A program made the position numbers and the translations under genes. A stretch of DNA of 64,000 nt from Squalus acanthias (lineage: Eukaryota): positions 3,784,001 to 3,848,000 of the forward strand of contig JASTWF010000033.1 of assembly GCA_030390025.1 (NCBI GenBank). The letters run 5' to 3'. Positions 1 through 64,000 of this stretch are shown piece after piece. The first letter of the stretch is position 1, and the number at the start of each line of letters is the position of its first letter. The notes under the pieces were generated by a model. It saw nothing but the letters and a program-made list of their open reading frames with translations. It was not told the origin of the DNA and searched no databases.

Positions 1-3000
1 TGGGGGGTGTGACCAGTCCCGGGGTTTTGAACTGTCCTGGGGTTTTGACGTGTCCCGGGGCTTTGACCGGTCCCGGGGATTTGACCAGTCCCGGGGGTTT
101 GACCAGTCCAGGGGGTTTGACCGGTCCCGGTGGTTTGACCGGTCCCGGTGGTTTGACCAGTCCCGGGGGTTTGACCAGTCCCGGGGGTGTGACCAGTCCC
201 GGGGGTTTGACCGGTCCCGGTGGTTTGACCAGTCCCGGGGGTTTGACCAGTCCCGGGGGTGTGACCAGTCCCGGGGGTTTGACCGGTCCCGGTGGTTTGA
301 CCAGTCCCGGGGGTTTGACCAGTCCCGGGGGTTTGACCAGTCCCGGGCTTTTTACCAGTGCAGGGGTTTGATCAGTCCCGGGGGTTTGACCGGTCCCGGG
401 GGTTTGACCAGTCCCGGGCTTTTTACCAGTGCAGGGGTTTGATCAGTCCCGGGGGTGTGACCAGTCCCGGGGGTGTGACCAGTCCCGGGGGTTTGACCGG
501 TCCCGGGGGTTTGACCGGTCCCGGGGGTTTGACCGGTCCCGGGCTTTTTACCAGTGCAGGGGTTTGATCAGTCCCGGGGGTGTGACCAGTCCCGGGGCTG
601 TGACCGGTCCCGGGGGTTTGACCAGTCCCGGGGGTTTGACCGGTCCCGGGGGTTTGACCAGTCCCGGGTGTGTGACCAGTCCCGGGGGTTTGACCGGTCC
701 CGGGGGTTTGACCAGTCCCGGGTGTTTGACCAGTCCCGGGGGTTTGACCTGTCCCAGGGGTTTGACCGGTCCCGGGGGTTTGACCGGTCCCGGGGGTTTG
801 ACCAGTCCCGGGTGTTTGACCAGTCCCGGGGGTTTGACCTGTCCCAGGGGTGTGAGCAGTCCTGGGGGGTGACCTGTCCCTCGGGTTTGACCAGTCCTGG
901 GGGTTAGAACAGTCCCGCGGTTTTGACCAGTCCAGGGGTTTGACCGGCCCCGGAAGTTTGACCAGTCCTGGGGGTGTGACCTGTCCCGGGGGTTTGACCG
1001 TTCCAGGGGGTTTGATCAGTCCCTGGGGGTTGTCCGGTTCTTGGGCTTTGACCGGTCCTGGGTTTCGTGGCAGCTCCGGGGGTTTGACCGGTCCCGGGGT
1101 GTTTGAACGGTCCCGGGGGTATAAACGGTCCCAGGGGGTTGACCGGTCCCGGGGATTTGACTGCTCCCAGGGTGTTTGACCAGTCCCGGGGGTTTGACCA
1201 GTCCCAGGGGATTGACCAGTCCCGGGGGTTTGACCGGTCCCGGGGGTGTGACCAGTCCTGGGGGTGTTACCATTCCCGGGTGATTGACCAGTCCTGGAGG
1301 TTTGACGGGTCCTGGGGGGGTTTGACCAGTCCTGGAGGTGTGACCAGTCCCGGGGGTTTGATGGGTCCTGGGAGTTTTGACCAGTCCCGGGTGTTTGACC
1401 GGTCCTGGGGTTTTGACCAGTCCCAGGTGTTTGACCAGTCCCGGGGGTTGACCAGTTCAGGGGTTTGACCGGTCCCGAGGGATGGACCGGTCCCGGGGGT
1501 TTGACCAGTCCTGGGGTTTTGACCAGTCCCGGGGGCTTGACCAGTCCCGGGGGTTTGACCAGTCCGGGGGTTTGACCAGTCCCAGGGGTTTCACCAGTCC
1601 CGGGGGTTTGACCGGTCCCAAGGGATGGACCGGTCCCGTAGTTTTGACAGGTCCCGGGGGTTTGACCAGTCCCGGGCGATTGACCAGTCCGGGGGTTTGA
1701 CCGGTCCCAGGGGTTTGACCGGTCCAGGGGGTTTGACTAGTCCTGGGGGTGTGACCTGTCCCGGGGGTTTGACGGGTCCTGGGGGGGTTTGACCAGTCCC
1801 GGGGGTGTGACCAGTCCCGGGGGTTTGATGGGTCCTGGGGGTTTTGACCAGTCCCGGGTGTTTGACCGGTCCTGGGGTTTTGACCAGTCCCAGGTGTTTG
1901 ACCAGTCCCGGGGGTTTGACCAGTTCAGGGGTTTTTTCCGTTCCCGTGGGATGGACCGGTCACGGGGGTTTGACCAGACCCGGTGGATTGACCAGTCCAG
2001 GGGGTTTGTCCAGTCCCGGGGGTTTGACCAATTCGTGGGTTTGACCAGTCCCGGGGGTTTGACCGGTCCAGGGGGGTTTGAACGGTCCCGGGGTATAACC
2101 GGTCACGGGGGGTTGACCAGTCCCGGGGGTTTGACCAGTCCTGGGGGTGTTACCATTCCCGGGGGATTGACCAGTCCCGGAGTTTTGATGGGTCCTCGGG
2201 GTTTTGACCAGTCCCGGGTGTTTGTCCGGTCCCGGGGTTTTGACCAGTCCCGAGGCTGGACCGGTCCCGGGGGTTTGACCTGTCCCGGGGGATTGACCAG
2301 TCCCGGAGGTTTGACCGGTCCCGGGGGTTTGACCTGTCCCGGGGGATTGACCAGTCCCGGAGGTTTGACGGGTCCTGGGGGGTTTGACCAGTCCCGGGGG
2401 TGTGACCAGTCCCGGGTGTTTGACCTGTCCCGGGGTTTTGACCTGTCCCGGGGGTTTGACCTGTCCCGGGGGTGTGACCTGTCCTGGGGGTTTGACCAGT
2501 CCCGGATGTTTGACCTGTCCTGGGGGTTTGACCTGTCCCGGGGGTTTGACCTGTCCCGGGGGTGTGACCAGTCCCGTGGGTTTGACCTGTCCTGGGGGTT
2601 TGACCAGTCCCGGGTGTTTGGCCTGTCCTGGGGATTTGACCAGTCCCGGGGGTTTGACCTGTCCCGGGGGTTTGACCAGTCCCAGGAGTTTGACTGATCC
2701 CGGGGGTGTGACCGGTCCCGGGTGTTTGACTTGTCCCGGGGGTTTGACCAGTCCCGGGAGTTTGACTGATCCCGGGGGTGTGACCAGTCCAGGGGGTTTG
2801 ACCAGTCCCCGGGGGTTTGTCCGGTCCAGGGGGTTTGACCGGTCCCTGGGGTTTGACCAGTCCCAGGGGATTTACCAGTCCCGGGGCTTTGACCAGTCCC
2901 GGGTGTTTGACCAGTCCCGGGGGTTTGACCAGTCCCGGGGGTTTGACCGGTCCCGGGTGTTTGACCGGTCCCGGGGGTTTGACTGGTCCCGGGTGTTTTA

Positions 3001-6000
3001 CCGGACCCGGGGGTTTGAACGGTCCCGGGGGTTTTGACCGGTCCCAGGTGTTTGACCGGTCCCGAGGGTTTGACTGCTCCCAGGGGATTGAACGGTCCCG
3101 GGGGTTTGACCAGTCCCGGGTATTTGAACAGTGCCGGGGGATTGACCAGTCCCGGGGGTGTGACCATTCCCGGGGGTTTGACCAGTCCCGGGGGTGTGAC
3201 CATTCCCGGGGGTTTGACGGGTCCTGGGGGGTTTTACCAGTCCCGGGTGTTTGACCGGTCCCGGGGGTTTGACCAGTCCCGGGGGTTTGACTGGTCCCGA
3301 GGGATGGACCGGTCCCGGGGGATTGACGTGTCCTGGGGGGTTTGACCAGTCCCGGGGGAGTGACCAGTGCCGGGGGTTTGACCTGTCCCGCTGGTTTGAT
3401 CTGTCCCGGGGGTGTGACCTTTCCCGGGGGTTTGACCAGTCCCGGTGGTTTGACCTGTCCCGGGGGTGTGACCGGTCCCGGGGGTGTGACCTGTCCCGGG
3501 GGTTTGACCAGTCCCGGTGGTTTGACCGGTCCCGGGGGTATGACCATTCCCGGGGGTTTGACCTGTCCCGGGGGTTTGACCAGTCCCGGGGGTTTGACCG
3601 GTCCTGGGGGTGTGACCGGTCCCGGGTGTTTGACCAGTCCCGGGTGTTTGACCAGTCCCGGGGGTGTGACCAGTCCCGGGGGTTTGACCAGTCCCCGGGG
3701 GTTTGACTGGTCCAGGGGGTTTGACCGGTCCCTGGGGTTTGACCAGTCCCAGGGGATTGACAAGTCCCGGGGATTTAACCAGTCCCGGGGGTTTGACCAG
3801 ACCCGGGGGTTTTACCAGTCCCGGGGGTTTGACCGGTCCCGGGTGTTTGACCGGTTCCTTGGATTCGACCGGTCCCGGGGGTTTTGACCGGTCCCATGGG
3901 TTTGACCGGTCCCGGGGGTTTGACCAGTCCCGGGGGTTTGACCTGTCCCGGGGGTGTGACCTGTCCCGGGGGTGTGACCAGTCCCGGGTGGGTGACCAGT
4001 CCCGGGTGTTTGACCTGTCCCGGGGGTTTGACCTGTCCCGGGGTATTGACCTGTCCCGGGGGTGTGACCTGTCCCGGGGGTTTGACCAGTCCCGGGGTTT
4101 TGACCTGTCCCGGGGTTTTGACCTGTCCTGGGGGATTGACCGGTCCCGGGGGTTTGACCAGTCCCGGGGGTTTGACCAGTCCCGTGGGTTTGTCCGGTCC
4201 CCGGGCTTTGACCAGTTCCGGGGGTTAGAACAGTCCCGGGGGTTTGACCAGTCCCGGGTGTTTGACCAGTCCCCGGGGTTTGACCAAACCCGGGGGATTG
4301 ACCAGTCCCGGGGGTTTGACCAGTCCCGGGGGTTTGACCAGTCCCGGGTGTTTGACCAGTCCCCGGGGTTTGACCAAACCCGGGGGATTGACCAGTCCCG
4401 GGGGTTTGACCAGTCCCGGGGGTTTGACCAGTCCCGGGTGTTTGACCAGTCCCAGGGGTTTGACCAGTCCCGGTGGTTTGACCGATCCCGGGCGTTGACC
4501 GGTCCTGGAGGTCTGACTGCTCCCAGTAGTTTTGACCAGTCCCGGGGCTTTGACCAGTCCCAGTGATTGAACAGTCCCGGGGGTTTGACCGGTCCCGGGG
4601 GTGTGACCAGTCCTGGGGGTTTGACCAGTCCCGGGGATTTGACCAGTCCCGGGTGTTTGACCAGTGCCGGGGGTTTGACCAGTCCCGGGGGTTTGACCAG
4701 TCCCGGGAGTGTCACCATTCCCGGGGGTTTGACGGGTCCTGGGGGGTTTGACCAGTCCCGGGGGTTTGACCGGTCCCGGGGGTTTGACCGGTGCCGGGTG
4801 TCTGAAAGTTCCCGCGAGTTTGACCAGTACCGGGGCTTTGATCAGTCCCGGGGGTTTGACCAGTCCCGGGTGTTTGACCGGTCCCGGCGGTTTGACCAGT
4901 CCCGGGGGTTTGACCAGTCCGGGAGTTTGAACAGTCCCAGGGGTTCAACCGGTCCCGAGGGATGGACCGGTCCCGGGGGAATGACCGGTCCCGGGGGTTT
5001 GACCGATCCCGGGGGATTGATCAGTCCCGGAGGTTTGACGTGTTCTGGGGGGGGTGACCAGTCCCGGGGGTGTGACCAGTCCCGGGGGTTTGATCTGTCC
5101 CGGGGATGTGACCAGTCCCGGGGTTTTGACCAGTCCCGGAGGGGTGACCAGTCCCGAGGGTTTGACCAGTCCCCGGGGATTTGACCGGTCCAGGGGGTTT
5201 GACCGGTCCCGGGGGTTTGACCAGTCCCAGGGGATTGACCAGTCCCGGGGGTTTGACCAGTCCCGGGGGTTTGACCAGTCCCGGGGGTTTGACCGGTCCC
5301 GGGGGTTTGAACGGTCCCCGGTGCGTGACCAGTTCCGGGGGTGTGACCAGTCCTGGGTGTGTGACCAGTCCCGGGAGTTTGACCAGTCCTTGGGGTTAGA
5401 CCAGTCCCGGGGTTTTGACCAGTCCAGGGGTTTGACCAGCCCCGGAAGATTGACCAGTCCTGGGGGAGTGACCTGTCCCGGGGGTTTGACCGGTCCAGGG
5501 GGTTTGACCGGTCCCCGGTGGTTGTCCGGTTCCAGGGCTTTGACATGTCCTGGGGTGTGTGGCCGCACCCGGGGGTTTGACTGGTCCTGGGGGTTTGACC
5601 GGACACTGGGGATTGATCAGTCCCGGAGGTTTGACGTGTCCTGGGGGGTGTGACCTGTCCCGGGGGTTTGACCTGTCCTGGGGATTTGATCTGTCCCGGG
5701 GGTGCGACCTGTCCCGGGGGATTGACCAGTCCCGGGGTTTTGACCAGTCCCGGGGGTGTGACCAGTCCCGGTGATTTGACCAGTCCCCGGGGGTTTGACC
5801 GGTCCAGGGGGTTTGACCGGTCCCGGGGGTCTGACCAGTCCCGGGGGTTTGCCCTGTCCCGGGGGATTGACCAGTCCCGGGGGTTTGACCGGTCCCGGGG
5901 GATAGAACGGTCCCGGGGGGTTTGACCGGTCCCAGGGGTTTTGACCGGTCCCAGGGGTTTGACCGGTCCCGGGGATTTGACCAGTCCCGGGGGTTTGACC

Positions 6001-6800
6001 AGTCCCGGGGGTTTGACCTGTCCCGGGGGTGTGACCTGTCCCGGGGGTGTGAACAGTCCCGGGGGGTGACCAGTCCCGGGGGTTTGACCTGTCCCGGGGA
6101 TTTGACAAAGTCCCAGGAGTTTGACCAGTCCCAGGGGTTCGACCAGTCCCGAGGGATGGACCGGTCCCGGGGGATTTACCGGTCCCGGGGGTTTGAACGA
6201 TCCCGGGGGATTGATCCGTCCCGGAGGTGTGACGTGTCCTGGGGTGTCTGACCAGTCCCGGGGGTGAGACCAGTCCCGGGGGTTTGACCTGTCCCGGGGG
6301 TTTGACCTGTCCTGGGGGTTTGACCAGTCCCGGGGGTTTGACCAGTCCCAGGGGATTTGACCAGTCCCGGGGGTTTGACCGGTCCCGGGTGTGTGACCTG
6401 TCCCGGGGGTGTGACCAGTCCCGGGGGGGGGGGGGTGACCAGTCCCGGGGGTTTGACCAGTCCTTGGGGTTAGACCAGTCCCGGGGTTTTGACCAGTCCA
6501 GGGGTTTGACCAGCCCCGGAAGTTTGACCAGTCCTGGGGGAGTGACCTGTCCCGGGGGGTTGACCGGACCAGGGGGTTTGACCGGTCCCTGGGGGTTGTC
6601 CGGTTCCAGGCCTTTACCGGTCCTGGGGTGTGTGGCCGCACCCGGGGCTTTGACCAGTCCCGGAGGGTTTGACCGGTCCCGGGGGTTTGACCGGTCCCGG
6701 GGGGTGACCGGTCCCGGGGGTTTGACTGCTCCCAGGGGGTTTGACCAGTCCCGGGGGTTTGACCGGTCCCGGGGTTTTGACCGGTCTCGGGGGCGTGACC
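1..6800. repeat. Tandem satellite, 18-bp unit (consensus TTTGACCAGTCCCGGGGG), runs off the 5' end of the window
   Basis: Continuous array of TTTGACC(A/G/T)GTCCCGGGGG variants. The unit is a multiple of 3, which yields spurious LTSPGG/FDQSRG ORFs. Confidence 0.97.
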
Positions 6801-6833
6801 AATCCCCAGTCTTTGAGATGTCAGATCCGGACA

Positions 6834-8046
6834 CAGAAACATAGAAACATAGAAGATAGGAGCAGGAGTAGGCCATTCGGCCCCTCGAGCCTGCTCTGCC
6901 ATTCGATGAGATCATGGCTGATCATCCAAACTCAGTACCCTGTACCTGCCTTCTCCCCATATCCCTTGATACCTTTAGCTTTATGAAATATATCTATCTC
7001 CTTCTTGAATATATTTAATGACTTGGCCTCAACTACCTTCTGCGGTAAAGAATTCCACAGGTTCACCCCTCTCTGGGAAAATAAATTCTCCCTCATTTCT
7101 GTCCTAAATGGCTTACCCCTTATCCTTAGATTATGACCCCTGGTTCTGGACTCTCCGACCATCGGGAACATTCTTCCTGCATCTAGTTTGACCAGACCTG
7201 TCAGAATGTTATATGTTTCGATGAGATCCCCTCTCATTCTTCTATACTTCAGCGAGTATAAGCCCAATCGACCCAATCTCTCCTCATATGTCATTCCTGC
7301 CATCCCAGGTATCAGCCTTGTGAATCTTCGCTGAACTCCTTCCATGGCAAGAACATCCTTCCTCAGATAAGGCGACCAAACGGCACACAGTACTCAAGGT
7401 GTTGTCTCACCAAGGCCCTGTACAACTGCAGCAGGACATCCCTGTGCCTATACTCAAACCCTTTCGCTATGAAGGCCAACATACCAACTGCCTTCTTCAC
7501 CGCCTGCTGCACCTGCATGTTTACTTTCAGCGACTGGTGCACAAGGACACCCAGTCCTCGTTGCACTTTCGCTTCTCCCAATCTTTTGCCATTCAGATAA
7601 TATTCTGCCTTTCTGTTTTTGACAACAAAGTGGATAACCTCGCTTTTATCCATGTTATATTGCATCTGCCACGCTTCTGCCCACTCACCCAACCTGTCCA
7701 AATCATCCTGGAGTTTCTCAGTATCCTCCTCGGAGCACACACGCCCATCCAGCTTTGGTCATCTGCAAACTTGGAGACATTACATTTAGTTCTCTTTTCC
7801 AGATCAATAATGTACATTGTGACTAGCTGGGGTCCAAGGACCGATCCCTGCGGCACCCCACTAGTCACTGCCTGCCACTCGGAAAAAGACCCATTAATTC
7901 CTACTCTCTGCTTTCTGTCCCCCAACCAGTTCTCTATCCAAGTCAATACCTTGCCCCCAATCCCATGTGCCTTAACTGTACACGCTAATCTCTTATGTGG
8001 GACCTTATCGAAAGCCTTTTGAAATTTTAAATACACCACATTCACT
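6834..8046 (-). mobile_element. 5'-truncated CR1 LINE (RT C-terminus plus 3' tail), degraded
   Basis: Minus-strand ORF pieces with DFQKAFDKVPH-like, GVPQGSVLGP and FADD motifs ending GEKAGTGY; (CATAGAAA)n tail at ~6834-6850; near-identical to the 3' part of the CR1 at 8345-12904. Confidence 0.95.
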
Positions 8047-8345
8047 TGACCCCAGGTTTCTATCCATGGGGGGTTTCGGTCGAAGGGTAGAGCTTGGGGG
8101 TGGGGGTCGAAATCATTCCCGAGGCACAGGAAGCCCGGCCAGCCGTAGTTAAACCTGTAAAACAGAGTAAATCAGAGCCTGCCCGCCTCATTAAAATATT
8201 TAACTTGCCAACCCGCCTCCTGGGAGCGGTTCGCTGCCCGGCCCCTGTCCCGTCTCCGTTAAACTCGGAAGCGGGCGGGTTGGAGGCGGGTTGGGGTCGG
8301 GAGGATATTGTTCAATTTTCACCTCTGACCCGACCCCAACCCGCC
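8047..8345. mobile_element. Probable MITE body (PIF/Harbinger-like), interrupted by the CR1; candidate right end at 12908-12927
   Basis: GC-rich segment with a perfect 17-bp inverted repeat (8285-8301 / 8329-8345). After the CR1 tail the sequence resumes GGGGTGTTAAAATCCAGCCC followed by TTA (Harbinger-type TWA target). The left end is not seen. Confidence 0.4.
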
Positions 8346-8620
8346 TAGATCGGCGAGGCGGCAGAGGCGGCGGACCTGCGAGGGAGCAGAGGCGGCCAGT
8401 GGTGGTACTTAAGGTGAGCCCCGAGGCGGCAGCGAGGCCTAGAGCGGCGAGGCGGCAGAGGAGGCGGACCTGCGAGGGAGCAGAGGCGGCGAGCGGCGGT
8501 ACTTAAGGTGAGCCCCGAGGCGGCAGCGAGGCCTAGAGCGGCGAGGCGGCAGAGGCGGCGGACCTGCAATTTAGCAGAGGCGGCGAGCGGCGGTACTTAA
8601 GGTGAGCCCCGAGGCGGCTT
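8345..8620 (+). repeat. ~3 tandem 94-bp GC-rich monomers in the CR1 5' UTR
   Basis: GTACTTAAGGTGAGCCCCGAGGCGG recurs at 8405, 8499 and 8593 (period 94). Confidence 0.9.
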
Positions 8621-8666
8621 ACAAATCCAGGTTCTGGGAGAGGGAAGGAAAAAAAATATTCGTAGT

Positions 8667-8708
8667 GTGACGTCACCAAAAAAGCAGGTAAGTGATTGGT
8701 TGGTGAGT
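8667..8708 (+). promoter_or_regulatory. CRE palindrome (TGACGTCA, 8668-8675), consensus splice donor CAG|GTAAGT and inverted CCAAT in the CR1 5' UTR
   Basis: Motif GTGACGTCACC-N-AAAGCAGGTAAGTGATTGGTTGGTGAGT; the same block occurs in the other full-length CR1 at 60259-60299 (minus). Confidence 0.65.
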
Positions 8709-8873
8709 GTTTTCTTTCTCAATTTTTCTAAACTTAAATTTTGTGGCTTCTCCGTTCTCTTTCTGTAGCGGGGACTCCTGTTAAGCAAGGGCCCTTAAGT
8801 ATATCATTTAATTGAAGTGAAATTGGTGGGATTGAATTAGTTTAATTTTAATTCATTAATTAAAGGGTAAGTC

Positions 8874-9820
8874 ATGGCAGCAGAGCTCGGCGCCGTGATA
8901 TGCTCCTCCTGCACTATGTGGGAAATCAGGGACACTTCCTGTGTCCCTGACGACCATGTGTTTGGGAAATGTATCCAGCTGCAGCTACTGACGGACCACA
9001 TTGCGGCGCTGGAGCTGCGGATGGATGCATATTGGAGATTTCGCGACACTGAGAACGTCGTGAATAACACGTTTAGCGAGTTGGTCACACCGCAGGTAAA
9101 GGGTGTACAGGCAGGAAGTGAATGGGTGACCACCAGACAGCGTAAGAGGTGCAGGCAGGTAGTGCAGGTGTCCCCTGTGGCCATCCCTCTCTCAAACAGA
9201 TATACCACTTTGGATGCTGTTAGGGGGGATGACTTATCAGGGGAAGGCGGCAGCAGCCAACTTCCTGGCACCACGGGTGGCTCTGCTGCACAGGCTGGGA
9301 GGAAATAGTGTGGAAGAGCTATAGTGATAGGGGATTCAATTGTAAGGGGAATAGATAGGCGTTTCTGCGGCCGCAATCGAGACTCCAGGATGGTGTGTTG
9401 CCTCCCTGGTGCAAGGGTCAAGGATGTCTCGGAGCGGCTACAGAACACTTTGGAGAGGGAGGGCGAACAGCCAGTTGTCGTGGTGCACATAGGCATCAAC
9501 GATAGGTAAAAAACGGGATGAGGTCCTAAAAGCAGAATATAGGGAGTTAGGAGGTAAATTAAAAAAGAGGACCTCAAAGGTAGTAATCTCAGGATTGCTA
9601 CCAGTGCCACGTGCTAGTCAGAGTAGAAATAGGAGGATATTTCAAATGAATACGTGGCTAGAGGAATGGTGCAAGGGGGAGGGATTCAAATTCCTTGGAC
9701 ATTGGAACCGGTTCTGTGGGAGGTGGGACCAGTACAAACGGGACGGTCTGCACCTGGGCAGGGCCGGGTCGATGTCCTAGGGGGAGTGTTTGCTAGTGCT
9801 GTTGGGGAGGGTTTAAACTA
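8874..9820 (+). pseudogene. CR1 ORF1 (Cys motif, leucine zipper, SGNH/GDSL-like esterase) with premature stops
   Basis: CSSCTMW...HV.GKCIQL, VIGDSIVRG, CCLPGA, VVVHIGIND and DGLHL motifs; split into 8874-9308, 9324-9509 and 9595-9780. Confidence 0.9.
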
Positions 9821-9943
9821 AAGTGGCAGGGGTTTGGGAAACTGAGCAGGGAGACAGAGGAAAGGGAAATAAGGATAAAAGCTAAAGACAGGAAGGATTA
9901 AAACAAAAGTAGAAGGCAAAGAACTCAACGGTTTAAATCAAAC

Positions 9944-12805
9944 ATGGTCACAGTAAATAATAATTCATATAGGTTTGAGAGCGTTAAAAAAACAAGCCTG
10001 AAGGCTTTGTGTCTTAATGCAAGGAGCATTCGGAACAAGGGAGATGAATTAGCTGCGCAAATACAGGTAAATGAATACGATTTGATTGGGATTACAGAAA
10101 CATGGCTCCAGGGTGGCCAAGGCTGGGAACTCAACATCCAGGGTTATTCAATATTTAGGAAAGATAGGCAACAAAGAAAGGGAGGTGGGGTAGCATTGCT
10201 GGTTAAAGAGGGGATTAACACAATTCAAAGGAAGGATATTAGCTCTGATGATGCGGAATCTGTATGGGTAGAACTGAGAAATAACAAGGGGCAGAAAACT
10301 TTAGTGGGAGTGGTATATAGACCTCCAAAATGTAATACGGAGGTTGGGGACGGCATTAAAAGGGAAATTAGAGAAGCATGCAGTAAGGGCACAGCAGTCA
10401 TCATGGGTGACTTTAATTTACATATAGATTGGGCTAACCAAATTAGTAAAAATACTGTGGAGGAGGAATTCCTAGAATGTTTACGAGATGGTTTTCTGGA
10501 ACAAAATGTCGAGGAACCAACCAGAGATCAGGCCATCTTAGACTGGGTATTATGCAACAATAAAGGATTAATTAGCAATCTTGTTGTACGAGGCCCCTTG
10601 GGTCAGAGTGATCATAATATGATAGAATTCTTCATTAGGATGGAGAGTGAAGTAGTTGAATCAGAGACTAGGGTCCTGAATTTAAATAAAGGAAACTACA
10701 TTGGTATGAGGCGCGAATTGGGTAGGATTGATTGGGGAATGTCACTCAAGGGGTTGACGGTGGATAGGCAATGGCAAACATTCAAAGACTGCATGGAGGA
10801 ACTACAGAATTTGTACATCCCAGTGTGGCATAAGAATAAAACAAAAAGGGTGACTCAACCGTGGCTAACAAGGGAAATTAGGGATAGCATAAGATCCAAG
10901 GAGAGGGCATATAAATTGGCCAGAAAAAGTGGTAGCCCTGAGGATTGGGAGCAGTTTAGGATTCAACAAAGGAGGACAAAGGGATTAATTAAGAAGGGGA
11001 AAATAGAATACGAAAGTAAGCTTGCTGGGAACATAAAAACTGACTGTAAGAGCATTTATAGATATGTGAAGAGAAAAAGATTCGTGAAATCAAGTGTAGG
11101 TCCCTTGCAGTCAGAAGCGGGGGAAGTTATATTGGGGAACAAAGAAATGGCAGCCCAATTAAATGCATATTTTGGTTCTGTCTTCACAAAGGAGGACACA
11201 AATAACCTCCCAGAGATGTTGGAGAACATACGGTCTGATGAAAGGGAGGAACTGAAAGAAATCAGTATTTGCAGGGAAATGGTGTTGGGGAAATTGATGG
11301 TATAGAAGGCCGATAAATCCCCAGGGCCTGATAATCTACATCCTTGGGTACTTAAAGAAGTGGCCCTAGAAATAGTAGATGCATTGCTGATCATCTTCCA
11401 ACATTCGATGGAATCTGGAACTGTACCCATGGATTGGAGGGTAGCTAATGTTACCCCACTATTCAAAAAGGGTGGTAGAGAGAAAGCGTGGAATTACAGA
11501 CCGGTAAGCCTGACATCGGTAGTGGGGAAAATGCTAGAGTCCATTATAAAGAATGTAAAAGCTGAGCATTTGAAAAACAGTGACAGGATCGGACAAAGTC
11601 AACATGGATTTACAAAAGGTAAATCGTGCTTGACTAATCCACTGGAATTTTTAGAGGATGTAACTGGGAAAATAGATAAGGGAGAACCAGTAGATGTGGT
11701 GTATTTGGACTTTCAAAAGGCTTTCGATAAGGTCCCGCATAAGAGATTAGCGGGTAAAGTTAAGGCACATGAGATTGGGGGCAAGGTATTGACTTGGATA
11801 GAGAACTGGTTGGCGGACAGAAAGCAGAGAGTAGGAATTAATGGGTCTTTTTCCGAGTGGCAAGCAGTGACTAGTGGGGTACCGCAGGGATCGGTCCTTG
11901 GACCCCAGCTATTCACAATATACATTAATGATCTAGATAAGGGAATTAAATGTAATATCTCCAAGTTTGCAGATGACACAAAGCTGGGTGGGAGTGTGTG
12001 CAGCGAGGAGGATAGCGAGAAACTCCAGGATGATCTGGACAGGTTGGGTGAGTGGGCAGAAGCGTGGCAGATGCAATATAACGTGGATAAGTGCGACGTT
12101 ATCCGCTTTGGTGTCAAAAACAGAAAGGCAGACTATTATCTGAATGGCAATAGATTGGGAGAAGGGGAAGTGCAACGAGACCTGGGTGTCCTTGTGCACC
12201 AGTCGCTGAAAGTAAGCATGCAGGTGCAGCAGGCGGTGAAGAAGGCAAATGGTATGTTGGCCTTCATAGCGAAAGGGTTTGAGTATAGGAACAGGGATGT
12301 CCTGCTGCAGTTGTACAGGGCCTTGGTGAGACCACACCTTGAGTACTGTGTGCAGTTTTGGTCGCCTTATCTGAGGAAGGATGTTCTTGCCATGGAAGGA
12401 GTTCAGCGAAGATTCACAAGGCTGATACCTGGGATGGCAGGAATGACATATGAGGAGAGATTGCGTCGATTGGGCTTATACTCACTGGAGTATAGAAGAT
12501 TGAGAGGGGATCTCATCGAAACATATAACATTCTGACAGGTCTGGACAAAGTAGATGCAGGAAGAATGTTCCCGATGGTCGGAGAGTCCAGAACCAGGGG
12601 TCATAATCTACGGATAATGGGTAAACCATTTAGGACAGAAATGAGGAAGAATTTCTTCACCCAGAGAGTGGTGAAGCTGTGGAATTCTCTACCACAGAAG
12701 GTAGTTGAGGCGAGGTCATTAAATATAGTCAAGGATGAGTTAGATATATTTCTTAAAGCTAAAGGTATTAAGGGATATGGGGAGAAGGCAGGTACAGGGT
12801 ACTGA
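9944..12805 (+). pseudogene. CR1 ORF2 (APE endonuclease + reverse transcriptase) with one in-frame TAG at 11303-11305
   Basis: LNARSIRNK, ITETWL, MGDFN and SDHN (endonuclease); YRPVSLTS, QHGF, DFQKAFD, GVPQGSVLGP and FADD (RT). The two ORF pieces are in the same frame. Confidence 0.95.
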
Positions 12806-13000
12806 GTTTAGATGATCAGCCATGATCTCATCGAATGGCGGAGCAGGCTCGAGGGGCCGAATGGCCTACTCCTGATCCTATCTTCCATGCTATGTTTCTA
12901 TGTTTTTGGGGTGTTAAAATCCAGCCCTTACTGTCTGGGCTCAGACACGGAGAATGTGTGATAGTAATTTACAGTCTCTTTTCACTTCTGTGTTTTACAG

Positions 13001-13908
13001 TGAATTTAGTGGCGATTGTGATCCTGTCCCGGGGAAAGTGCGGGCTCTCCACCTGCACCACTCGTTACCTGGTGGCCATGGCAGCGGCGGATCTCCTGAA
13101 CATTGTCACTCAGGTCATACTGAGGCAGATCAGTTGGTATTATTTCCCATGGTCTTTCTTGTCCATCACCCCTGTGTGTAGTGTTATCACTGTTCTGGCC
13201 CGTGCAGCCACAGACTGTTCTGTCTGGTTCACCGTCACTTTCACCTTTGATCGATTTGTGGCCATTTGCTGCCAGAAGCTGAAAACAAAATATTGCACCG
13301 GGAAAACTGCGGCTGTGGTTCTGGCAACAACCGGCATTCTGCTCTGTTTAAAAAACCTTCCCTACTACTTTATGTATCAACCCTGGGTGATAATCGACAA
13401 TGTGCCGTGGCTCTGTGTCGTAATCCCGAGCTATTTTACTGAGCCCGGGTGGGTGGGATTTGACTGGTTTGACACGGTTTTAACCCCATTGCTCCCATTC
13501 GCTTTAATTTTGTTGCTCAACGCTCTGACAGTCAGACACATTTTAGTGGCCAGTCGGGTCCGTAAGGGACTGAGGGGTGAGAGCAAGGGAGAGAATGGCA
13601 GAGACCCAGAGATGGAGAGCAGAAGGAAGTCTATGATTTTACTCTTCACCTTATCCGGCAGCTTCATACTGCTGTGGCTGGCCTATGTTATAAATTTCTT
13701 TTATTATAACATTACAGGAACAGATCCCGATTATTACACTGGTTCTTTATATATCTTTGAACAAGTCGGATTTATGCTGCGGAGTTTAAGTTGCTGCACA
13801 AACACATTTATTTATGGGGTGACCCAGTCCAAGTTCAGAGAGCAGGTGAAGAGGGCGATGAAATATCCGCTTACCTCAATTATTCAATGCATTAATAATC
13901 AGAAATAA
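13001..13908 (+). CDS. Terminal coding exon of a class A GPCR, GPR139/GPR142-like; the first exon is presumably upstream of the window
   Basis: Strong acceptor TTTTCACTTCTGTGTTTTACAG at 12979-13000; open frame NLVAIVILSRGKCGLS...AAADLL...FTFDRFVAIC...LLPFALILLLN...NTFIY; no stops or frameshifts. Orthology cannot be assigned by eye. Confidence 0.88.
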
Positions 13909-14254
13909 CTGAGCGCAGCCCAGAGGCGGCTCCCAGTGTTTCCAGTCCATGAATGTAATATTCAGCCCCAGACTGCCATCCACTGAATTACACCAGCAAT
14001 CGCTGGAGATCTGAAGATACAGCCTGCGGCGGGGCGAGCACTGTGTTTAGGACTCGGCGCTGTTTCTGACTGACATTTCCCACATTGTCTTTCGGGACAG
14101 GACCACTAGTTTGCTGCTTTCACTCTGAGCTCTTCTGTAAAGTGTCCCTTAAGCGATTGAGGGCAGCAATTCATTCGCTGCTTCCAGAGTAAGAGCCTGG
14201 TCAATAGGTAGGCAGACAGAACTGAGCTGAGCTGCATTTCAGGGGATTATATTA

Positions 14255-14456
14255 CATGGAATATACAGCACACAAACAGGCCATTCGGCCCATTCAGTCT
14301 GTGCTGGTGTTTATCCTCCATATCAGTCTCCTCTCATTGCATCTACCTCATCTCAGTCTCTCAGAATGTCTTTCTATTCTCCTTTCTTGCATTTACTGGT
14401 TTAGTTTCATTCTGAAATAATCTAAACTATTTTCCTCAAACAGTTCCTGTGGTAGT
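14255..14456 (-). mobile_element. Old CR1 3' fragment, host of later insertions (resumes ~15950-16063, ~18087-18249 and 19063 onward)
   Basis: Degenerate ...ACAGGCCATTCGGCCC... 3' end; CR1-like sequence continues across the younger inserts. Confidence 0.6.
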
Positions 14457-15944
14457 AACATAGAAGATAGGAGCAGGAGTAGGCCATTCGGCCCCTCGAG
14501 CCTGCTCCGCCATTCGATGAGATCATGGCTCATCATCCAAACTCAGTACCCTGTACCTGCCTTCTCCCCATATCCCTGGATACCTTTAGCTTTAAGAAAT
14601 ATATCTAACTCATTCTTGAATATATTTAATGACTTGGCCTCAACTACCTTCTGTGGTAGAGAATTCCACAGGTTCACCACTCTCTGGGTGAAGAAATTCC
14701 TCCTCATTTCTGTCCTAAATGACTTACCCTTTATCCTTAGATTATGACCCCTGGTTCTGGACTCTCCGTCCATCGGGAACATTCTTCCTGCATCTAGTTT
14801 GTCCAGACCTGTCAGAATTTTATATGTTTCGATGAGATCCCCTCTCATTCTTCTATACTCCAGCGAGTATAAGCCCAATCGACCCAATCTCTCCTCATAT
14901 GTCATTCCTGCCATCCCAGGTATCAGCCTTGTGAATCTTCGCTGAACTCCTTCCATGGCAAGAACATCCTTCCTCAGATAAGGCGACCAAAACTGCACTC
15001 AGTAGTCAAGGTGTGGCCTCACCAAGGCCCTGTACAACTGCAGCAGGACATCCCTGTTCCTATACTTAAACCCTTTCGGTATGAAGGCCAACATACCATT
15101 TGCCTTCTTCAGCGCCTGCTGCACCTGCATGCTTACTTTCAGCGACTGGTGCACAAGGACACGCAGGTCTCGTTGCACTTCCCCTTCTCCCAATCTATTG
15201 CCATTCAGATAATAGTCTGCCTTTCTGTTTTTGACACCAAAGTGGATAACCTCACTCTTATCCACGTTATATTGCATCTGTCACGCTTCTGCCCACTCAC
15301 CCAACCTGTCCAAATCATCCTGGAGTTTCTCGGTATCCTCCTCGCAGCACACACTCCCACCCAGCTTTGTGTCATCTGCAATCTTGGACATATTGCATTT
15401 AGTTCCCTTATCTAGACCATTAATGTATATTATGATAGATGGGGTACAAGGACCGATCCCTACGGTACCACACTAGTCACTGCTTGCCACTCAGAAAAAG
15501 AACCATTAATTCCTACTCTCTGCTTTCTGTCCGCCAACCAGTTCTCTATCCAACTCAATATCTTGCACCGAATCCCATGTGCCTTAACTTTACACGCTAA
15601 TCTCTTATCCGGGACCTTATCAAAAGCCTTTTGAAAGTCCAAATACACCACCTCTACTAGTTCTCCCCTATTTTTTTTCCCAGCTACATCCTCAAAAAAT
15701 TCCAGTAGATTAGTCAAGCACGATTTACCTTTTGTAAATCCATGTTGACTTTGTCCGATCCTGTCACTGTTTTTCAAGTGCTCAGCTATTACATCCTTTA
15801 TAATGGACTCTAGCATTTTCCCTAATACCGATGTCAGGCTTACCGGTCTGTAATTCCCCGCTTTCTCTCTACCACCCTTTTTGAATAGTGGGGTAACATT
15901 AGCTACCCTCCAATCCATGGGTACAGTTCCAGATTCCATCGAAT
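14457..15944 (-). mobile_element. 5'-truncated CR1 (family A) RT fragment
   Basis: RT motifs on the minus strand; candidate TSD GTAGT at 14452-14456 / 15945-15949. Confidence 0.93.
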
Positions 15945-16065
15945 GTAGTGAGGTCCACATTCTAGCCACTCTGAGTACAGAAATTGCTCCTTATTTCCCA
16001 ATTTAATGTATTAGTAAATATCTTGTATTTATGACCCCAAGTGTTGCATTCTCCCACAAGTGTAA

Positions 16066-18080
16066 ACATAGAAACATAGAAACATAGAAAATAGGTGCAG
16101 GAGTAGACCATTCGGTCCTTCGAGCCGGCACTACCATTTAATGCGTTCATGGCTGAACATGCTACCTCAGTACCCCATTCCTGCTTTCTCGCCTTACTCC
16201 TTGATCCCCCTAGTTGTGAGTATTATATCTAACTCCCTTTTGAATATATTTAGCGAACTGGCCTCAACAACCTTCTGTGGTAGAGAATTCCACAGATTCA
16301 CCACTCTCTGGGTGAAGAAGTTCCTCCTCATCTCAGTCTTAAATGGCTTCCCCTTTATCCTTAGACTGTGACCCCTGGTTTTAGTTTTCCCTAACATTGG
16401 AAACATTCTGCCCGCATCTAATTTGTCTAAACAAGTCATGATTTTAAACGTCTCTATAAGATCCCCCCTCATTCTTCTGAACTCCAGAGGATACAAGTTC
16501 AGTTGATCCAGTCTTTCTTGATATGTCAGTTTGGCCATCCCAGGAATCAATCTACTGAACCTTCGTTGCACTCCCTCAATAGTAAGAATGTCCTTCCTCA
16601 AGTTAGGAGACCAAAACTGCACACAATACTACAGGTGTGGCCTCACCAAGGCCCTGTACAACTGTAGCATCACCTCCCTACTCCTGTACTCAAATCCCCT
16701 TGCTATGAAGGCCATCATGCCATTTGCTTTCTTGACTGCCTGCTGCACTTGCCTTCCCACCTTCAGTGACTGATGTACCATGACGCCCAGGTTTCGTTCC
16801 ACCTCCCCTTTCCCTAATCTGCCACCATTCAGGTAATAATCTGCATCCCTATTTTTACCATCAAAGTGGATAACCTCACATTTATCCACATTGAACTTCA
16901 TCTGCCATACATTTGCCCATTCACCCAAACTGTCCAAGTCACTCTGTAGCCTCCTAGCATCCTCCTCATTGTTCACACTGCCTCCCAATTTAGTGTCATC
17001 CGCAAATTTGGAGATATTACTATTAATCCCTTCGTCCAAATCATTAATATATAATGTAAACAGCTGGGGCCCCAGCCCCGAACCCTGCGGTACCCCGCTG
17101 GTCACTGCCTGCCATTCTGAAAAGTACCCATTTACTCCTACTCTTTGTTTCCTGTGTGCCAACTAGTTCTCAATCCACGTCAACACATTAGCCCCAATCC
17201 CATGTGCTTTAACTTTGCACACCAATCTCTTGTGTGGGACCTTGTCAAAGGCCTTCTGAAAGTCCAAATACACCACATCTACTGGTTCCCCCCGTCCACC
17301 CTCTTGGAAACATCCTCAAAAAATTCCAGAAGATTTGTCAAGCATGATTTCCCTTTCACAAATCCATGCTGACTTGGACCTATCAAGTCGCCACTTTCCA
17401 AATGGTCTGTTATGACATCTTTAATAATTGATTCCATCATTTTACCCACCACCGATGTCAGGCTGACCGGTCTATAATTCCCTGCTTTCACCCTCCCTCC
17501 TTTTTTAAAAAGAGTGGTTACATTAGCCACCCGCCACTCCTTCGGAACTGATCCAGAGTCTAAGGAATGTTGGAAAATGAACGTCAATACATCCACTATT
17601 TCCAAGGCCACCTCCTTAAGTACTCTGGGATGCAGACCATCAGGCCCTGGGGATTTATCACCCATCAATTTCCCCAACACCTTTTCCCGACTGATAAGGA
17701 TTTCCTTCAGCTCCTCCCTGTTACCAGATCCTTTGATCTCTTTTATTTCCGGAAGGTTGTTTGTGTCCTCCACAGTAAACACCGAACCAAAGTACTTGTA
17801 CAATTGATCTGCCATTTCTTTGTTCCCCATTATGACTTCCCCTGTTTCTGACTGCAGGGGACCTACGTTTGTTTTTACTAACCTCTTTCTTTTTACATAT
17901 TTATAGAAGCTTTTGCAGTCCGTTTTAATGTTCTCCGCAAGCTTCCTGTCATATTTTATTTTCCCTGCCCGAATCAAACCCTTCGTCCTCCTCTGCTGAG
18001 TTTTAAAGTTCTCCCAGTCCCCGGGTTTGCAGATACTTCTGGCCAAGTTGTATGCCACTTCCTTGCTTTTAATACTTTTA
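16066..18080 (-). mobile_element. 5'-truncated CR1 (different subfamily), degraded ORF2
   Basis: (CATAGAAA)n tail; KSPGPDGLHPRVLKE, QHGF and FADD motifs; candidate TSD AAACAT at 16064-16069 / 18081-18086. Confidence 0.92.
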
Positions 18081-18249
18081 AAACATTCTCTCAACATCTA
18101 CCCTGTCCAACCAATTCATAATTTTCAAGATCTCTATCAGGCCTCAGCAAAGTCCTCTCTCTTCTATAGCAGAAAGGCCCAACCTGTTCAATCTTTCCCG
18201 ATAGCTGCAATCTTTCAGTTCTGGTGCCATCCACCTAATTATTTGTAAG

Positions 18250-19055
18250 AACGAAGCTATTGGCCCACCTCACAAACTCCGTTGCCTAAATACCGACTCC
18301 ATCCCTCTCCTTAGCACCAAAAAATGCTGTTTGCAACCTTGGTGTCGTATTTGACCACGGAATGATCTTCCGGCCACATATTCACTCCATCACCAGGACG
18401 GCTTACTTCCACCTCGGTAACATCTCCGAACTTCGCCCCTGCCTCAGCTCATCTGCTGCTCAAACCATCATCCATGCCTTTGCTAGCTCTAGACTTAATA
18501 ACACCAACTCTCTCCTGGCTGGCTTCCCATCTCCCACCCTCCATAACTTGTGCTCATCCAAAGCTGTGCTGCCCGTAACCTAACCCACACCAAATCCCGG
18601 TAAAACACCACCCCTGCGCTCGCTGACCTACATTGACTCCCATTCCGGCAATGCCTCCATTTTAAAATGACCATCCTTGCTTTCAAATCCTTCCATGGCC
18701 TCGCCCTCCCTACCTCTGCAATCTCCACCAGCCCCACAACACTCCCGAGATCTCTGTGTTCCTCTAATTCTGGCCTCTTTCACATCTCCGATTGTAACCG
18801 CTCCACCATTGGCGGCTGTGCTTTCAGCTGCCTGGGCCCTAAGCTCAGGAATCCCCTCCCTGAACCTCTCTGCTTCTCTAAATATCCCTCCTCCTTTAAG
18901 ATGCTGCTTAAAACTTACCTCTTTGACTAAGCTTTTGCTCATCTTTCCAGATATCTCCTTATGTGGCTCAGGATCAGGTGTTGTTCAATATCGCTCCCGT
19001 GAATCGCTTGGGACATTTTACTATGTTAAAGGCGCTATATAAATACAAGTTGTTG
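18250..19055 (+). mobile_element. L2-clade LINE 3' fragment
   Basis: NLGVVFD...HIHSITRTAYFHL..I..LRP.LS..AAQTIIHAF.SSRL; 3' end GCGCTATATAAATACAAG(TTG)n; flanked by TTGTAAG at 18243-18249 / 19056-19062. Confidence 0.85.
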
Positions 19056-19062
19056 TTGTAAG

Positions 19063-21960
19063 TATTTTTTGCACTTTCCCCAGTTCTTCTATGTCCTTTT
19101 TATATTATGGAGACCATAACTCTGCACAGTTCTCTAAGTGTGACGTGACCCGGGTCCTATGCATGTTTAATACAATTTACAAAGTATTTACAGGACAGAG
19201 ACAGGCCATTCGACTCAAAATGTTCATGTTGGTGTTCATGCTCCACACGAGCCTCCACTCACCCTCCTTCATCTAACCCAGTAAAAATATCATTCTATTC
19301 CTTTCCCCATTTAAATGTGTCTGTGCTATTCGCATCAACTGCTCCTTGTGGTAGCGAGTTCCACATTCTGACCACTCATTTGGTCAAAAGGTTTCTCCTG
19401 AATTCCCTATTAGATTTATTAATGACTTTCTTACATCTATGGCCACGAGTTCTAGTCTCTCCTGAAAGTGGAAACACCTTGTCTAATCTACACTATGAAA
19501 CCCTTTCATAATCTCAAAGAACTCTATCTGATCATCCCTCAGTCTTCACTTTCCTAAAGGAAAGAGCCCCAGCCTGTTCAGTCTTTCCCGACAGGTATAA
19601 CCTCTCAGTTCTGGTATCATTCTAGTAAATACTGTTTGTACCTTCGCCAGTCCCTCTATGTCCTTTTTATAAGATGGAGACCATGTTCACAGTAAACCAA
19701 GTGTGGTCTAACCAAGGTTCCATACAAGTTTAACATGAGTTATATTCTTTACAATTATATCCCTCTAGAAATGAACCCCAGTGCTTTCTTTGTTTTTATG
19801 GCCTTATCAACCTGCATTGCAACTTTTAGTGATTTATGTAACTGTATCCTCACATCGCTCTGTCCCTCAACCCCGTTTAGAACTTATTCTCCAAGGAGTC
19901 TGTGACCTCCGTATTCTTCCTATTAAAATGCACTACCTCGCATTTCTCTATATTGAGGTTAACTTGCCAGTTACACACCCATTCTGCAAGTTTATTAACG
20001 TCCTCCTGTATTTTGTCGCAGTCCTCCTCTATATTAAGTATAAACCCCCATTTGGGTGGCATCCACAATGTTTGAAATTGCACTTCCGATTCCTGAGTCC
20101 GAATTGTTTAAGTAAATGGTGAACAAAAGTGTTGCCAGCACCGATCCTTGTGAAACACCACTTCCCACCACTGGCCAACTTCACTTCTTTTGAATTCTAT
20201 TGCCTTAGAAATAAACCCCAATTCATTGTTAACATTTTAATTGCTTTGCTGACCAGTGATACTGCTTTTAATTATTTGTTCACCTTTATCCCGAGAGCCC
20301 TTTTCTCTTCTGCCACGTTCAGTTTCTTATTTTCTAAGGTATCGGTGATTATAGAATCATGGAATGATACAGCACAGAAGGAGGCCATTCGGCCCACCGT
20401 ACCTGTGCCGGCTCTTTGGTAGAGCTGTCCAATTAATTCCACTCCTCTGTACTTTCCACAGTATTTTATTTTATCTCAAGTATTTTTTTCCAAATGCCCC
20501 TTGAAAGTTACTATTGAATCTGCTTCCACCGCCCTTTCAGGCAGCGCATTCCAGATCACAACAACTCGCTGTGTAAAACAAAAGCTTCCTCATGTTGTCT
20601 TGGATTCTTTTGCCAATCACATTAAATCTGTGTCATCTGGTTACCGACCCCACTGCCACTGGAAACAGTTCCTCCTTAATTACTCTATTAAATGTATGTA
20701 GTCTTTAGAACCCCTCTATCAAATCTCCTCTTAACCTTCTCTGCTCTAATCAGAACAACACCAGCTTCTCCAGTCTCTCCACATAACTGATGTCCCTTTT
20801 CCCTGGTACCATTCTAGTAAATCTATTCTGCACACGCTCCAAGGCCTTGACATTTTCCTAAAGTGTGGTGTCCAGAATTGGACACAATGCTCCAGCTAAA
20901 TCCTAATCAGTGCTTTATAATGTTTTCGCATAACTTCATTGCTTTTGTACTCTACTGCTTATTAATAAAGCGAAGGATCCAGTATGCTTTATTAACATAC
21001 TTCTCAAATTGTCCGGCCGCATTCAAAGATTAGTGTACATACATGCCTAGGTCCCTCTGTTCCTGCACTCCCTTTGTAGTTACACCATTGAGATCACATT
21101 GCCTCTTCTCATTTTTCACTTCACAATTCTCTGTGATCAATAGAATCTGCCCAGTGTCTGCCTAATTGAATCAGAGTTCGGGCTATGCTGCAAGCAAAGG
21201 GATTGGATTCCGCAAGAAACGCCATCAGAGAAGTGTAGGATCATGTTAGGGACGTCTCTGAAGCTCTCAATCCCTCCAGCCTGAGGAACAGTTTATAAGG
21301 GTAAACACCCAGCCAAATGTTCTTGGCATTTAGTGTCTTGATTTTGGCTCCAATTATATTTTATTCTGCTAATGGAAAATATGCCAGTAAACTGAGTAAG
21401 GAGATAACTTTATATGCAGGAATGAGGGTCAGTTAGAAGGTGTTGTATGAATGACATTTTAACCGAAGGTCAGCCATGATCGTATTGAATGGTGCAGCAG
21501 GATCCAAGGGCCGATTGGCCAACTCCTGCTCCTATTGCTTATGTTCTCTTGTTGACCAGTCAGTCAACGTCCTCCTGAAGTCTGTTACTATACTCCTCAT
21601 TGTGTGCTACATTTCCGAGTTTTGATGCCCTGTGTACCCAACTCTAGGTCATTAAAATATATCAAAGAGAGCACTGGTCCTAATAGCGACCCCTGGGAAC
21701 AGCTCTGTATAATTCCCTCCAGACTGAAAAACAACCGGCCACCACTACTCTCTGCTTTCTGACCCTTAGACAATTTGGTATCCATGCTGCCCTGTCCCAT
21801 TAATCCCATGGACTACAATTTTATGAACAGTTATGTCATGTGGTACTTTGTCAAACGCCTTTTGAAAGTCCATATACACAACCAAAACCGCACTACCCTC
21901 ATGATGTTATATTTTCCTACCAAAGTGCATCACCTCACGTTCATCTCTGTTAATGGTCAC
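19063..21960 (-). mobile_element. Several old, nested CR1 fragments (mostly minus strand), heavily decayed
   Basis: Remnants such as DVNKLAEW..WQV.LNIEKCEVVHF and SQGSLLGP; repeated GGCCATTCGGCCC-type 3' ends at ~19200 and ~20380. Confidence 0.7.
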
Positions 21961-22914
21961 TTGTCACTTAACTGCGCAGTCTGTATGTTTTCTAATGTCT
22001 ATTGTGAGATGGCATGTAGAGAAATGTCTTTTCAATATTTGAAGCAAAGCATCAGTGTATTGAATAAAAAACAATAATAATTATTAAAGGCAGCCATCTA
22101 AAAGTGTGTGTGGTTTTGGAATTTTATGAGAAAATCTGAGGATTTATTGCGGAGTAAACTTTTGGCATCTCACATTGCACCACTGCTTTTCGAAGAAATT
22201 GGTGAAGATATTATTTATTTCAAACAACAGAACTGCTCTCCTGTACGCTTCAGGCTCACTTTGTGACTTTCAATACAGGCATCGAACATCGTAAACTCCT
22301 CACCACCCCACCTAATATCCTCAGCTCCTCCCCACCACACGTAATATCCTCAGCTCCTCCCCACCTAATATCCTCAGCTCCTCCCCCACCCCACCTAATA
22401 TCCTCAGCTCCTCCCCACCCCACCTAATATCCTCAGCTCCTCCCCACCACACCAAATATCCTCAGCTCCTCCCCACCCCACCTAATATCCTCAGCTCCAC
22501 CCCAACTAATATCCAAGCTCCTCCACAACACACCTAATATCCTCAGCTCCTCCAAAACCCACCTAATATCCTCAGCTGTTGCCCACCCAACCTTATATCC
22601 TCAGCTCCTCCCCACCCCACCTAATATCCTCAGCTACTCCTAAACCCACCTAATATCCTCAGCTCCTCCCCACCCCACCTAATATCCTCAGCTCCTCCCC
22701 ACCCCACCAATATCCTCAGCTCCTCCCCACTCCACCTAATATCCACAGCTCCTCCCCACCCCACCTAATATCCTCAGCTCCTCCCCACCCCACCTAATAT
22801 CGACAGCACCTCCCCACCCCACCTAATACCCTCAGCTCATCCCCACCACACCTAATATTCTCAGCTGATCCCCACCCCACCTAATATCCTCAGCTCCTCC
22901 CCACCCCACCTGAT

Positions 22915-23564
22915 ATAGAACATAGCACATCGAACAAAACAGCACAGTACAGGCCCTTCGGCCCTCGATGTTGTGCCGAGCATTGTCCAAAACCAAGATC
23001 AAGCTATCACACTCCCTATCAATCTGGTGTGCTCCATGTTCTTATCCCATGACCGCGTGAAAGTTCCTAAAGTGTCCGACTCCACTATCACAGCAGGCAG
23101 TCCATTCCAAACCCCAACCGCTCTCTGAGTAAAGTATCTACCTCGGACATCCCTTCTATATCTCCCCCCATGTACCTTACAGTTATGCCCCCTTGTAACA
23201 GCTACATCCACTCGAGCAAATAGTCTCTGAACATCCACTCTATCTATCCCCCTCATCATCTTATAAACCTCTGTTGAGTCGCCTGTCATCCTCCTCCGCT
23301 CTACAGAGACACGCCCTAGCTCCCTCAATCTTTCCTCATAAGACTTCCCACACAAACAAGGCAGCATCCTGGTAAATCTCATTTGCACTCTTCCAATGCT
23401 TCCACGTCCTTCCTACAGTGAGGTGACCAGAACTGAACACAATATTCCAAATGTGGATTCACCAAGTCCTGTACAGTTGCAGCATAACCTCATAGTTCTT
23501 AAACTCAAACCCCTTGTTAATAAACGCTAACACACTATAGGCCTTCTTTACTGCGCTATCCACC
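22915..23564 (-). mobile_element. CR1 3' fragment inside the satellite, copy 1
   Basis: RFTRMLP...SYEERLRELG...TRGH ORF remnant with a CATAGAA-type tail. Confidence 0.9.
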
Positions 23565-26328
23565 CCACCTAATGTCCTCAGCTCCTCCCCACACCACCTA
23601 ATATCCTCAGCTTCTCCCCACCCCAACTAATATCCTCAGCTCCTCCCCACCCCAACCTAATATCCTCAGCTCCTCCCCACCCCACCTAATATCCTCAGCT
23701 CCACCCCACCCCACCTAATATCCTGAGCTCCTCCCCACCCCACCTATTATCCTCAGCTCCTCCCCACCCCACCTATTATCCTCAACTACTCCCCACCACA
23801 CCTAATATCCTCAGCGCCTCCGCATCCCCACCTAATATCCTCAGCTCCTCCCCACCCCACCTAATATCCTCAGCTCCTCCCCATCCCGCCTAATATCCTC
23901 AGCTCCCCCCCACCCCACCGAATATCCTCAGCCCCTCCCCACCAAACCTAATATCCTCAGCTCCTCCCCACCCCACCTAATATCCTCAGCTCTTCCACAC
24001 CCCACCTAATATCCTCAGCTCCTTCCCACCCCACCTAATATCCTGAGCTCCTCCCCACCTCACCAAATGTTCTCAGCTCCTCCCCACCCCATCTAATATC
24101 TTCAGCTCCTCCCCACCCCACCTAATATCCTCAGCTCCTCCCCAACACACCTAATATCCTCAGCTCCTCCGAACCCCACCTAATATCTTCAGCTCCTCCC
24201 CACCCCACCTAATATCCTCAGCTCCTCCCCACCCCACCTAATATCCTCAGCTCCTCCCCACCCCACCTGATATCCTCAGCTCCTCCCCACCCCACCTAAT
24301 ATCCTCAGCACCTCCCCACCCCACCTAATATTCTCAGCTCCTCCACACCCCACCTAATATCCTCAACTCCTGCCCACCCCACCTAATATCGTCAGCTCCT
24401 CGACACCCCACTAATTTCCTCAGCTCCTCTCCTCCCCACCTAATATCGTTAGCTCCTCCCCACCCCACCTAATATCCTCATCTCCTCCCCACCCCACCTA
24501 ATATCCTCAGCTCCTCCCCACCCCACCTAATATCCTCAGCTCCTCCCCACCCCAACTAATATCCTCAGCTCCTCCCCAACCCACATAATATCCTCAGCTC
24601 CTCCCCACCCCAACTAATATCCTCAGCTCCTCCCCAACCCACATAATATCCTCAGCTCCTCCCCACCCCACCTAATATCCTCAGGTCCCCCCCACCCCAC
24701 CTAATATCCTGTGCTCCTCCCCACCGCACCTAATATCCACAGCCCCTCCCCACCACACCGAATATCCTCAGCTCCTCCTCACCCCATCTAATATCATCAG
24801 CTCCTCCACACCTCACCTAAAATGTACAGCCCCTCCCCACCAAACCTAATATCCTCAGCTTCTCCCCATCCCAACTAATATCCTCAGCTCCTCCCCACCC
24901 CACCTAATATCCTCACCACCTCCCCACCCCACCGAATATCCTCAGCACCTCCCAACCCCACCGAATATCCTCACCTCCACCCCACCCCACCCCACCTAAT
25001 ATCCTCAGCTCCTCCCCACCCCACCTAATATCCTCAGCTCCTCCCCACCCCAACTAATATCATCATCTCCTCCGCACCCCACCGAATATCCTCAGCTCCT
25101 CCACACCCCATCTAATATCCTCAGCTCCTCCCCACTCCACCTAATATCCTCAGCCCCTCCCCACCCCACCTAATATCCTCAGCTCCTCCCCACCCCACCT
25201 AATATCCTCAGCTCCATCTGAACCCACCTAATATCCTCAGCTCCTCCCCACCCCACCTAATATCCTCAGCTCCTCCCCACCCCACCTAATATCCTCAGCT
25301 CCTCCCCACCCCACCTAATATCATCAGCTCCTCCTCACCGCATCTAATATCCTCAGCTCCTCCCCACCCCACCTAAAATCCTCAGCCCCTCCGCACCAAA
25401 CCTAATATCATCAGCGCCTCCCCACCCCAACAAATATCCTCAGCTCTTCCACACCCCACCTAATATCCTCAGCTCCTTCCCACCCCACCTAATATCCTGA
25501 GCTCCTCCCCACCTCACCAAATGTTCTCAGCTCCTCCCCACCCCATCTAATATCTTCAGCTCCTCCCCACCCCACCTAATATCCTCAGCTCCTCCCCAAC
25601 ACACCTAATATCATCAGCTCCTCCCCACCCCACCGAATATCCTCAGCTCCACCCCACCCCACGTAATATCCTCAGCTCCTCCCCACCCCACCTAATATCT
25701 TCAGCTCCTCCCCACCCCACCTAATATCCTCAGCTCCTCCCCACCCCACCTAATATCCTCAGCTCCTCCCCACCCCACCTAATATCCTCAGCTCCTCCCC
25801 ACCCCACCTGATATCCTCAGCTCCTCCCCTCCCCACCTAATATCCTCAGCTCCACCCCACCCCACCTAATATCTTCAGCTCCTCCCCACCTCACCTAATA
25901 TCCTCAGCTCCTCCCCACCCCACCTAATATCCTCAACTCCTGCCCACCCCACCTAATATCGTCAGCTCCTCGACACCCCACTAATTTCCTCAGCTCCTCT
26001 CCTCCCCACCTAATATCCTTAGCTCCTCCCCACCCCACCTAATATCCTCATCTCCTCCCCACCCCACCTAATATCTTCAGCTCCTCTCCACCCCATCTAA
26101 TGTCCTCAACTCCTCTCCACCCCACCTAATATCCTCAGCTCCAACCCCACCTTATATCCTCAGGTCCTCCCCACCACACCAATATCCTCAGCTCGTCCCC
26201 ACCCTACCTAATATCCTCAGCTCCTCCTCACTCCATCTAATATCCTCAGCTCCTCCCCATCGCATCTAATATTCTCAGCTCCTCCACACCCCACCTCATA
26301 TCTTCAGCTCCTCCCAACCCGACCTGAT

Positions 26329-27419
26329 ATAGAGCATAGAACATAGAACAGTACAGCACAGTACAGGCCCTTCGGCCCTCGATGTTGTGCCGAGCATTGT
26401 CCAAAACCAAGATCAAGCTATCACACTCCCTATCAATCTGGTGTGCTCCATGTTCTTATCCAATAACCGCTTGAAAGTTCCTAAAGTGTCCGACTCCACT
26501 ATCACAGCAGGCAGTCCATTCCACACCCCAACCACTCTCTGAGTACAGAATCTACCTCGGACATCCCTTCTATATCTCCCCCCATGTACCTTATTGTTAT
26601 GCCCCCTTGGAGCAGCTGCATCCACCCGAGGAAATAGTCTCTGAACAACCACTCTATCTATCCCCCTCATCATCTTATAAACCTCTATTTAGTCGCCTGT
26701 CATCCTCCTCCGCTCTGAAGAGAAACGCCCTAGCTCCCTCAATCTTTCATTATAAGACCTCCCACACAAACAAGGCAGCATCCTGGTAAATCTCCTTTGC
26801 ACCCTTTCCAATGCGTCAACGTCCTTCCTATAGTGAGGTGACCAGAACTGAACACAATATTCCAAATGTGGTCTCACAAAGTCCTGTACAGTTGCAGCAT
26901 CACCTCACGGTTCTTAAACTCAAACCCCTTTTTAATGAACGCTAACAAACTATAGGCCTTCTAGAAACATAGAAACATAGAATCTAGGAGCAGGAGTAGG
27001 CCATTCGGCCCGTCGAGCCTGCTCCGCCATTCAATACGATCATGGCTGATCATCCAAATCCAGTACCCTGTCCCTGCTTTTTAATCCCCACAGTACACAT
27101 ATCCCACCCTACCCCCGTAACCCCACGTATTTAATTCCCCCTAACATATCCCATCCTATCCCCATAACCCCACATATTTAATCCCCCCTAACACTAAGGG
27201 TCAATTTATCATAGCCAAATCAACCTAACCCACACATTTTTGGACTGTGGGAGGAAACCGGAGCACCCGGAGGAAACCCACGCAGACACGGGGAGAATGT
27301 GCAAACTCCACACAGACAGTCACCCGAGGTCAGATTCGAACCCGGGTCTCTGGCGCTGTGAGGCACCAGTGCTAACCACTATGCCACCGTGTTGCCCGTT
27401 CTTTACTGCTCTATCCACC
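26329..27419 (-). mobile_element. CR1 3' fragment inside the satellite, copy 2 (contains a SINE)
   Basis: Same sequence and same junctions as copies 1 and 3. Confidence 0.9.
26963..27398 (-). mobile_element. tRNA-derived V-SINE (HE1-like) with a CR1-derived 3' tail
   Basis: Minus strand reads GGGCAACACGGTGGCATAGTGGTTAGCAC (A box)...GGGTTCGAATC (B box)...GTGTGGAGTTTGCACATTCTCCCCGTG...GGGTTTCCTCCGGGTGCTCCGGTTTCCTCCCACAGTCCAAA (V-domain), then a CR1 3' end; TSD TTCT at 26959-26962 / 27399-27402. Confidence 0.9.
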
Positions 27420-29345
27420 CCACCTCATGTCCTCAGCTCCTCCCCACCCCACCTAATATCCTCAGCTTCTCCCCACCCCACCAAATATCCTCAGCTCCTC
27501 CCCACCACACCTAATATCCTCAGCACCTCCCAACCTCACCAAATATCCTCATTCCTCTCCACCCGACCTAATATCCACATCTCATCCCCACTCCACCTAA
27601 TATCCTCAGCTCCTCCCCACCCAACCTAATATCCTCAGCCCCTCCCCACCCCACCTAATATCCTCAGCTCCCTCCCCACCCCACCTAATATACTCAGCTC
27701 CTCCCCACCCCACCTTATATCCTCAGCTCCTCCCCACCCCACCTAATATCCTCAGCTCCTCCCCACCCCACCTAATATCCTCAGGTCCCCCCCACCCCAC
27801 CTAATATCCTGTGCTCCTCCCCACCGCACCTAATATCCACAGCCCCTCCCCACCACACCGAATATCCTCAGCTACTCCTCACCCCATCTAATATCATCAG
27901 CTCCTCCACACCTCACCTAAAATGTACAGCCCCTCCCCACCAAACCTAATATCCTCAGCTTCTCCCCATCCCAACTAATATCCTCAGCTCCTCCCCACCT
28001 CACCTAATATCCTCAGCTCCTCCCAACCCACCTAATCACCTCATCTCCTCCCCAGCTCACCAAATGTCCTCAGCTCCTCCACACCTCACCAAATGTCCTC
28101 AGCTCCTCCCCACCCCACCTAATATCCTCACCACCTCCCCACCCCACCGAATAACCTCACCTCCACCCCACCCCACCCCACCTAATATCCTCAGCACCTC
28201 CCAACCCCACCGAATATCCTCACCTCCACCCCACCCCACCCCACCTAATATCCTCAGCTCCTCCCCACCCCATCTAATATCCTCAGCTCCTCCCCACCCC
28301 AACTAATATCATCATCTCCTCCTCACCCCAACGAATATCCTCAGCTCCTCCACACCCCATCTAATATCCTCAGCTCCTCCCCACTCCACCTAATATCCTC
28401 AGCCCCTCCCCACCCCACCTAATATCCTCAGCTCCTCCCCACCCCACCTAATATCCTCAGCTCCACCCCACCCCACCTAATATCCTCAGCTCCTCCCCAC
28501 CCCACCTAATATCCTCAGCTCCTCCCCACCCCACCTAATATCCCCAGCTCCTCCCCACCGCACCTATTATCCTCAGCTCCTCCCCACCCCACCTAATATC
28601 ATCAGCTCCTCCTCACCGCATCTAATATCCTCAGCTCCTCCCCACCCCACCTAAAATCCTCAGCCCCTCCGCACCAAACCTAATATCATCAGCGCCTCCC
28701 CACCCCAACTAATATCCTCAGCTCTTCCACACCCCACCTAATATCCTCAGCTCCTTCCCACCTCACCAAATGTTCTCAGCTCCTCCCCACCCCATCTAAT
28801 ATCTTCAGCTCCTCTCCACCCCACCTAATAGCCTCAGCTCCTCTCCACCCCACCTAATATCCTCAGCTCCTCCCCACCCCACCTAATATCCTCAACTCCT
28901 GCCCACCCCACCTAATATTGTCAGCTCCTCGACACCCCACTAATATCCTCAGCTCCTCTCCTCCCCACCTAATATCCTCAGCTCCTCCCCACCCCACCTA
29001 ATATCCTGAGCTCCTCCCCACCCCACCTAATATCCTCATCTCCTCCCCACCCCACCTAATATCTTCAGCTCCTCTCCACCCCACCTAATGTCCTCAACTC
29101 CTCCCCACCTCACCTTATATCCTCAGCTCCTCTCCACCCCACCTAATATCCTCAGCTCCAACCCCACCTTATATCCTCAGGTCCTCCCCACCACACCAAT
29201 ATCCTCAGCTCGTCCCCACCCTACCTAATATCCTCAGATCCTCCCCACCCCATCTAATATCCTCAGCTCCTCCCCATCCCACCTAATATTCTCAGCTCCT
29301 CCACACCCCACCTCATATCTTCAGCTCCTCCCAACCCCACCTGAT

Positions 29346-29996
29346 ATAGAGCATAGAACATAGAACAGTACAGCACAGTACAGGCCCTTCGGCCATCGAT
29401 GTTGTGCCGAGCATTGTCCAAAACCAAGATCAAGCTATCACACTGCCTATCAATCTGGTGTGCTCCATGTTCTTATCCAATAACCGCTTGAAAGTTCCTA
29501 AAGTGTCCGACTCCACTATCACAGCAGGCAGTCCATTCCACACCCCAACCACTCTCTGAGTACAGAATCTACCTCGGACATCCCTTCTATATCTCCCCCC
29601 ATGTACCTTATTGTTATGCCCCCTTGGAACAGCTGCATCCACCCGAGGAAATAGTCTCTGAACAACCACTCTATCTATCCCCCTCATCATCTTATAAACC
29701 TCTATTTAGTCGCCTGTCATCCTCCTCCGCTCTGAAGAGAAACGCCCTAGCTCCCTCAATCTTTCATCATAAGACCTCCCACACAAACAGGGCAGCATCC
29801 TGGTAAATCTCCTTTGCACCCTTTCCAATGCGTTAACGTCCTTCCTATAGTGAGGTGAGCAGAACTGAACACAATATTCCAAATGTGGTCTCACAAAGTC
29901 CTGTACAGTTGCAGCATCACCTCACGGTTCTTAAACTCAAACCCCTTTTTAATGAACGCTAACAAACTATAGGCCTTCTTTAATGCTCTATCCACC
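29346..29996 (-). mobile_element. CR1 3' fragment inside the satellite, copy 3
   Basis: Nearly identical to copy 2 without the SINE. Confidence 0.9.
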
Positions 29997-32900
29997 CCAC
30001 CTCATGTCCTCAGCTCCTCCCCACCCCACCTAATATCCTCAGCTTCTCCCCACCCCACCAAATATCCTCAGCTCCTCCCCACCACACCTAATATCCTCAG
30101 CACCTCCCAACCTCACCAAATATCCTCATTCCTCCCCACCCGACCTAATATCCTCATCTCATCCCCACCCCACCTAATATACTCAGCTCCTCCCCACCCC
30201 ACCTTATATCCTCAGCTCCTCCCCACCCCACCTAATATCCTCAGCTCCTCCCCACCCCACCTAATATCCTCAGCTCCTCCCCAACCCACATAATATCCTC
30301 AGCTCCTCCCCACCCCACCTAATATCCTCAGGTCCCCCCCACCCCACCTAATATCCTCAGCTCCTCCCCACCACACCGAATATCCTCAGCTCCTCCTCAC
30401 CCCATCTAATATCGTGAGCTCCTAATCACCGCACCTAATATCCTCAGCTCCTCCTCACCCCATCTAATATCATCAGCTCCTCCCCACCTCACCTAAAATG
30501 TACAGCCCCTCCCCACCAAACCTAATATCCTCAGCTTCTCCCCATCCCAACTAATATCCTCAGCTCCTCCCCACCTCACCTAATATCCTCAGCTCCTCCC
30601 AACCCACCTAATCACCTCATCTCCTCCACACCTCACCAAATGTCCTCAGCTCCTCCCCACCCCACCTAATATCCTCACCTCCACCCCACCCAACCCCACC
30701 TAATATCCTCAGCACCTCCCCACCCCACCGAATATTCTCACCTCCACCCCACCCCACCCCACCTAATATCCTCAGCTCCTCCCCACCCCACCTAATATCC
30801 TCAGCTCCTCCCCACCCCAACTAATATCATCATCTCCTCCTCACCCCACCTAATATCCTCAGCTCCTCCCCACCCCACCTAATATCCTGAGCTCCTCCCC
30901 ACCCCAGCTAATATCCTCAGCTCCTCCCCACCCCACCTAATATCCTCAGCTCCTCTCCACCCTACCTAATATCCTCAGCTCCACCCCACCTAATATCGTC
31001 AGCTCCTTCCCACCACACCAATATCCTCAGCTACTCCCCACCCCACTTAATATCCTCAGCTCGTCCCCACCCTACCTAATATCCTCAGCTCCTCCCCACC
31101 CCATCTAATATCCTCAGCTCCTCCCCATCCCACCTAATATTCTCAGCTCCTCTCCACCCCACCTAATATCCTCAGCTCCTCCCTACCTCACCTAATATCC
31201 TCAGCGCCTCCCCACCACACCTAATATCCTCAGCTCCTCTCCACCCCACCTAATATCCTCAGCTCTTCCCCACCTCACCTAATATCTTCAGCTCCTCCCC
31301 ATCCCACCAATATCCTCAGCTACTCCCCACCCCAACTAATATCCTCAGCTCGTCCACACCCTACCTAATATCCTCAGCTCCTCCACACACCACCTAATAT
31401 CCTCAACTCCTCCACACCCCACTAATATCCTCAGCTCCTCTCCACCCCACCTAATATCCTCAGCTCCACCCCACTTCACTTAATATCCTCAGCTCCTCCC
31501 CACCCCACCTAATATCCTCAGCTTCTCCCCACCCCACCTAATATCCTCATCTCCTCCCCACCCCACCAAATATCCTCATCTCCTCCCCACCCCACCAAAT
31601 ATCCTGAGCTCCTCCCCACCCCACCTAATATCCTCAGCTCTTCCCCACCCCACCTAATATCCTCAGCTCCTCTACACCCCACCTAATATCCTCAGCTCCA
31701 CCCCACCTAATATCCTTAGCTCCTTCCCACCACACCAATATCCTCAGCTCCTGCCCACCCCACCTAATATCATCACCTCCTCCCCATCCCACCTAATATT
31801 CTCAGCTCCTCCACACCCCACCTCATATCCTCAGCTCCTCCCCACCCCACCTAATATCCTCAGCTCCTCTCCACCCCAACTAATATCCTCAGCTCCACCC
31901 CACCTCACCTAATATCCTCAGCTCCTCCCCATCCCACCAATATCCTCAGCTACTACCCACCCCAACTAATATCCTCAGCTCGTCCCAACCCTACCTAATA
32001 TCCTCAGCTCCTCCCCACCCCACCGAATATCCTCAGCTCGGCCCCACCTCACTTAATATCCTCAGCTCCTCCCCCCCCCACCAAAAATCCTCAGCTCCTC
32101 TCAACCCCATCTAATATTCGCAGCTCCTCCCCACCCCAACTAATATCCTCAGCTCTTCCCCACCCTACCTAATATCCTCAGCTCCACCCCACCTAATATC
32201 CTTAGCTCGTTCCCACCACACCAATATCCTCAGCTACTCCCCTCCCCACCTAATATCCTCAGCTCGTCCCCACCCTACCGAATATCCTCAGCTCCTCCAC
32301 ACCCCACCTGATATCCTCAGCTCCTCCCCACCCTACCGAATATCCTCAGCTCCTCCACACCCCAACTGATATCCTCAGCTCCACCCCACCCCACCTAATA
32401 TCCTCAGCTCCTCCCCACCCCAACTAATAACCTCAGCTCCTCCCCACCGCACCTAATATCCTCAGCTCCTCCCCACCCCACCTAATATCCTCAACTCCTG
32501 CCCACCCCACCTAATATCATCAGCTCCTCCACACCCCACTAATATCCACAGCTCCTCCCCACCCCAACTAATATCATCAGCTCCTCCACACCCCACTAAT
32601 ATCCACAGCTCCTCCCCACTTCACCTAATATCCCCAGCTCCTCCCCACCCCACCTAATATCCACAGCTCCTCCCCACTTCACCTAATATCCTCAGCTCCT
32701 CCCCACCCCACCTAATATCCTGAGCTCCTCCCCACCCCACCTAATATCCTCAGCTCCTCCCCACCCCACCTAATATCCTCAGCTTCTCTGCACACTACCT
32801 AATATCCTCAGCTCCACCCCACCTAATCTCCTCAGCTCCTTCCCACCACACCAATATCCTCAGCTACTCCCCACTCCACCTAATATCCTCAGCTCGTCCC

Positions 32901-34527
32901 CACCCTACCTAATATCCTCAGCTCCTCCCCACCCCATTTAATATCCTCAGCTCCTCCCCATCCCACCTAATATTCTCAGCTCCTCCACACCCCACCTCAT
33001 ATCCTCAGCTCCTCCCCACCCCACCTAATATCCTCAGCTCCTCCCCACCACACCTAATATCCTCAGCTCCTCTCCACCCCACCTAATTTCCTCAGCTCCA
33101 CCCCACCTCACCTAATATCCTCAGCTCCTCCCCATCCCACCAATATCCTCAACTACTACCCACCCTACCTAATATCCTTAGCTCCTCCCCAACCCACCTA
33201 ATATGCTCAGATCGGCCCCACCTGACTTAATATCCTCAGCTCCTCCCCCCCCCACCAAAAATCCTCAGCTCCTCTCACCGCAGCTAATATCCGCAGCAAC
33301 TCCCCACCCCAACTAATATCCTCAGCTCTTCCCCACCCTACCTAATATCCTCAGCTCCTCCCCACACCACCTAATATCCTCAGCTCCTCCCCACCCCAAC
33401 TAATATCCTCAGCTGCTCCCCACCCCACCTAATATCCTCAGCTCCTCCCCACACCACCTAATATCCACAGCTCCTCCCCCACCCCGCCTAATATCCTCAG
33501 CTCCTCCCCACCCCACCTAATATCGTCAGCAGCTCCCCACCCCACATAATAACATCAGCTCCCCCTCACCTTATATCCTCAGCTCCTCCCCACCACACCT
33601 AATATCCTCAGCTCCTCCCCACCCCAACAATATCCTCAGCACCTCCCCACCCCACCAATATCCTCAGTTCCACCCCACCTCACCTAATATCCTCTGCTGC
33701 TCCCCCACCCCACCTAATATCCTCAGCTCCTGCCCACCCCACCTAATATCCTCAGCTCCTCCCCACGCCACCTAATATCCTCAGCTCCCCCCCACCTTAT
33801 ATCATCAGCTCCTCCCCACCCTACCTAATATCCTCAGCTCCTCTCACCCGACCTAATATCCTCAGCTCCACCCCACCCAACCTAATATCCTCAGCTCCAA
33901 CCCACTCCACCTAACATCCTCAGATCCTCCCCACCCCACCTCATATCCTCAGCTCCTCCCCACCCCACCTAATATGCTCAGCTCCTCCCCACCTCACCTA
34001 ATATACTCAGCTCCTCCCCCACCCCACCTAATATCCTCAGCTCCACCCCACCCCACCTAATATGCTCAGCTCCTCCCCACCTCACCTAATATACTCAGCT
34101 CCTCTCCACCCCACCTCATATCCTCAGCTCCTACCCACCCCATCTAATATCGTCACGTCCTCCCCACCCCACCTAATATCCATAGCTCCTCCCCACCCCA
34201 CCTAATATATTCAGCTCCTCCCCACCCCACCTAATATCCTCAGCTCCTCCCCACCCCACCTAATATCCTCAGCTCCTCCCCACGACACCTAATATCCTCA
34301 GCTCCTCCCCACCCCATCTAATATCGTCACGTCCTCCCCACCCCACCTAATATCCTCAGCTCCTCCCCACCCCACCTAATATATTCAGCTCCTCCCCACC
34401 CCACCTAATATCCTCAGCTCCTCCCCACCCCACCTAATATCCTCAGCTCCCCCCACCATGCCTAATATCCTCAGCTCCTCCACACCACACCTAATATCGC
34501 CAGCTGCTCCCAATTCCACCTAATATA

Positions 34528-35552
34528 TAAAGAGAGCGCAAAGGCTCTGTTTGAAGAATGGACTCATTCGACAATATTTTGTGGACTTTATTGGATTTTT
34601 GTGAGGGTATTTTCCCTCTGATGGGATCACCCTGTGTTACTATGTGGAAAACTGGTTTGTTAAAACTCCAGAGAACACATGGCAGATGGCTGTGACAAAA
34701 CAACTGTCAGTCATCCAGAATATGCAAAAACACCTCTCACTTCCATCTGAAATGAGAAGCAGAACAATGAACCCACTGGCATAGCCAGCCGGAGAGGAGC
34801 CCGTTTTGCCCAACACAAAGACTGAGAGATGTCCCAGACTTAGGGCCATTAGTCCAATCATGGAATACTCATGGGTCTGAGGATGACCCATCAATGATTA
34901 AGCACCGTAGTGCTTAGAAACAAAATGATTTTAAAGATTCGCTGGATAGATAGGGTTAGCGAGACTCCTGTAAAGATAGACCCTTTCCCACCATTCTCTC
35001 TCTCGTTCTCGCTGCACCAAGATCGACCTAACAAGAAGACCAGAGGAAGAAGCAGCTAAGTGGAGCGATCGAGACCGACTGCCTGTGGGGGTAATTATGG
35101 TCTCGAGTGTCCCAAACCGGTAACCAGAGTGCTCAGAGTTTTTTCTCAGAAGTGAAGCATTTGGGATATTCCAAGGATGGGAGCTTTGTTTGGTTTAGAC
35201 AGGATAAAAGGGCTTATGCGACTGGGTAATTCATTGGTAGGGCTGGAATTAGAGTCCACCATAGCAATAAGGGAATTGCTGTTGTCATAGTCCTCAGTTT
35301 TGTACTGTATGTATGTTGTTTGTAACCTGGATTTTATTCACCACAGAGGCAGAGATTTCGTTTAGTAGTGAATGTTTAGCCAGTGTATGTTAGACCAAAT
35401 ACATATAAGCTTGAATTTTCACTGAAACATTCCTGTCCGCGACTTATTTCATTTACACTCTGAATAATAATTCCCGGTATAGAACTTTCGAAATGCGGGG
35501 GCGATTCGAACCGTCCATCCAGCAATTGGGCTAGGATCAAACACCACTTACA
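34528..35552 (+). repeat. Outer provirus 5' LTR (~1025 bp)
   Basis: Aligns with 55593-55952 plus 60566-61243; ends CACTTACA directly before the PBS. Confidence 0.9.
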
Positions 35553-35556
35553 TCTC

Positions 35557-37053
35557 TTGGCGACCGCGGCAGGAACTGGGTTAAAGGAGTGTAAATCAGT
35601 CATGGACAGCGCTTCTGGCGAAAGATCCCAAATGGAGGAAAGAATTTCATCATATGTGTTTAAGAAGGGTAACGTCACTAAGAAGTGTGTGCTAGGCTTG
35701 TTGCGGTCTGAGCGTCCGGTGGACGCAGCGTTAGAATGGACGGAGGGCAAGGACCATAGGCGCAGCATTGAAAAGGCGATATTACCCGTCTGTCTGCAAA
35801 GACAAGTCCAACTGCTAGATAAGCAGGTTGCCAAGTTAGAGGCAGAGATCAGGGACTCCGAGGCACATTCAGATGCAAGGGCTGCAGTAGGGAGCAGGTT
35901 ATGCACGGAGTTAAGGGATGAGAAGCAGGGAAGAATAAGCCCGGAGAAAACCTTCCGTAATCATAAGGAGTTCCTGCAATGCCAGGTAACTGAGGCAAAG
36001 TGGAACGAGAGAGTGGTTAGGGAGGAGAACGCTCGCTTGTCGAGTGACTTAAAGGTGCTGGGAGAGCAGTTGAAGGATATTCAGGTGGCATACAGAGTCG
36101 CCAGCACTAGGGGGTTTGATAAAGGTAATCATGGTCCTGGCCAGGAGCAGATCCGGAATTCGACCGATGCTCTATCTCAGGCCAAAGGGATGGTCTGCTT
36201 GGTAGCTCCGGGAATGGCCCGGGTAGATGAGGAAGAGCAGGAGGGAGATAAGGAGGACTGTGAGGCAGAGGAGGACGCTCGACCACCGCCCGAAGTGCCG
36301 GGACCAGGACCCATGTGCCCTGTCCGGCAGCGGAAATAGGGTGCGCCCGTAGACGGTCAAGAGCAAGGAGCACTGCAGAGTGACTTCGTGATCCCGTATA
36401 CGACCCCCAGCTGCAGGCAATGGTCTCCAACCTGACCAAACTGACCAGCAAAGGGGACCCATCTGTCCATTTTACGGATGTGGAGCAGTTGGGGGGAATC
36501 AATAATTGTAACGAAGCTGAGACAGACAAATTACTTTTATTTTCCCAGGATAGTAGGTTGTACCAGTCGCTCTCAGCGGGTAGCAAGAGGGGGCAGGGTA
36601 CGTTAGAGGGGATAAAGGATGACATCCTAAAGGCAATGGTCCTCAATGATGGAAGTCCCTTCTTTCGTGTGGAAAGGATACTACAGTCAGCTGGGGAGGC
36701 ACCACAGGCTTCCGCGGACAGGCTTGGGCCCATCTACCGGAGTGCCTGTGCAGGGGTGCCCGACCGGGCGCAGCTGCAGGGGGAGCCTAGGACTCATTGG
36801 CTGAGGACCCTGGTGGTGAACAGCCTGCCCAGGATCAAGGCCAAAGCAGAGGGATGGTTCGATTCCAGGGATCCGCAGACCACAGAAGAGAGTGTGATCC
36901 GGCAGTTAACGATTTCTTTTAAGAATGGGAGGGGTGAGGATGACAAACCAAAGGGCAGAGTACACGAGTTAAAGCCTAGTGGAGGCAACGTTAGAAGAGA
37001 GTGGCGCCAGGAATGGTGTAGCTCAGAGAAGAAGCAGGGTTGTTATGGGTGCG
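35557..37053 (+). pseudogene. gag: Outer gag, 5' part (coiled-coil N region + capsid-like region); stop at 36337 and a frameshift; continues at 46285-46511
   Basis: Clearly homologous to the inner gag (YVF.K.N.TKK, GDPSVHF..VEQ...IN.C, THWLR..V.NSLP, KGRVHE). The zinc knuckle CYGC|GSKGHWRKDC is split by the inner element. Confidence 0.88.
35558..35574 (+). promoter_or_regulatory. Primer binding site (tRNA-Arg(UCG)-like), outer provirus
   Basis: TGGCGACCGCGGCAGGA is complementary to the vertebrate tRNA-Arg(TCG) 3' end ...TCCTGCCGCGGTCG-CCA (tRNA sequence recalled, not searched). Confidence 0.8.
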
Positions 37054-38665
37054 TGTAGAATTCGCAATATATCGCGATTTTATTAATAAGGAGAAAACAC
37101 AGAGTTTCGTTCGGACAGCTTTTGTTTCAGCGGAATGCTGACAGGTTTAAAGTGGACACAAGCGGCCTGTGGGGTGGCCGCCGCACCTCGTGACAGAACA
37201 TTCTGGACTTTTCAACGGGCAGACAGGATAGCGTTCCAATGGACATTTGTGTAGGATCGATTGGGATTCAGCACAGTGAAGATAGTACACGAGACATTAT
37301 GGGTTTGCAGTATACACATAAATACTGAAATCGGTCTCCCAGGTACAAATGAAAGCCATTGTACCGAGTAATCAAGGGCCCATCCAGGGGACATTAATAT
37401 GTAAAATCCCAACGACTCTACGATGAGAGAGCCGTTGGCAGGTAGTTGTGCAAGACACTTGGAAGCCCCAGGACCCCTCCGGGGAGAACACCGACCGATT
37501 TAACAATGGGAGAAATATTGACAGGTGCTCAGACATTTACGAGTAGCCCCGAAGCCCATTGGGAGCGGAGATCACCCATGCGGGACATTTGAGTGCCAGA
37601 CCCTAAACAAAAGAATGGACATTATAGTTGGGCGGGAAACGGAAGATTTTGCACTATAATTGCAGGCTCCAAACCGTCCATCTTTCTCTTATCCGATCGA
37701 TTCGTAACCTCGTGGCTGCTCCTGTGTACTCGTAGCTGGGCTCCTGCTTGCCTGTTGCCTCTTTTGAAAAGGACTGTTGAACTTTCTGATCCGTTCGGAT
37801 CTACCTCGTGTCGCGTAATGAAGACCTATATTGGTAACCGGTATCGGAACCAAAGGCCCGAGAAGAGATGAGATGAGATGAGATGGGAAGAGACGAAGAC
37901 CATACTTATCGCCACGGTCAGTAAGCCCCGACCGCGCCTGTAGGTCGAATTGACATTTTCCTTGCCAGGAAGACTTCTTCGAAAGAACGGACACCGGGAA
38001 ATTCTTTTCTTAAGTATTGACTGGAATGTGAAAACCACCAATACAGATCTTCATCACAGCAGACGGTCCGGCCTGCTAGCCGGAGCAGCAGAAGCAAGTA
38101 AACAAGTGGGACCAGGAGATCTCCTGACCGACACGTGGGTGCTGCGGTGAAAAACATCCGATCAGCTATTCGGAATTTCTCCGAGTTATCACGAGTGGTG
38201 AGCATGAGTCTCGAAATCCTACGAATCTAGTTTAGGATAGATATTGATAGGGGAGGGTTTAAGGATTAAGGATATTTGTAATGTGTGCCCCTATTTACTA
38301 TGTGCCGTTCGTTCCTCGTTTCCCTAAGATCGACTATATAACTGTTTGTAAGATTGTACTGTCATTAATCTGTGCTTATGACATGTATTTCATAATCTTA
38401 AGTATCATGCAATAAAGATTTTCCATTTCGTACCATTCAACCGAGTCTACATGAGTTTCATCTCCATTACTGCTCTCGCATCTAAGTCCAGTGTCTAGAA
38501 CCGTAAGGGCGAGTGATTCGAACCACTCACAGGTGTGTCTAGTGTTCCCAGACTGGCTGGAGACCAGAACAGGCAACAAGACCTAGACCCGCACTGACAT
38601 ACAGGCTGCACAGAGCCGCGTGAATCTCACAGGCTGCGAGACACGCAGGGTCAGAATCCCTTACA
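37054..38665 (+). repeat. Inner 5' LTR (1612 bp); AATAAA at 38411-38416
   Basis: Direct repeat of 44669-46280 with about 5 substitutions seen by eye. Confidence 0.97.
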
Positions 38666-38669
38666 GAAA

Positions 38670-40481
38670 ATGGCGACCGCGGCAGGACACTGGCAGCGAG
38701 AGGGTAGTGTGTTAGACTTTGGAATGACTGTACGAAATGTTATGCAGGAAAAGATAGCAGATTATGTGTTTGGAAAGGTTAATCTAACTAAGAAATGGAT
38801 AAGTGAATTGTTAGCGGATAAAAGCCCGTTAGAGGCAGCCGAAAGGTGGACAGATAGTAAAGAACATAGAAAGACACTTGAGAAAGCAGTCTGGCTTATG
38901 TGTTACAAAAGGCAGGTTCAGATTTCAAACCAGACCATTACAGCGCTAGTAGCCCGAATCAGTCATTTAGAGGGAGAAATGGATGAGCAGGTTTATGGAG
39001 GGGAGGTGCTCATTAAGAATTTAAATGAGTTACACCAAGAAAGCCAGGAAGTCTCCAGTCACCTTAAAACAAGGATAGATTATCTCGAGTGCCAGGTCAC
39101 TGAGGCGAAGGTGAATGAGAGCAGGTTAAAGGAAAGATGTAACCGCCAAGCTGCCCAGATAAGAACTCAAGAAGAGAGCTTAACGGGGGTTAGGGCGGCA
39201 TATAAGTTGGCCCTTGAGGATAAGTTTGAGGGAGCCGACCATAGTGCCTGCCAAAGGGAGATAGAGCACCTCAAGAAGGCCGTAAACAAAGCGAACGGCA
39301 TGGTGTGCCTTATCAGTCCGTCAGCACACCAGCCGTTAGTAAGTGAGAAGTTTAAGAAATCCCCACCAAGCAAAGCAGAAGAAGTAGTAGCCACTGCGCC
39401 CTCCGCGCCACCCAGCTATTCGGAAACCTGGGTTAGGGAGGAAGCAATGGAAGAAACAAAAGAGCCCATTGAGAAAGAAGTATGAAAGGGACCGTTGTAT
39501 CCAGTAACGGGCATTAAAAGGGGCCCAAGCAGAAACGGTGGGGAAGAACCGGGGGATCTCCTCGGACAGCTGGTGTTGCCTCACAGTTCACATCAGCTGA
39601 GAGCTATGATAAATCACGTACGGAAGCTGACCGAGTCAGACGACCCTTCCGTACATTTCAGAGAAGTTGAGCAAGCCGCAGCCATTAACGGCTGCGATGA
39701 TGGGGAAACAGCAAAAATGCTGCTGTTCTCATTAGACAGCTCGGTCCTTCAGTGTCTCTCAGGCGAGAGCAAGAGGGGAACCAAGAGTTATGAGGAATTA
39801 AAGAATGAGGTCCTGGAAGTGTTGGGGGCGAACGATGAAGGTCCGTTTGCTAGAGTGGGACAGACAGTGCAGATGGAGGGAGAACCCCCGAAGGTTTTTG
39901 CCGACAGGCTGTGGCCAGTATATGAGCGCAGCTGTCTAGGTGCGCCCGAGCGCGAAGATGTGGAAAGCTTAGCTTTAACTCATTGGCTTAGGTGCATAAT
40001 AGCCAACAGTTTACCAGCCGTCAGAGAGCAGGCAAAAGCATGGTTTGATCCCAATGACCCCAACATTACGGAAGAGTCGGTCTTGAATCGACTCACGTTA
40101 GGATATCACAATATAAGGGGTATGGCAACACGTCCCCTTAAGGGAAGAGTACATGAGGTACGACCCGCAGCCCCGTATCAAAGAGAGTGGCATCAGGAGG
40201 GTAATCGCACCCCACAGGCAGGTAATGCTTGTTACGGGTGTGGGAAGACAGGGCACTGGCGCAAGCATTGCAGGAACCCTTGGAAGGATTCCAAGGATAA
40301 AAATCCCGCGGTCCGAGCCCAGGCGCCTGTCCCGGCTAAGGAAGCTAAGGCACCCACCCCTCCCGACGACCTCGAAGTAGTGTTAGGAGCCATGCGCAAT
40401 CTAATCTTGAGTGCACGTGGACAGGTGGCGGTCGCAACCGGCCCCGTAGGTGCCGCAGGACCGTCTAATAGTACCCAATGA
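38670..40481 (+). pseudogene. gag: Inner gag (~600 codons) with a single in-frame TGA at 39483-39485
   Basis: ORFs 38670-39485 and 39495-40481 share a frame; coiled-coil N region, PSAPPSY late-domain-like motif, capsid-like region and CCHC knuckle CYGCGKTGHWRKHC. Confidence 0.9.
38671..38688 (+). promoter_or_regulatory. Primer binding site (tRNA-Arg(UCG)-like), inner provirus
   Basis: TGGCGACCGCGGCAGGAC, 18 nt, 5 nt downstream of the LTR; same PBS as the outer element. Confidence 0.85.
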
Positions 40482-41603
40482 CTAGAGCCCACGCAGCCTG
40501 CCTACCTGTGTCTTTTTAAAAGACACGCACAGGAGGGGGTCTGCGGTGAGGAGGCCAGGTTAAAAGAGCAGGCCTTGCGGGAGGAGAACGCCCGCTTAAT
40601 AGGGAAAATAGATGGGCTGGAAGGGCAGCTTAGAGAGCAGGCCCTGCGGGAGGAGAACGCCCGATCAATGGGAAAGTTAGACGTGCTCAGGCTAGAAGCG
40701 CAGCTTAGTGAGATAAAAGCAGCCTACAGGGTAGCCAAAAGCCGGGAGTATGAGGATGTAAACCAATGCAAACTGTACCAGCCAGGTGCGCAAGGGAAAA
40801 CTACAGGGGTAAATCCCGCCAACGGGAAAGCACAGCCCCAGGTAGGACCACAAGGCACACAGGCAGGCATAGCAGCTTGCATCAGGGGAAGGGACATCCC
40901 GGACGATCATGCAGCGTTTTTCTGGAATTGGGGGTAAGATGAGGAAGAATTCAGGGTACCCGGGTCTGATGAGGATAGTGCAGATGAGGATAGCGATGAC
41001 GACGGGTGGTTTCGGAGGAACGGTCCCTTTTACGATATGGAAGGGACAGGGGCTGCAGGTAGAGATCCACACAGGGTGGACACACGAGCTGCAGGTCCCG
41101 AAGACAGGAGGGAGGAGCTAGGGGAGGCGGGGCCAGCCGCTATGGGAGCACAGAGAGTACCGGTGTGGCTCCCAGAGATGTGGCCGCCCGCTTTGAACGT
41201 CCCGTCCTTGGGGGAGGCGGAGATCACGAGTGAAGGGCCGCCTGCTGGGCCGAGCAGGGCGGGGCCACAAACTGCAAGCCCCGAGGTTAGGGAGGCGGAG
41301 TCAGCGGAGGCGGAGCCAGCGACTGTGATGGAACCCCAGGTCATCCCGATGGAAGTCTCGGAACCCGGTCCGTCCGTCACGGAACCCCCGCCCATAGCAA
41401 CTCCCCGTAGGTCAAGTAGAGAACCCCAGCCCAGGAGGATGTGGTCATGTCCCCAGACTGCCCCAAGGCGTAGAGTTAAGGTTAAGATAACCCAGATACA
41501 GGCCGGCCACATCGCGGCAGCAACAGGCTGCGGCAGATCGGAGGGAAGTGTCAGTGCCCTCCCACCGTCGGGAAGAGCTCGCAGCAGCCTTCTCAGAATT
41601 TAA
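40482..41603 (+). other. ORF-X: ~373-codon non-enzymatic frame in the pol position, in frame with gag, with one internal TAA (40935-40937)
   Basis: Translates LEPTQPAYLC...REENARL...REENARS...AAYRVAKSR...WNWG*DEEEFRVPGSDEDSADEDSDDDGWF...RRSSREPQPRRMW...; ORFs 40575-40937 and 41037-41603 are both in the gag frame. Confidence 0.7.
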
Positions 41604-41866
41604 AGGGGCCGCCCTGAGAACGGGCGGCACTGTAAAGTTATTAGTTTTAAGTTTTAAGTAAATAGTTCAAGGTTAAGTTTGTAGTGTTTTTAACAGAAAA
41701 CGATAAAATGATGGGAGCTTTAAAGATAGGTTTAGTTAAAGTTTATTCAGCGAACGTTGAAGTTTACGTGAGGCGAGGTCAGGGGACCCGCTCACCCTTC
41801 ACAAAAGCCAGAGACTCTTGCGAGGCTGGCTACCTCATTCTATCTGATCACAGGAACCAAGGAAGG

Positions 41867-44218
41867 ATGGAACGAATTCTAGTATTGCTCGTGGCAATCG
41901 GATGTGGATTGGCCTATCGAGGCCGCACCAAGGATGTCGTGGTGTTTGGATGTTCCGGGGATGCGGCCCCCATCGCGGTGGATGGGACCGGAAGACGGGA
42001 GGCAGAGGAGACCAGCACCTATTTCCACAAGGGAAGGTGGCCAGGATGGCTAGGAACGAACTCAACGGAGTATTCTAGCACATCGGGGTTTGCCTACAAA
42101 GAGACTTCTTTACTGTGCCCCAAAGTAAGGATCATCGCACCCAGGATCAGCGTCACCGTCGGCAAACGGATTTGTTTGACTTGTAGTGGGAAGGTCCCAT
42201 TGAGCCGATGGTGGTGGCTGCGAAAGCTGAGCAAAACTATGAGGAACTCTTCGGTCGAGTGGGAACGACTGGGTAATAATACCCATCGGACAATTACGGG
42301 GACAAACGGACAAGTGAAAGTCTGTTGGGACAAATGGTGGGAACCGGACGAGGGAATTTATGTATGTATGTGGGGGTCAAAGTACGTTTGCCCCAAAGGC
42401 ATCTCCATATTTTTCATTAATCAATGGCAGGATAACGGACAGGGGATGAGGTGGGATGCGAGCACCAGGGGGTGCGGAGCCCCATTCTCCCCGATCCCAG
42501 TAAATGCCACTGAGCTCATTGCGCGCCCACGCAAAGCCCCGCCCACGATTCCGGTGGTTCTAGCTAAGGAAGAAGGGTGCCCTAAAACTAGTAAGGGACC
42601 CGGGAATGGTTTGGTACTGGTCCCCACAGACCAGATACTATTTCAGGGAGTACATTACGCGGTGGCCTCGGTGATTTTAAATCTCACCGAGGTGCGGTTA
42701 CCAGAGTGGTGCCCCAAATAGACGGAACAGTTGTATCAGGTCCTGTTGACCAAGATGTTCAGACAATTTTACGAATTCGATTTCGCGGAAATTGATAAAA
42801 CAAGTTTGTACACTGCACCACAGGAAGTTTTGAATCAAGCAGGGAGGCAAAGAAGGGGTTTGGTGAACGATGCGTTCACTGCTTTTAACACAGGTACATC
42901 TGTGGTCAACGCTCTAGACAGTGTGGAGCTGCAGACCCAGATTAATGGTTTAAAGACACAATTAAAAGACATTCTAACAGATGAGAATAAAGTGGTAGGG
43001 TCGGGTCTACACGAGGACCAAGCCATGACTCTCCATTTAAAGGAAATTATAGCAGAGTTGGAGAAACATGCAAAGACGGTAAATGCCCTGATTAGGGAAG
43101 ATCGGAATGCATCCGACCAAGCTGCGCAGAACGAGGTGTGCGTGCTTTACGGGGCGTGGTTACTGGGCGAGGGCCGCAGTAATTTGGAGGATTTAAAACA
43201 AGGTTTGGTTCCGTCCTGGATAAGTAACAAACACCTGCGGGCGCTCCACCCTTTTCAGAACGCATTAAGTCCGTGCCAGCTCAGGCTAGCTTCAGAAGCT
43301 TACCCAGTCCCCGTGGACTGCGGACGTTCAAACCATACTATTATGGGAATAGTATTACGTATGCCGGTTTTGGGCGACACAGCAAAGCCCGCCCCGGTGT
43401 ATCGGGTAGAGAACATTGGTGTCATTCAGGGGGGAGCCCACATTCGTTATGCAGCGGTTCCACCTTACGTCATCCGCTGGGAGCAAACGATGACAGGTAC
43501 AGATCTCTCTGGTTGTCGTGGCAGGGGAGCACACATAATACTGTGCCCCCAGCACTTGAATGCCTTTTTAACACCACAGTGCGGGTTCAGAACGACTGGC
43601 GCCAAGTCCATGAATTGCACCATGGAGGCAATGGCACAAGATCATGTGCCTCCGCAGGTAGCATACATCGGGGGTGGAACATATTGTGTTACCACTGCAG
43701 CGCAACACTACCAGCATGGAAACCGTAGCCGGTGTCCGGTGAGTGACAGCAGTTTCTGTTTTAAACCCAGGGCGGAAGTTCAAGTAGCACAACAGCGAAT
43801 TATCCCAATCCCTGAACCATCCACTGTTCATCTCACAGTAAAAGAGAATTTCACCGACTTGCAGCGATTCGTCGCGCATTTTGGATACCTCATTCCCCCT
43901 CTCCCTGAACACCTCACCAAACTTTTAAAAGCCGTCGCGGTGTCACAGAAACATTTTTACACATTAGAACAGAAAACTGTCGAAATAGGAACAGACATTT
44001 TGGATATAGTAGTTCCACCGTGGTGGAATCTGTTCACCAATATTGAAGTGCCTTCATGGATCAGAATAGCCTCCTACATTTTAGTCGTATGCCAAGTGTT
44101 TATTGTAGTGTACCTATTGGTCGTACATTGTAAAAGAGACAAACGCCTCACTAAGCATGAAAACACGGGAGAGTGGCGAGAACGTTACGTGCGCGTGCAC
44201 GATGAAAGCACCGTGTAA
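41867..44218 (+). pseudogene. env: Inner env (783 codons): signal peptide, Ig-like domain, furin site, class I fusion module and TM anchor; single in-frame TAG at 42719-42721
   Basis: MERILVLLVAIGCGLA signal; RQRR|GLVNDAFTAFNTGTSVVN at 42845 onward; heptad ELQTQINGLKTQLKDIL; Cys-rich region; TM IASYILVVCQVFIVVYLLVV; candidate splice acceptor ...CTGATCACAG ending 41853. Confidence 0.9.
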
Positions 44219-44659
44219 TCGGAAAATGGCGTCACTCCCGCTCGCCACGTGCGTCGCGGAAGTTTGTACTCGATCATGATTTTCAGAGATTGTAAATACG
44301 TTGGGAACTCGACATGTTTTAAGAGTTGGTGTTGATTATTTTGGTGATGGTGTTACAGTTAGAATTGATTGTTTGGTTTTGGGTTTTGTTTTTCCTTTCC
44401 CTGAATAAAAGATGAATATACAGGTGATACGAGAGGCATCGGCCTGGTTACGCCGGGAAGGAAAACAAGTGGTGTAAGTTTAAGGGCAAATAATGCCTAC
44501 GGTGATATAAAATGTAATTTTCTTGGGAAATAAGGACGACACAGAGACCCTAGTTAGGTTAAAGTTATGGGATTAATTTGCTGGATTCGGAGAGAAATCG
44601 AGATAATATTGCTCACCACTATGATTTTTGATACGATAAGCGGAGTTATTCGCATCAAC

Positions 44660-44668
44660 AGGAGGGAC
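44660..44668 (+). promoter_or_regulatory. Short polypurine tract before the inner 3' LTR
   Basis: AGGAGGGAC|TGTAG; the outer element has GGGGGAC|TGAAG at 55586-55592. Confidence 0.75.
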
Positions 44669-46280
44669 TGTAGAATTCGCAATATATCGCGATTTTATTA
44701 ATAAGGAGAAAACACAGAGTTTCGTTCGGACAGCTTTTGTTTCAGCGGAATGCTGACAGGTTTAAAGTGGACACAAGCGGCCTGTGGGGTGGCCGCCGCA
44801 CCTCGTGACAGAACATTCTGGACTTTTCAACGGGCAGACAGGATGGCGTTCCAATGGACATTTGTGTAGGATCGATTGGGATTCAGCACAGTGAAGATAG
44901 TACACGAGACATTATGGGTTTGCAGTATACACATAAATACTGAAATCGGTCTCCCAGGTACAAATGAAAGCCATTGTACCGAGTAATCAAGGGCCCATCC
45001 AGGGGACATTAATATGTAAAATCCCAACGACTCTACGATGAGAGAGCCGTTGGCAGGTAGTTGTGCAAGACACTTGGAAGCCCCAGGACCCCTCCGGGGA
45101 GAACACCGACCGATTTAACAATGGGAGAAATATTGACAGGTGCTCAGACATTTACGAGTAGCCCCGAAGCCCATTGGGAGCGGAGATCACCCATGCGGGA
45201 CATTTGAGCGCCAGACCCTAAACAAAAGAATGGACATTATAGTTGGGCGGGAAACGGAAGATTTTGCACTATAATTGCAGGCTCCAAACCGTCCATCTTT
45301 CTCTTATCCGATCGATTCGTAACCTCGTGGCTGCTCCTGTGTACTCGTAGCTGGGCTCCTGCTTGCCTGTTGCCTCTTTTGAAAAGGACTGTTGAACTTT
45401 CTGATCCGTTCGGATCTACCTCGTGTCGCGTAACGAAGACCTATATTGGTAACCGGTATCGGAACCAAAGGCCCGAGAAGAGATGAGATGAGATGAGATG
45501 GGAAGAGACGAAGACCATACTTATCGCCACGGTCAGTAAGCCCCGACCGCGCCTGTAGGTCGAATTGACATTTTCCTTGCCAGGAAGACTTCTTCGAAAG
45601 AACGGACACCGGGAAATTCTTTTCTTAAGTATTGACTGGAATGTGAAAACCACCAATACAGATCTTCATCACAGCAGACGGTCCGGCCTGCTAGCCGGAG
45701 CAGCAGAAGCAAGTAAACAAGTGGGACCAGGAGATCTCCTGACCGACACGTGGGTGCTGCGGTGAAAAACATCCGATCAGCTATTCGGAATTTCTCCGAG
45801 TTATCACGAGTGGTGAGCATGAGTCTCGAAATCCTACGAATCTAGTTTAGGATAGATATTGATAGGGGAGGGTTTAAGGATTAAGGATATTTGTAATGTG
45901 TGCCCCTATTTACTATGTGCCGTTCGTTCCTCGTTTCCCTAAGATCGACTATATAACTGTTTGTAAGATTGTACTGTCATTAATCTGTGCTTATGACATG
46001 TATTTCATAATCTTAAGTATCATGCTATAAAGATTTTCCATTTCGTACCATTCAACCGAGTCTACATGAGTTTCATCTCCATTACTGCTCTCGCATCTAA
46101 GTCCAGTGTCTAGAACCGTAAGGGCGAGTGATTCGAACCACTCACAGGTGTGTCTAGTGTTCCCAGACTGGCTGGAGACCAGAACAGGCAACAAGGCCTA
46201 GACCCGCACTGACATACAGGCTGCACAGAGCCGCGTGAATCTCACAGGCTGCGAGACACGCAGGGTCAGAATCCCTTACA
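44669..46280 (+). repeat. Inner 3' LTR (1612 bp)
   Basis: Direct repeat of 37054-38665. Confidence 0.97.
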
Positions 46281-46284
46281 TGCG

Positions 46285-46511
46285 GGAGTAAAGGGCACTG
46301 GAGGAAAGACTGCCCAGTCTCTGACAAAAGGAGCGGGAAAGGGGATCCTCCAGCGCCAGTGCAGAAAGCCGCAGCTGTGGCAGGAAGCAGCACTGATCCG
46401 TTCGCGGTATTAGTGGCTGCTCTCCGCGCAGTCTTTCCGGCAGGGCAGGGTAGGGTGGACGCGGCAGCGGGCAGCGTACTCCCATCCCCCCCGAACAATC
46501 CCGACCCATGA
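46285..46511 (+). pseudogene. gag: Outer gag 3' end (rest of the zinc knuckle to the TGA stop)
   Basis: GSKGHWRKDCPVSD...PNNPDP*; rejoins 37053 in frame when the insert and one TSD copy are removed. Confidence 0.9.
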
Positions 46512-48614
46512 CTGGGGTCTTCTCAGCCCGTTTACCTGTGCCCACTAAGTTATGATGCTTGGAAGGGACTGTGCGTGAAGATGGGGGTGGAGAAGGTGCA
46601 AGGGACCTATCTGCTGGACACTGGAGCTTCAAGCACCGTTGTCTATGCGGATAACCCGACCACATCACCTCTATCGAATGGGGTCCCATATAACTTAGTA
46701 GGGTTCACCGGGAACGAACAGGCTGGGTCTTTCTCCATCCCACTACCCATCGATCTGGCTACACTCTGTACGGAGTGGATGTGTGTCCGGATGCGGTGGG
46801 AGCGGGAGGGAATAGGCATTTTGGGGGCAGACTTCATACTGGCCCACAAGATATTGGTGGATTTCCGGAATCACTGTCTTTGGGAGGCAGTGTGCACGGG
46901 GAAGGAGAAGGAGGTGATAGTTATACCAGGGAAGCAAGGCAAGGGAACCGTGTGTACGATGAAGCCCAAGGATAGTTATGACCTTGAACTTTTGGTCACT
47001 TCTACCCCGGCGGAGTACATAGCAGATGTGCGAGCCAACCTCGCGGCATTCGCTACACAGAAGCACGACTGTGGGAGGGTAATAGGGGTGGAGTTCAGAG
47101 TAGAAGGAGACCCCATGGCCAGACCACAGAAACAGTACAACTTCCCCAGATAGGCAGAGGCAGATTGAGAGACGGCTTTGGGACCACTGGTTGAGCAGGG
47201 TGTGTTGAGACCCATAGCGACCCATGTGAACTCTCCGATTTGGCCAGTTAGGAAACTGGACAATTCGTGGAGAGCCACTGTGGACTATCAGGTTCTTAAC
47301 AAGAACATCCTAGGCCTGTGCCCCCACCATTGCAGCCATAGCCGACCTGATCGGGATTATCACGGCATTCGCGAAAACATTCACAGTGCTGGACATTTCG
47401 AACGGATTCTGGTCTATCCCTCTCAAAAGGGAGGACCAGTATAAATTCGCATTTACTTTCAAGGGTCAGCAGTACACATGGACCTGCCTCCCCCAAGGGT
47501 TTCATAACAGTCCTTCTATTTTCCACCAATATATGGCCAACTGTTTAAAAGGGTTCAGCAGACAGCAGCGGCTTGTACAGTACGTGGACAACTTGCTCTT
47601 GTTCTCCAACGAGGGGGAGGAGCATGGCCCCCTGCTGGCTGAGCTTCTGAGTCTGTTAAAGGAAGCTGGGTTCAAGGTTAATCCCAAGAAAGCACAGATC
47701 GGCCAGCAGGACATAAACTTCCTCAGGCTGACCATACGTGCTGGGGAGAGGGCCATCGATGAGGCGAAAAGGAAGGCGGTACAGGAGCTACCTGCCCCGA
47801 CCACGATAACGGAGGTAAGATCCTTCCTGGGACTCACAGGATATTGCAGGGATTTCATAGAGGACTATGCCGCTACGGCAGCTCCTCTACTCCGGCTCCT
47901 TCACAAGGGAGTGGGATGGGTGAGGGATGAGGACTGCATGGCAGCTTTTAGTCGTCTGTAGAGAGATTTGCAGACCGCAGCGGCTTTAGGAGCGTTGATG
48001 GGGGGAAGGAGTTATTTTTGGAGGTAGCTGCCACAGGGGAGAGTTTGAGCGCAGTGCTGCTCCAGGAGCGGCATGGCAAGCTAAGGCCTGTGGTATACTC
48101 ATCAAGAATCCTCACAGATGTAGAGAGGGGGTACTCCAATTGTGAGAGGCACCTGCTTGCCACACATTGGGCCGTGAGGAGATCACAAATCTTCACGGTG
48201 GTGTCCCCGTTAACTCTCTTAACCCATCATTAGCCCACTCAGATGCTTCTGGATGGGAGGATAAAGGACGGCACGGTGAGCAGTGCACGCATTGCTCGCT
48301 GGACTTTATTGCTCTCTCAAACAAATTTGAGAGTGAAAGGCCTCTGTGAGCCCAAGCTCGCCGCAAATTTGATCTACCCAGGGGTGGCCAAAAATGTTCT
48401 GTTGAAGGGGTATGGGACGTAGAAATAGGGTTTCGGGCTGGGATCCATGTAGACGGGCCCAGTACAGTGGTGGCAGGGGAGCAACTCACTGGAAGCAGGA
48501 TTTTTGACCCAAAGGCAGGCAATGCCAAGGCTTTTACACTCCCGAGCACCATGAGCGCCCAGCAAGCTGAACTGTCGGCGGTGGTGTATGTGGTTACTCA
48601 CCCCGAAGTGTACC

Positions 48615-50365
48615 ATAAGAACATAAGAACATAAGAAAAAGGAGCAGGAGTAGGCCAATCGGCCCCTCGAGCCTGCTCCACCATTCAATGAAATCATGGC
48701 TGATCTGATCCTAACCTCAAATCTAAAGAACACAAGAAGTAGGATCAGGACCCGGCCACTCAGCCCCTGGGCCCGCTCCGCCACCCACAGGGCCTCGACC
48801 GATCCGAACTCAGCCTCATGTCCAATTTCCAGCCCGCTCCCCGTAACCCCTAATTCCCTTTACTTCTCGGAAACTATCTATTTCTGTTTTAAATTTATTT
48901 AATGATGTAGCTTCCACAGCTTCCTGGGGCAGCAAATAACAGAGACCTACTACCCGCTGAGTGAAGAAGTTTCTCCTCATCTCGGTTTTGAAAGAGCAGC
49001 CCCTTATTCTAAGATTATGCCCCCTAGTTCTAGTTTCACCCATCCTTAGAACATCCTTACCGCATCCACCCGATCAAGCCCCTTCACAATCTTATATGTT
49101 TCAATAAGATCGCCCCTCATTCTTCTGAACTCCAATGAGTAGAGTCCCAATCTACTCAACCTCTCCTTATATGTCCACCCCCTCATCCCCGGGATTAACC
49201 GAGTGTACCTTCTTTGTACTGCCTCGAGAGCAAGTATGTCTTTTCTTAAGTATGGACACCAAAACTGTACGCAGTATTCCAGGTGCGGTCTTACCAATAC
49301 CTTATATAACTGCAGCAATACCTCCCTGTTTTTATAATCTATCCCCCTAGCAATAAAAGCCTTCTTGATCACCTGCTGCACCTGCATCGTAACTTTTTGA
49401 TTTTCTTGCACGAGGACCCCCAGATCCCTTTGTACTGCAGTACTTTCCAGTTTCTCGCCATTAAGAAAATTACTTGCTCTCTGATTTTTCCTGCCAAAGT
49501 GCATAACCTCACATTTTCCAATATTGTATTGCATCTGCCAAATCTCCGCCCACTCACCCAGCCTGTCTATATCCCCTTGTAGGTTTTTTATGTCCTCCTC
49601 ACTTTCTACTTTACCTCCCATCCTTGTATCATCTGCAAACTTTGATATGTTACACTTGGTCCCCTCCTCCAAATCGTTAATATAGATTGTAAAGAGTTGG
49701 GGTCCAGCACCGATCCCTGCGGAACACCACTGGCTACTGGTTGCCAGTCCGAGAATGAACCATTTATCCCAACTCTCTGTTTCCTGTTAGATAACAAATC
49801 CTCCACCCATGCCAGAATATTACCCCGAATCCAATGATTTTTTATCTTGAGCAATAATCTTTCATGTGGCACCTTGTCGAATGCCTTCTGCAAGTCTAAA
49901 TACACTACGTCCACTGGTTCCCCTTTATCCACCCTGTACGTTATCTCCTCAAAGAACTCAAGCAAATTTGTCAGACATGACTTCCCCTTCAGAAAGCCAT
50001 GCTGACTTTGTCCTACTAAATTAAGTTTATCTAAATGTTCCATTACTGTCTCCTTAATAATAGACTCCAAAATTTTACCCACCACAGATGTTAGGCTAAC
50101 TGGTCTATAATTTCCAGCATTCTGCCTACTTCCCTTTTTAAATAAGGGTGTTACTTTAGCAGTTTTCCAATCTGCCGGGACCTTTGCTGAGTCCAGGGAA
50201 TTTGGGAAAATTATCACCAAAGCATCCACAATCCCTACTGCCACTTCCCTCAAGACCCTAGGATGAAAGCCATCAGGCCCAGGGGATTGATCCGCCTTGA
50301 GTCCCATTATTTTACTGAGTACCAATTCCTTAGTGATTTTAATCGTATTTAGCTCCTCCCCTATA
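48615..50365 (-). mobile_element. 5'-truncated CR1 (family B) inserted in the RNase H of the outer pol
   Basis: (CATAAGAA)n tail, RT motifs, close to the CR1 at 55952-60565; candidate TSD GTACC at 48610-48614 / 50366-50370. Confidence 0.93.
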
Positions 50366-50832
50366 GTACCTACGGCCTATAATATTTGCTCGGACAGCAT
50401 GTTCACTTGCAATTCTTGTACAGAATATTTAGCCATTTGGTCTCATCGCGGGTTCACATCTGCAGACGGCAAACCCCTAGCAACAAAGCCATTGTTGCAA
50501 CAGATCATAACATCGATAGGAACCGAGGGGGAATTCTATATCCACAAAGTCAAGGCCCATTCAAAGGCGGAACCCCTTGCGGAGGGCAATCAGCAGGCCA
50601 ATGTGATGACCAAAGAGGGTGCTCGAACGGGCACGTTTTGGGATACATATGGTTCGAGTCAGGTAGCAGCGATCAGAGACAGGGGTGGGGCCTAAGGGAG
50701 TGCAGGGGTAGCATTGGCCCCGGACCTAAAGATTGTCCAGGCACGGAATCCCGTCCTAAAGACTGTTCTGGAGACGCTGGCTAAGGGAGATAAGGTAGAG
50801 CGTCCATACGGAGTGGCAGGTATCTCGGTAAA

Positions 50833-52277
50833 TACGTAGTACCATTATTCAAGAAGGGTGGTAGGGATAAACCAGGGTTATTACAGGCCATTGAGCCTAA
50901 CATCAGTGGTAGGGAAATTATTGGAAAACATTCTGAGGGACAGAAATAGTCTCCACTTGGAGAGGCAAGGATTAATTAAGGATAGTCATCATGGCTTTGT
51001 CAGGGGGAGATCATGTCTGACCAATTTGATTGAATTTTTAGAGGGGGTGACTAGTTGTATGGATGAGCGTAGTGCAGTTGATGTAGTCTACATGGACTTC
51101 AGTAAGGCATTTGACAAAGTCCCGCATGGGAGACTGGTCAAGAAGGTAAAAGCCCATGGGATCCAGTGCAACTTGGCACATTTGATCAAAAATTGGCTTA
51201 GTGGCAGGAGGCAGAGGGTGTTGGTCGAAGGTTGTTTTTGTGACTGGAAGCCTGTGTCCAATGGTGTACCGCTAGGATCGGTGCTGGGTCCTTTGCTGTT
51301 TGTAGTGTACATTAATGATTTAGATATTAATGTAGGAGGTATGATCAGTAATTTCGCAGATGACACGAAAATTGGTGGGGTGGTAAATAGCGAGGAGGGA
51401 AGCCTCCGGCTACAGGATGATATAGACGGGTTGGTTAGATGGGCAGAACAGTGGCAAATGGAATTTAACCCTGGGAAGTGTGAGGTAATGCATTTTGGGA
51501 GGACTAACAAGGAAAGGGAATACACAATGAATGGTAGGTCCCGAGGAAGGACAGAGGATCAGAGGGACCTTGGGGTGCATGCAAATAGATCCCTGAAGGC
51601 AGCAGGACAGGTTGATAAGGTGGTTAAAAAGGCATATGGGAAACTTGCCTTCATTAGCCGAGGCATAGAATATAAGAACAGGGAGGTAATGATGGAGCTG
51701 TACAAAACGGTAGTTAGGCCAAAGCTGGAATACTGTGTGCAGTTCTGGTCGCCACACTATAGGAAGGATGTGAGTTCATTGGAGAGGCTGCAGAAGAGAT
51801 TCAACAGGATGTTAACTGGGCTGGAGCGCTTCAGCTATGAAGAGAGACTGGACAGGCTGGGGTTGTTTTCCTTAGAGCAGAGAAGGCTGAGCGGGGACCT
51901 GATTGAGGTGCACACAATTATGAGGGGCATAGATAGGGTAGATAGAAAGGAACGTGTCCCCTTAGCAGAGGGGTCAATATCCAGGGGGCATAGTTTCAAG
52001 GGAAGGGGCAGGAGGTTTAGAGGGGTATTGAGGAAAATCTTTTTCACCCAGAGTGTGGTTGGAGACTGGGACTCACTGCCTGAAAATGTGGTAGAGGCAG
52101 GAACCCTCACAATATTCAAGAATTATTTAGATGAGCACTTGACACGCCACAGCATACAAAGCTACGGACCAAGTGCTGGAAAATGGGATTAGAATAGACA
52201 GGGCTTGAAGGCCGGCGCGGACACGAGGGGCCGAAGGGCCTCTTTCTGAGCTGTATAACTCTATGACTTTATGACTC
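50833..52277 (+). mobile_element. 5'-truncated CR1 (family C) inserted upstream of the integrase; RT frame 50858-52192 still open
   Basis: RT motifs with FADD; (CTATGACT)n tail; TSD TAAA at 50829-50832 / 52278-52281; removal restores pol ISVKEGMVFRGEQWAVP. Confidence 0.93.
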
Positions 52278-53806
52278 TAAAGGAAGGGATGGTTTTCAGA
52301 GGGGAACAGTGGGCAGTTCCGCAGCAGCACCGGAGAGAATTCCTTCAGTTGGCCCACGAGGGTCCAGGAGCGGGTCACCCCAGGCCGGAGACCACCTGGC
52401 AATGGGTGGAACAGGCAGGGTGGTCGCCGCAACTGAGGGAGGACGTCCGCGACTTCTGCGCGGATTGCTTGGTGTGTGCTGCAAACAACCTTGACCCCCA
52501 AAAAAGAAAGGTATCCATGGGACACAGTCGGAGAGTGGAGGGACCATGGCAGTCCATACAGGTCGATTATATCGGACCGCTGCCCACCGCGCAGGGGGTT
52601 ACAAATACTGCCTGGTCCTGGTGGATGTGTTCTTTCAATGGGTAGAAGCCTTCCCATGCCGAACAGCCACAGCTTTGTGGACCGCAAGGATTCTAGTGAG
52701 AGAAGTGTTCTCTCGAATACCACGGTATGTGGAGTCCGATCAGGGGATTCACTTCACATGTGTGTCATGCAGGCGACTCTGAAGATGCTCGGTGTAGAGG
52801 GTAAATGGCACGTCGCACACAACCCGCAGTCATCGGGGATTGTGGAGCGGATGAATAGGACCATCAAGGAAAGGTTACGGAAGGAGACGGGAGACTCGCC
52901 TAGAAAATGGGCGGAGGTTTTGCCGTTAGTTCTGATGGGGGTCTGAGCCAGCCCGTCTAGAAGCACAGGGCATTCCCCGCATGAGCTCGTGACTGGCAGG
53001 GTCATGAGGACGCCCAGCCATGTACTGGCCCCGGTTCTCACGGAAGGTCAGTTGAGAGAGGTGAACCGGGACAGGTTTGTTAAGAATTTATTTGAGCATC
53101 TCAGAAAGATCCATTGGCAGGCTGCCAGTAACATTGGGAAGCAACATCGTAGAAATCGCTTATTGCTTGAGCCTCAGAGGCAACACGAGTGGAAGGTCGG
53201 AGATCAAGTAATGGTTAGAAACTTCTCCAGGGTAGGGACTTTTGAACCGCTATACATGGGACAGTACAGTATCGTGGATATTGCAAGTCCGATGGTATAT
53301 GCGATCAAAATGCCTCGACGCACTAAGTGGTTCCATATCAATCAGTGCAAGCTTTTCAACCCTGGGGAAAGAGCTGATAAGAGGAGGAAACAGCAGGGAG
53401 TGGTGAGCTGCGCTACAGGTGTGGGTCTCCAGCCAATAATCTGGGACTGTGAGGAGCCCACAGAGGGACCAGTCGTTCCGTCTGTGGGGGCAGGAGTGAG
53501 AAGGAGTGCCAGGATCCCACAGCCGAGGGAGCCGTGGACGCCTCCTTACACACCGTTGAACGAAGGAAGCCGGAGTCGTAATAGGCTCAGGGTCGAGGAG
53601 ACCTAGTGTGGCCACCCGGAGACTGGTGGCGCTGTACATAACTTCTTTCTCTCCTGTCTGTTGCCTTAGCTTGTCTGTATAGTTTGGATTTACATGTATG
53701 CTGTGGATACCAAATGTAATCGTGTGTAGCTGCGTCTGGAAAGGTGAGGAATCACCCAAGGACAACGTTGCATTCTGTGTCTTTTCAGAGAACGCCTAAG
53801 AACAAG

Positions 53807-55027
53807 ATGAAGTCAGCCATGGTCGTCCTGAGCATCATGATTGAAGCCAGCGCGAGTCACAGGGGCGACACCGAGGAATCGGTTATCTTCGGCTGCACCG
53901 GCGGAGACGGACCGACCGTGACTACTGGAGGTGGCTCGAAGGATGGGGCGAGCGTCTATCTCCACGAGGGAAGATGGCCTGGATGGCTGGGGTCGAATTC
54001 CACCCGGTATTCCAGCCATGACAAGTTCACCAATGGTGAAGCGTCCATCCCATGCCCGAGAATAGGGGTTACCACCTCCCGGGTTAGGGTAACAGAGGGT
54101 AAACGGGTGTGCCGTAGCTGCAGGGGACACATTCCACTGGGAAGGTGGTGGTGGCTCAGGAAACTGAGCGCGGATACAGGGGACCAGACAGCTGACTGGG
54201 AAATACTAAGTAATGACACGGGTTCTCAGGGAGGAGTGAATGTTTGTTGGGATAAGTGGTGGGAATCCGAAGAAGCGCTTTATGTGTGTATGTGGGGGTC
54301 GGAAAAGATCTGCCCAGCGGGTGTGTCGATGGCGTTTAAGAGACACCGGGGCTGGGATCGGTTGGGATCGGAGTGTGGACTCCTGTGTGATCCCAATACC
54401 CCCGAACACCATCAACGCCACAGAGCTCATCTCATGCACCAGGAAGCCCCCGCCCAGAGCCCCGACGGTACAGACGGCTGTAGATGGGTGTCCCACCACC
54501 ACCAGTGGTCCAGGGAATGGGTTGGTGTTAATCCCGACTGACAAAGTGTTGTTTCAGAACGTGCTCTACGCCGTGGCATCCGTGATCCTGAACCTGACTG
54601 AAGTCCATCTGCCTGTGTGGTTTCCAAGGAAGACGGAGAAGCTTTATGAAGCTCTGTTAAAAGCGATGTTTCAGGATATTTTATGAACTGGACTATGGAA
54701 ATGTAGAGAAAGAACAGCTTTATAAGCTGAAAGTTGGGGACAGTGTGGGGTCCGCGAGGCAGAGAAGAGGGACCTGGAACAATTACTTTTCTGCCGGATC
54801 ATCTCACTGAGTTAATAAAGACCGTTGAACTCTCCCAGAAATTTTTTTACACTTTGGAGCAAAAGACAGTAGAAGTGGGTGAGGAGATCAAGGGGATTGT
54901 CTCACCACCATGGTGGGACATCGGTCTGAGTATAGAGATTCCTCCCTGGATCCGCATCTGTTCCCATGCATTAGTTATCTTACAATTGTTGATTGTAAGC
55001 TACTTGTTCTACACCAGCTGCAGGTGA
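53807..55027 (+). pseudogene. env: Outer env, frameshifted and with a ~1-kb internal deletion
   Basis: Homologous to the inner env (GRWPGWLG.NST.YSS, WWWLRKLS, CWDKWWE, GPGNGLVL.PTD); RQRR|G at 54757-54771, then a jump to LPDHLTELIK...FYTLEQKT...PPWW...TM; acceptor CTTTTCAG ending 53788. Confidence 0.88.
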
Positions 55028-55592
55028 TGGAGCCAGATGCTCCGAGCGCGGTGGCAAGGGGTGTTAGATCGATCCGCAAAGGTGTCATTGATTTATGTTG
55101 ATGATGGTTTCTCCCTGCAAAAAAACTTGTAATGTACCAAGGTTCTGTAAGCAAGTGTATAGTATTCTGGTTATAGTTTTACACTCTGTATTGTGTGATG
55201 TGGGATGTTGTATTTTTGTAATGTGTTACCACCTGTCAATGCTGTACTGTGTGATGTGCGCTGTTGTATTTTTGTAATGTGTTACCACCTGTCAATGCTG
55301 TACTGTGTGATGTGCGCGGTGACTTTTTGGTAACCTTCTGTGGATCTTATTAATTTTCTGTATTTTGACTTGAAGTTTGTCGGTGGGAATTGGAACCCAG
55401 CCATTTGAATGTGTTCAGAAGCCGTTTCGCTGATGTTTTGACTCGGTAGAAGGGAACTATGACACGCAGTAAGGGGTACAGCTCTGGGGTTAAAATGTAA
55501 AATCAGAGAAACAGCTTCACTTGTGGGAGACTTTGGCCTTTGCTCTCTCGTCGAGTGATACTTTGTGGAAAGACAAACATCGAACGGGGGAC

Positions 55593-55952
55593 TGAAGAGA
55601 TCACAAAGTCTCTGTTTGAAGAATGGACTCAGTCGAGAATATTTTGTGGATATTATGGGATTTTACTGAGGATATTTTCCCTGTAATGGGCTCACCTGGG
55701 CAGATATGTGAAAAAGTAGTTTGTTAAAACTCCAGAGAACGCATGGCAGTTGGCTGTGACAAAAGAACTGTCAGTCATCCAGAATATGCAAAAACTCTTC
55801 TCACCTCCATCTCAGAAGAGAAGCAGAACAATGAACCCAATGGCCTAGCCAGCCGGAGAGGAGCCAGTTTTTCCCAACACAAAGACCGAATTATGTCGCA
55901 GAATTAGGGCCATTAGTACAAACACGGAGTACACATGGGTCTGATGATGACC
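55593..55952 (+). repeat. Outer 3' LTR, first part
   Basis: Follows the PPT; aligns to 34528-34888. Confidence 0.9.
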
Positions 55953-56190
55953 ATAAGAACATAACAACATAAGAAATAGGAGCAGGAGTAGGCCAATCGG
56001 CCCCTCGAGCCTGCTCCGCCATTCAATAAGATCATGGCTGATCTGATCCTAACCGCCAATCTACTATCTTTCACAGAACCATCTCCTGCATCTAACAGAA
56101 TTGCACACACGAAATAGGAGCAGAATCAGGCTACACGGTCCCTGGGCCCGCTCCACTACCCACAGGGCCATGACCGATCCGAACCTAGAC

Positions 56191-59142
56191 TCACGTCCAA
56201 ATTCCTGCCCGCTCCCCATAACCCTTAATGCCCTTTACTTCTAGGAAACTGTCTATTTCTGTTTTAAATTTAATTAATGTTGTAGCTTCTACAGCTTTTT
56301 GTGGCAGCATATTCCATGGACCTACCACCCTCTGAGTGAAGTAGTTCCTCCTCATCTCAGTTTTGAAAGAGCAGCCCCTTATTCTAAGACTATGTCCCCT
56401 AGTTCTCGTCTCACCCGTCATCGGGAACATCCTCCCCGCATCCACCCGATCCAACCCCTTCACAATCTTATATGTTTCAATAAGATCGCCTCTCATTCTT
56501 CTGAACTCCAATGAGTAGAGTCCCAATCTACCCAACCTCTCCTCATATGACCACCCCCTCATCCCCGGGATTAACCGAGTGAACCTTTTTTGCACTGCCT
56601 CGAGAGCAAGGATGTCTTTCCTTAAGTAAGGACACCAAAACTGTATGCAGTATTCCAGGTGCGGTCTCACCAATACCTTGTACAACTGAAGCAATACCTC
56701 CCTATTTTTATATTCTATCCCCCTAGCAATGAAAGCCAACATTCCATTTGCCTTCTTAATCACTTGCTGCACCTGCATACTAACCTTTTGAGTTTCGTGC
56801 ACCAGGACCCCCAGATCCCTTTGCACTTCAGTACTCTCCAGTTTCTTGCCATTAAGATAATAAATTGCTCTAGGATTTTTCGTGCCAAAGTGCATCACCT
56901 CACACTTTCCAGTGTTGTATTCCATCTGCCAAATCTCTGCCCACTTACTTAGCCTGTCTATGTCCCCTTGCAGGTTTTTTATGTCCTCCTCACTCACTAC
57001 TTTCCCTCCCATCTTTGTATCATCTGCAAATTTTGATATGTTACACTTGGTCCCTTCCTCCAAATCGTTAATATAGATTGTGAAGAGTTGGGGACCCAGC
57101 ACTGACCCCTGTGGAACACCACTAGTTACTGATTGCCAGTCTGAGAATGAACCATTTATCCCAACTCTTTGCTTTCTGTTAGATAGCCAATCCTCTATCC
57201 ATGCCAGAATATTACCCCCAATCCCGTGATTTTTTACCTTAAGCAATAATCTTTTGTGTGGCACCTTGTCAAATGCCTTTTGGAAGTCTAAATACACTAC
57301 GTCCACTGGTTCCCCTTTATCCACTCTATATGTTACTTCCTCAAAGAACTCCAGCAAATTTGTCAAACATGACTTCCCCTTCGTAAAACCATGCTGACTT
57401 TGTCCTATTAAATTATGATTATCCAAATGTCCTGTTACTGTTTCCTTAATAATGGACTCCAAAATTTTACCTACCACAGATGTTAGGCTAACCGGTCTAT
57501 AGTTACCAGCCTTCTGTCTACTGCCCTTTTTAAATAAGGGTGTTACATTAGCAGTTTTCCAGTCTGCCGGGACCTTAGCGGAATCCAGGGAGTTTTGAAA
57601 AATTATTACCAATGCATCTACAATCCCTACCGCCACTTCCTTCAAGACTCTAGGATGTAAGCCATCAGGTCCAGGTGATTTATCCGCCTTGAGTCCCATT
57701 ATTTTACCGAGTACCACTTCCTTAGTGATTTTGATCGTGTTTAGCTCCTCTCCCCCTATAGCCCCCTGTTTGTCCAGTGTTGGGATATTCTTAGTGTCCT
57801 CTACTGTAAAGACTGATACAAAATATTCATTCAGTGTTTTTGCCATCTCCATATTTCCCACCATTAATTTCCCGGTCTCATCCTCTAAGGGACCAACATT
57901 TACTTTAGCCACCCTTTTTCTTTTTATATAACTATAAAAACTCTTACTATCTGTTTTTATATTTTTTGCTAATTTACTTTCATAATCTATCTTCCCTTTC
58001 TTAATCAACCTTTTTGTTATTTTTTGCTGCCTTTTAAAGTTTTCCCAATCCTCTGTCCTCCCACTAGATTTCGCTACCTTATATGCCCTTGTTTTTAGTC
58101 GAATACTATCCTTAATTTCTTTACTTAGCCACGGATGACTGTCCTTTCTTTTACACCCTTTTCTTTTCAGTGGAATATATTTTTTTTGGAAGTTGTAAAA
58201 TAACTCCTTGAATGTACACCACTGATCATGTGTCGTCTTACCCTTTAATCTATTTTCCCAATCCACTCTACTCAATTCCGCTCGCATACCTTCATAGTCT
58301 CCTTTATTCAAGCTTAGCACGCTTGTTTGAGATCCAACCTTCTCACCCTCTAATTGAATATGGAATTCAACCATGTTATGGTCACTCATTCCAAGGGGAT
58401 CCTTTACTAGGACATTTTTAATTAATCCTGTCTCGTTACACAGGACCAGATCTAAGGTTGCTTGCCCCCTGGTCGGTTCAGTTACATACTGCTCAAGAAA
58501 CCCATCCCTAATACACTCAATGAACTCATCCTCAAGGCAGCCCTGCCCCATTTGATTTGTCCAATTAATATGATAGTTAAAATCCCCCATAATTATAGAT
58601 GTTCCCTTATTACATGCCTCAACTATTTCCTGATTGATACTCCGTCCAATAGAGTTGCAACTGTTCGGAGGCCTATAGACTACGCCAACTAATGTTTTTT
58701 TCCCCTTATTATTCCTTATCTCCACCCAAACTGTTTCATTATCATGATTTTTTGACCCAATATCATTACTCTGTATTACAGTGATTCCTTCCTTTATTAA
58801 CATAGCCACCCCACCTCCCCTTCCTTCCTGCCTGTCCTTCCTGATCGTTAAATAACCTGGTATGTTTAATTCCCAGGCATTGTCACCCTGTAGCCATGTT
58901 TCTGTAATGGCCACAATATCATAACCATATGTAGTTATTTGTGCCATTAACTCGTCTATTTTGTTACGAATGCTACGTGCATTCAGATAGAGAACTTTCA
59001 AATATGCTTTGTGGCACTTAGTTCCTGCTTTTTCACTTTTTACCAGTTTACCTTTTACTCCACACACTCTGTCCCTTCCTGCCACGCTCTGATTTGTGAT
59101 TCCCCTACTGCTACCTATGTCTATGACCCTCTCTGTTGTCAT
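56191..59142 (-). CDS. CR1 ORF2p, APE endonuclease + reverse transcriptase (983 aa), uninterrupted
   Basis: YLNARSIRNK, ITETWL, MGDFN, SDHN; YRPVSLTS, QHGF, DFQKAFD, GVPQGSVLGP, FADD. Confidence 0.96.
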   Translation of the reverse strand: MTTERVIDIGSSRGITNQSVAGRDRVCGVKGKLVKSEKAGTKCHKAYLKVLYLNARSIRNKIDELMAQITTYGYDIVAITETWLQGDNAWELNIPGYLTIRKDRQEGRGGGVAMLIKEGITVIQSNDIGSKNHDNETVWVEIRNNKGKKTLVGVVYRPPNSCNSIGRSINQEIVEACNKGTSIIMGDFNYHINWTNQMGQGCLEDEFIECIRDGFLEQYVTEPTRGQATLDLVLCNETGLIKNVLVKDPLGMSDHNMVEFHIQLEGEKVGSQTSVLSLNKGDYEGMRAELSRVDWENRLKGKTTHDQWCTFKELFYNFQKKYIPLKRKGCKRKDSHPWLSKEIKDSIRLKTRAYKVAKSSGRTEDWENFKRQQKITKRLIKKGKIDYESKLAKNIKTDSKSFYSYIKRKRVAKVNVGPLEDETGKLMVGNMEMAKTLNEYFVSVFTVEDTKNIPTLDKQGAIGGEELNTIKITKEVVLGKIMGLKADKSPGPDGLHPRVLKEVAVGIVDALVIIFQNSLDSAKVPADWKTANVTPLFKKGSRQKAGNYRPVSLTSVVGKILESIIKETVTGHLDNHNLIGQSQHGFTKGKSCLTNLLEFFEEVTYRVDKGEPVDVVYLDFQKAFDKVPHKRLLLKVKNHGIGGNILAWIEDWLSNRKQRVGINGSFSDWQSVTSGVPQGSVLGPQLFTIYINDLEEGTKCNISKFADDTKMGGKVVSEEDIKNLQGDIDRLSKWAEIWQMEYNTGKCEVMHFGTKNPRAIYYLNGKKLESTEVQRDLGVLVHETQKVSMQVQQVIKKANGMLAFIARGIEYKNREVLLQLYKVLVRPHLEYCIQFWCPYLRKDILALEAVQKRFTRLIPGMRGWSYEERLGRLGLYSLEFRRMRGDLIETYKIVKGLDRVDAGRMFPMTGETRTRGHSLRIRGCSFKTEMRRNYFTQRVVGPWNMLPQKAVEATTLIKFKTEIDSFLEVKGIKGYGERAGIWT

Positions 59143-59180
59143 TTTTATTTTTTGCTCTCTTGAAACCTCCCCCCCACTAA

Positions 59181-60137
59181 TTAGTTTAAAGCCCTCTCCA
59201 CAGCCCTAGTTATTCGATTCGCCAGGACACTAGTCCCAGCACTGGCCAAGTGAAGTCCGTCCCAACGGAACAGCTCTCTCCTGCCCCAGTACTGTTGCCA
59301 GTGTCCCAAGAAGCAAAACCCATTTTTCCCACACCAGTCTTTGAGCCACGCATTCAACTCCCTGATTTTATTTACCCTAGCCAAATTTGCTCGTGGCTCA
59401 GGTAGTAATCCAGAGATTATTACCCTTGAGGTTCTGCTTTTTAATTTGGCCCCTAGCTGCTCAAACTCCCTCAGCAGAACCTCTTTCCTTGTCCTATCTA
59501 TGTCATTGGTACCAACATGGACCACGACAACTGGATCCTCCCCCTCCCACTCCAAGTTTCTCTCCAGCCCAGAGGAGATGTCCTTAACCCTGGCACCGGG
59601 CAGGCAACACAGCCTTCGGGACTCTCGCTCTTGGCTGCAAAGAACCCTATCTATCCCCCTAATGATACTATCCCCTACCACTACAACATTTCTTTTTACT
59701 CCCCCCACTTGAATGGCCCCCCTTACCACGGTGCTGTGGCCAGGTTGCTCATCCTCCCTGCAGTCCCCGCTCCTATCCACACAGGGAGTAAGAGCCTCGA
59801 ACCTGTTGGACAAGAGCAAGGGCTGCGGCTCCTCCAACACTACCTCCTGGATCCCTGTACATGCCTCACTCGTAGTCACACCTTCCTGTCCCTGACCACG
59901 GGCTACTTCTGAATTAGTTACTCTAATTGGTGTGACTACCTCCTGAAACACGGAGTCCAGGTAACTCTCCCCCTCCCTGATGTGTCGCAGTGTTTGAAGC
60001 TCGGACTCCAGCTCATCAACACGGAGCCGGAGTTCCTCGAGCAGCCAACACTTACTGCAAATGTGTTCACCGTGAACATCAATGGTGTCCACCAGCTCCC
60101 ACATATTGCAGCAGTAACACATCACCTGCTCTCCCAT
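59181..60137 (-). CDS. CR1 ORF1p (Cys/His motif, leucine zipper, SGNH esterase-like), 318 aa, uninterrupted
   Basis: CYCCNMW...HICSKC, LRLRVDELESEL, VVGDSIIRG, HVGTND and DGLHL motifs. Confidence 0.94.
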   Translation of the reverse strand: MGEQVMCYCCNMWELVDTIDVHGEHICSKCWLLEELRLRVDELESELQTLRHIREGESYLDSVFQEVVTPIRVTNSEVARGQGQEGVTTSEACTGIQEVVLEEPQPLLLSNRFEALTPCVDRSGDCREDEQPGHSTVVRGAIQVGGVKRNVVVVGDSIIRGIDRVLCSQERESRRLCCLPGARVKDISSGLERNLEWEGEDPVVVVHVGTNDIDRTRKEVLLREFEQLGAKLKSRTSRVIISGLLPEPRANLARVNKIRELNAWLKDWCGKNGFCFLGHWQQYWGRRELFRWDGLHLASAGTSVLANRITRAVERALN

Positions 60138-60344
60138 TCTATGTAATTAATTAAAAATGTATTATTTACCCTTCAGTTAATTTATGCCAGCAGTCTCTGC
60201 TACACCACAGATACCCGAGAAACAATAAAATTGAAGTTTTGTATAAAAAAAAAGAAATACTCACCAACCAATCACTTACCTGCTTTCTGGTGACGTCACA
60301 CTTCGATTATTTTTTACCTCTCTCCTGCTCTCGGCTTGGTGAAA

Positions 60345-60565
60345 GCCTACCTGGTCGCTGCCGCCTTTTACCGCCGCCGCCTCGCCGCTGTTGCTCCACC
60401 CAGGTCCGCCGCCTCTGTGGGCCTACCTGGTCGCTGCCGCCTTTTACCGCCGCCGCCTCGCCGCTGTTGCTCCACCCAGGTCCGCCGCCTCTGTGGGCCT
60501 ACCTGGTCGCTGCCGCCTTTTACCGCCGCCGCCTCGCCGCTGTTGCTCCACCCAGGTCCGCCGCC
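60345..60565 (-). repeat. ~3 tandem 76-bp GC-rich monomers at the CR1 5' end
   Basis: GCCTACCTGGTCGCTGCCGCC recurs at 60345, 60421 and 60497. Confidence 0.92.
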
Positions 60566-61243
60566 AATTACTGATTAAGCACGGGAGTGCTTAGAAACAA
60601 ACGGAATTTAAAGATTGGCGGGAAAGATAGGGGTAGCAAGACTCCTATAAAGATAGATCCTTTCCCACCATATCTATCTCTCTCTGTCTCTCTCTCGCCC
60701 CAACAAGATCGACCTAACAAGAAGCAGTACCAGAGGAAGAAGCAGCTCAGTGGAGCGATCGAGACGGACTGTGTGTGGGGGTAAGCATGGTCTAGAGTGT
60801 CCCAAGCCGGTAACCAGAGGGCTCAGAGTTTTTCTCAAAAGTGAGGCTTTTGGGCTATTCTGAGGGTCGGAGCTTCCTTTGGTTCAGCCAGGGGAAAGGG
60901 CCTTATGCGACTGAGTAATTTGTTGGTAGGGGTGGAATGAAGTCCACCATAGCAACAAGGGAATTGCTGCTTGTCACAGTCCTCAGTTTTGTACTGTATG
61001 TATGTTGTTTGTAACCTGGATTTTATTCTCCACAGAGTCAGTAATTTCGTTTAGTAGTGCATGATTTAGCCAGTGTATGTTAGACCAAATAAATATAAGC
61101 CTGATTTTTCACTGAAACATTCCTGTCCGTGACTTATTTCATTTACACTTTGAATAATAATTCCCGAGTGCAGAACTTTCGTAAGGCGGGGGCGATTCGA
61201 ACCGTCCATCTAGCAATTGGGCTAGGATCAAAAACCACTTACA
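60566..61243 (+). repeat. Outer 3' LTR, second part
   Basis: Aligns to ~34889-35552; ends CACTTACA. Confidence 0.9.
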
Positions 61244-61246
61244 TAT

Positions 61247-62867
61247 GGAAATGGTGTTCGGGAAATTGATGGGATTGAAGGCCGATAAATCCCCAGGGCC
61301 TGATAAACTACATCATAGGGTATGTAAGGAAGTGGACCAAGAAATAGTCTATGCATTGCTGGACATCTTCCAAAATTCTATCGACTCTGGAACAGTTGCC
61401 ATGCATTGGAGGATAGCTAATGTAACCCCACTATTTAAAAAAGGTGGTCGAGAGAAAACAGGGAATTATAGCCCGGTAAGTCTGACATCGGTAGTGGAAA
61501 AAATGCTAGAGTCCATTATAAAAGATGTAACAGCAGAGCACTTGGAAAACAGTGACAGGATCGGACAAATTCAACATGGATTTACAAAAGGTAAATCATG
61601 CTTGACGAATCTACTAAAATTTGTTGAGGATGTAACTGGTAGAATAGATAAGGGAGAGCCAGTGGATGTGGTGTATTTTGACTTTCAGAAGGCTTTCGAT
61701 AAGGTCCCGCATAAGAGATTAGCGTGCAAATTTAAAGCACAAAGGATTGGGGGTAACGTACGGTCTTGGATAGAAAACTTGTTGGCAGACAGGAAGCAAA
61801 GAGTTGGAATAAACGGGTCTTTTTCCGAGTGGCAGGCAGGGACTAGTGGGGTACCGCAGGGATCGGTGCTAGGTCCCCAGCTATTCACAATATATATAAA
61901 TGATTTAGACGAGGGAACTATATGTAATATCTCCAAGTTTGTAGACGACATAAAGCTGGGTGGGTTTGTGTGCTTTGAGGAGGATGCAGATAAACTCCAG
62001 TATGATTTGGACTGGTTGGGTGATTGGGCAGATGCATGGCAAATGCAGTATAATGTGGATAAATGCGAGGTAATCCACTTCAGTGGCAAAAACAGGAAGG
62101 CAGATTATTTTCTGAACGGCAATAGATTGGTAAAAGGGGAAGTGCAACGAGACCTGGGTGTCCTTGTGCACCAGTCGCTGAAGGTAAGCATTTAGCTGCA
62201 GCAGGCGGTTAAGAAGGCAAATGGTATGTTGGCCTTCATAGCGAGACGATTCGAGTACAGGAACAAGGATGTCTTGCTGCAGTTGTACAGGGCCTTGGTG
62301 AGACCACACCTTGAGTTTTGTGTGTAGTCTTGTTCGCCTTATCTGAGGAAGGATGTTCTTGTCATGGAGAGAGTGCAGCGAAGCTTTACCAGACTGATAC
62401 CTGCGATGGCAGGAATGACATATGAGGAGAGATTGGCTCGATTAGGCTTATACTCGCTGGAGTTTAGAGAATGAGAGGGGATCTCATTGAAACTTATACA
62501 ATTCCAACAGGATTAGACAGACTAGATGCAGGAAGGATGTTCCCGATGGCGGAGGATTCCAGAACCAGGGGTCACAGACTAAGGATAAGATGTAAGCCAT
62601 TTAGGACTGAGATGAGGAGGAATTTCTTCACCCAGAGAGTGGTGAACCTGTGGAATTCTCTGCCATAGAAGGTAGTAGAAGTCAATTCATTAAATATATT
62701 CAAGAAGGAGCTAGATATATTTCATAAGGCTAAAGGAATCAAGGGATATGGGGAGAAGGCAGGGACCGGGTACTGAATTTGGATGATCAGCCATGATCTC
62801 ATTCAATGGCGGAGCAGGCTCGACGGGCCGAATGGCCTACTCCTGCTGCTATCCTCTTTGTTTCTAT
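61247..62867 (+). mobile_element. 5'-truncated CR1 (family A-like), degraded RT plus 3' end
   Basis: EMVFGKLMGLKADKSPGPD...FVDD...; several stops; 3' end with TTTCTATG. Confidence 0.92.
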
Positions 62868-63099
62868 GAACCAGTGAACATGGGGAGTAAGGGGAACACG
62901 GTAATTGTTTAGTTAGATATAGCGGACAGGACCATTATGGGGAACACAACAACTGTTTAAATAGAAATAGAGGACTTGGAAATTTAGCGGAACAGAGTAA
63001 CTGTTTATTTGGAAATAGAGAATGGGGAAGAAAGAGGAACAGGGCAACTTTCCAATTAGAAATAGAGGACAGAAATAGAGGTCTTCAAATATCCTAATA

Positions 63100-64000
63100 T
63101 ATACTGGGATAGAAATCTTGTAAAGGGCAGAGAGGGGAAGCAATTTCTGAAGTGTGTTCAGGAGACCTTTCTTGATTAGTATGTTTCCGGCCCAACGAGG
63201 AAGGGGAGATTGCTAAATCTGCTTCTGGGGGATGAGGTGGGTCAAGTGGAGCAATTTCTGTAGGGGAACATTTAGGGAACAGTGATCATAGAATCATAAG
63301 GTTTAGATTAGCTATTAAAAAAGGACAGGGAGCAATCTAGAATAAAAATAGTTATTTGGAGGAAGGCCAATTTCAGTGGTTTGAGAACTGATCTGGCCTG
63401 GGTAAATTGGAATCAAAGATTGGCAGGCAAAACTGCAATTGAACAAGGGGCTGCCTTTAAAGAGGAAATGGTTTGGGTACTGCCGAGGTACTTTCCCACA
63501 AGGGGGAACGGTAGGGCAACAAAAGCCAGAGCTCCCTGGATGATGAAAGAGATGGAGAATAAGATGAAGGAGGAAAAGGGGGAGTATGGCAGATGTCTGG
63601 TTGAGAATACAAGTGAGAACCAGGCTGAATATAGAAAGTTCAGAGTTGAAGTGAAAAAGGAAATAAGAGGGGAAAAGAGAGTAGGAAAATAGACTGACAG
63701 CTAACATAAAATGCAATCCAAAAGTCTTATATATGCATATAAATAATAAACGGGTACTAAGAGGAGGGGTAGGACCGTTTAGGGAGCAAAAGGGAGACCT
63801 ACGCATGGAAGCAGAGGGCATGGCTGAGGTACTAAATAGATACACTGCATCTGTCTTTACCAAGGAAGGAATGCTGCCAAAGTCATAATGAATGAGGAGT
63901 TAGATGAGATACTGGATGGGATAAAAATAGGTAAAGAGGAGGTAGTAGAATGGCTAGCAGTACTTAAAGTAGATAAGTCACCAGGACGGGATGGGATGCA
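63100..64000 (+). mobile_element. Old CR1 ORF2 fragment (endonuclease C-terminus to linker), runs off the window
   Basis: Remnants of GNSDH.IIRF, ANFSGLR.DL, APWM, SVFTKE and DKSPG.DGM; the start boundary is approximate. Confidence 0.75.

Follow-up and report, generated by a model that had tools for sequence, protein, structure and literature searches.

The provirus at 37,054 to 46,280 of the window analyzed here (the whole 64,000-nucleotide stretch of Squalus acanthias DNA) raises two questions: how an element that lacks the enzymes of retroviral replication came to be copied and inserted, and what is encoded by the long open frame that occupies the place of pol. A preliminary description had proposed a non-autonomous lineage that exchanged its enzymes for a novel Gag-fused accessory protein and is mobilized by a helper. 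We name the lineage S, its pol-bearing relatives F and the open frame ORF-X; the features of the inner element and of the provirus that hosts it are as follows.

37050..37053, + strand: target-site duplication, 5' copy TGCG; the same 4 bases follow the 3' LTR
37054..38665, + strand: 5' LTR, 1612 bp, 99.69% identical to the 3' LTR, with TG...CA ends
38671..38688, + strand: PBS-like 18-mer, starting 5 nt past the 5' LTR and overlapped by the gag ATG at 38670
38670..40481, + strand: gag, with an N-terminal coiled-coil region, a capsid-like part and a CCHC knuckle (40230-40271)
40479..40485, + strand: gag stop TGA followed by CTAG, a read-through context; TGA in 30/30 aligned copies
40482..40512, + strand: ORF-X part 1, about the 10 first Pol codons; F homology extends to 40512
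40513..40757, + strand: ORF-X part 2, a 245-nt filler of 82 codons in the place of PR-RT-RH-IN, predicted as one long helix
40758..41603, + strand: ORF-X part 3, the Pol C-terminal tail past the integrase SH3-like domain, with an acidic patch and a Pro/Glu-rich stretch
41604..41707, + strand: spacer ahead of env, AT-rich short repeats of variable length
41708..44218, + strand: env, 836 codons, with a furin-like RQRR (42845-42856) and a membrane anchor near 44057-44137
44654..44668, + strand: polypurine tract region, a short purine run adjoining the 3' LTR
44669..46280, + strand: 3' LTR, 1612 bp, pairing with the 5' LTR
46281..46284, + strand: target-site duplication, 3' copy TGCG, matching the 5' copy
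34530..61244, + strand: older, related pol-bearing provirus hosting the insertion, its 3' LTR split by a LINE
35464-37053, resuming at 46281, + strand: gag of the outer provirus, interrupted by the inner element
35558, + strand: PBS of the outer provirus, the same 18-mer as in the inner element apart from the last bases
47314-47961 and 50840-52192, + strand: RT pieces of the outer provirus
about 53300-53552, + strand: IN tail of the outer provirus
53819-55024, + strand: truncated env of the outer provirus

The inner element carries the hallmarks of an endogenous retroviral provirus, namely paired LTRs with TG...CA ends, a short target-site duplication (TSD), a polypurine tract (PPT) and a primer-binding site (PBS) that we take to be of the tRNA-Arg type. 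The two LTRs differ by 5 mismatches and 0 gaps over 1612 bp. Both a retroviral gag with a zinc knuckle and an env with a cleavage site and a hydrophobic anchor are present, and the Gag protein is 53-55% identical to skate Gag-like proteins. Once the element and one TGCG are excised, the outer provirus regains a continuous zinc-knuckle frame in its gag. At the end of ORF-X, just upstream of the spacer, CCTTCTCAG may represent a 3'-splice-site-like sequence, judging from its letters; the spacer itself is longer by 23-52 bases in 29 of 29 other copies.

Stop codons interrupt the window copy of gag at 39483-39485 and of env at 42719-42721, neither of which the preliminary description had listed. 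ORF-X has a further stop (40935-40937, codon 152), and none of the three recurs in any other of the 30 copies compared.

Pfam searches of all six inner ORF pieces returned no enzyme, the sole match being a weak coiled coil, and tblastn with the 1266-aa Pol of the F sibling found no match to the element beyond the first 10 residues and the C-terminal end. Comparison with one fully read F provirus of 12,653 bp (89.5% identity to 37054-40512 and 90.5% to 40758-46280) places the loss at 3617 nt of pol that are present in F and missing from S, a stretch with matches to RVT_1, RNase H, integrase zinc, rve and SH3. S is without the PR, RT, RH or IN needed for its own replication and must therefore borrow them from enzyme-bearing relatives.

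Such relatives are abundant in the same genome, where the F junction 28-mers have 2171 and 2058 matches and a pattern spanning the gag stop to DTGA has 26. No difference separates S from F in the first 25 nt or the last 8 nt of the LTR, in the 40 nt that follow the 5' LTR (PBS) or in the 40 nt ahead of the 3' LTR (PPT). Among 12 F loci read by gag from more than 2000, identity to S was 75-90.5%, and this sampling may have missed the true helper. The expectation of pol-intact relatives was borne out in shared termini and priming sites, with the qualification that even the closest relative read reaches only about 90% identity. Among solved structures, Pol is best matched by Ty3, the XMRV/MLV RT, the foamy PR-RT and the PFV integrase.

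The pol-less layout is a property of a family rather than of one defective copy. A 28-mer at the S 5' junction has 1056 genome matches with up to 2 mismatches (0 for the reversed control), and all 40 of the 40 scored genome matches to ORF-X cover its full length, with 97-98% identity. The window copy is flanked by TGCG and three of three other evaluable copies by AGTC, GTGC and GGGA (a fourth additional copy, whose 3' edge was missed, was left out), and these four evaluable copies have distinct 4-bp TSDs and distinct flanks. Tandem arrays also occur: matches to the gag-stop pattern are spaced at about 7.7 kb, as with three consecutive ones on one contig, and pairs of ORF-X matches are 7.6-7.7 kb apart on four contigs. 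We conclude that 37054-46280 was inserted recently and belongs to a pol-less retroviral lineage with many copies. The anatomy, the missing enzymes and the lineage status given in the preliminary description all stand on re-analysis, and its own counter-scenario, in which this copy alone lacks pol, does not describe the genome.

What, then, is ORF-X? The frame at 40482-41603 comprises 373 codons in phase with gag after the TGA, with a single internal stop at codon 152, and its ends match the pol start and the IN tail of the outer provirus, both as first described. Set against F, it consists of 10 Pol N-terminal codons, the 82-codon filler and 281 codons of Pol C-terminal tail; that is, 3.6 kb of pol has been swapped for 245 nt at the same place. 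In nine of ten loci read, the homology with F stops at 40512; in the tenth, which carries a deletion, it stops at 40500. The tail retains the same frame and the same stop in four of four further pol-bearing copies read, and net length differences between S and F within it preserve the frame. A second, rare pol-less form has a different 3' junction that is likewise in frame. By its sequence, ORF-X is mostly the leftover tail of the lost pol gene, with the filler as its only new part.

That filler looks like a piece of the gag of a related virus. In local alignments it matched the N-terminal coiled coil of the outer provirus Gag (z 9.4, a score reached by 0 of 500 shuffles), a skate Gag coiled coil (z 5.7, 0 of 500) and the coiled coil of the element's own gag (z 5.0, 1 of 500); its alignment with a second skate Gag was not significant. 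The resemblance appears in the frame in which the filler is read, and the filler holds a 30-nt internal repeat, 69 nt apart. Its sole Pfam match is a sub-threshold coiled coil (19 bits vs a cut-off of 31.9). The structure predicted for ORF-X is one helix, at residues 20-95 (block-mean pLDDT 76-95 over residues 21-90), followed by a Pol tail predicted to be disordered; 0 of 8000 scored candidates were protein homologues at E 0.01 or better, and an atlas search gave no match above 0.81. A transducing retrovirus of the acutely transforming type, carrying a Gag-host-gene fusion, was also considered and rejected, as the filler aligns with retroviral Gag coiled coils and has no protein homologue at E 0.01 or better among those candidates.

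The selection figures separate gag and env from ORF-X. Among the 23-29 copies without indels, from a sample of 30, pN/pS within S was 0.20 and 0.27 for two gag pieces and 0.26 for env, and dN/dS between S and F was 0.37 for gag and 0.14 for env; both genes are under purifying selection, and their frames are full length in most S copies read. For ORF-X, pN/pS within S was 0.60 overall (0.57 for codons 1-150, 0.48 for 153-300 and 1.32 for 301-373), with just 18 shared variants, a small count, in the helix part, and dN/dS against F was 0.91-0.99 for the Pol tail. In-frame synonymous variants of ORF-X exceed those of two off-frames, which are not independent (Fisher test: p 0.045 with the shared variants, 0.014 when all are counted). 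Its shared variants include 0 nonsense changes among 57, vs about 2.1-2.4 expected, which is not significant (P 0.09-0.12). These two observations, the frame-preserving length differences in the tail and the in-frame junction of the second pol-less form are hints that the frame has some importance, counter to the reading preferred below. By its pN/pS and dN/dS, ORF-X is constrained only weakly. Of the 29 other copies read, 27 have an open ORF-X frame; disruptions affect ORF-X in 3 of 30 copies, each of the two gag pieces in 5 and the 5' part of env in 8.

The preliminary view of ORF-X holds in part. The gap is no plain deletion, since 245 nt of foreign sequence fill it, and the open frame and a confidently modeled, coiled-coil-like helix are both there; the remainder of the model is disordered, ORF-X had no homologue among the 8000 candidates, and in place of the proposed signature of a dN/dS below 1 there is a pN/pS of 0.60 within S and a dN/dS of 0.91-0.99 in the tail relative to F. 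The claim of a novel accessory protein replacing pol is largely unsupported, given that 281 of the 373 codons are a normal Pol tail.

In the fully read F provirus, gag and pol share one frame with a single stop between them in the same TGA-CTAG context, and in S the gag frame continues into ORF-X across its single TGA. UGA CUAG favors read-through, according to the available part of one account (bioRxiv 10.1101/2021.04.18.440353). As to a stimulatory structure following the stop, the folding of 100 nt gave z scores of -2.4 (S), +0.6 (F) and -0.3 (outer provirus).

Our preferred reading, to which we assign a probability of roughly 0.6, is that S is a real helper-dependent, pol-less lineage and that ORF-X most likely has no dedicated protein function. 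The ancestor of S would have been a complete gag-pro-pol-env virus belonging to the same clade, in which 245 nt took the place of about 3.6 kb (protease, reverse transcriptase, RNase H and most of the integrase), most likely by a template switch to a related virus's gag. S would have kept the cis requirements of its helper (LTR ends, PBS and PPT) along with the particle genes gag and env. We infer that S RNA and S Gag enter particles holding the Gag-Pol of an F provirus expressed in the same cell, whose protease, RT and integrase would process, copy and insert S, leaving the 4-bp duplications. ORF-X would be made as a Gag extension whenever ribosomes pass the TGA-CTAG stop, and its frame would be open mainly from the youth of the lineage and its descent from in-frame junctions.

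ORF-X might instead be a selected Gag-fused protein whose coiled coil and Pol tail act in cis to place S RNA or S Gag in helper particles, as the gag-pol fusion of IAP 1Δ1 is reported to do (PMC6466679, in the part available); this is a sharper version of the preliminary proposal. The frame open in 27 of 29 other copies, the lower pN/pS of codons 1-150 and 153-300, the excess of in-frame synonymous variants, the filler being read in its Gag-resembling frame, the two different 3' junctions that are both in frame and the confident helix all speak for this proposal, which we nevertheless hold to be unlikely: three quarters of ORF-X stands at a dN/dS of about 0.95 against F and codons 301-373 reach 1.32 within S, the Pol tail is predicted to be disordered, the variants are few (18 shared in the helix part) and ORF-X is no more open than the youth of the copies predicts, as the disruption counts for gag and env illustrate. 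Its fullest form is equally doubtful in our estimation. In that form S would be a genuine satellite of a retrovirus, a pol-less virus lineage of long standing at about 10% divergence from any helper found, and would keep gag, env and an in-frame read-through extension of Gag, whose captured gag-derived coiled coil and Pol tail dock S in cis into helper particles. By this route S would become its helper's competitor, one parasite exploiting another.

What is kept might instead be the open frame and not its protein. Ribosomes that read through would travel a further 1.1 kb towards env, clear decay factors and shield the unspliced RNA from nonsense-mediated decay, which would account for an open frame despite amino-acid drift and for a TGA-CTAG kept in 30 of 30 copies with no enzyme behind it. 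According to a review, read-through lets ribosomes strip decay factors and the MoMLV read-through element protects reporter transcripts (PMC10141005, available text). We think this distinctly improbable: the scheme is deduced purely from the sequence, the youth of the lineage could by itself have kept the stop context and the absence of nonsense variants is not significant. Least probable by far is spread chiefly by DNA-level duplication (tandem arrays or segmental duplication), or a one-off deletion without a helper, since arrays do exist but the 1056 junction matches lie on many contigs, TSDs and flanks are distinct in 4 of 4 evaluable copies, the LTRs of the window copy differ at only 5 sites and, within S, gag and env are under purifying selection, a sign of replication through particles.

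The envelope of these viruses has a parallel elsewhere. The predicted fold of the sibling F Env matches the F proteins of paramyxoviruses and pneumoviruses (1ztm, E 1.2e-11); in Pfam searches of Env and 27 aligned homologues, PF00523 was found in none at E 0.01 or better, and one homologue gave a weak Baculo_F match (E 0.0011). Lokiretroviruses likewise have a retroviral Env resembling paramyxovirus and pneumovirus fusion proteins, there through sequence similarity to PF00523 fusion glycoproteins (PMC7947760) and here through the fold only; the words shark and cartilaginous are absent from the available portion of that text.

A helper-dependent S matches a pattern already known from IAP 1Δ1, ETn/MusD, recKoRV and the bovine D-type elements. 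The chicken EAV-HP group is comparable in being endogenous, deleted for pol and retaining env, and differs in its low copy number and truncated gag; we know of no gag-derived filler or read-through ORF in it. IAP 1Δ1, ETn/MusD and VL30 are described, in the accessible part of PMC6466679, as non-autonomous elements dependent on coding-competent relatives. Like S, mouse IAP 1Δ1 is a deletion form with many copies, a gag-pol fusion frame and full-length relatives as mobilizers; unlike S, with its env under purifying selection and all enzymes lost, it is intracellular, lacks env and keeps much of pol, and the cis role of its gag-pol fusion has been shown, whereas for S such a role is only proposed (PMC6466679). 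In bovine ERVK[2-1-LTR] D-type elements and koala recKoRV, the middle of a competent provirus was swapped for a piece of another retroelement. As in S, the LTRs were kept together with the flanking parts of gag and env, and the defective morph spreads by trans-complementation beside the competent one (PMC10924933, available text). The D-type elements have no intact gene according to that text, whereas most S copies read have full-length gag and env frames, and the hosts of D-type and recKoRV are mammals, whereas S, with its in-frame filler of 245 nt, inhabits a cartilaginous fish (PMC10924933). The pairs ETn/MusD and VL30/MLV resemble S in joining a non-autonomous LTR element to a coding-competent ERV that has the same termini and on which it depends; retroviral coding sequence is essentially absent from ETn and VL30, in the account available, whereas S supplies its own Gag and Env (PMC6466679).

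The element at 37054-46280 of the window, a copy of a pol-less endogenous retrovirus (ERV) family designated S, is bounded by two LTRs of 1612 bp each that differ at 5 positions with zero gaps. Each LTR starts with TG and ends with CA, and the element is flanked on both sides by TGCG. Excision of the copy together with one TGCG yields an unbroken nucleocapsid zinc-knuckle frame in the gag of the outer provirus (the older, related pol-bearing element in which it lies), and the window copy is thus a clean integrase-type insertion. A single frame spanning 38598-41603 encompasses both gag and ORF-X, and the primer-binding site is one that we take to fit tRNA-Arg. The features of the copy are as follows.

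37054-46280: complete LTR element, defined by the LTR pair and the target site duplication
starting five bases past the 5' LTR: primer-binding site, 18 bases
38670 (ATG) to 40479-40481 (TGA stop): gag, with a CCHC knuckle at 40230-40271
40482-41603: ORF-X, 373 codons, immediately behind the gag stop
41708-44218: env, with a furin-like site (RQRR) and, at the C-terminus, a membrane anchor
adjoining the 3' LTR: short purine tract

Pfam searches of six inner ORF pieces returned no match to protease, reverse transcriptase (RT), RNase H or integrase, and the 1266-residue Pol of a pol-bearing relative, used as a query, aligns with the window copy solely through its residues 1-10 and its C-terminal end. 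The LTR pair, Pfam and Pol searches thus confirm the preliminary description of a provirus that has near-identical LTRs, a primer-binding site, a purine tract, a target site duplication, gag and env and is devoid of enzymes. Premature stops are found in gag (39483-39485), ORF-X (40935-40937) and env (42719-42721), and all three are absent from every other copy in an alignment of 30; at the ORF-X stop position, every covering contig from three sequencing runs has a different letter. Relative to its 29 siblings, the window copy carries 23 private changes in 4.1 kb, of which three are nonsense (gag, ORF-X and env have one apiece), somewhat above the roughly one expected. The gag ATG overlaps the primer-binding site (38670-38690, and likewise at another locus, L041), so that the latter doubles as coding sequence for the start of Gag; a skate Gag-like protein model (P0002) opens with nearly identical residues. 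The spacer between ORF-X and env (41604-41707) is a short AT-rich repeat of variable length, and all 29 other copies have 23-52 extra bases here compared with the window copy.

The surrounding sequence is rich in repeats. The outer provirus (34530-61244) forms a nest: its gag houses the pol-less element, its pol contains part of a minus-strand LINE at about 48.4-50.4 kb, and its 3' LTR is split at 55953-60571 by a 4.6-kb LINE whose ORFs are APE-RT and esterase-like. Large tandem arrays occupy 1-6800 and about 22300-34000; one of the two repeats at some multiple of 18 bases with ~80% self-similarity, and the other consists of a 29-bp satellite running for ~11 kb. A 360-codon open frame on the plus strand (12826-13908) matches rhodopsin-family 7TM receptors (E 4e-19) and lies directly behind LINE endonuclease and RT frames (9902-12805).

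The window copy belongs to a large family. In a genome search with ORF-X that gave 3274 first-look candidates, all 40 scored matches are full length at 97-98% identity. A 28-mer over the S-specific 5' junction has 1056 matches at ≤2 mismatches (0 for the reversed control), and one over the gag stop has 1588, some pol-bearing relatives included. Across 30 S copies, aligned over ORF-X and 1.5 kb to either side, the gag stop is invariably TGA, and the frame is undisrupted in 27 copies for ORF-X, in 25 for each of two gag pieces and in 22 for the 5' part of env. Each of the three other copies with captured edges has its own 4-bp duplication (AGTC, GTGC and GGGA); a fourth is outside this count because its 3' edge was missed. 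Contigs from two sequencing runs bridge the S 5' junction, and short contigs from runs that bear other organism codes likewise cover the S-specific filler (the 245-nt segment within ORF-X). The contigs of four runs, whose RNA label is a guess, showed no splice joint. LTR-sharing proviruses also occur as tandem arrays, with three consecutive pol-less copies ~7.7 kb apart on one contig and three consecutive pol-bearing copies at 12.4-kb spacing on another.

Pol-bearing relatives of S were located by a pattern in which the protease D-T-G-A motif lies 70-100 bases past the gag stop context; this pattern occurs at 26 places in the genome. The gag genes of 10 such loci are 75-90.5% identical to that of the window element, with the similarity stopping at 40512 in nine and, in the tenth, which carries a deletion, at 40500. 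One relative was read whole, a provirus of 12,653 bp with LTRs that are 98.5% alike. It matches the window element at 89.5% over 37054-40512 and at 90.5% over 40758-46280, and between these two blocks holds 3617 nt that the window element is missing. Its Pol shows matches to RVT_1, RNase H, the integrase zinc-binding domain, rve and an SH3-like domain, with a weak protease match. The corresponding junction 28-mers of the pol-bearing form have 2171 (5' side) and 2058 (3' side) matches. The S-type gag end is joined to a pol start at 202 further pol-bearing places, two of which were read and are 83-86% identical to S; no pol-bearing copy closer than ~90% to S was found among 12 read of more than 2000. 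No difference separates the two forms in the opening 25 or closing 8 bases of the LTR, in the 40 bases that come after the 5' LTR or in the 40 that precede the 3' LTR, and they thus have in common the sequences needed by RT and integrase.

Comparison with these relatives accounts for most of ORF-X. Codons 1-10 are the Pol start, and codons 93-373 are homologous to the sequence past the integrase SH3-like domain. In all four further pol-bearing copies, the Pol frame stays open across the tail and closes at the same stop; the copy read whole has two private one-base deletions here, and 35 of 39 other matches are two bases longer than it across the tail span. Because the tail is read in the Pol frame in the relatives, its acidic patch and Pro/Glu-rich stretch are those of an ordinary Pol C-terminal tail, and the proposal that a novel accessory protein had replaced pol is left largely unsupported. 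The only new portion is the filler, codons 11-92 (40513-40757), which contains a 30-base repeat, 69 bases apart. No homologue of the whole of ORF-X was found among proteins of near length (the best atlas score, 0.81, is uninformative). A single-sequence model predicts one helix at residues 20-95, with block-mean pLDDT of 76-95 over residues 21-90, and elsewhere falls below 50 save for a few short stretches at 50-70.

Read in the ORF-X frame, the filler aligns to the coiled coil at the Gag N-terminus. The outer provirus supplies the best-scoring gag (z 9.4, a score reached by 0 of 500 shuffles); one skate Gag comes next (z 5.7, 0 of 500), then the gag of the element itself (z 5.0, 1 of 500), and a second skate Gag yielded no match. 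The filler is thus probably derived from a Gag coiled coil, a grading that reflects the tendency of coiled coils to inflate scores. Capture of a host gene was rejected on the basis of Pfam, the homologue search and the Gag alignments. Copying from the pol of a relative finds only chance-level matches in blastn and tblastx against the provirus read whole, a tblastn match of Pol residues 1167-1243 being a mere extension from the common tail, and copying from the element's own gag is met by a BLASTP E value of 0.31.

A second pol-less form, at the locus L057, has the same 5' junction and filler as S at ~87% identity, and the filler therefore predates the present S burst. Here the filler is joined, in frame, to Pol ~209 bases further upstream, and the integrase SH3-like part is kept; the junction 28-mer of this form has 5 genome matches. 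Two independent 3' junctions are thus both in frame, which hints, without proving it, that an open frame for read-through has been favoured.

Selection was assessed from pairwise pN/pS within S, with copies bearing indels in a region dropped, leaving 23-30 of the 30. The values are 0.20 and 0.27 for the first and second gag pieces and 0.26 for the 5' part of env; ORF-X gives 0.60 overall, with 0.57 for codons 1-150, 0.48 for codons 153-300 and 1.32 for codons 301-373. Comparison of S with its pol-bearing relatives gives a dN/dS of 0.37 in gag, 0.14 in env and 0.91-0.99 in the tail. By these ratios, gag and env are clearly maintained as working genes in S. Shared variants in ORF-X comprise 36 non-synonymous, 21 synonymous and 0 nonsense changes in frame, against 40/11/6 and 37/14/6 in the other two frames. 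Fisher tests of the frame against the off-frames, which reuse the same variants, yield p 0.045 with the shared variants and 0.014 with all variants, and the zero nonsense count is not significant (2.1-2.4 expected; P 0.09-0.12). Constraint on ORF-X is at most weak.

The TGA-CTAG context of the gag stop has been reported to favour read-through (bioRxiv 10.1101/2021.04.18.440353, as far as the consulted text goes), and a Gag-ORF-X fusion is therefore probably made at a low level; folding of the post-stop RNA could not show a read-through pseudoknot. ORF-X itself is most likely a by-product. A function as a cis-acting fusion protein, for which the available text on IAP 1Δ1 provides a precedent (PMC6466679), is unlikely. 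Less likely still is that the frame serves as an open "runway" that shields the RNA from nonsense-mediated decay, a protection by read-through with a precedent in the accessible part of PMC10141005.

The cis elements in common, the copy numbers and the separate integrations support, at the level of genome evidence, the earlier suggestion that S depends on a helper. S RNA and S Gag would be packaged together with the Gag-Pol of the pol-bearing relatives in one cell, and the protease, RT and integrase of the latter would then carry out the remaining steps for S. Retention of env under selection suggests that S spread by reinfection and not by a purely intracellular route.

Mice, cattle and koalas provide known examples of defective ERVs that are carried along by competent relatives. 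With S, the pattern now includes a cartilaginous fish and a virus clade whose envelope resembles paramyxovirus F; S also represents a less common flavour in which only the enzymes are lost and the capsid and envelope genes are kept under purifying selection in ~1000 young copies. With ~1000 and ~2000 junction matches, respectively, S and its pol-bearing relatives offer natural material for asking which genes a dependent retrovirus must keep, and whether leftover read-through frames gain a role. The pair also provides a warning for annotation, as what looks like a long open "new gene" can, where a provirus has suffered a deletion, be just the tail of pol. No description of S was found in the accessible parts of the literature on shark ERVs, non-autonomous pol-less ERVs, IAP gag-pol fusions, lokiretroviruses, UGA CUAG read-through, and read-through in relation to nonsense-mediated decay, which is not proof that the family is unpublished. 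The only protein relatives found are from skate and sawshark, in line with a cartilaginous fish host.

By sequence, Env has only a chance-level Ig-domain match among solved structures (E 0.59), and Gag only sub-threshold nucleocapsid matches (E 0.07 or worse). A model of the Env of a pol-bearing relative (L042:821-3361), built from a 27-sequence alignment, has a mean pLDDT of 56.7 and is confident at residues 300-375 and 480-710. It matches the F proteins of paramyxoviruses and pneumoviruses (1ztm, E 1.2e-11), and the portion that folds like F in the model is the fusion part; beta strands are predicted with low confidence at N-terminal residues 150-220, and the chance-level Ig-domain match also falls in this N-terminal part. 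An F-like Env is also described for the lokiretroviruses (PMC7947760, in the portion available), and the predicted likeness here is at the level of fold. The words shark and cartilaginous are absent from the available text of that paper.

In bovine ERVK, koala recKoRV and mouse MusD/ETn, a central segment has been exchanged for a piece of another retroelement with the flanks retained, according to the consulted sections of PMC10924933, where defective forms that outcompete competent ones are also described. S fits this pattern of a central-segment swap between retained flanks. Unlike these cases, it keeps complete gag and env frames under selection, carries a gag-like, probably translated filler of 245 nt, and combines a cartilaginous fish host with an Env of the F-like type.

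Follow-up and report, generated by a model that had tools for sequence, protein, structure and literature searches.

The env gene of an endogenous retrovirus in the shark Squalus acanthias encodes a protein with an N-terminal head of about 220 residues, part of which is a predicted immunoglobulin (Ig)-like domain. This head is probably the built-in receptor-binding part of the protein, which is itself likely a fusogen of the F type. Sister lineages carry the same core with other heads.

The provirus and its envelope gene

The window, that is the whole stretch of 64,000 nucleotides that was analysed (contig JASTWF010000033.1, positions 3,784,001 to 3,848,000), holds an inner provirus nested inside an older, broken outer provirus. 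The main features of both are the following.

37054..38665, + strand: 5' LTR of the inner provirus, 1612 bp, TG...CA, preceded by a 4-bp target duplication (37050-37053)
38670..40481, + strand: gag-like frame of the inner provirus, with a coiled coil, a capsid-like part, a zinc knuckle below the cut-off and one stop
41867..44218, + strand: env gene, 783 codons, with one in-frame stop in the window copy
44669..46280, + strand: 3' LTR of the inner provirus, with 5 differences from the 5' LTR in 1612 bases, followed by a 4-bp target duplication (46281-46284)
46512..53606, + strand: broken outer pol (PR 46512, RT 47314, RNase H 50291, IN 52259-53606), interrupted by LINE-like insertions
53807..55024, + strand: decayed outer env, with the F1-like part mostly missing

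The two rates quoted in the available text of PMC4422223 place the insertion of the inner provirus at roughly 0.7-7 million years ago. The window copy of env is dead, with its stop ahead of the cleavage site and without pol, which is absent from the inner provirus of the window. The inner family as a whole is a young, many-copy endogenous retrovirus. A search of the 3.7 Gb genome gave 7378 candidates, among which the 137 loci that were scored are all 98-100% identical, and about 106 of these (counted from the table) have open frames of at least 780 codons. Of the 7 fetched regions that bear the same type of env head, 4 have pol pieces upstream of it, and two sequencing-read runs of uncertain kind span the entire element. 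The named protein homologues all come from sharks and rays; word-based and HMMER database searches returned no teleost or amphibian homologue.

Several further observations concern the element and its surroundings. Open frames lie between gag and env (40482-41603). They include a second gag-like coiled-coil piece, which two copies of another subfamily also have, and a frame that is acidic, rich in proline and assignable to no known family. The first ATG of the gag-like frame (38670) falls within the stretch after the 5' LTR (38666-38690) where the primer-binding site is expected. The inner family also occurs as serial copies, spaced about 11.0 or 7.7 kb apart, at G000:C23:29232649-29266521 and G000:C352:58900-67447, like tandem proviruses that share LTRs. 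Three database models (P0002 and P0003 from sharks, named Niban-like and ZFP2-like, and P0009 from the whale shark) fuse env pieces to other frames, either by mis-annotation or by exonisation. Elsewhere in the window there are a 29-bp tandem satellite (22400-34500; the repeat tool counts about 290 units, and the + strand is strongly C-skewed), a probable repeat array of 64-66% G+C (1-6900) with strong strand skew, whose - strand holds long open frames that overlap one another, and LINE-like RT frames on both strands (49046-52192 and 56191-60146), two of them inserted in the outer pol.

The env product can be divided as follows, with residues numbered from the ATG at 41867.

41867..41911, + strand: likely signal peptide, hydrophobic residues 1-15 (hydropathy peak at residue 1; boundary placed by eye)
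41912..42115, + strand: N-terminal arm, residues 16-83 (68 residues), of no known family, with one conserved Cys and one sequon
42116..42421, + strand: predicted Ig V/I-set-like domain, residues 84-185, with Cys106, Trp117, D-x-G-x-Y-x-Cys167 and the extra Cys 84, 103, 153 and 175
42422..42577, + strand: linker and proline-rich stalk, residues 186-237, with 7 Pro in 205-237
42578..42856, + strand: F2-like part of the core, with a Gly-Pro motif at its start and an RQRR furin-type site (42845-42856) at its end
42719..42721, + strand: in-frame stop upstream of the cleavage site, present in 1 of the 30 closest loci (the window copy only)
42857..44218, + strand: F1-like subunit, with a likely fusion peptide and heptads, a Cys-rich region, a TM helix near 44066-44122 and a short tail

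The core shows the layout of an F-type class I protein: a signal peptide, a furin site (RQRR at residue 327), a hydrophobic and heptad-bearing segment, which is only mildly hydrophobic directly after RQRR, and a C-terminal TM helix near residue 734. In the Atlas features it groups with the Baculo_F and Fusion_gly clusters (scores of 0.91-0.92). The Pfam search gave no PF00523 match for the core, and PDB sequence searches gave no match to a solved F or foamy Env. TLV_coat and GP41, the gamma-type TM profiles of Pfam, matched neither env part at E <= 10. An AlphaFold model of the full-length protein from the single sequence reached a pLDDT of 32 and is unusable. On the Atlas features, the layout and a comparison by eye with lokiretroviral Envs, the core is likely an F-type fusion core.

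The Ig-like domain and its predicted fold

The preliminary description, made from the letters of the window, had placed an Ig-like motif at 42143..42376. The translation of the env frame matches the stretch quoted there and confirms it: V96-x-G99 and L104-x-C106 stand upstream, with Cys106 at codon 42182, followed by Trp115-117 (42209) and D161-E-G-I-Y-V-C167 (42347-42367). Two details had to be adjusted. C106 and C167 are 61 positions apart, as described, which leaves 60 and not 61 residues between them, and the interval covers the core of a predicted domain that extends more widely, to about residues 84-185. The spacing agrees with the about 55-75 residues that separate the B- and F-strand Cys of the Ig V/I-set, and W117 aligns with the Trp of the host I-set, as the C strand demands. 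Shuffling the env residues 100,000 times never produced a strict Ig pattern of our own design, based on textbook features, and produced a loose one 53 times, both patterns having been composed after the sequence was seen; the sole match of the loose pattern in the six frames of the window is the present site.

The motif is conserved in an alignment of 35 rows that combines several subfamilies and four database proteins. C103, C106, W115-117, C153 and C167 are retained in 33-34 rows (34 for C106 and 33 for C167) and C175 in 31. Position 161 is E in 30 rows and D in only 5, the exact D-x-G-x-Y-x-C being found in the window copy. The outer env, in which the domain had also been described as conserved, does possess a homologous stretch (54083-54289), but this is decayed, with a changed B-strand Leu, a changed F-strand Gly, a short deletion and a frame change.

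Between subfamilies the domain is 57-64% identical. Its pN/pS is 0.28-0.33, with pS near saturation; the F1-like part ranges over 0.17-0.34, the arm over 0.41-0.50 and the linker over 0.53-0.68. The reference set holds seven copies from other subfamilies, of which five belong to a single subfamily and one spans only 20 codons of the domain. From the ratio in the domain it follows that the domain has been kept by selection on the protein.

The fold was approached by profile, feature and structure comparisons. Ig_3 is the sole Pfam match on env (E 0.014), and the 16.4 bits that it scores fall below the cut-off of 30. The HMMER comparison proposed earlier returns an Ig family, though no Ig profile reaches its curated Pfam cut-off. 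Ig_3 is matched by 18 of 19 aligned copies, with a best E of 2.1e-4. Among the weak PDB sequence matches 54 of 58 are Ig chains (antibody chains, JAM-A or CRTAM). In the Atlas features the best ten family-bearing matches of a ray homologue all belong to one family or clan (10/10; V-set/I-set/ig), its V-set/I-set clusters scoring 0.90-0.92 and ranking below unnamed clusters at 0.92-0.93.

The AlphaFold model of 107 residues, computed with the 35 rows, has a mean pLDDT of 72.8, seven strands and zero helices of at least 4 residues; its G strand is poor at the C-terminal end (pLDDT < 50 at 100-107). Foldseek pairs this model with antibody, VNAR and TCR chains, as judged by title and length (probability 0.99-1.00, TM about 0.5-0.57). 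The combined AlphaFold and Foldseek check thus yields a seven-strand model with Ig chains as best matches, but nothing at E <= 0.001. VIA-align over 48,161 chains gives a top 50 with Z of 6.0-7.2, below 8 and in the range that the tool describes as common, and an rmsd of about 3 A over 65-96 residues. TREM-1, NKp44, TREM2 and NCAM2 lead (Z 6.8-7.2), and the titles in the top 50 are mostly those of Ig-superfamily proteins or antibody complexes, a few giving the name of a complex only.

A profile of 30 host Ig_3/I-set-type domains aligns in register over 71 columns with 31% identity, scoring 21.9 against a maximum of 13.0 in 20 shuffles, with an HHalign probability of 19%. The host V-set profile aligns over 17 columns only. 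The two subtypes are consequently favoured by different data, the V type by the structure matches and the I-set by the profile alignment (71 vs 17 columns). In the PDB profile search CRTAM is the best Ig protein (E 0.02 over 93 columns); an unrelated ArfGAP that ranks above it (E 0.005) was judged an artefact of Cys spacing. A further match, to the 5014-residue repeat protein P0010 (E 4e-21), was dismissed as the sum of 16 weak repeats.

These tests are mutually dependent, because all of them read the same motif, and each is weak alone; together they support the Ig V/I-set assignment, to which the profiles, the Atlas features, the AlphaFold model and the structural matches each point weakly. 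An Ig fold, as a beta sandwich of two sheets, is predicted for residues 84-185 with high confidence. The predicted disulfides are the canonical C106-C167 and, probably, C103-C153 (strands B and E) and C84-C175. By antibody numbering, C103 and C153 would sit opposite each other, pointing outward, on strands B and E, and the pair C84/C175 would lie near the start of A and G; all six Cys would therefore pair in an Ig fold.

Sister heads, the role of the head and its origin

A distant database fragment (P0013) led to sister loci, of which the 20 best of 150 listed were compared. All 20 share the core, with about 27-36% identity over long alignments, and none of them matches residues 16-216 of the window env; the Ig profile gives at most 2 bits on them. 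In open frames the sister heads are Cys-rich, measure about 170-200 residues and end in a Pro/Thr stalk. They fall into three types, two being 41% alike. Their profile scores against the window head (19-22) are not above the best of 40 shuffles (21-24). Likewise, the sister heads do not rise above shuffles against host Ig profiles and have no relevant Pfam match. The sole motif common to the window head and all three sister types is a V-C-x-x-C at a similar place. These sister loci (L107, L119, L120 and relatives in G000) represent three env lineages that combine the F-like core with unrelated-looking Cys-rich heads. Upstream of the sister loci, two fetched regions contain RTs that are 44% and 53% identical to the outer RT of the window. 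Since the core is shared and the heads are unmatched, the head is the replaceable or the fastest-diverging part of the protein, as would be expected of a receptor-binding module.

In the proposed mechanism the head would remain on the N-terminal subunit after furin cleavage and would be held outward by the proline-rich stalk. It would then bind a cell-surface protein, a contact of Ig to Ig being the simplest guess. This binding would attach the virion and may help to trigger the refolding of the core, comparable to the IgV-like RBD and proline-rich region of gamma-type Env. Less securely, the Ig domain may come from a host Ig-superfamily gene acquired long ago, prior to the split of the virus's shark and ray lineages.

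The domain had at first been read as a receptor-binding or immune-mimic module. Receptor binding is the best inference, by analogy, from the N-terminal position, the stalk and the replacement of heads, while mimicry has little support. As a counterpoint, the domain, with its 57-64% identity between subfamilies, is better conserved than one might expect of a receptor-binding site that evolves fast. A role as immune mimic or shield, in which the domain engages immune receptors or covers a core that attaches by itself, as the core of the head-less lokiretroviral Envs has to, is unlikely. Immune receptors are indeed among the top structural neighbours, but adhesion and muscle Ig domains lie within 1 Z unit of them. 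Lokiretroviral Envs without a head exist and, in the parts of their description available, no known separate attachment protein is encoded; moreover, the accessible portions of Hotzel 2024 (bioRxiv 10.1101/2024.03.17.585361) suggest that a newly captured RBD initially does no more than enhance binding and could help in immune evasion. On the other hand, the position ahead of the stalk and the head replacement between lineages resemble known RBDs.

The origin of the domain can be weighed in the same manner. The domain had been described as captured from a host. Host origin is likely in that the Ig signature is intact, and capture from the host Ig superfamily is plausible on the sequence; any capture would be old and its donor cannot be named. 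The proposed survey for a closest host homologue gave none at E <= 0.001 among 1.84 billion representatives, and the best of 60 host Ig domains reached 6.5 bits, a sample (the first 30 entries from each of two listings of 150, one for V-set and the other for Ig_3) that is biased to canonical domains and excludes little. This lack of a donor also suits an acquisition from another virus, which could be a gamma-type fish retrovirus supplying its RBD or a DNA virus supplying an Ig glycoprotein; the domain would still serve as an attachment head. RBD transfer between Env groups is documented in the available text of Hotzel 2024, and the viral fold search returned the cytomegalovirus RL11 family, adenovirus E3 and turtle herpesvirus F-Nec2. 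Nevertheless, such an acquisition is rather unlikely: the viral matches rank behind the cellular Ig matches (best E 0.029 as against 0.007), and the gamma-type RBD-C lacks the B-F disulfide according to the same portions of Hotzel 2024, whereas the shark domain has kept the Cys pair, the Trp and the F-strand signature. It is very unlikely that a viral beta-sandwich has converged on the Ig fold and that the sister heads are its diverged homologues. The V-C-x-x-C shared by all head types and the position of every Ig score below its cut-off speak for convergence, but the A-prime, B, C, E and F signatures are in register with the host I-set (71 columns) and CRTAM (93), and the head-to-head scores stay within those of the shuffles.

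Building on receptor binding by the head, a broader proposal is tentative. The chondrichthyan retroviruses of the snakehead-like clade might possess an F-type fusogen with a plug-in head, one such head being a captured host adhesion Ig domain (CRTAM/nectin-like or I-set) that contacts its receptor through Ig-Ig mimicry.

Comparison with known envelope proteins and retroviruses

Ig-type RBDs on retroviral Envs are already published. In the accessible portions of Hotzel 2024, in which sharks and paramyxoviruses are unmentioned, gamma-type Env has an N-terminal IgV-like RBD before a proline-rich region, and the RBD of the alpha-like Env-Dbi is a captured, SIRP-derived canonical IgV. The preliminary statement that orthoretroviral SU is not known for a canonical V-set ahead of the fusion module was consequently too strong, one of the published gamma-type or related RBDs being host-captured. 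It holds for the F-type core, for which no Ig head was found in the literature searched, mainly papers open without subscription; nor was an Ig head on a likely F-type core with differing sister heads found there. The shark protein resembles the gamma-type Envs described in that text (MLV, FeLV, Env-Pb(1), ZFERV) in the order of an N-terminal Ig domain and a proline-rich region and in the exchange of heads from lineage to lineage, and it resembles Env-Dbi in the B-F disulfide and an extra one, as predicted here. It differs from gamma-type Env in a core that is likely F-type (a long Cys-rich subunit after the cleavage site and no TLV_coat/GP41), in the 68-residue arm ahead of the Ig domain and in having no recognisable host donor.

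The F-like lokiretrovirus Env, as far as described in the available parts of Wang and Han 2020 (PMC7947760), shares the signal peptide, the Gly-Pro start of the core, R-x-x-R, the fusion peptide, the coiled coil and TM. In the supplement excerpts, compared by eye, at most about ten residues separate the signal peptide from Gly-Pro in 22 of the 23 published Envs, which therefore have no head; the remaining one is truncated. The Gly-Pro-type motif of the shark protein stands at residue 245, with about 225 residues extra. The supplement row for cartilaginous fish has 0 positive genomes. Furthermore, a 7-residue motif of the outer RT occurs, within these excerpts, in the rows of snakehead retrovirus only (3/3), and the portions of Han 2015 (PMC4422223) that were available place snakehead-retrovirus-like ERVs, including CmiERV lineage I, in the elephant shark. 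These form a fish retrovirus clade in cartilaginous fish with RT motifs that are alike by eye, and the element is therefore not filed as a lokiretrovirus; the RT motif points away from such membership. The best PDB match of the outer RT is the foamy virus RT, with MLV and Ty3 close, and Pfam finds RNase H and integrase domains in the outer pol.

Foamy virus Env, in the available text of Fernandez et al. 2024 (PMC11468914), likewise joins an F-like core and its own RBD in one polypeptide. There, the RBD (residues 217-543) is inserted in domain III, and domain II, which has an Ig-superfamily fold in F proteins and foamy Env alike, is part of the core; the shark head instead extends the protein at its N-terminus, where it follows a short signal peptide and stands on a stalk. 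With the paramyxo- and pneumovirus F protein (PF00523) the shark core shares the order of F2, furin site and F1 and the Atlas clusters, and differs in having no Pfam or PDB sequence match.

In paramyxo- and pneumoviruses attachment is performed by a separate protein. The receptor specificity of F-type proteins accordingly has several sources: this separate protein in the paramyxoviruses, an inserted RBD in the foamy viruses and no known module in the lokiretroviruses. The present comparison suggests that F-type Env is not limited to the latter two groups. Within a single genome the same core bears an Ig head or, in sister lineages, other heads. This is a natural series for the coupling of attachment to the F-type trigger and also bears on how often retroviruses recruit Ig domains; the small head can be studied alone. 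If the plug-in head were indeed a captured Ig domain, it would be an independent repeat of the gammaretroviral design of RBD plus proline hinge on an unrelated core, and one gene would do what the paramyxoviruses do with two proteins.

Follow-up and report, generated by a model that had tools for sequence, protein, structure and literature searches.

Organization of the locus

The analysed window, a stretch of 64,000 nucleotides of repeat-rich vertebrate DNA, contains two proviruses, one inserted into the other. The old outer provirus spans positions 34528–61243 on the plus strand and has the order protease, reverse transcriptase (RT), tether, RNase H, integrase (IN) and env, which confirms the order given by an earlier sequence-only reading of this DNA. 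The canonical layout of the Retroviridae, LTR–gag–pol–env with a primer-binding site (PBS), a PPT and a short target duplication, is present. The 5′ LTR (34528–35552) is 86.6% identical over 359 nt and 87.3% identical over 683 nt to the two pieces of the 3′ LTR (55593–55952 and 60564–61243, together 55593–61243), so that the pair is ∼87% identical; the 5′ LTR ends with CTTACA, and the flanks are TATA and TATG. Between the two pieces of the 3′ LTR lies a full-length LINE on the minus strand, one of three LINEs interrupting the outer provirus, all of CR1 type as judged by their anatomy. The complement of the PBS (35558–35575) corresponds to the 3′ end of host tRNA genes, which were identified by ARAGORN as tRNA-Arg(tcg) in both loci scanned (2/2).

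The 5′ part of the outer gag (35464–37053) comprises a coiled-coil and a capsid-like region, is broken, and is colinear with a relative from the same genome (L021). The gene is split by the insertion of the young inner provirus at 37054–46280 and resumes with its 3′ end and an in-frame TGA at the gag–pol junction (46281–46511). The following pol (46512–53606) carries stops, frameshifts and two CR1-type insertions. Protease and RT (46512–47960, with stops, one frameshift and the motif LPQGFHNSP) are followed by the tether, a degenerate Ty3-type RNase H (47960–48390), and by the N-terminal part of a second RNase H (48430–48611, with VDG and SAQQAEL). This second RNase H is broken in two by a 5′-truncated CR1-type LINE on the minus strand (48612–50369) and continues at 50370–50832 together with the start of the integrase region. 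A second CR1-type piece (50833–52269, plus strand, target duplication of ∼12 nt) precedes the frameshifted integrase (52270–53606), which was recognized by its H2C2, rve and SH3-like domain matches and by its tree. The outer env (53807–55027) is frameshifted, has lost ∼378 codons of the fusion core, and contains neither a furin site nor most of the fusion subunit. The F-like Env described by the earlier reading under positions 46512–55027 lies outside these coordinates. The outer copy is dead, and as a copy of a provirus the locus itself is ordinary.

The inner provirus (37054–46280, plus strand) is bounded by 1612-nt TG..CA LTRs with five differences and by a TGCG target duplication. It contains gag with one CCHC knuckle and env, and in the window it is devoid of pol. 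Its env (41867–44218) starts with the ATG at 41867 and has 783 codons with one stop, a TAG at codon 285. The product has a signal peptide, an Ig-like region, a furin site, an F-type subunit and a transmembrane segment (∼728–755). Cleavage at RQRR (residues 327–330) after residue 330 leaves a subunit of 453 amino acids with 12 Cys, in line with the sequence-only reading of this env. The gamma-type CX6CC/LQNR motif is absent, and so is an ISD. Dating with host rates of 2.2e-10, the value assumed in PMC4422223, to 2.2e-9 gives a rough age of ∼0.7–7 million years for the inner insertion; the outer insertion is, again roughly, some tens of times older.

Family and distribution

The RT family is represented in the genome by at least 150 matches at 80–100% identity (150 scored of 15,751 candidates), and all 86 scored matches of the inner Env are 99–100% identical. 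Twelve loci of the inner family were fetched; seven carry pol and five are pol-less like the copy in the window. As the Pol of these loci is ∼76% identical to the Pol of the outer family, the inner and the outer element belong to one lineage, which upholds the earlier description of two divergent members of one group, although not of the lokiretroviruses (Loki).

Species-labelled homologues of Env came from sawshark, skate and catshark only, which points to an elasmobranch host; all records with the Env family either carry an elasmobranch label or none. The genome of Scyliorhinus torazame carries the family Env; Wang & Han (PMC7947760) scored the same species as negative for Loki, as they did all six chondrichthyan genomes (0/6). 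The closest Pol proteins outside the family are unclassified predictions from frogs and coelacanth with the annotation ‘NYNRIN-like’ (P0007–P0012) and 39–46% identity, and in the RT tree they form a clade with the family (support 93/98). The frog prediction P0007 continues into an Ig-like env start.

Placement of the reverse transcriptase

Loki are defined by the position of their RT as sister to the canonical retroviruses (PMC7947760). Our RT tree comprised 48 rows with natural references, namely three Loki-type contigs and SnRV, foamy, gamma, epsilon and delta records. The RTs of the three contigs match the Loki rows of Wang & Han, the Env of one contig matches PF00523, and our SnRV reference matches their SnRV row. 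In this tree Loki (three rows, 100/99) are sister to a canonical clade of 33 rows (100/99), and the window RT is placed inside this ortho- and spumaretroviral clade. AU tests reject a clade of the family with Loki (p=0.0025) as well as of the wider ten-row lineage with Loki (p=0.016). In addition, the RT scores best with SnRV (223 bits versus 175 bits for Loki), which is also its sister in the best tree, a pairing that is unsupported (71/16) in a sampling without ERV-L rows. A clade with the foamy viruses is not rejected (p=0.145), and foamy viruses are the top PDB matches of the window RT. The RT motif reads LPQG, as in the SnRV, foamy, gamma and epsilon rows; PFG is found in all 24 published Loki RT rows (dataset S3, Wang & Han 2021). 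When the own genome was scanned with a strict Loki RT motif pattern, the number of exact matches was 0, which is weak evidence. With an RT outside the gypsy elements and two RNase H domains the element also differs from Ty3/gypsy (Metaviridae). As judged by tree and motif, the RT is canonical-retroviral and not Loki.

RNase H domains, integrase and Gag

The presence of a Ty3-type tether and a second RNase H, as proposed by the sequence-only reading, could be confirmed. The tether matches PF17917/PF17919 at 48000–48230 (E 2.5e-13, profile search) and reads LEVAA and LTHH at the positions of the acidic residues of the Ty3 RNase H. The C-terminal part of the second RNase H (50370–50692) contains SDS, KVKAH and GN and matches PF00075 (E 3.8e-10), and in natural relatives from the same genome PF17917 and PF00075 lie within one open Pol frame. 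The reported motifs SAQQAEL, SDS, KVKAH and GN are thus genuine, whereas the ‘HVDG’ of the outer copy is the product of a short deletion; the relatives read IYVDG (3/3 checked). Retroviruses in general possess a dual RNase H (PMC7947760), and since it is common to canonical retroviruses it is not diagnostic of Loki.

The tether scores highest to Loki (82 versus 42 bits). The tether tree agrees with the RT tree and places the lineage outside Loki (97/90) and also outside a clade of SnRV, epsilon and gamma (97/94); according to this tree the likeness to the Loki tether is a matter of slow decay and not of kinship. In the RNase H tree, which is unrooted and subject to a long-branch warning, a split (98/94) separates the lineage, together with Loki and foamy viruses, from SnRV, epsilon and gamma, and Loki pair with the foamy viruses rather than with the shark family. 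The Loki–foamy RNase H is the oldest group according to Wang & Han (PMC7947760). Loki are further characterised by an integrase of the Loki/CGIN1 type. The integrase of the family also scores best with Loki (210 bits; next 148, SnRV 124), and in its tree, which has no CGIN1 row, Loki fall inside the lineage with a support of 84/77, this nesting not being significant.

A CCHC knuckle is present in the Gag of the family, as in that of SnRV, MLV and epsilon, and the Loki L058 has none. Some Loki carry an smc-like gene; the family has a coiled-coil region at the N-terminus of Gag, which did not match the Gag of Loki or SnRV significantly. The gag–pol junction reads TGA-CTAG, presumably a readthrough signal, in the inner element, in its relatives and in L058. 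In two of two Loki loci the PBS is a TGGTGCCCC site; the family has the tRNA-Arg PBS instead.

Envelope

The Env of Loki is similar to Mononegavirales F (PF00523) and has an RXKR-type cleavage site, a fusion peptide, a coiled coil and a transmembrane segment. An HMM was built from 36 paramyxovirus F proteins (F-HMM), and 100 shuffles of the window Env served as controls. The window Env reached 15.2 bits versus 3.0 bits for the best shuffle, with the aligned region at F positions 269–374; a partial Loki Env scored 7.1 bits and 15 gamma, delta and foamy Envs at most 0.9 bits. In the ESM Atlas the neighbours of Env (0.93–0.96) are Gypsy-Env, Baculo_F and Fusion_gly clusters, and every family-labelled neighbour belongs to the F clan. 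When a natural Loki Env was used as query, the family env was the sole match in the 3.7 Gb genome (E 7.5e-4), and both proteins align over 133 columns. The similarity between Loki Env and family Env reaches 12.6 bits versus 1.2 bits for the best shuffle. The N-terminal region of Env is Ig-like by weak but concordant matches; VIA gives no such signal.

Searches of Env against Pfam and PDB returned no match, PF00523 included, so that the PDB matches to F which the earlier reading had expected were not found. The hhalign comparison to F was not significant, and the AlphaFold model (pLDDT 33.7) had no Foldseek match and does not confirm the F core fold. Thus, an F-type Env is supported by the sequence (F-HMM, Atlas) and not by the structure prediction. 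The SnRV Env shows similar but weaker F signals and is not detected by an HMM of the family Env, and sequence similarity between the family Env and foamy Env is not detectable.

Discussion

The locus harbors a dead provirus with a younger pol-less relative in its gag. Both belong to a cartilaginous-fish family with a canonical RT and an Env resembling F, and we consider it likely that this family represents an early-branching canonical lineage which keeps ancestral modules also seen in Loki. Retention of such putatively ancestral modules would be the probable reason why RNase H and integrase resemble those of Loki.

The features of the locus give a hint how the active ancestor might have propagated. 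Reverse transcription would be primed by tRNA-Arg(TCG) and Gag-Pol would be made by readthrough of the TGA stop. The nuclease would be the second RNase H, with the tether acting as a structural linker, and integration would produce target duplications of 4 nt. Entry would be mediated by a furin-cleaved class I fusogen, for which an Ig-like receptor-binding head is predicted, together with an F2-like segment and a long F1-like subunit. Pol-bearing siblings may have mobilised the inner copy, which has no pol, in trans.

Wang & Han (PMC7947760) left open four scenarios for the origin of the retroviral Env, and later, in the Odin paper (PMC9040795), treated the Env proteins of Loki and canonical retroviruses as probably of different origin. 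A lineage with a canonical RT and a Loki-related F-type Env makes this question testable by phylogeny and structure. As the SnRV Env is apparently also of the F type and the foamy Env has been solved, the F-type Env of our lineage favours a shared F-like ancestor and suggests that the F-like envelope is likely the ancestral retroviral envelope. We tentatively extend this to a scenario that is slightly less likely than not. An unnamed deep canonical lineage of elasmobranchs, coelacanth and frogs would have preserved an ancestral toolkit, that is a barely degenerate tether, an RNase H of the Loki/foamy group, a Loki-type integrase and an F-type Env with an Ig cap. An F-like Env would already have been present in the ancestor common to Loki and canonical retroviruses, as SnRV and foamy Env are also F-type, and the gamma/beta-type Env would be a later replacement (scenario 3 of Wang & Han). 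The shark family, being very young and abundant with mostly open env frames, would keep the lineage readable. In the literature searched, which covered few subscription papers, no report was found that describes canonical ERVs outside the foamy viruses, SnRV-related ones included, as having an F-type Env.

The same mosaic could also stem from an ancient recombinant, in which an SnRV-like gag–PR–RT–tether was joined to a Loki-derived RNase H–integrase–env by a single crossover downstream of the tether, or from a reverse transfer into the Loki ancestor. In fact, CCHC Gag, RT and tether tree, which make up the 5′ markers, are all canonical, the 3′ markers RNase H, IN and Env are all Loki-like, domain replacement is described as frequent in retroviruses (PMC7947760), and pol/env swaps have been reported for SnRV-related ERVs (bioRxiv 2021.11.23.469661). 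However, the foamy viruses belong to the same RNase H group and have an F-like Env (PMC11468914), and the SnRV Env also looks F-type; therefore shared ancestry without a crossover suffices. In addition, Loki pair with foamy viruses and not with the shark family in the RNase H tree, and the TGA-CTAG junction, which lies 5′ of the RT, is also common to Loki. We regard such a recombination as unlikely. Another reading would see an ordinary SnRV-like ERV (clade Huo/class III) with a divergent Env that is F-like by coincidence only. SnRV is the best RT match, SnRV-related ERVs of lineage I are known in the elephant shark (PMC4422223), and the low-confidence fold and the non-significant hhalign result would agree with a coincidence. 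On the contrary, the F-HMM score is far above the shuffles and the Atlas matches concur, the cleavage site and subunit length fit F while gamma-type CX6CC and ISD are missing, and RNase H and IN differ from those of SnRV, which leaves this reading improbable.

The sequence-only reading had seen two lokiretroviruses here, which would be the first in cartilaginous fishes. The dual RNase H, the Loki-like IN, RNase H and Env, the TGA-CTAG junction and the coiled-coil N-terminal Gag region speak for it. Against it stand the RT motif and tree with both AU rejections, the tether tree, the tRNA-Arg PBS as opposed to TGGTGCCCC, the CCHC Gag and, weakly, the missing Loki RT motif in the own genome, and we hold it for highly improbable. 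The RT phylogeny, which had been named beforehand as the refuting test, places the RT among canonical retroviruses; what remains of the claim is a likeness to Loki in RNase H, integrase and gag–pol junction and in the Env that is closest among those detectable. The underlying hallmark also fails, as a dual RNase H and an F-like Env both occur outside Loki (PMC7947760; PMC11468914 for foamy viruses). Thus, annotators should be aware that this combination does not diagnose a lokiretrovirus.

Comparison with known systems

SnRV shares with the family the LPQG motif, a Gag with coiled coil and CCHC and an in-frame gag–pol stop, although the stop context differs (TGA-CT in the family, TAG-GGC in SnRV). 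The PBS of SnRV is presumably also of the Arg type but has a different sequence. Its Env resembles the family Env in the long post-furin subunit, the F-type Atlas neighbours and N-terminal Y-x-CMW motifs, whereas its RNase H and IN belong to other groups and its tether is much more degenerate. CmiERV lineage I of the elephant shark is counted with SnRV among the clade Huo/class III ERVs (PMC4422223, PMC6001957). Loki and the family have in common the dual RNase H, the RNase H group, the F-type Env, the TGA-CTAG junction and possibly the integrase type. Loki differ in the placement of RT and tether, in PFG instead of LPQG, in a Gag without CCHC (L058) and in the PBS, and compared with Loki the family has a short protease–RT linker and ∼230 extra N-terminal Env residues including the Ig-like region. 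In foamy viruses Pol is separate from Gag and Gag is devoid of a Cys-His box; the family, with its in-frame TGA junction and CCHC knuckle, has neither trait and differs further in its recognisable tether and its IN. Nevertheless, the foamy viruses resemble the family in the RNase H group and carry an Env of F-like fold (PMC11468914).

The inner family and its genomic surroundings

The family of the inner provirus (37054–46280), of which 12 sibling loci in the same genome were compared (L101–L112), is very young and abundant. In all 86 scored own-genome matches to the inner Env the C-terminal half is 99–100% identical, and long open frames are found in the majority of these matches. Seven of the 12 sibling loci contain pol and five lack it.

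Two satellites are present in the window, one with an 18-nt unit (377 copies, 3–6806) and one with a 29-nt unit (∼400 copies, 22296–34526), and the start of the outer provirus adjoins the edge of the latter. The 3′ LTR of the outer provirus harbors a full-length CR1-type LINE on the minus strand (55950–60563) with an open ORF2 of 1004 aa and an esterase-like ORF1 (PF13472). A rhodopsin-family GPCR (PF00001) is encoded in one frame on the plus strand at 12826–13908, surrounded by LINE fragments.

The 3′ pattern of tRNA-Arg(TCG) has 424 exact matches in the whole genome. In this genome, tRNA genes lie in long tandem arrays with a period of ∼1623 nt (G000:C26, ∼39.0–42.2 Mb).

Relationships of the envelope protein

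The inner Env has a predicted Ig-like region at its N-terminus (41867–42550), which has a counterpart at residues 1214–1291 of P0007, a frog Pol relative predicted as 'NYNRIN-like'. For gamma-type Env, a preprint describes Ig-type receptor-binding domains (bioRxiv 2024.03.17.585361). The first ∼250 aa of the sawshark gene model P0005, named Niban 1-like, correspond to inner-family Env; this start is probably a prediction artefact.

The ESM Atlas neighbours of the snakehead retrovirus (SnRV) Env (L060:6131–9535) are Baculo_F, Gypsy and Fusion_gly clusters (0.93–0.95; recognition 1572, low), and the profile of 36 paramyxovirus F proteins scores it at 2.4 bits, compared with 0.8 for the best shuffle. 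We found no statement of an F-type nature of SnRV Env in the literature searched. Both Env proteins share colinear motifs over ∼400 aa and, judged by sequence, SnRV Env looks F-type like that of the inner provirus.
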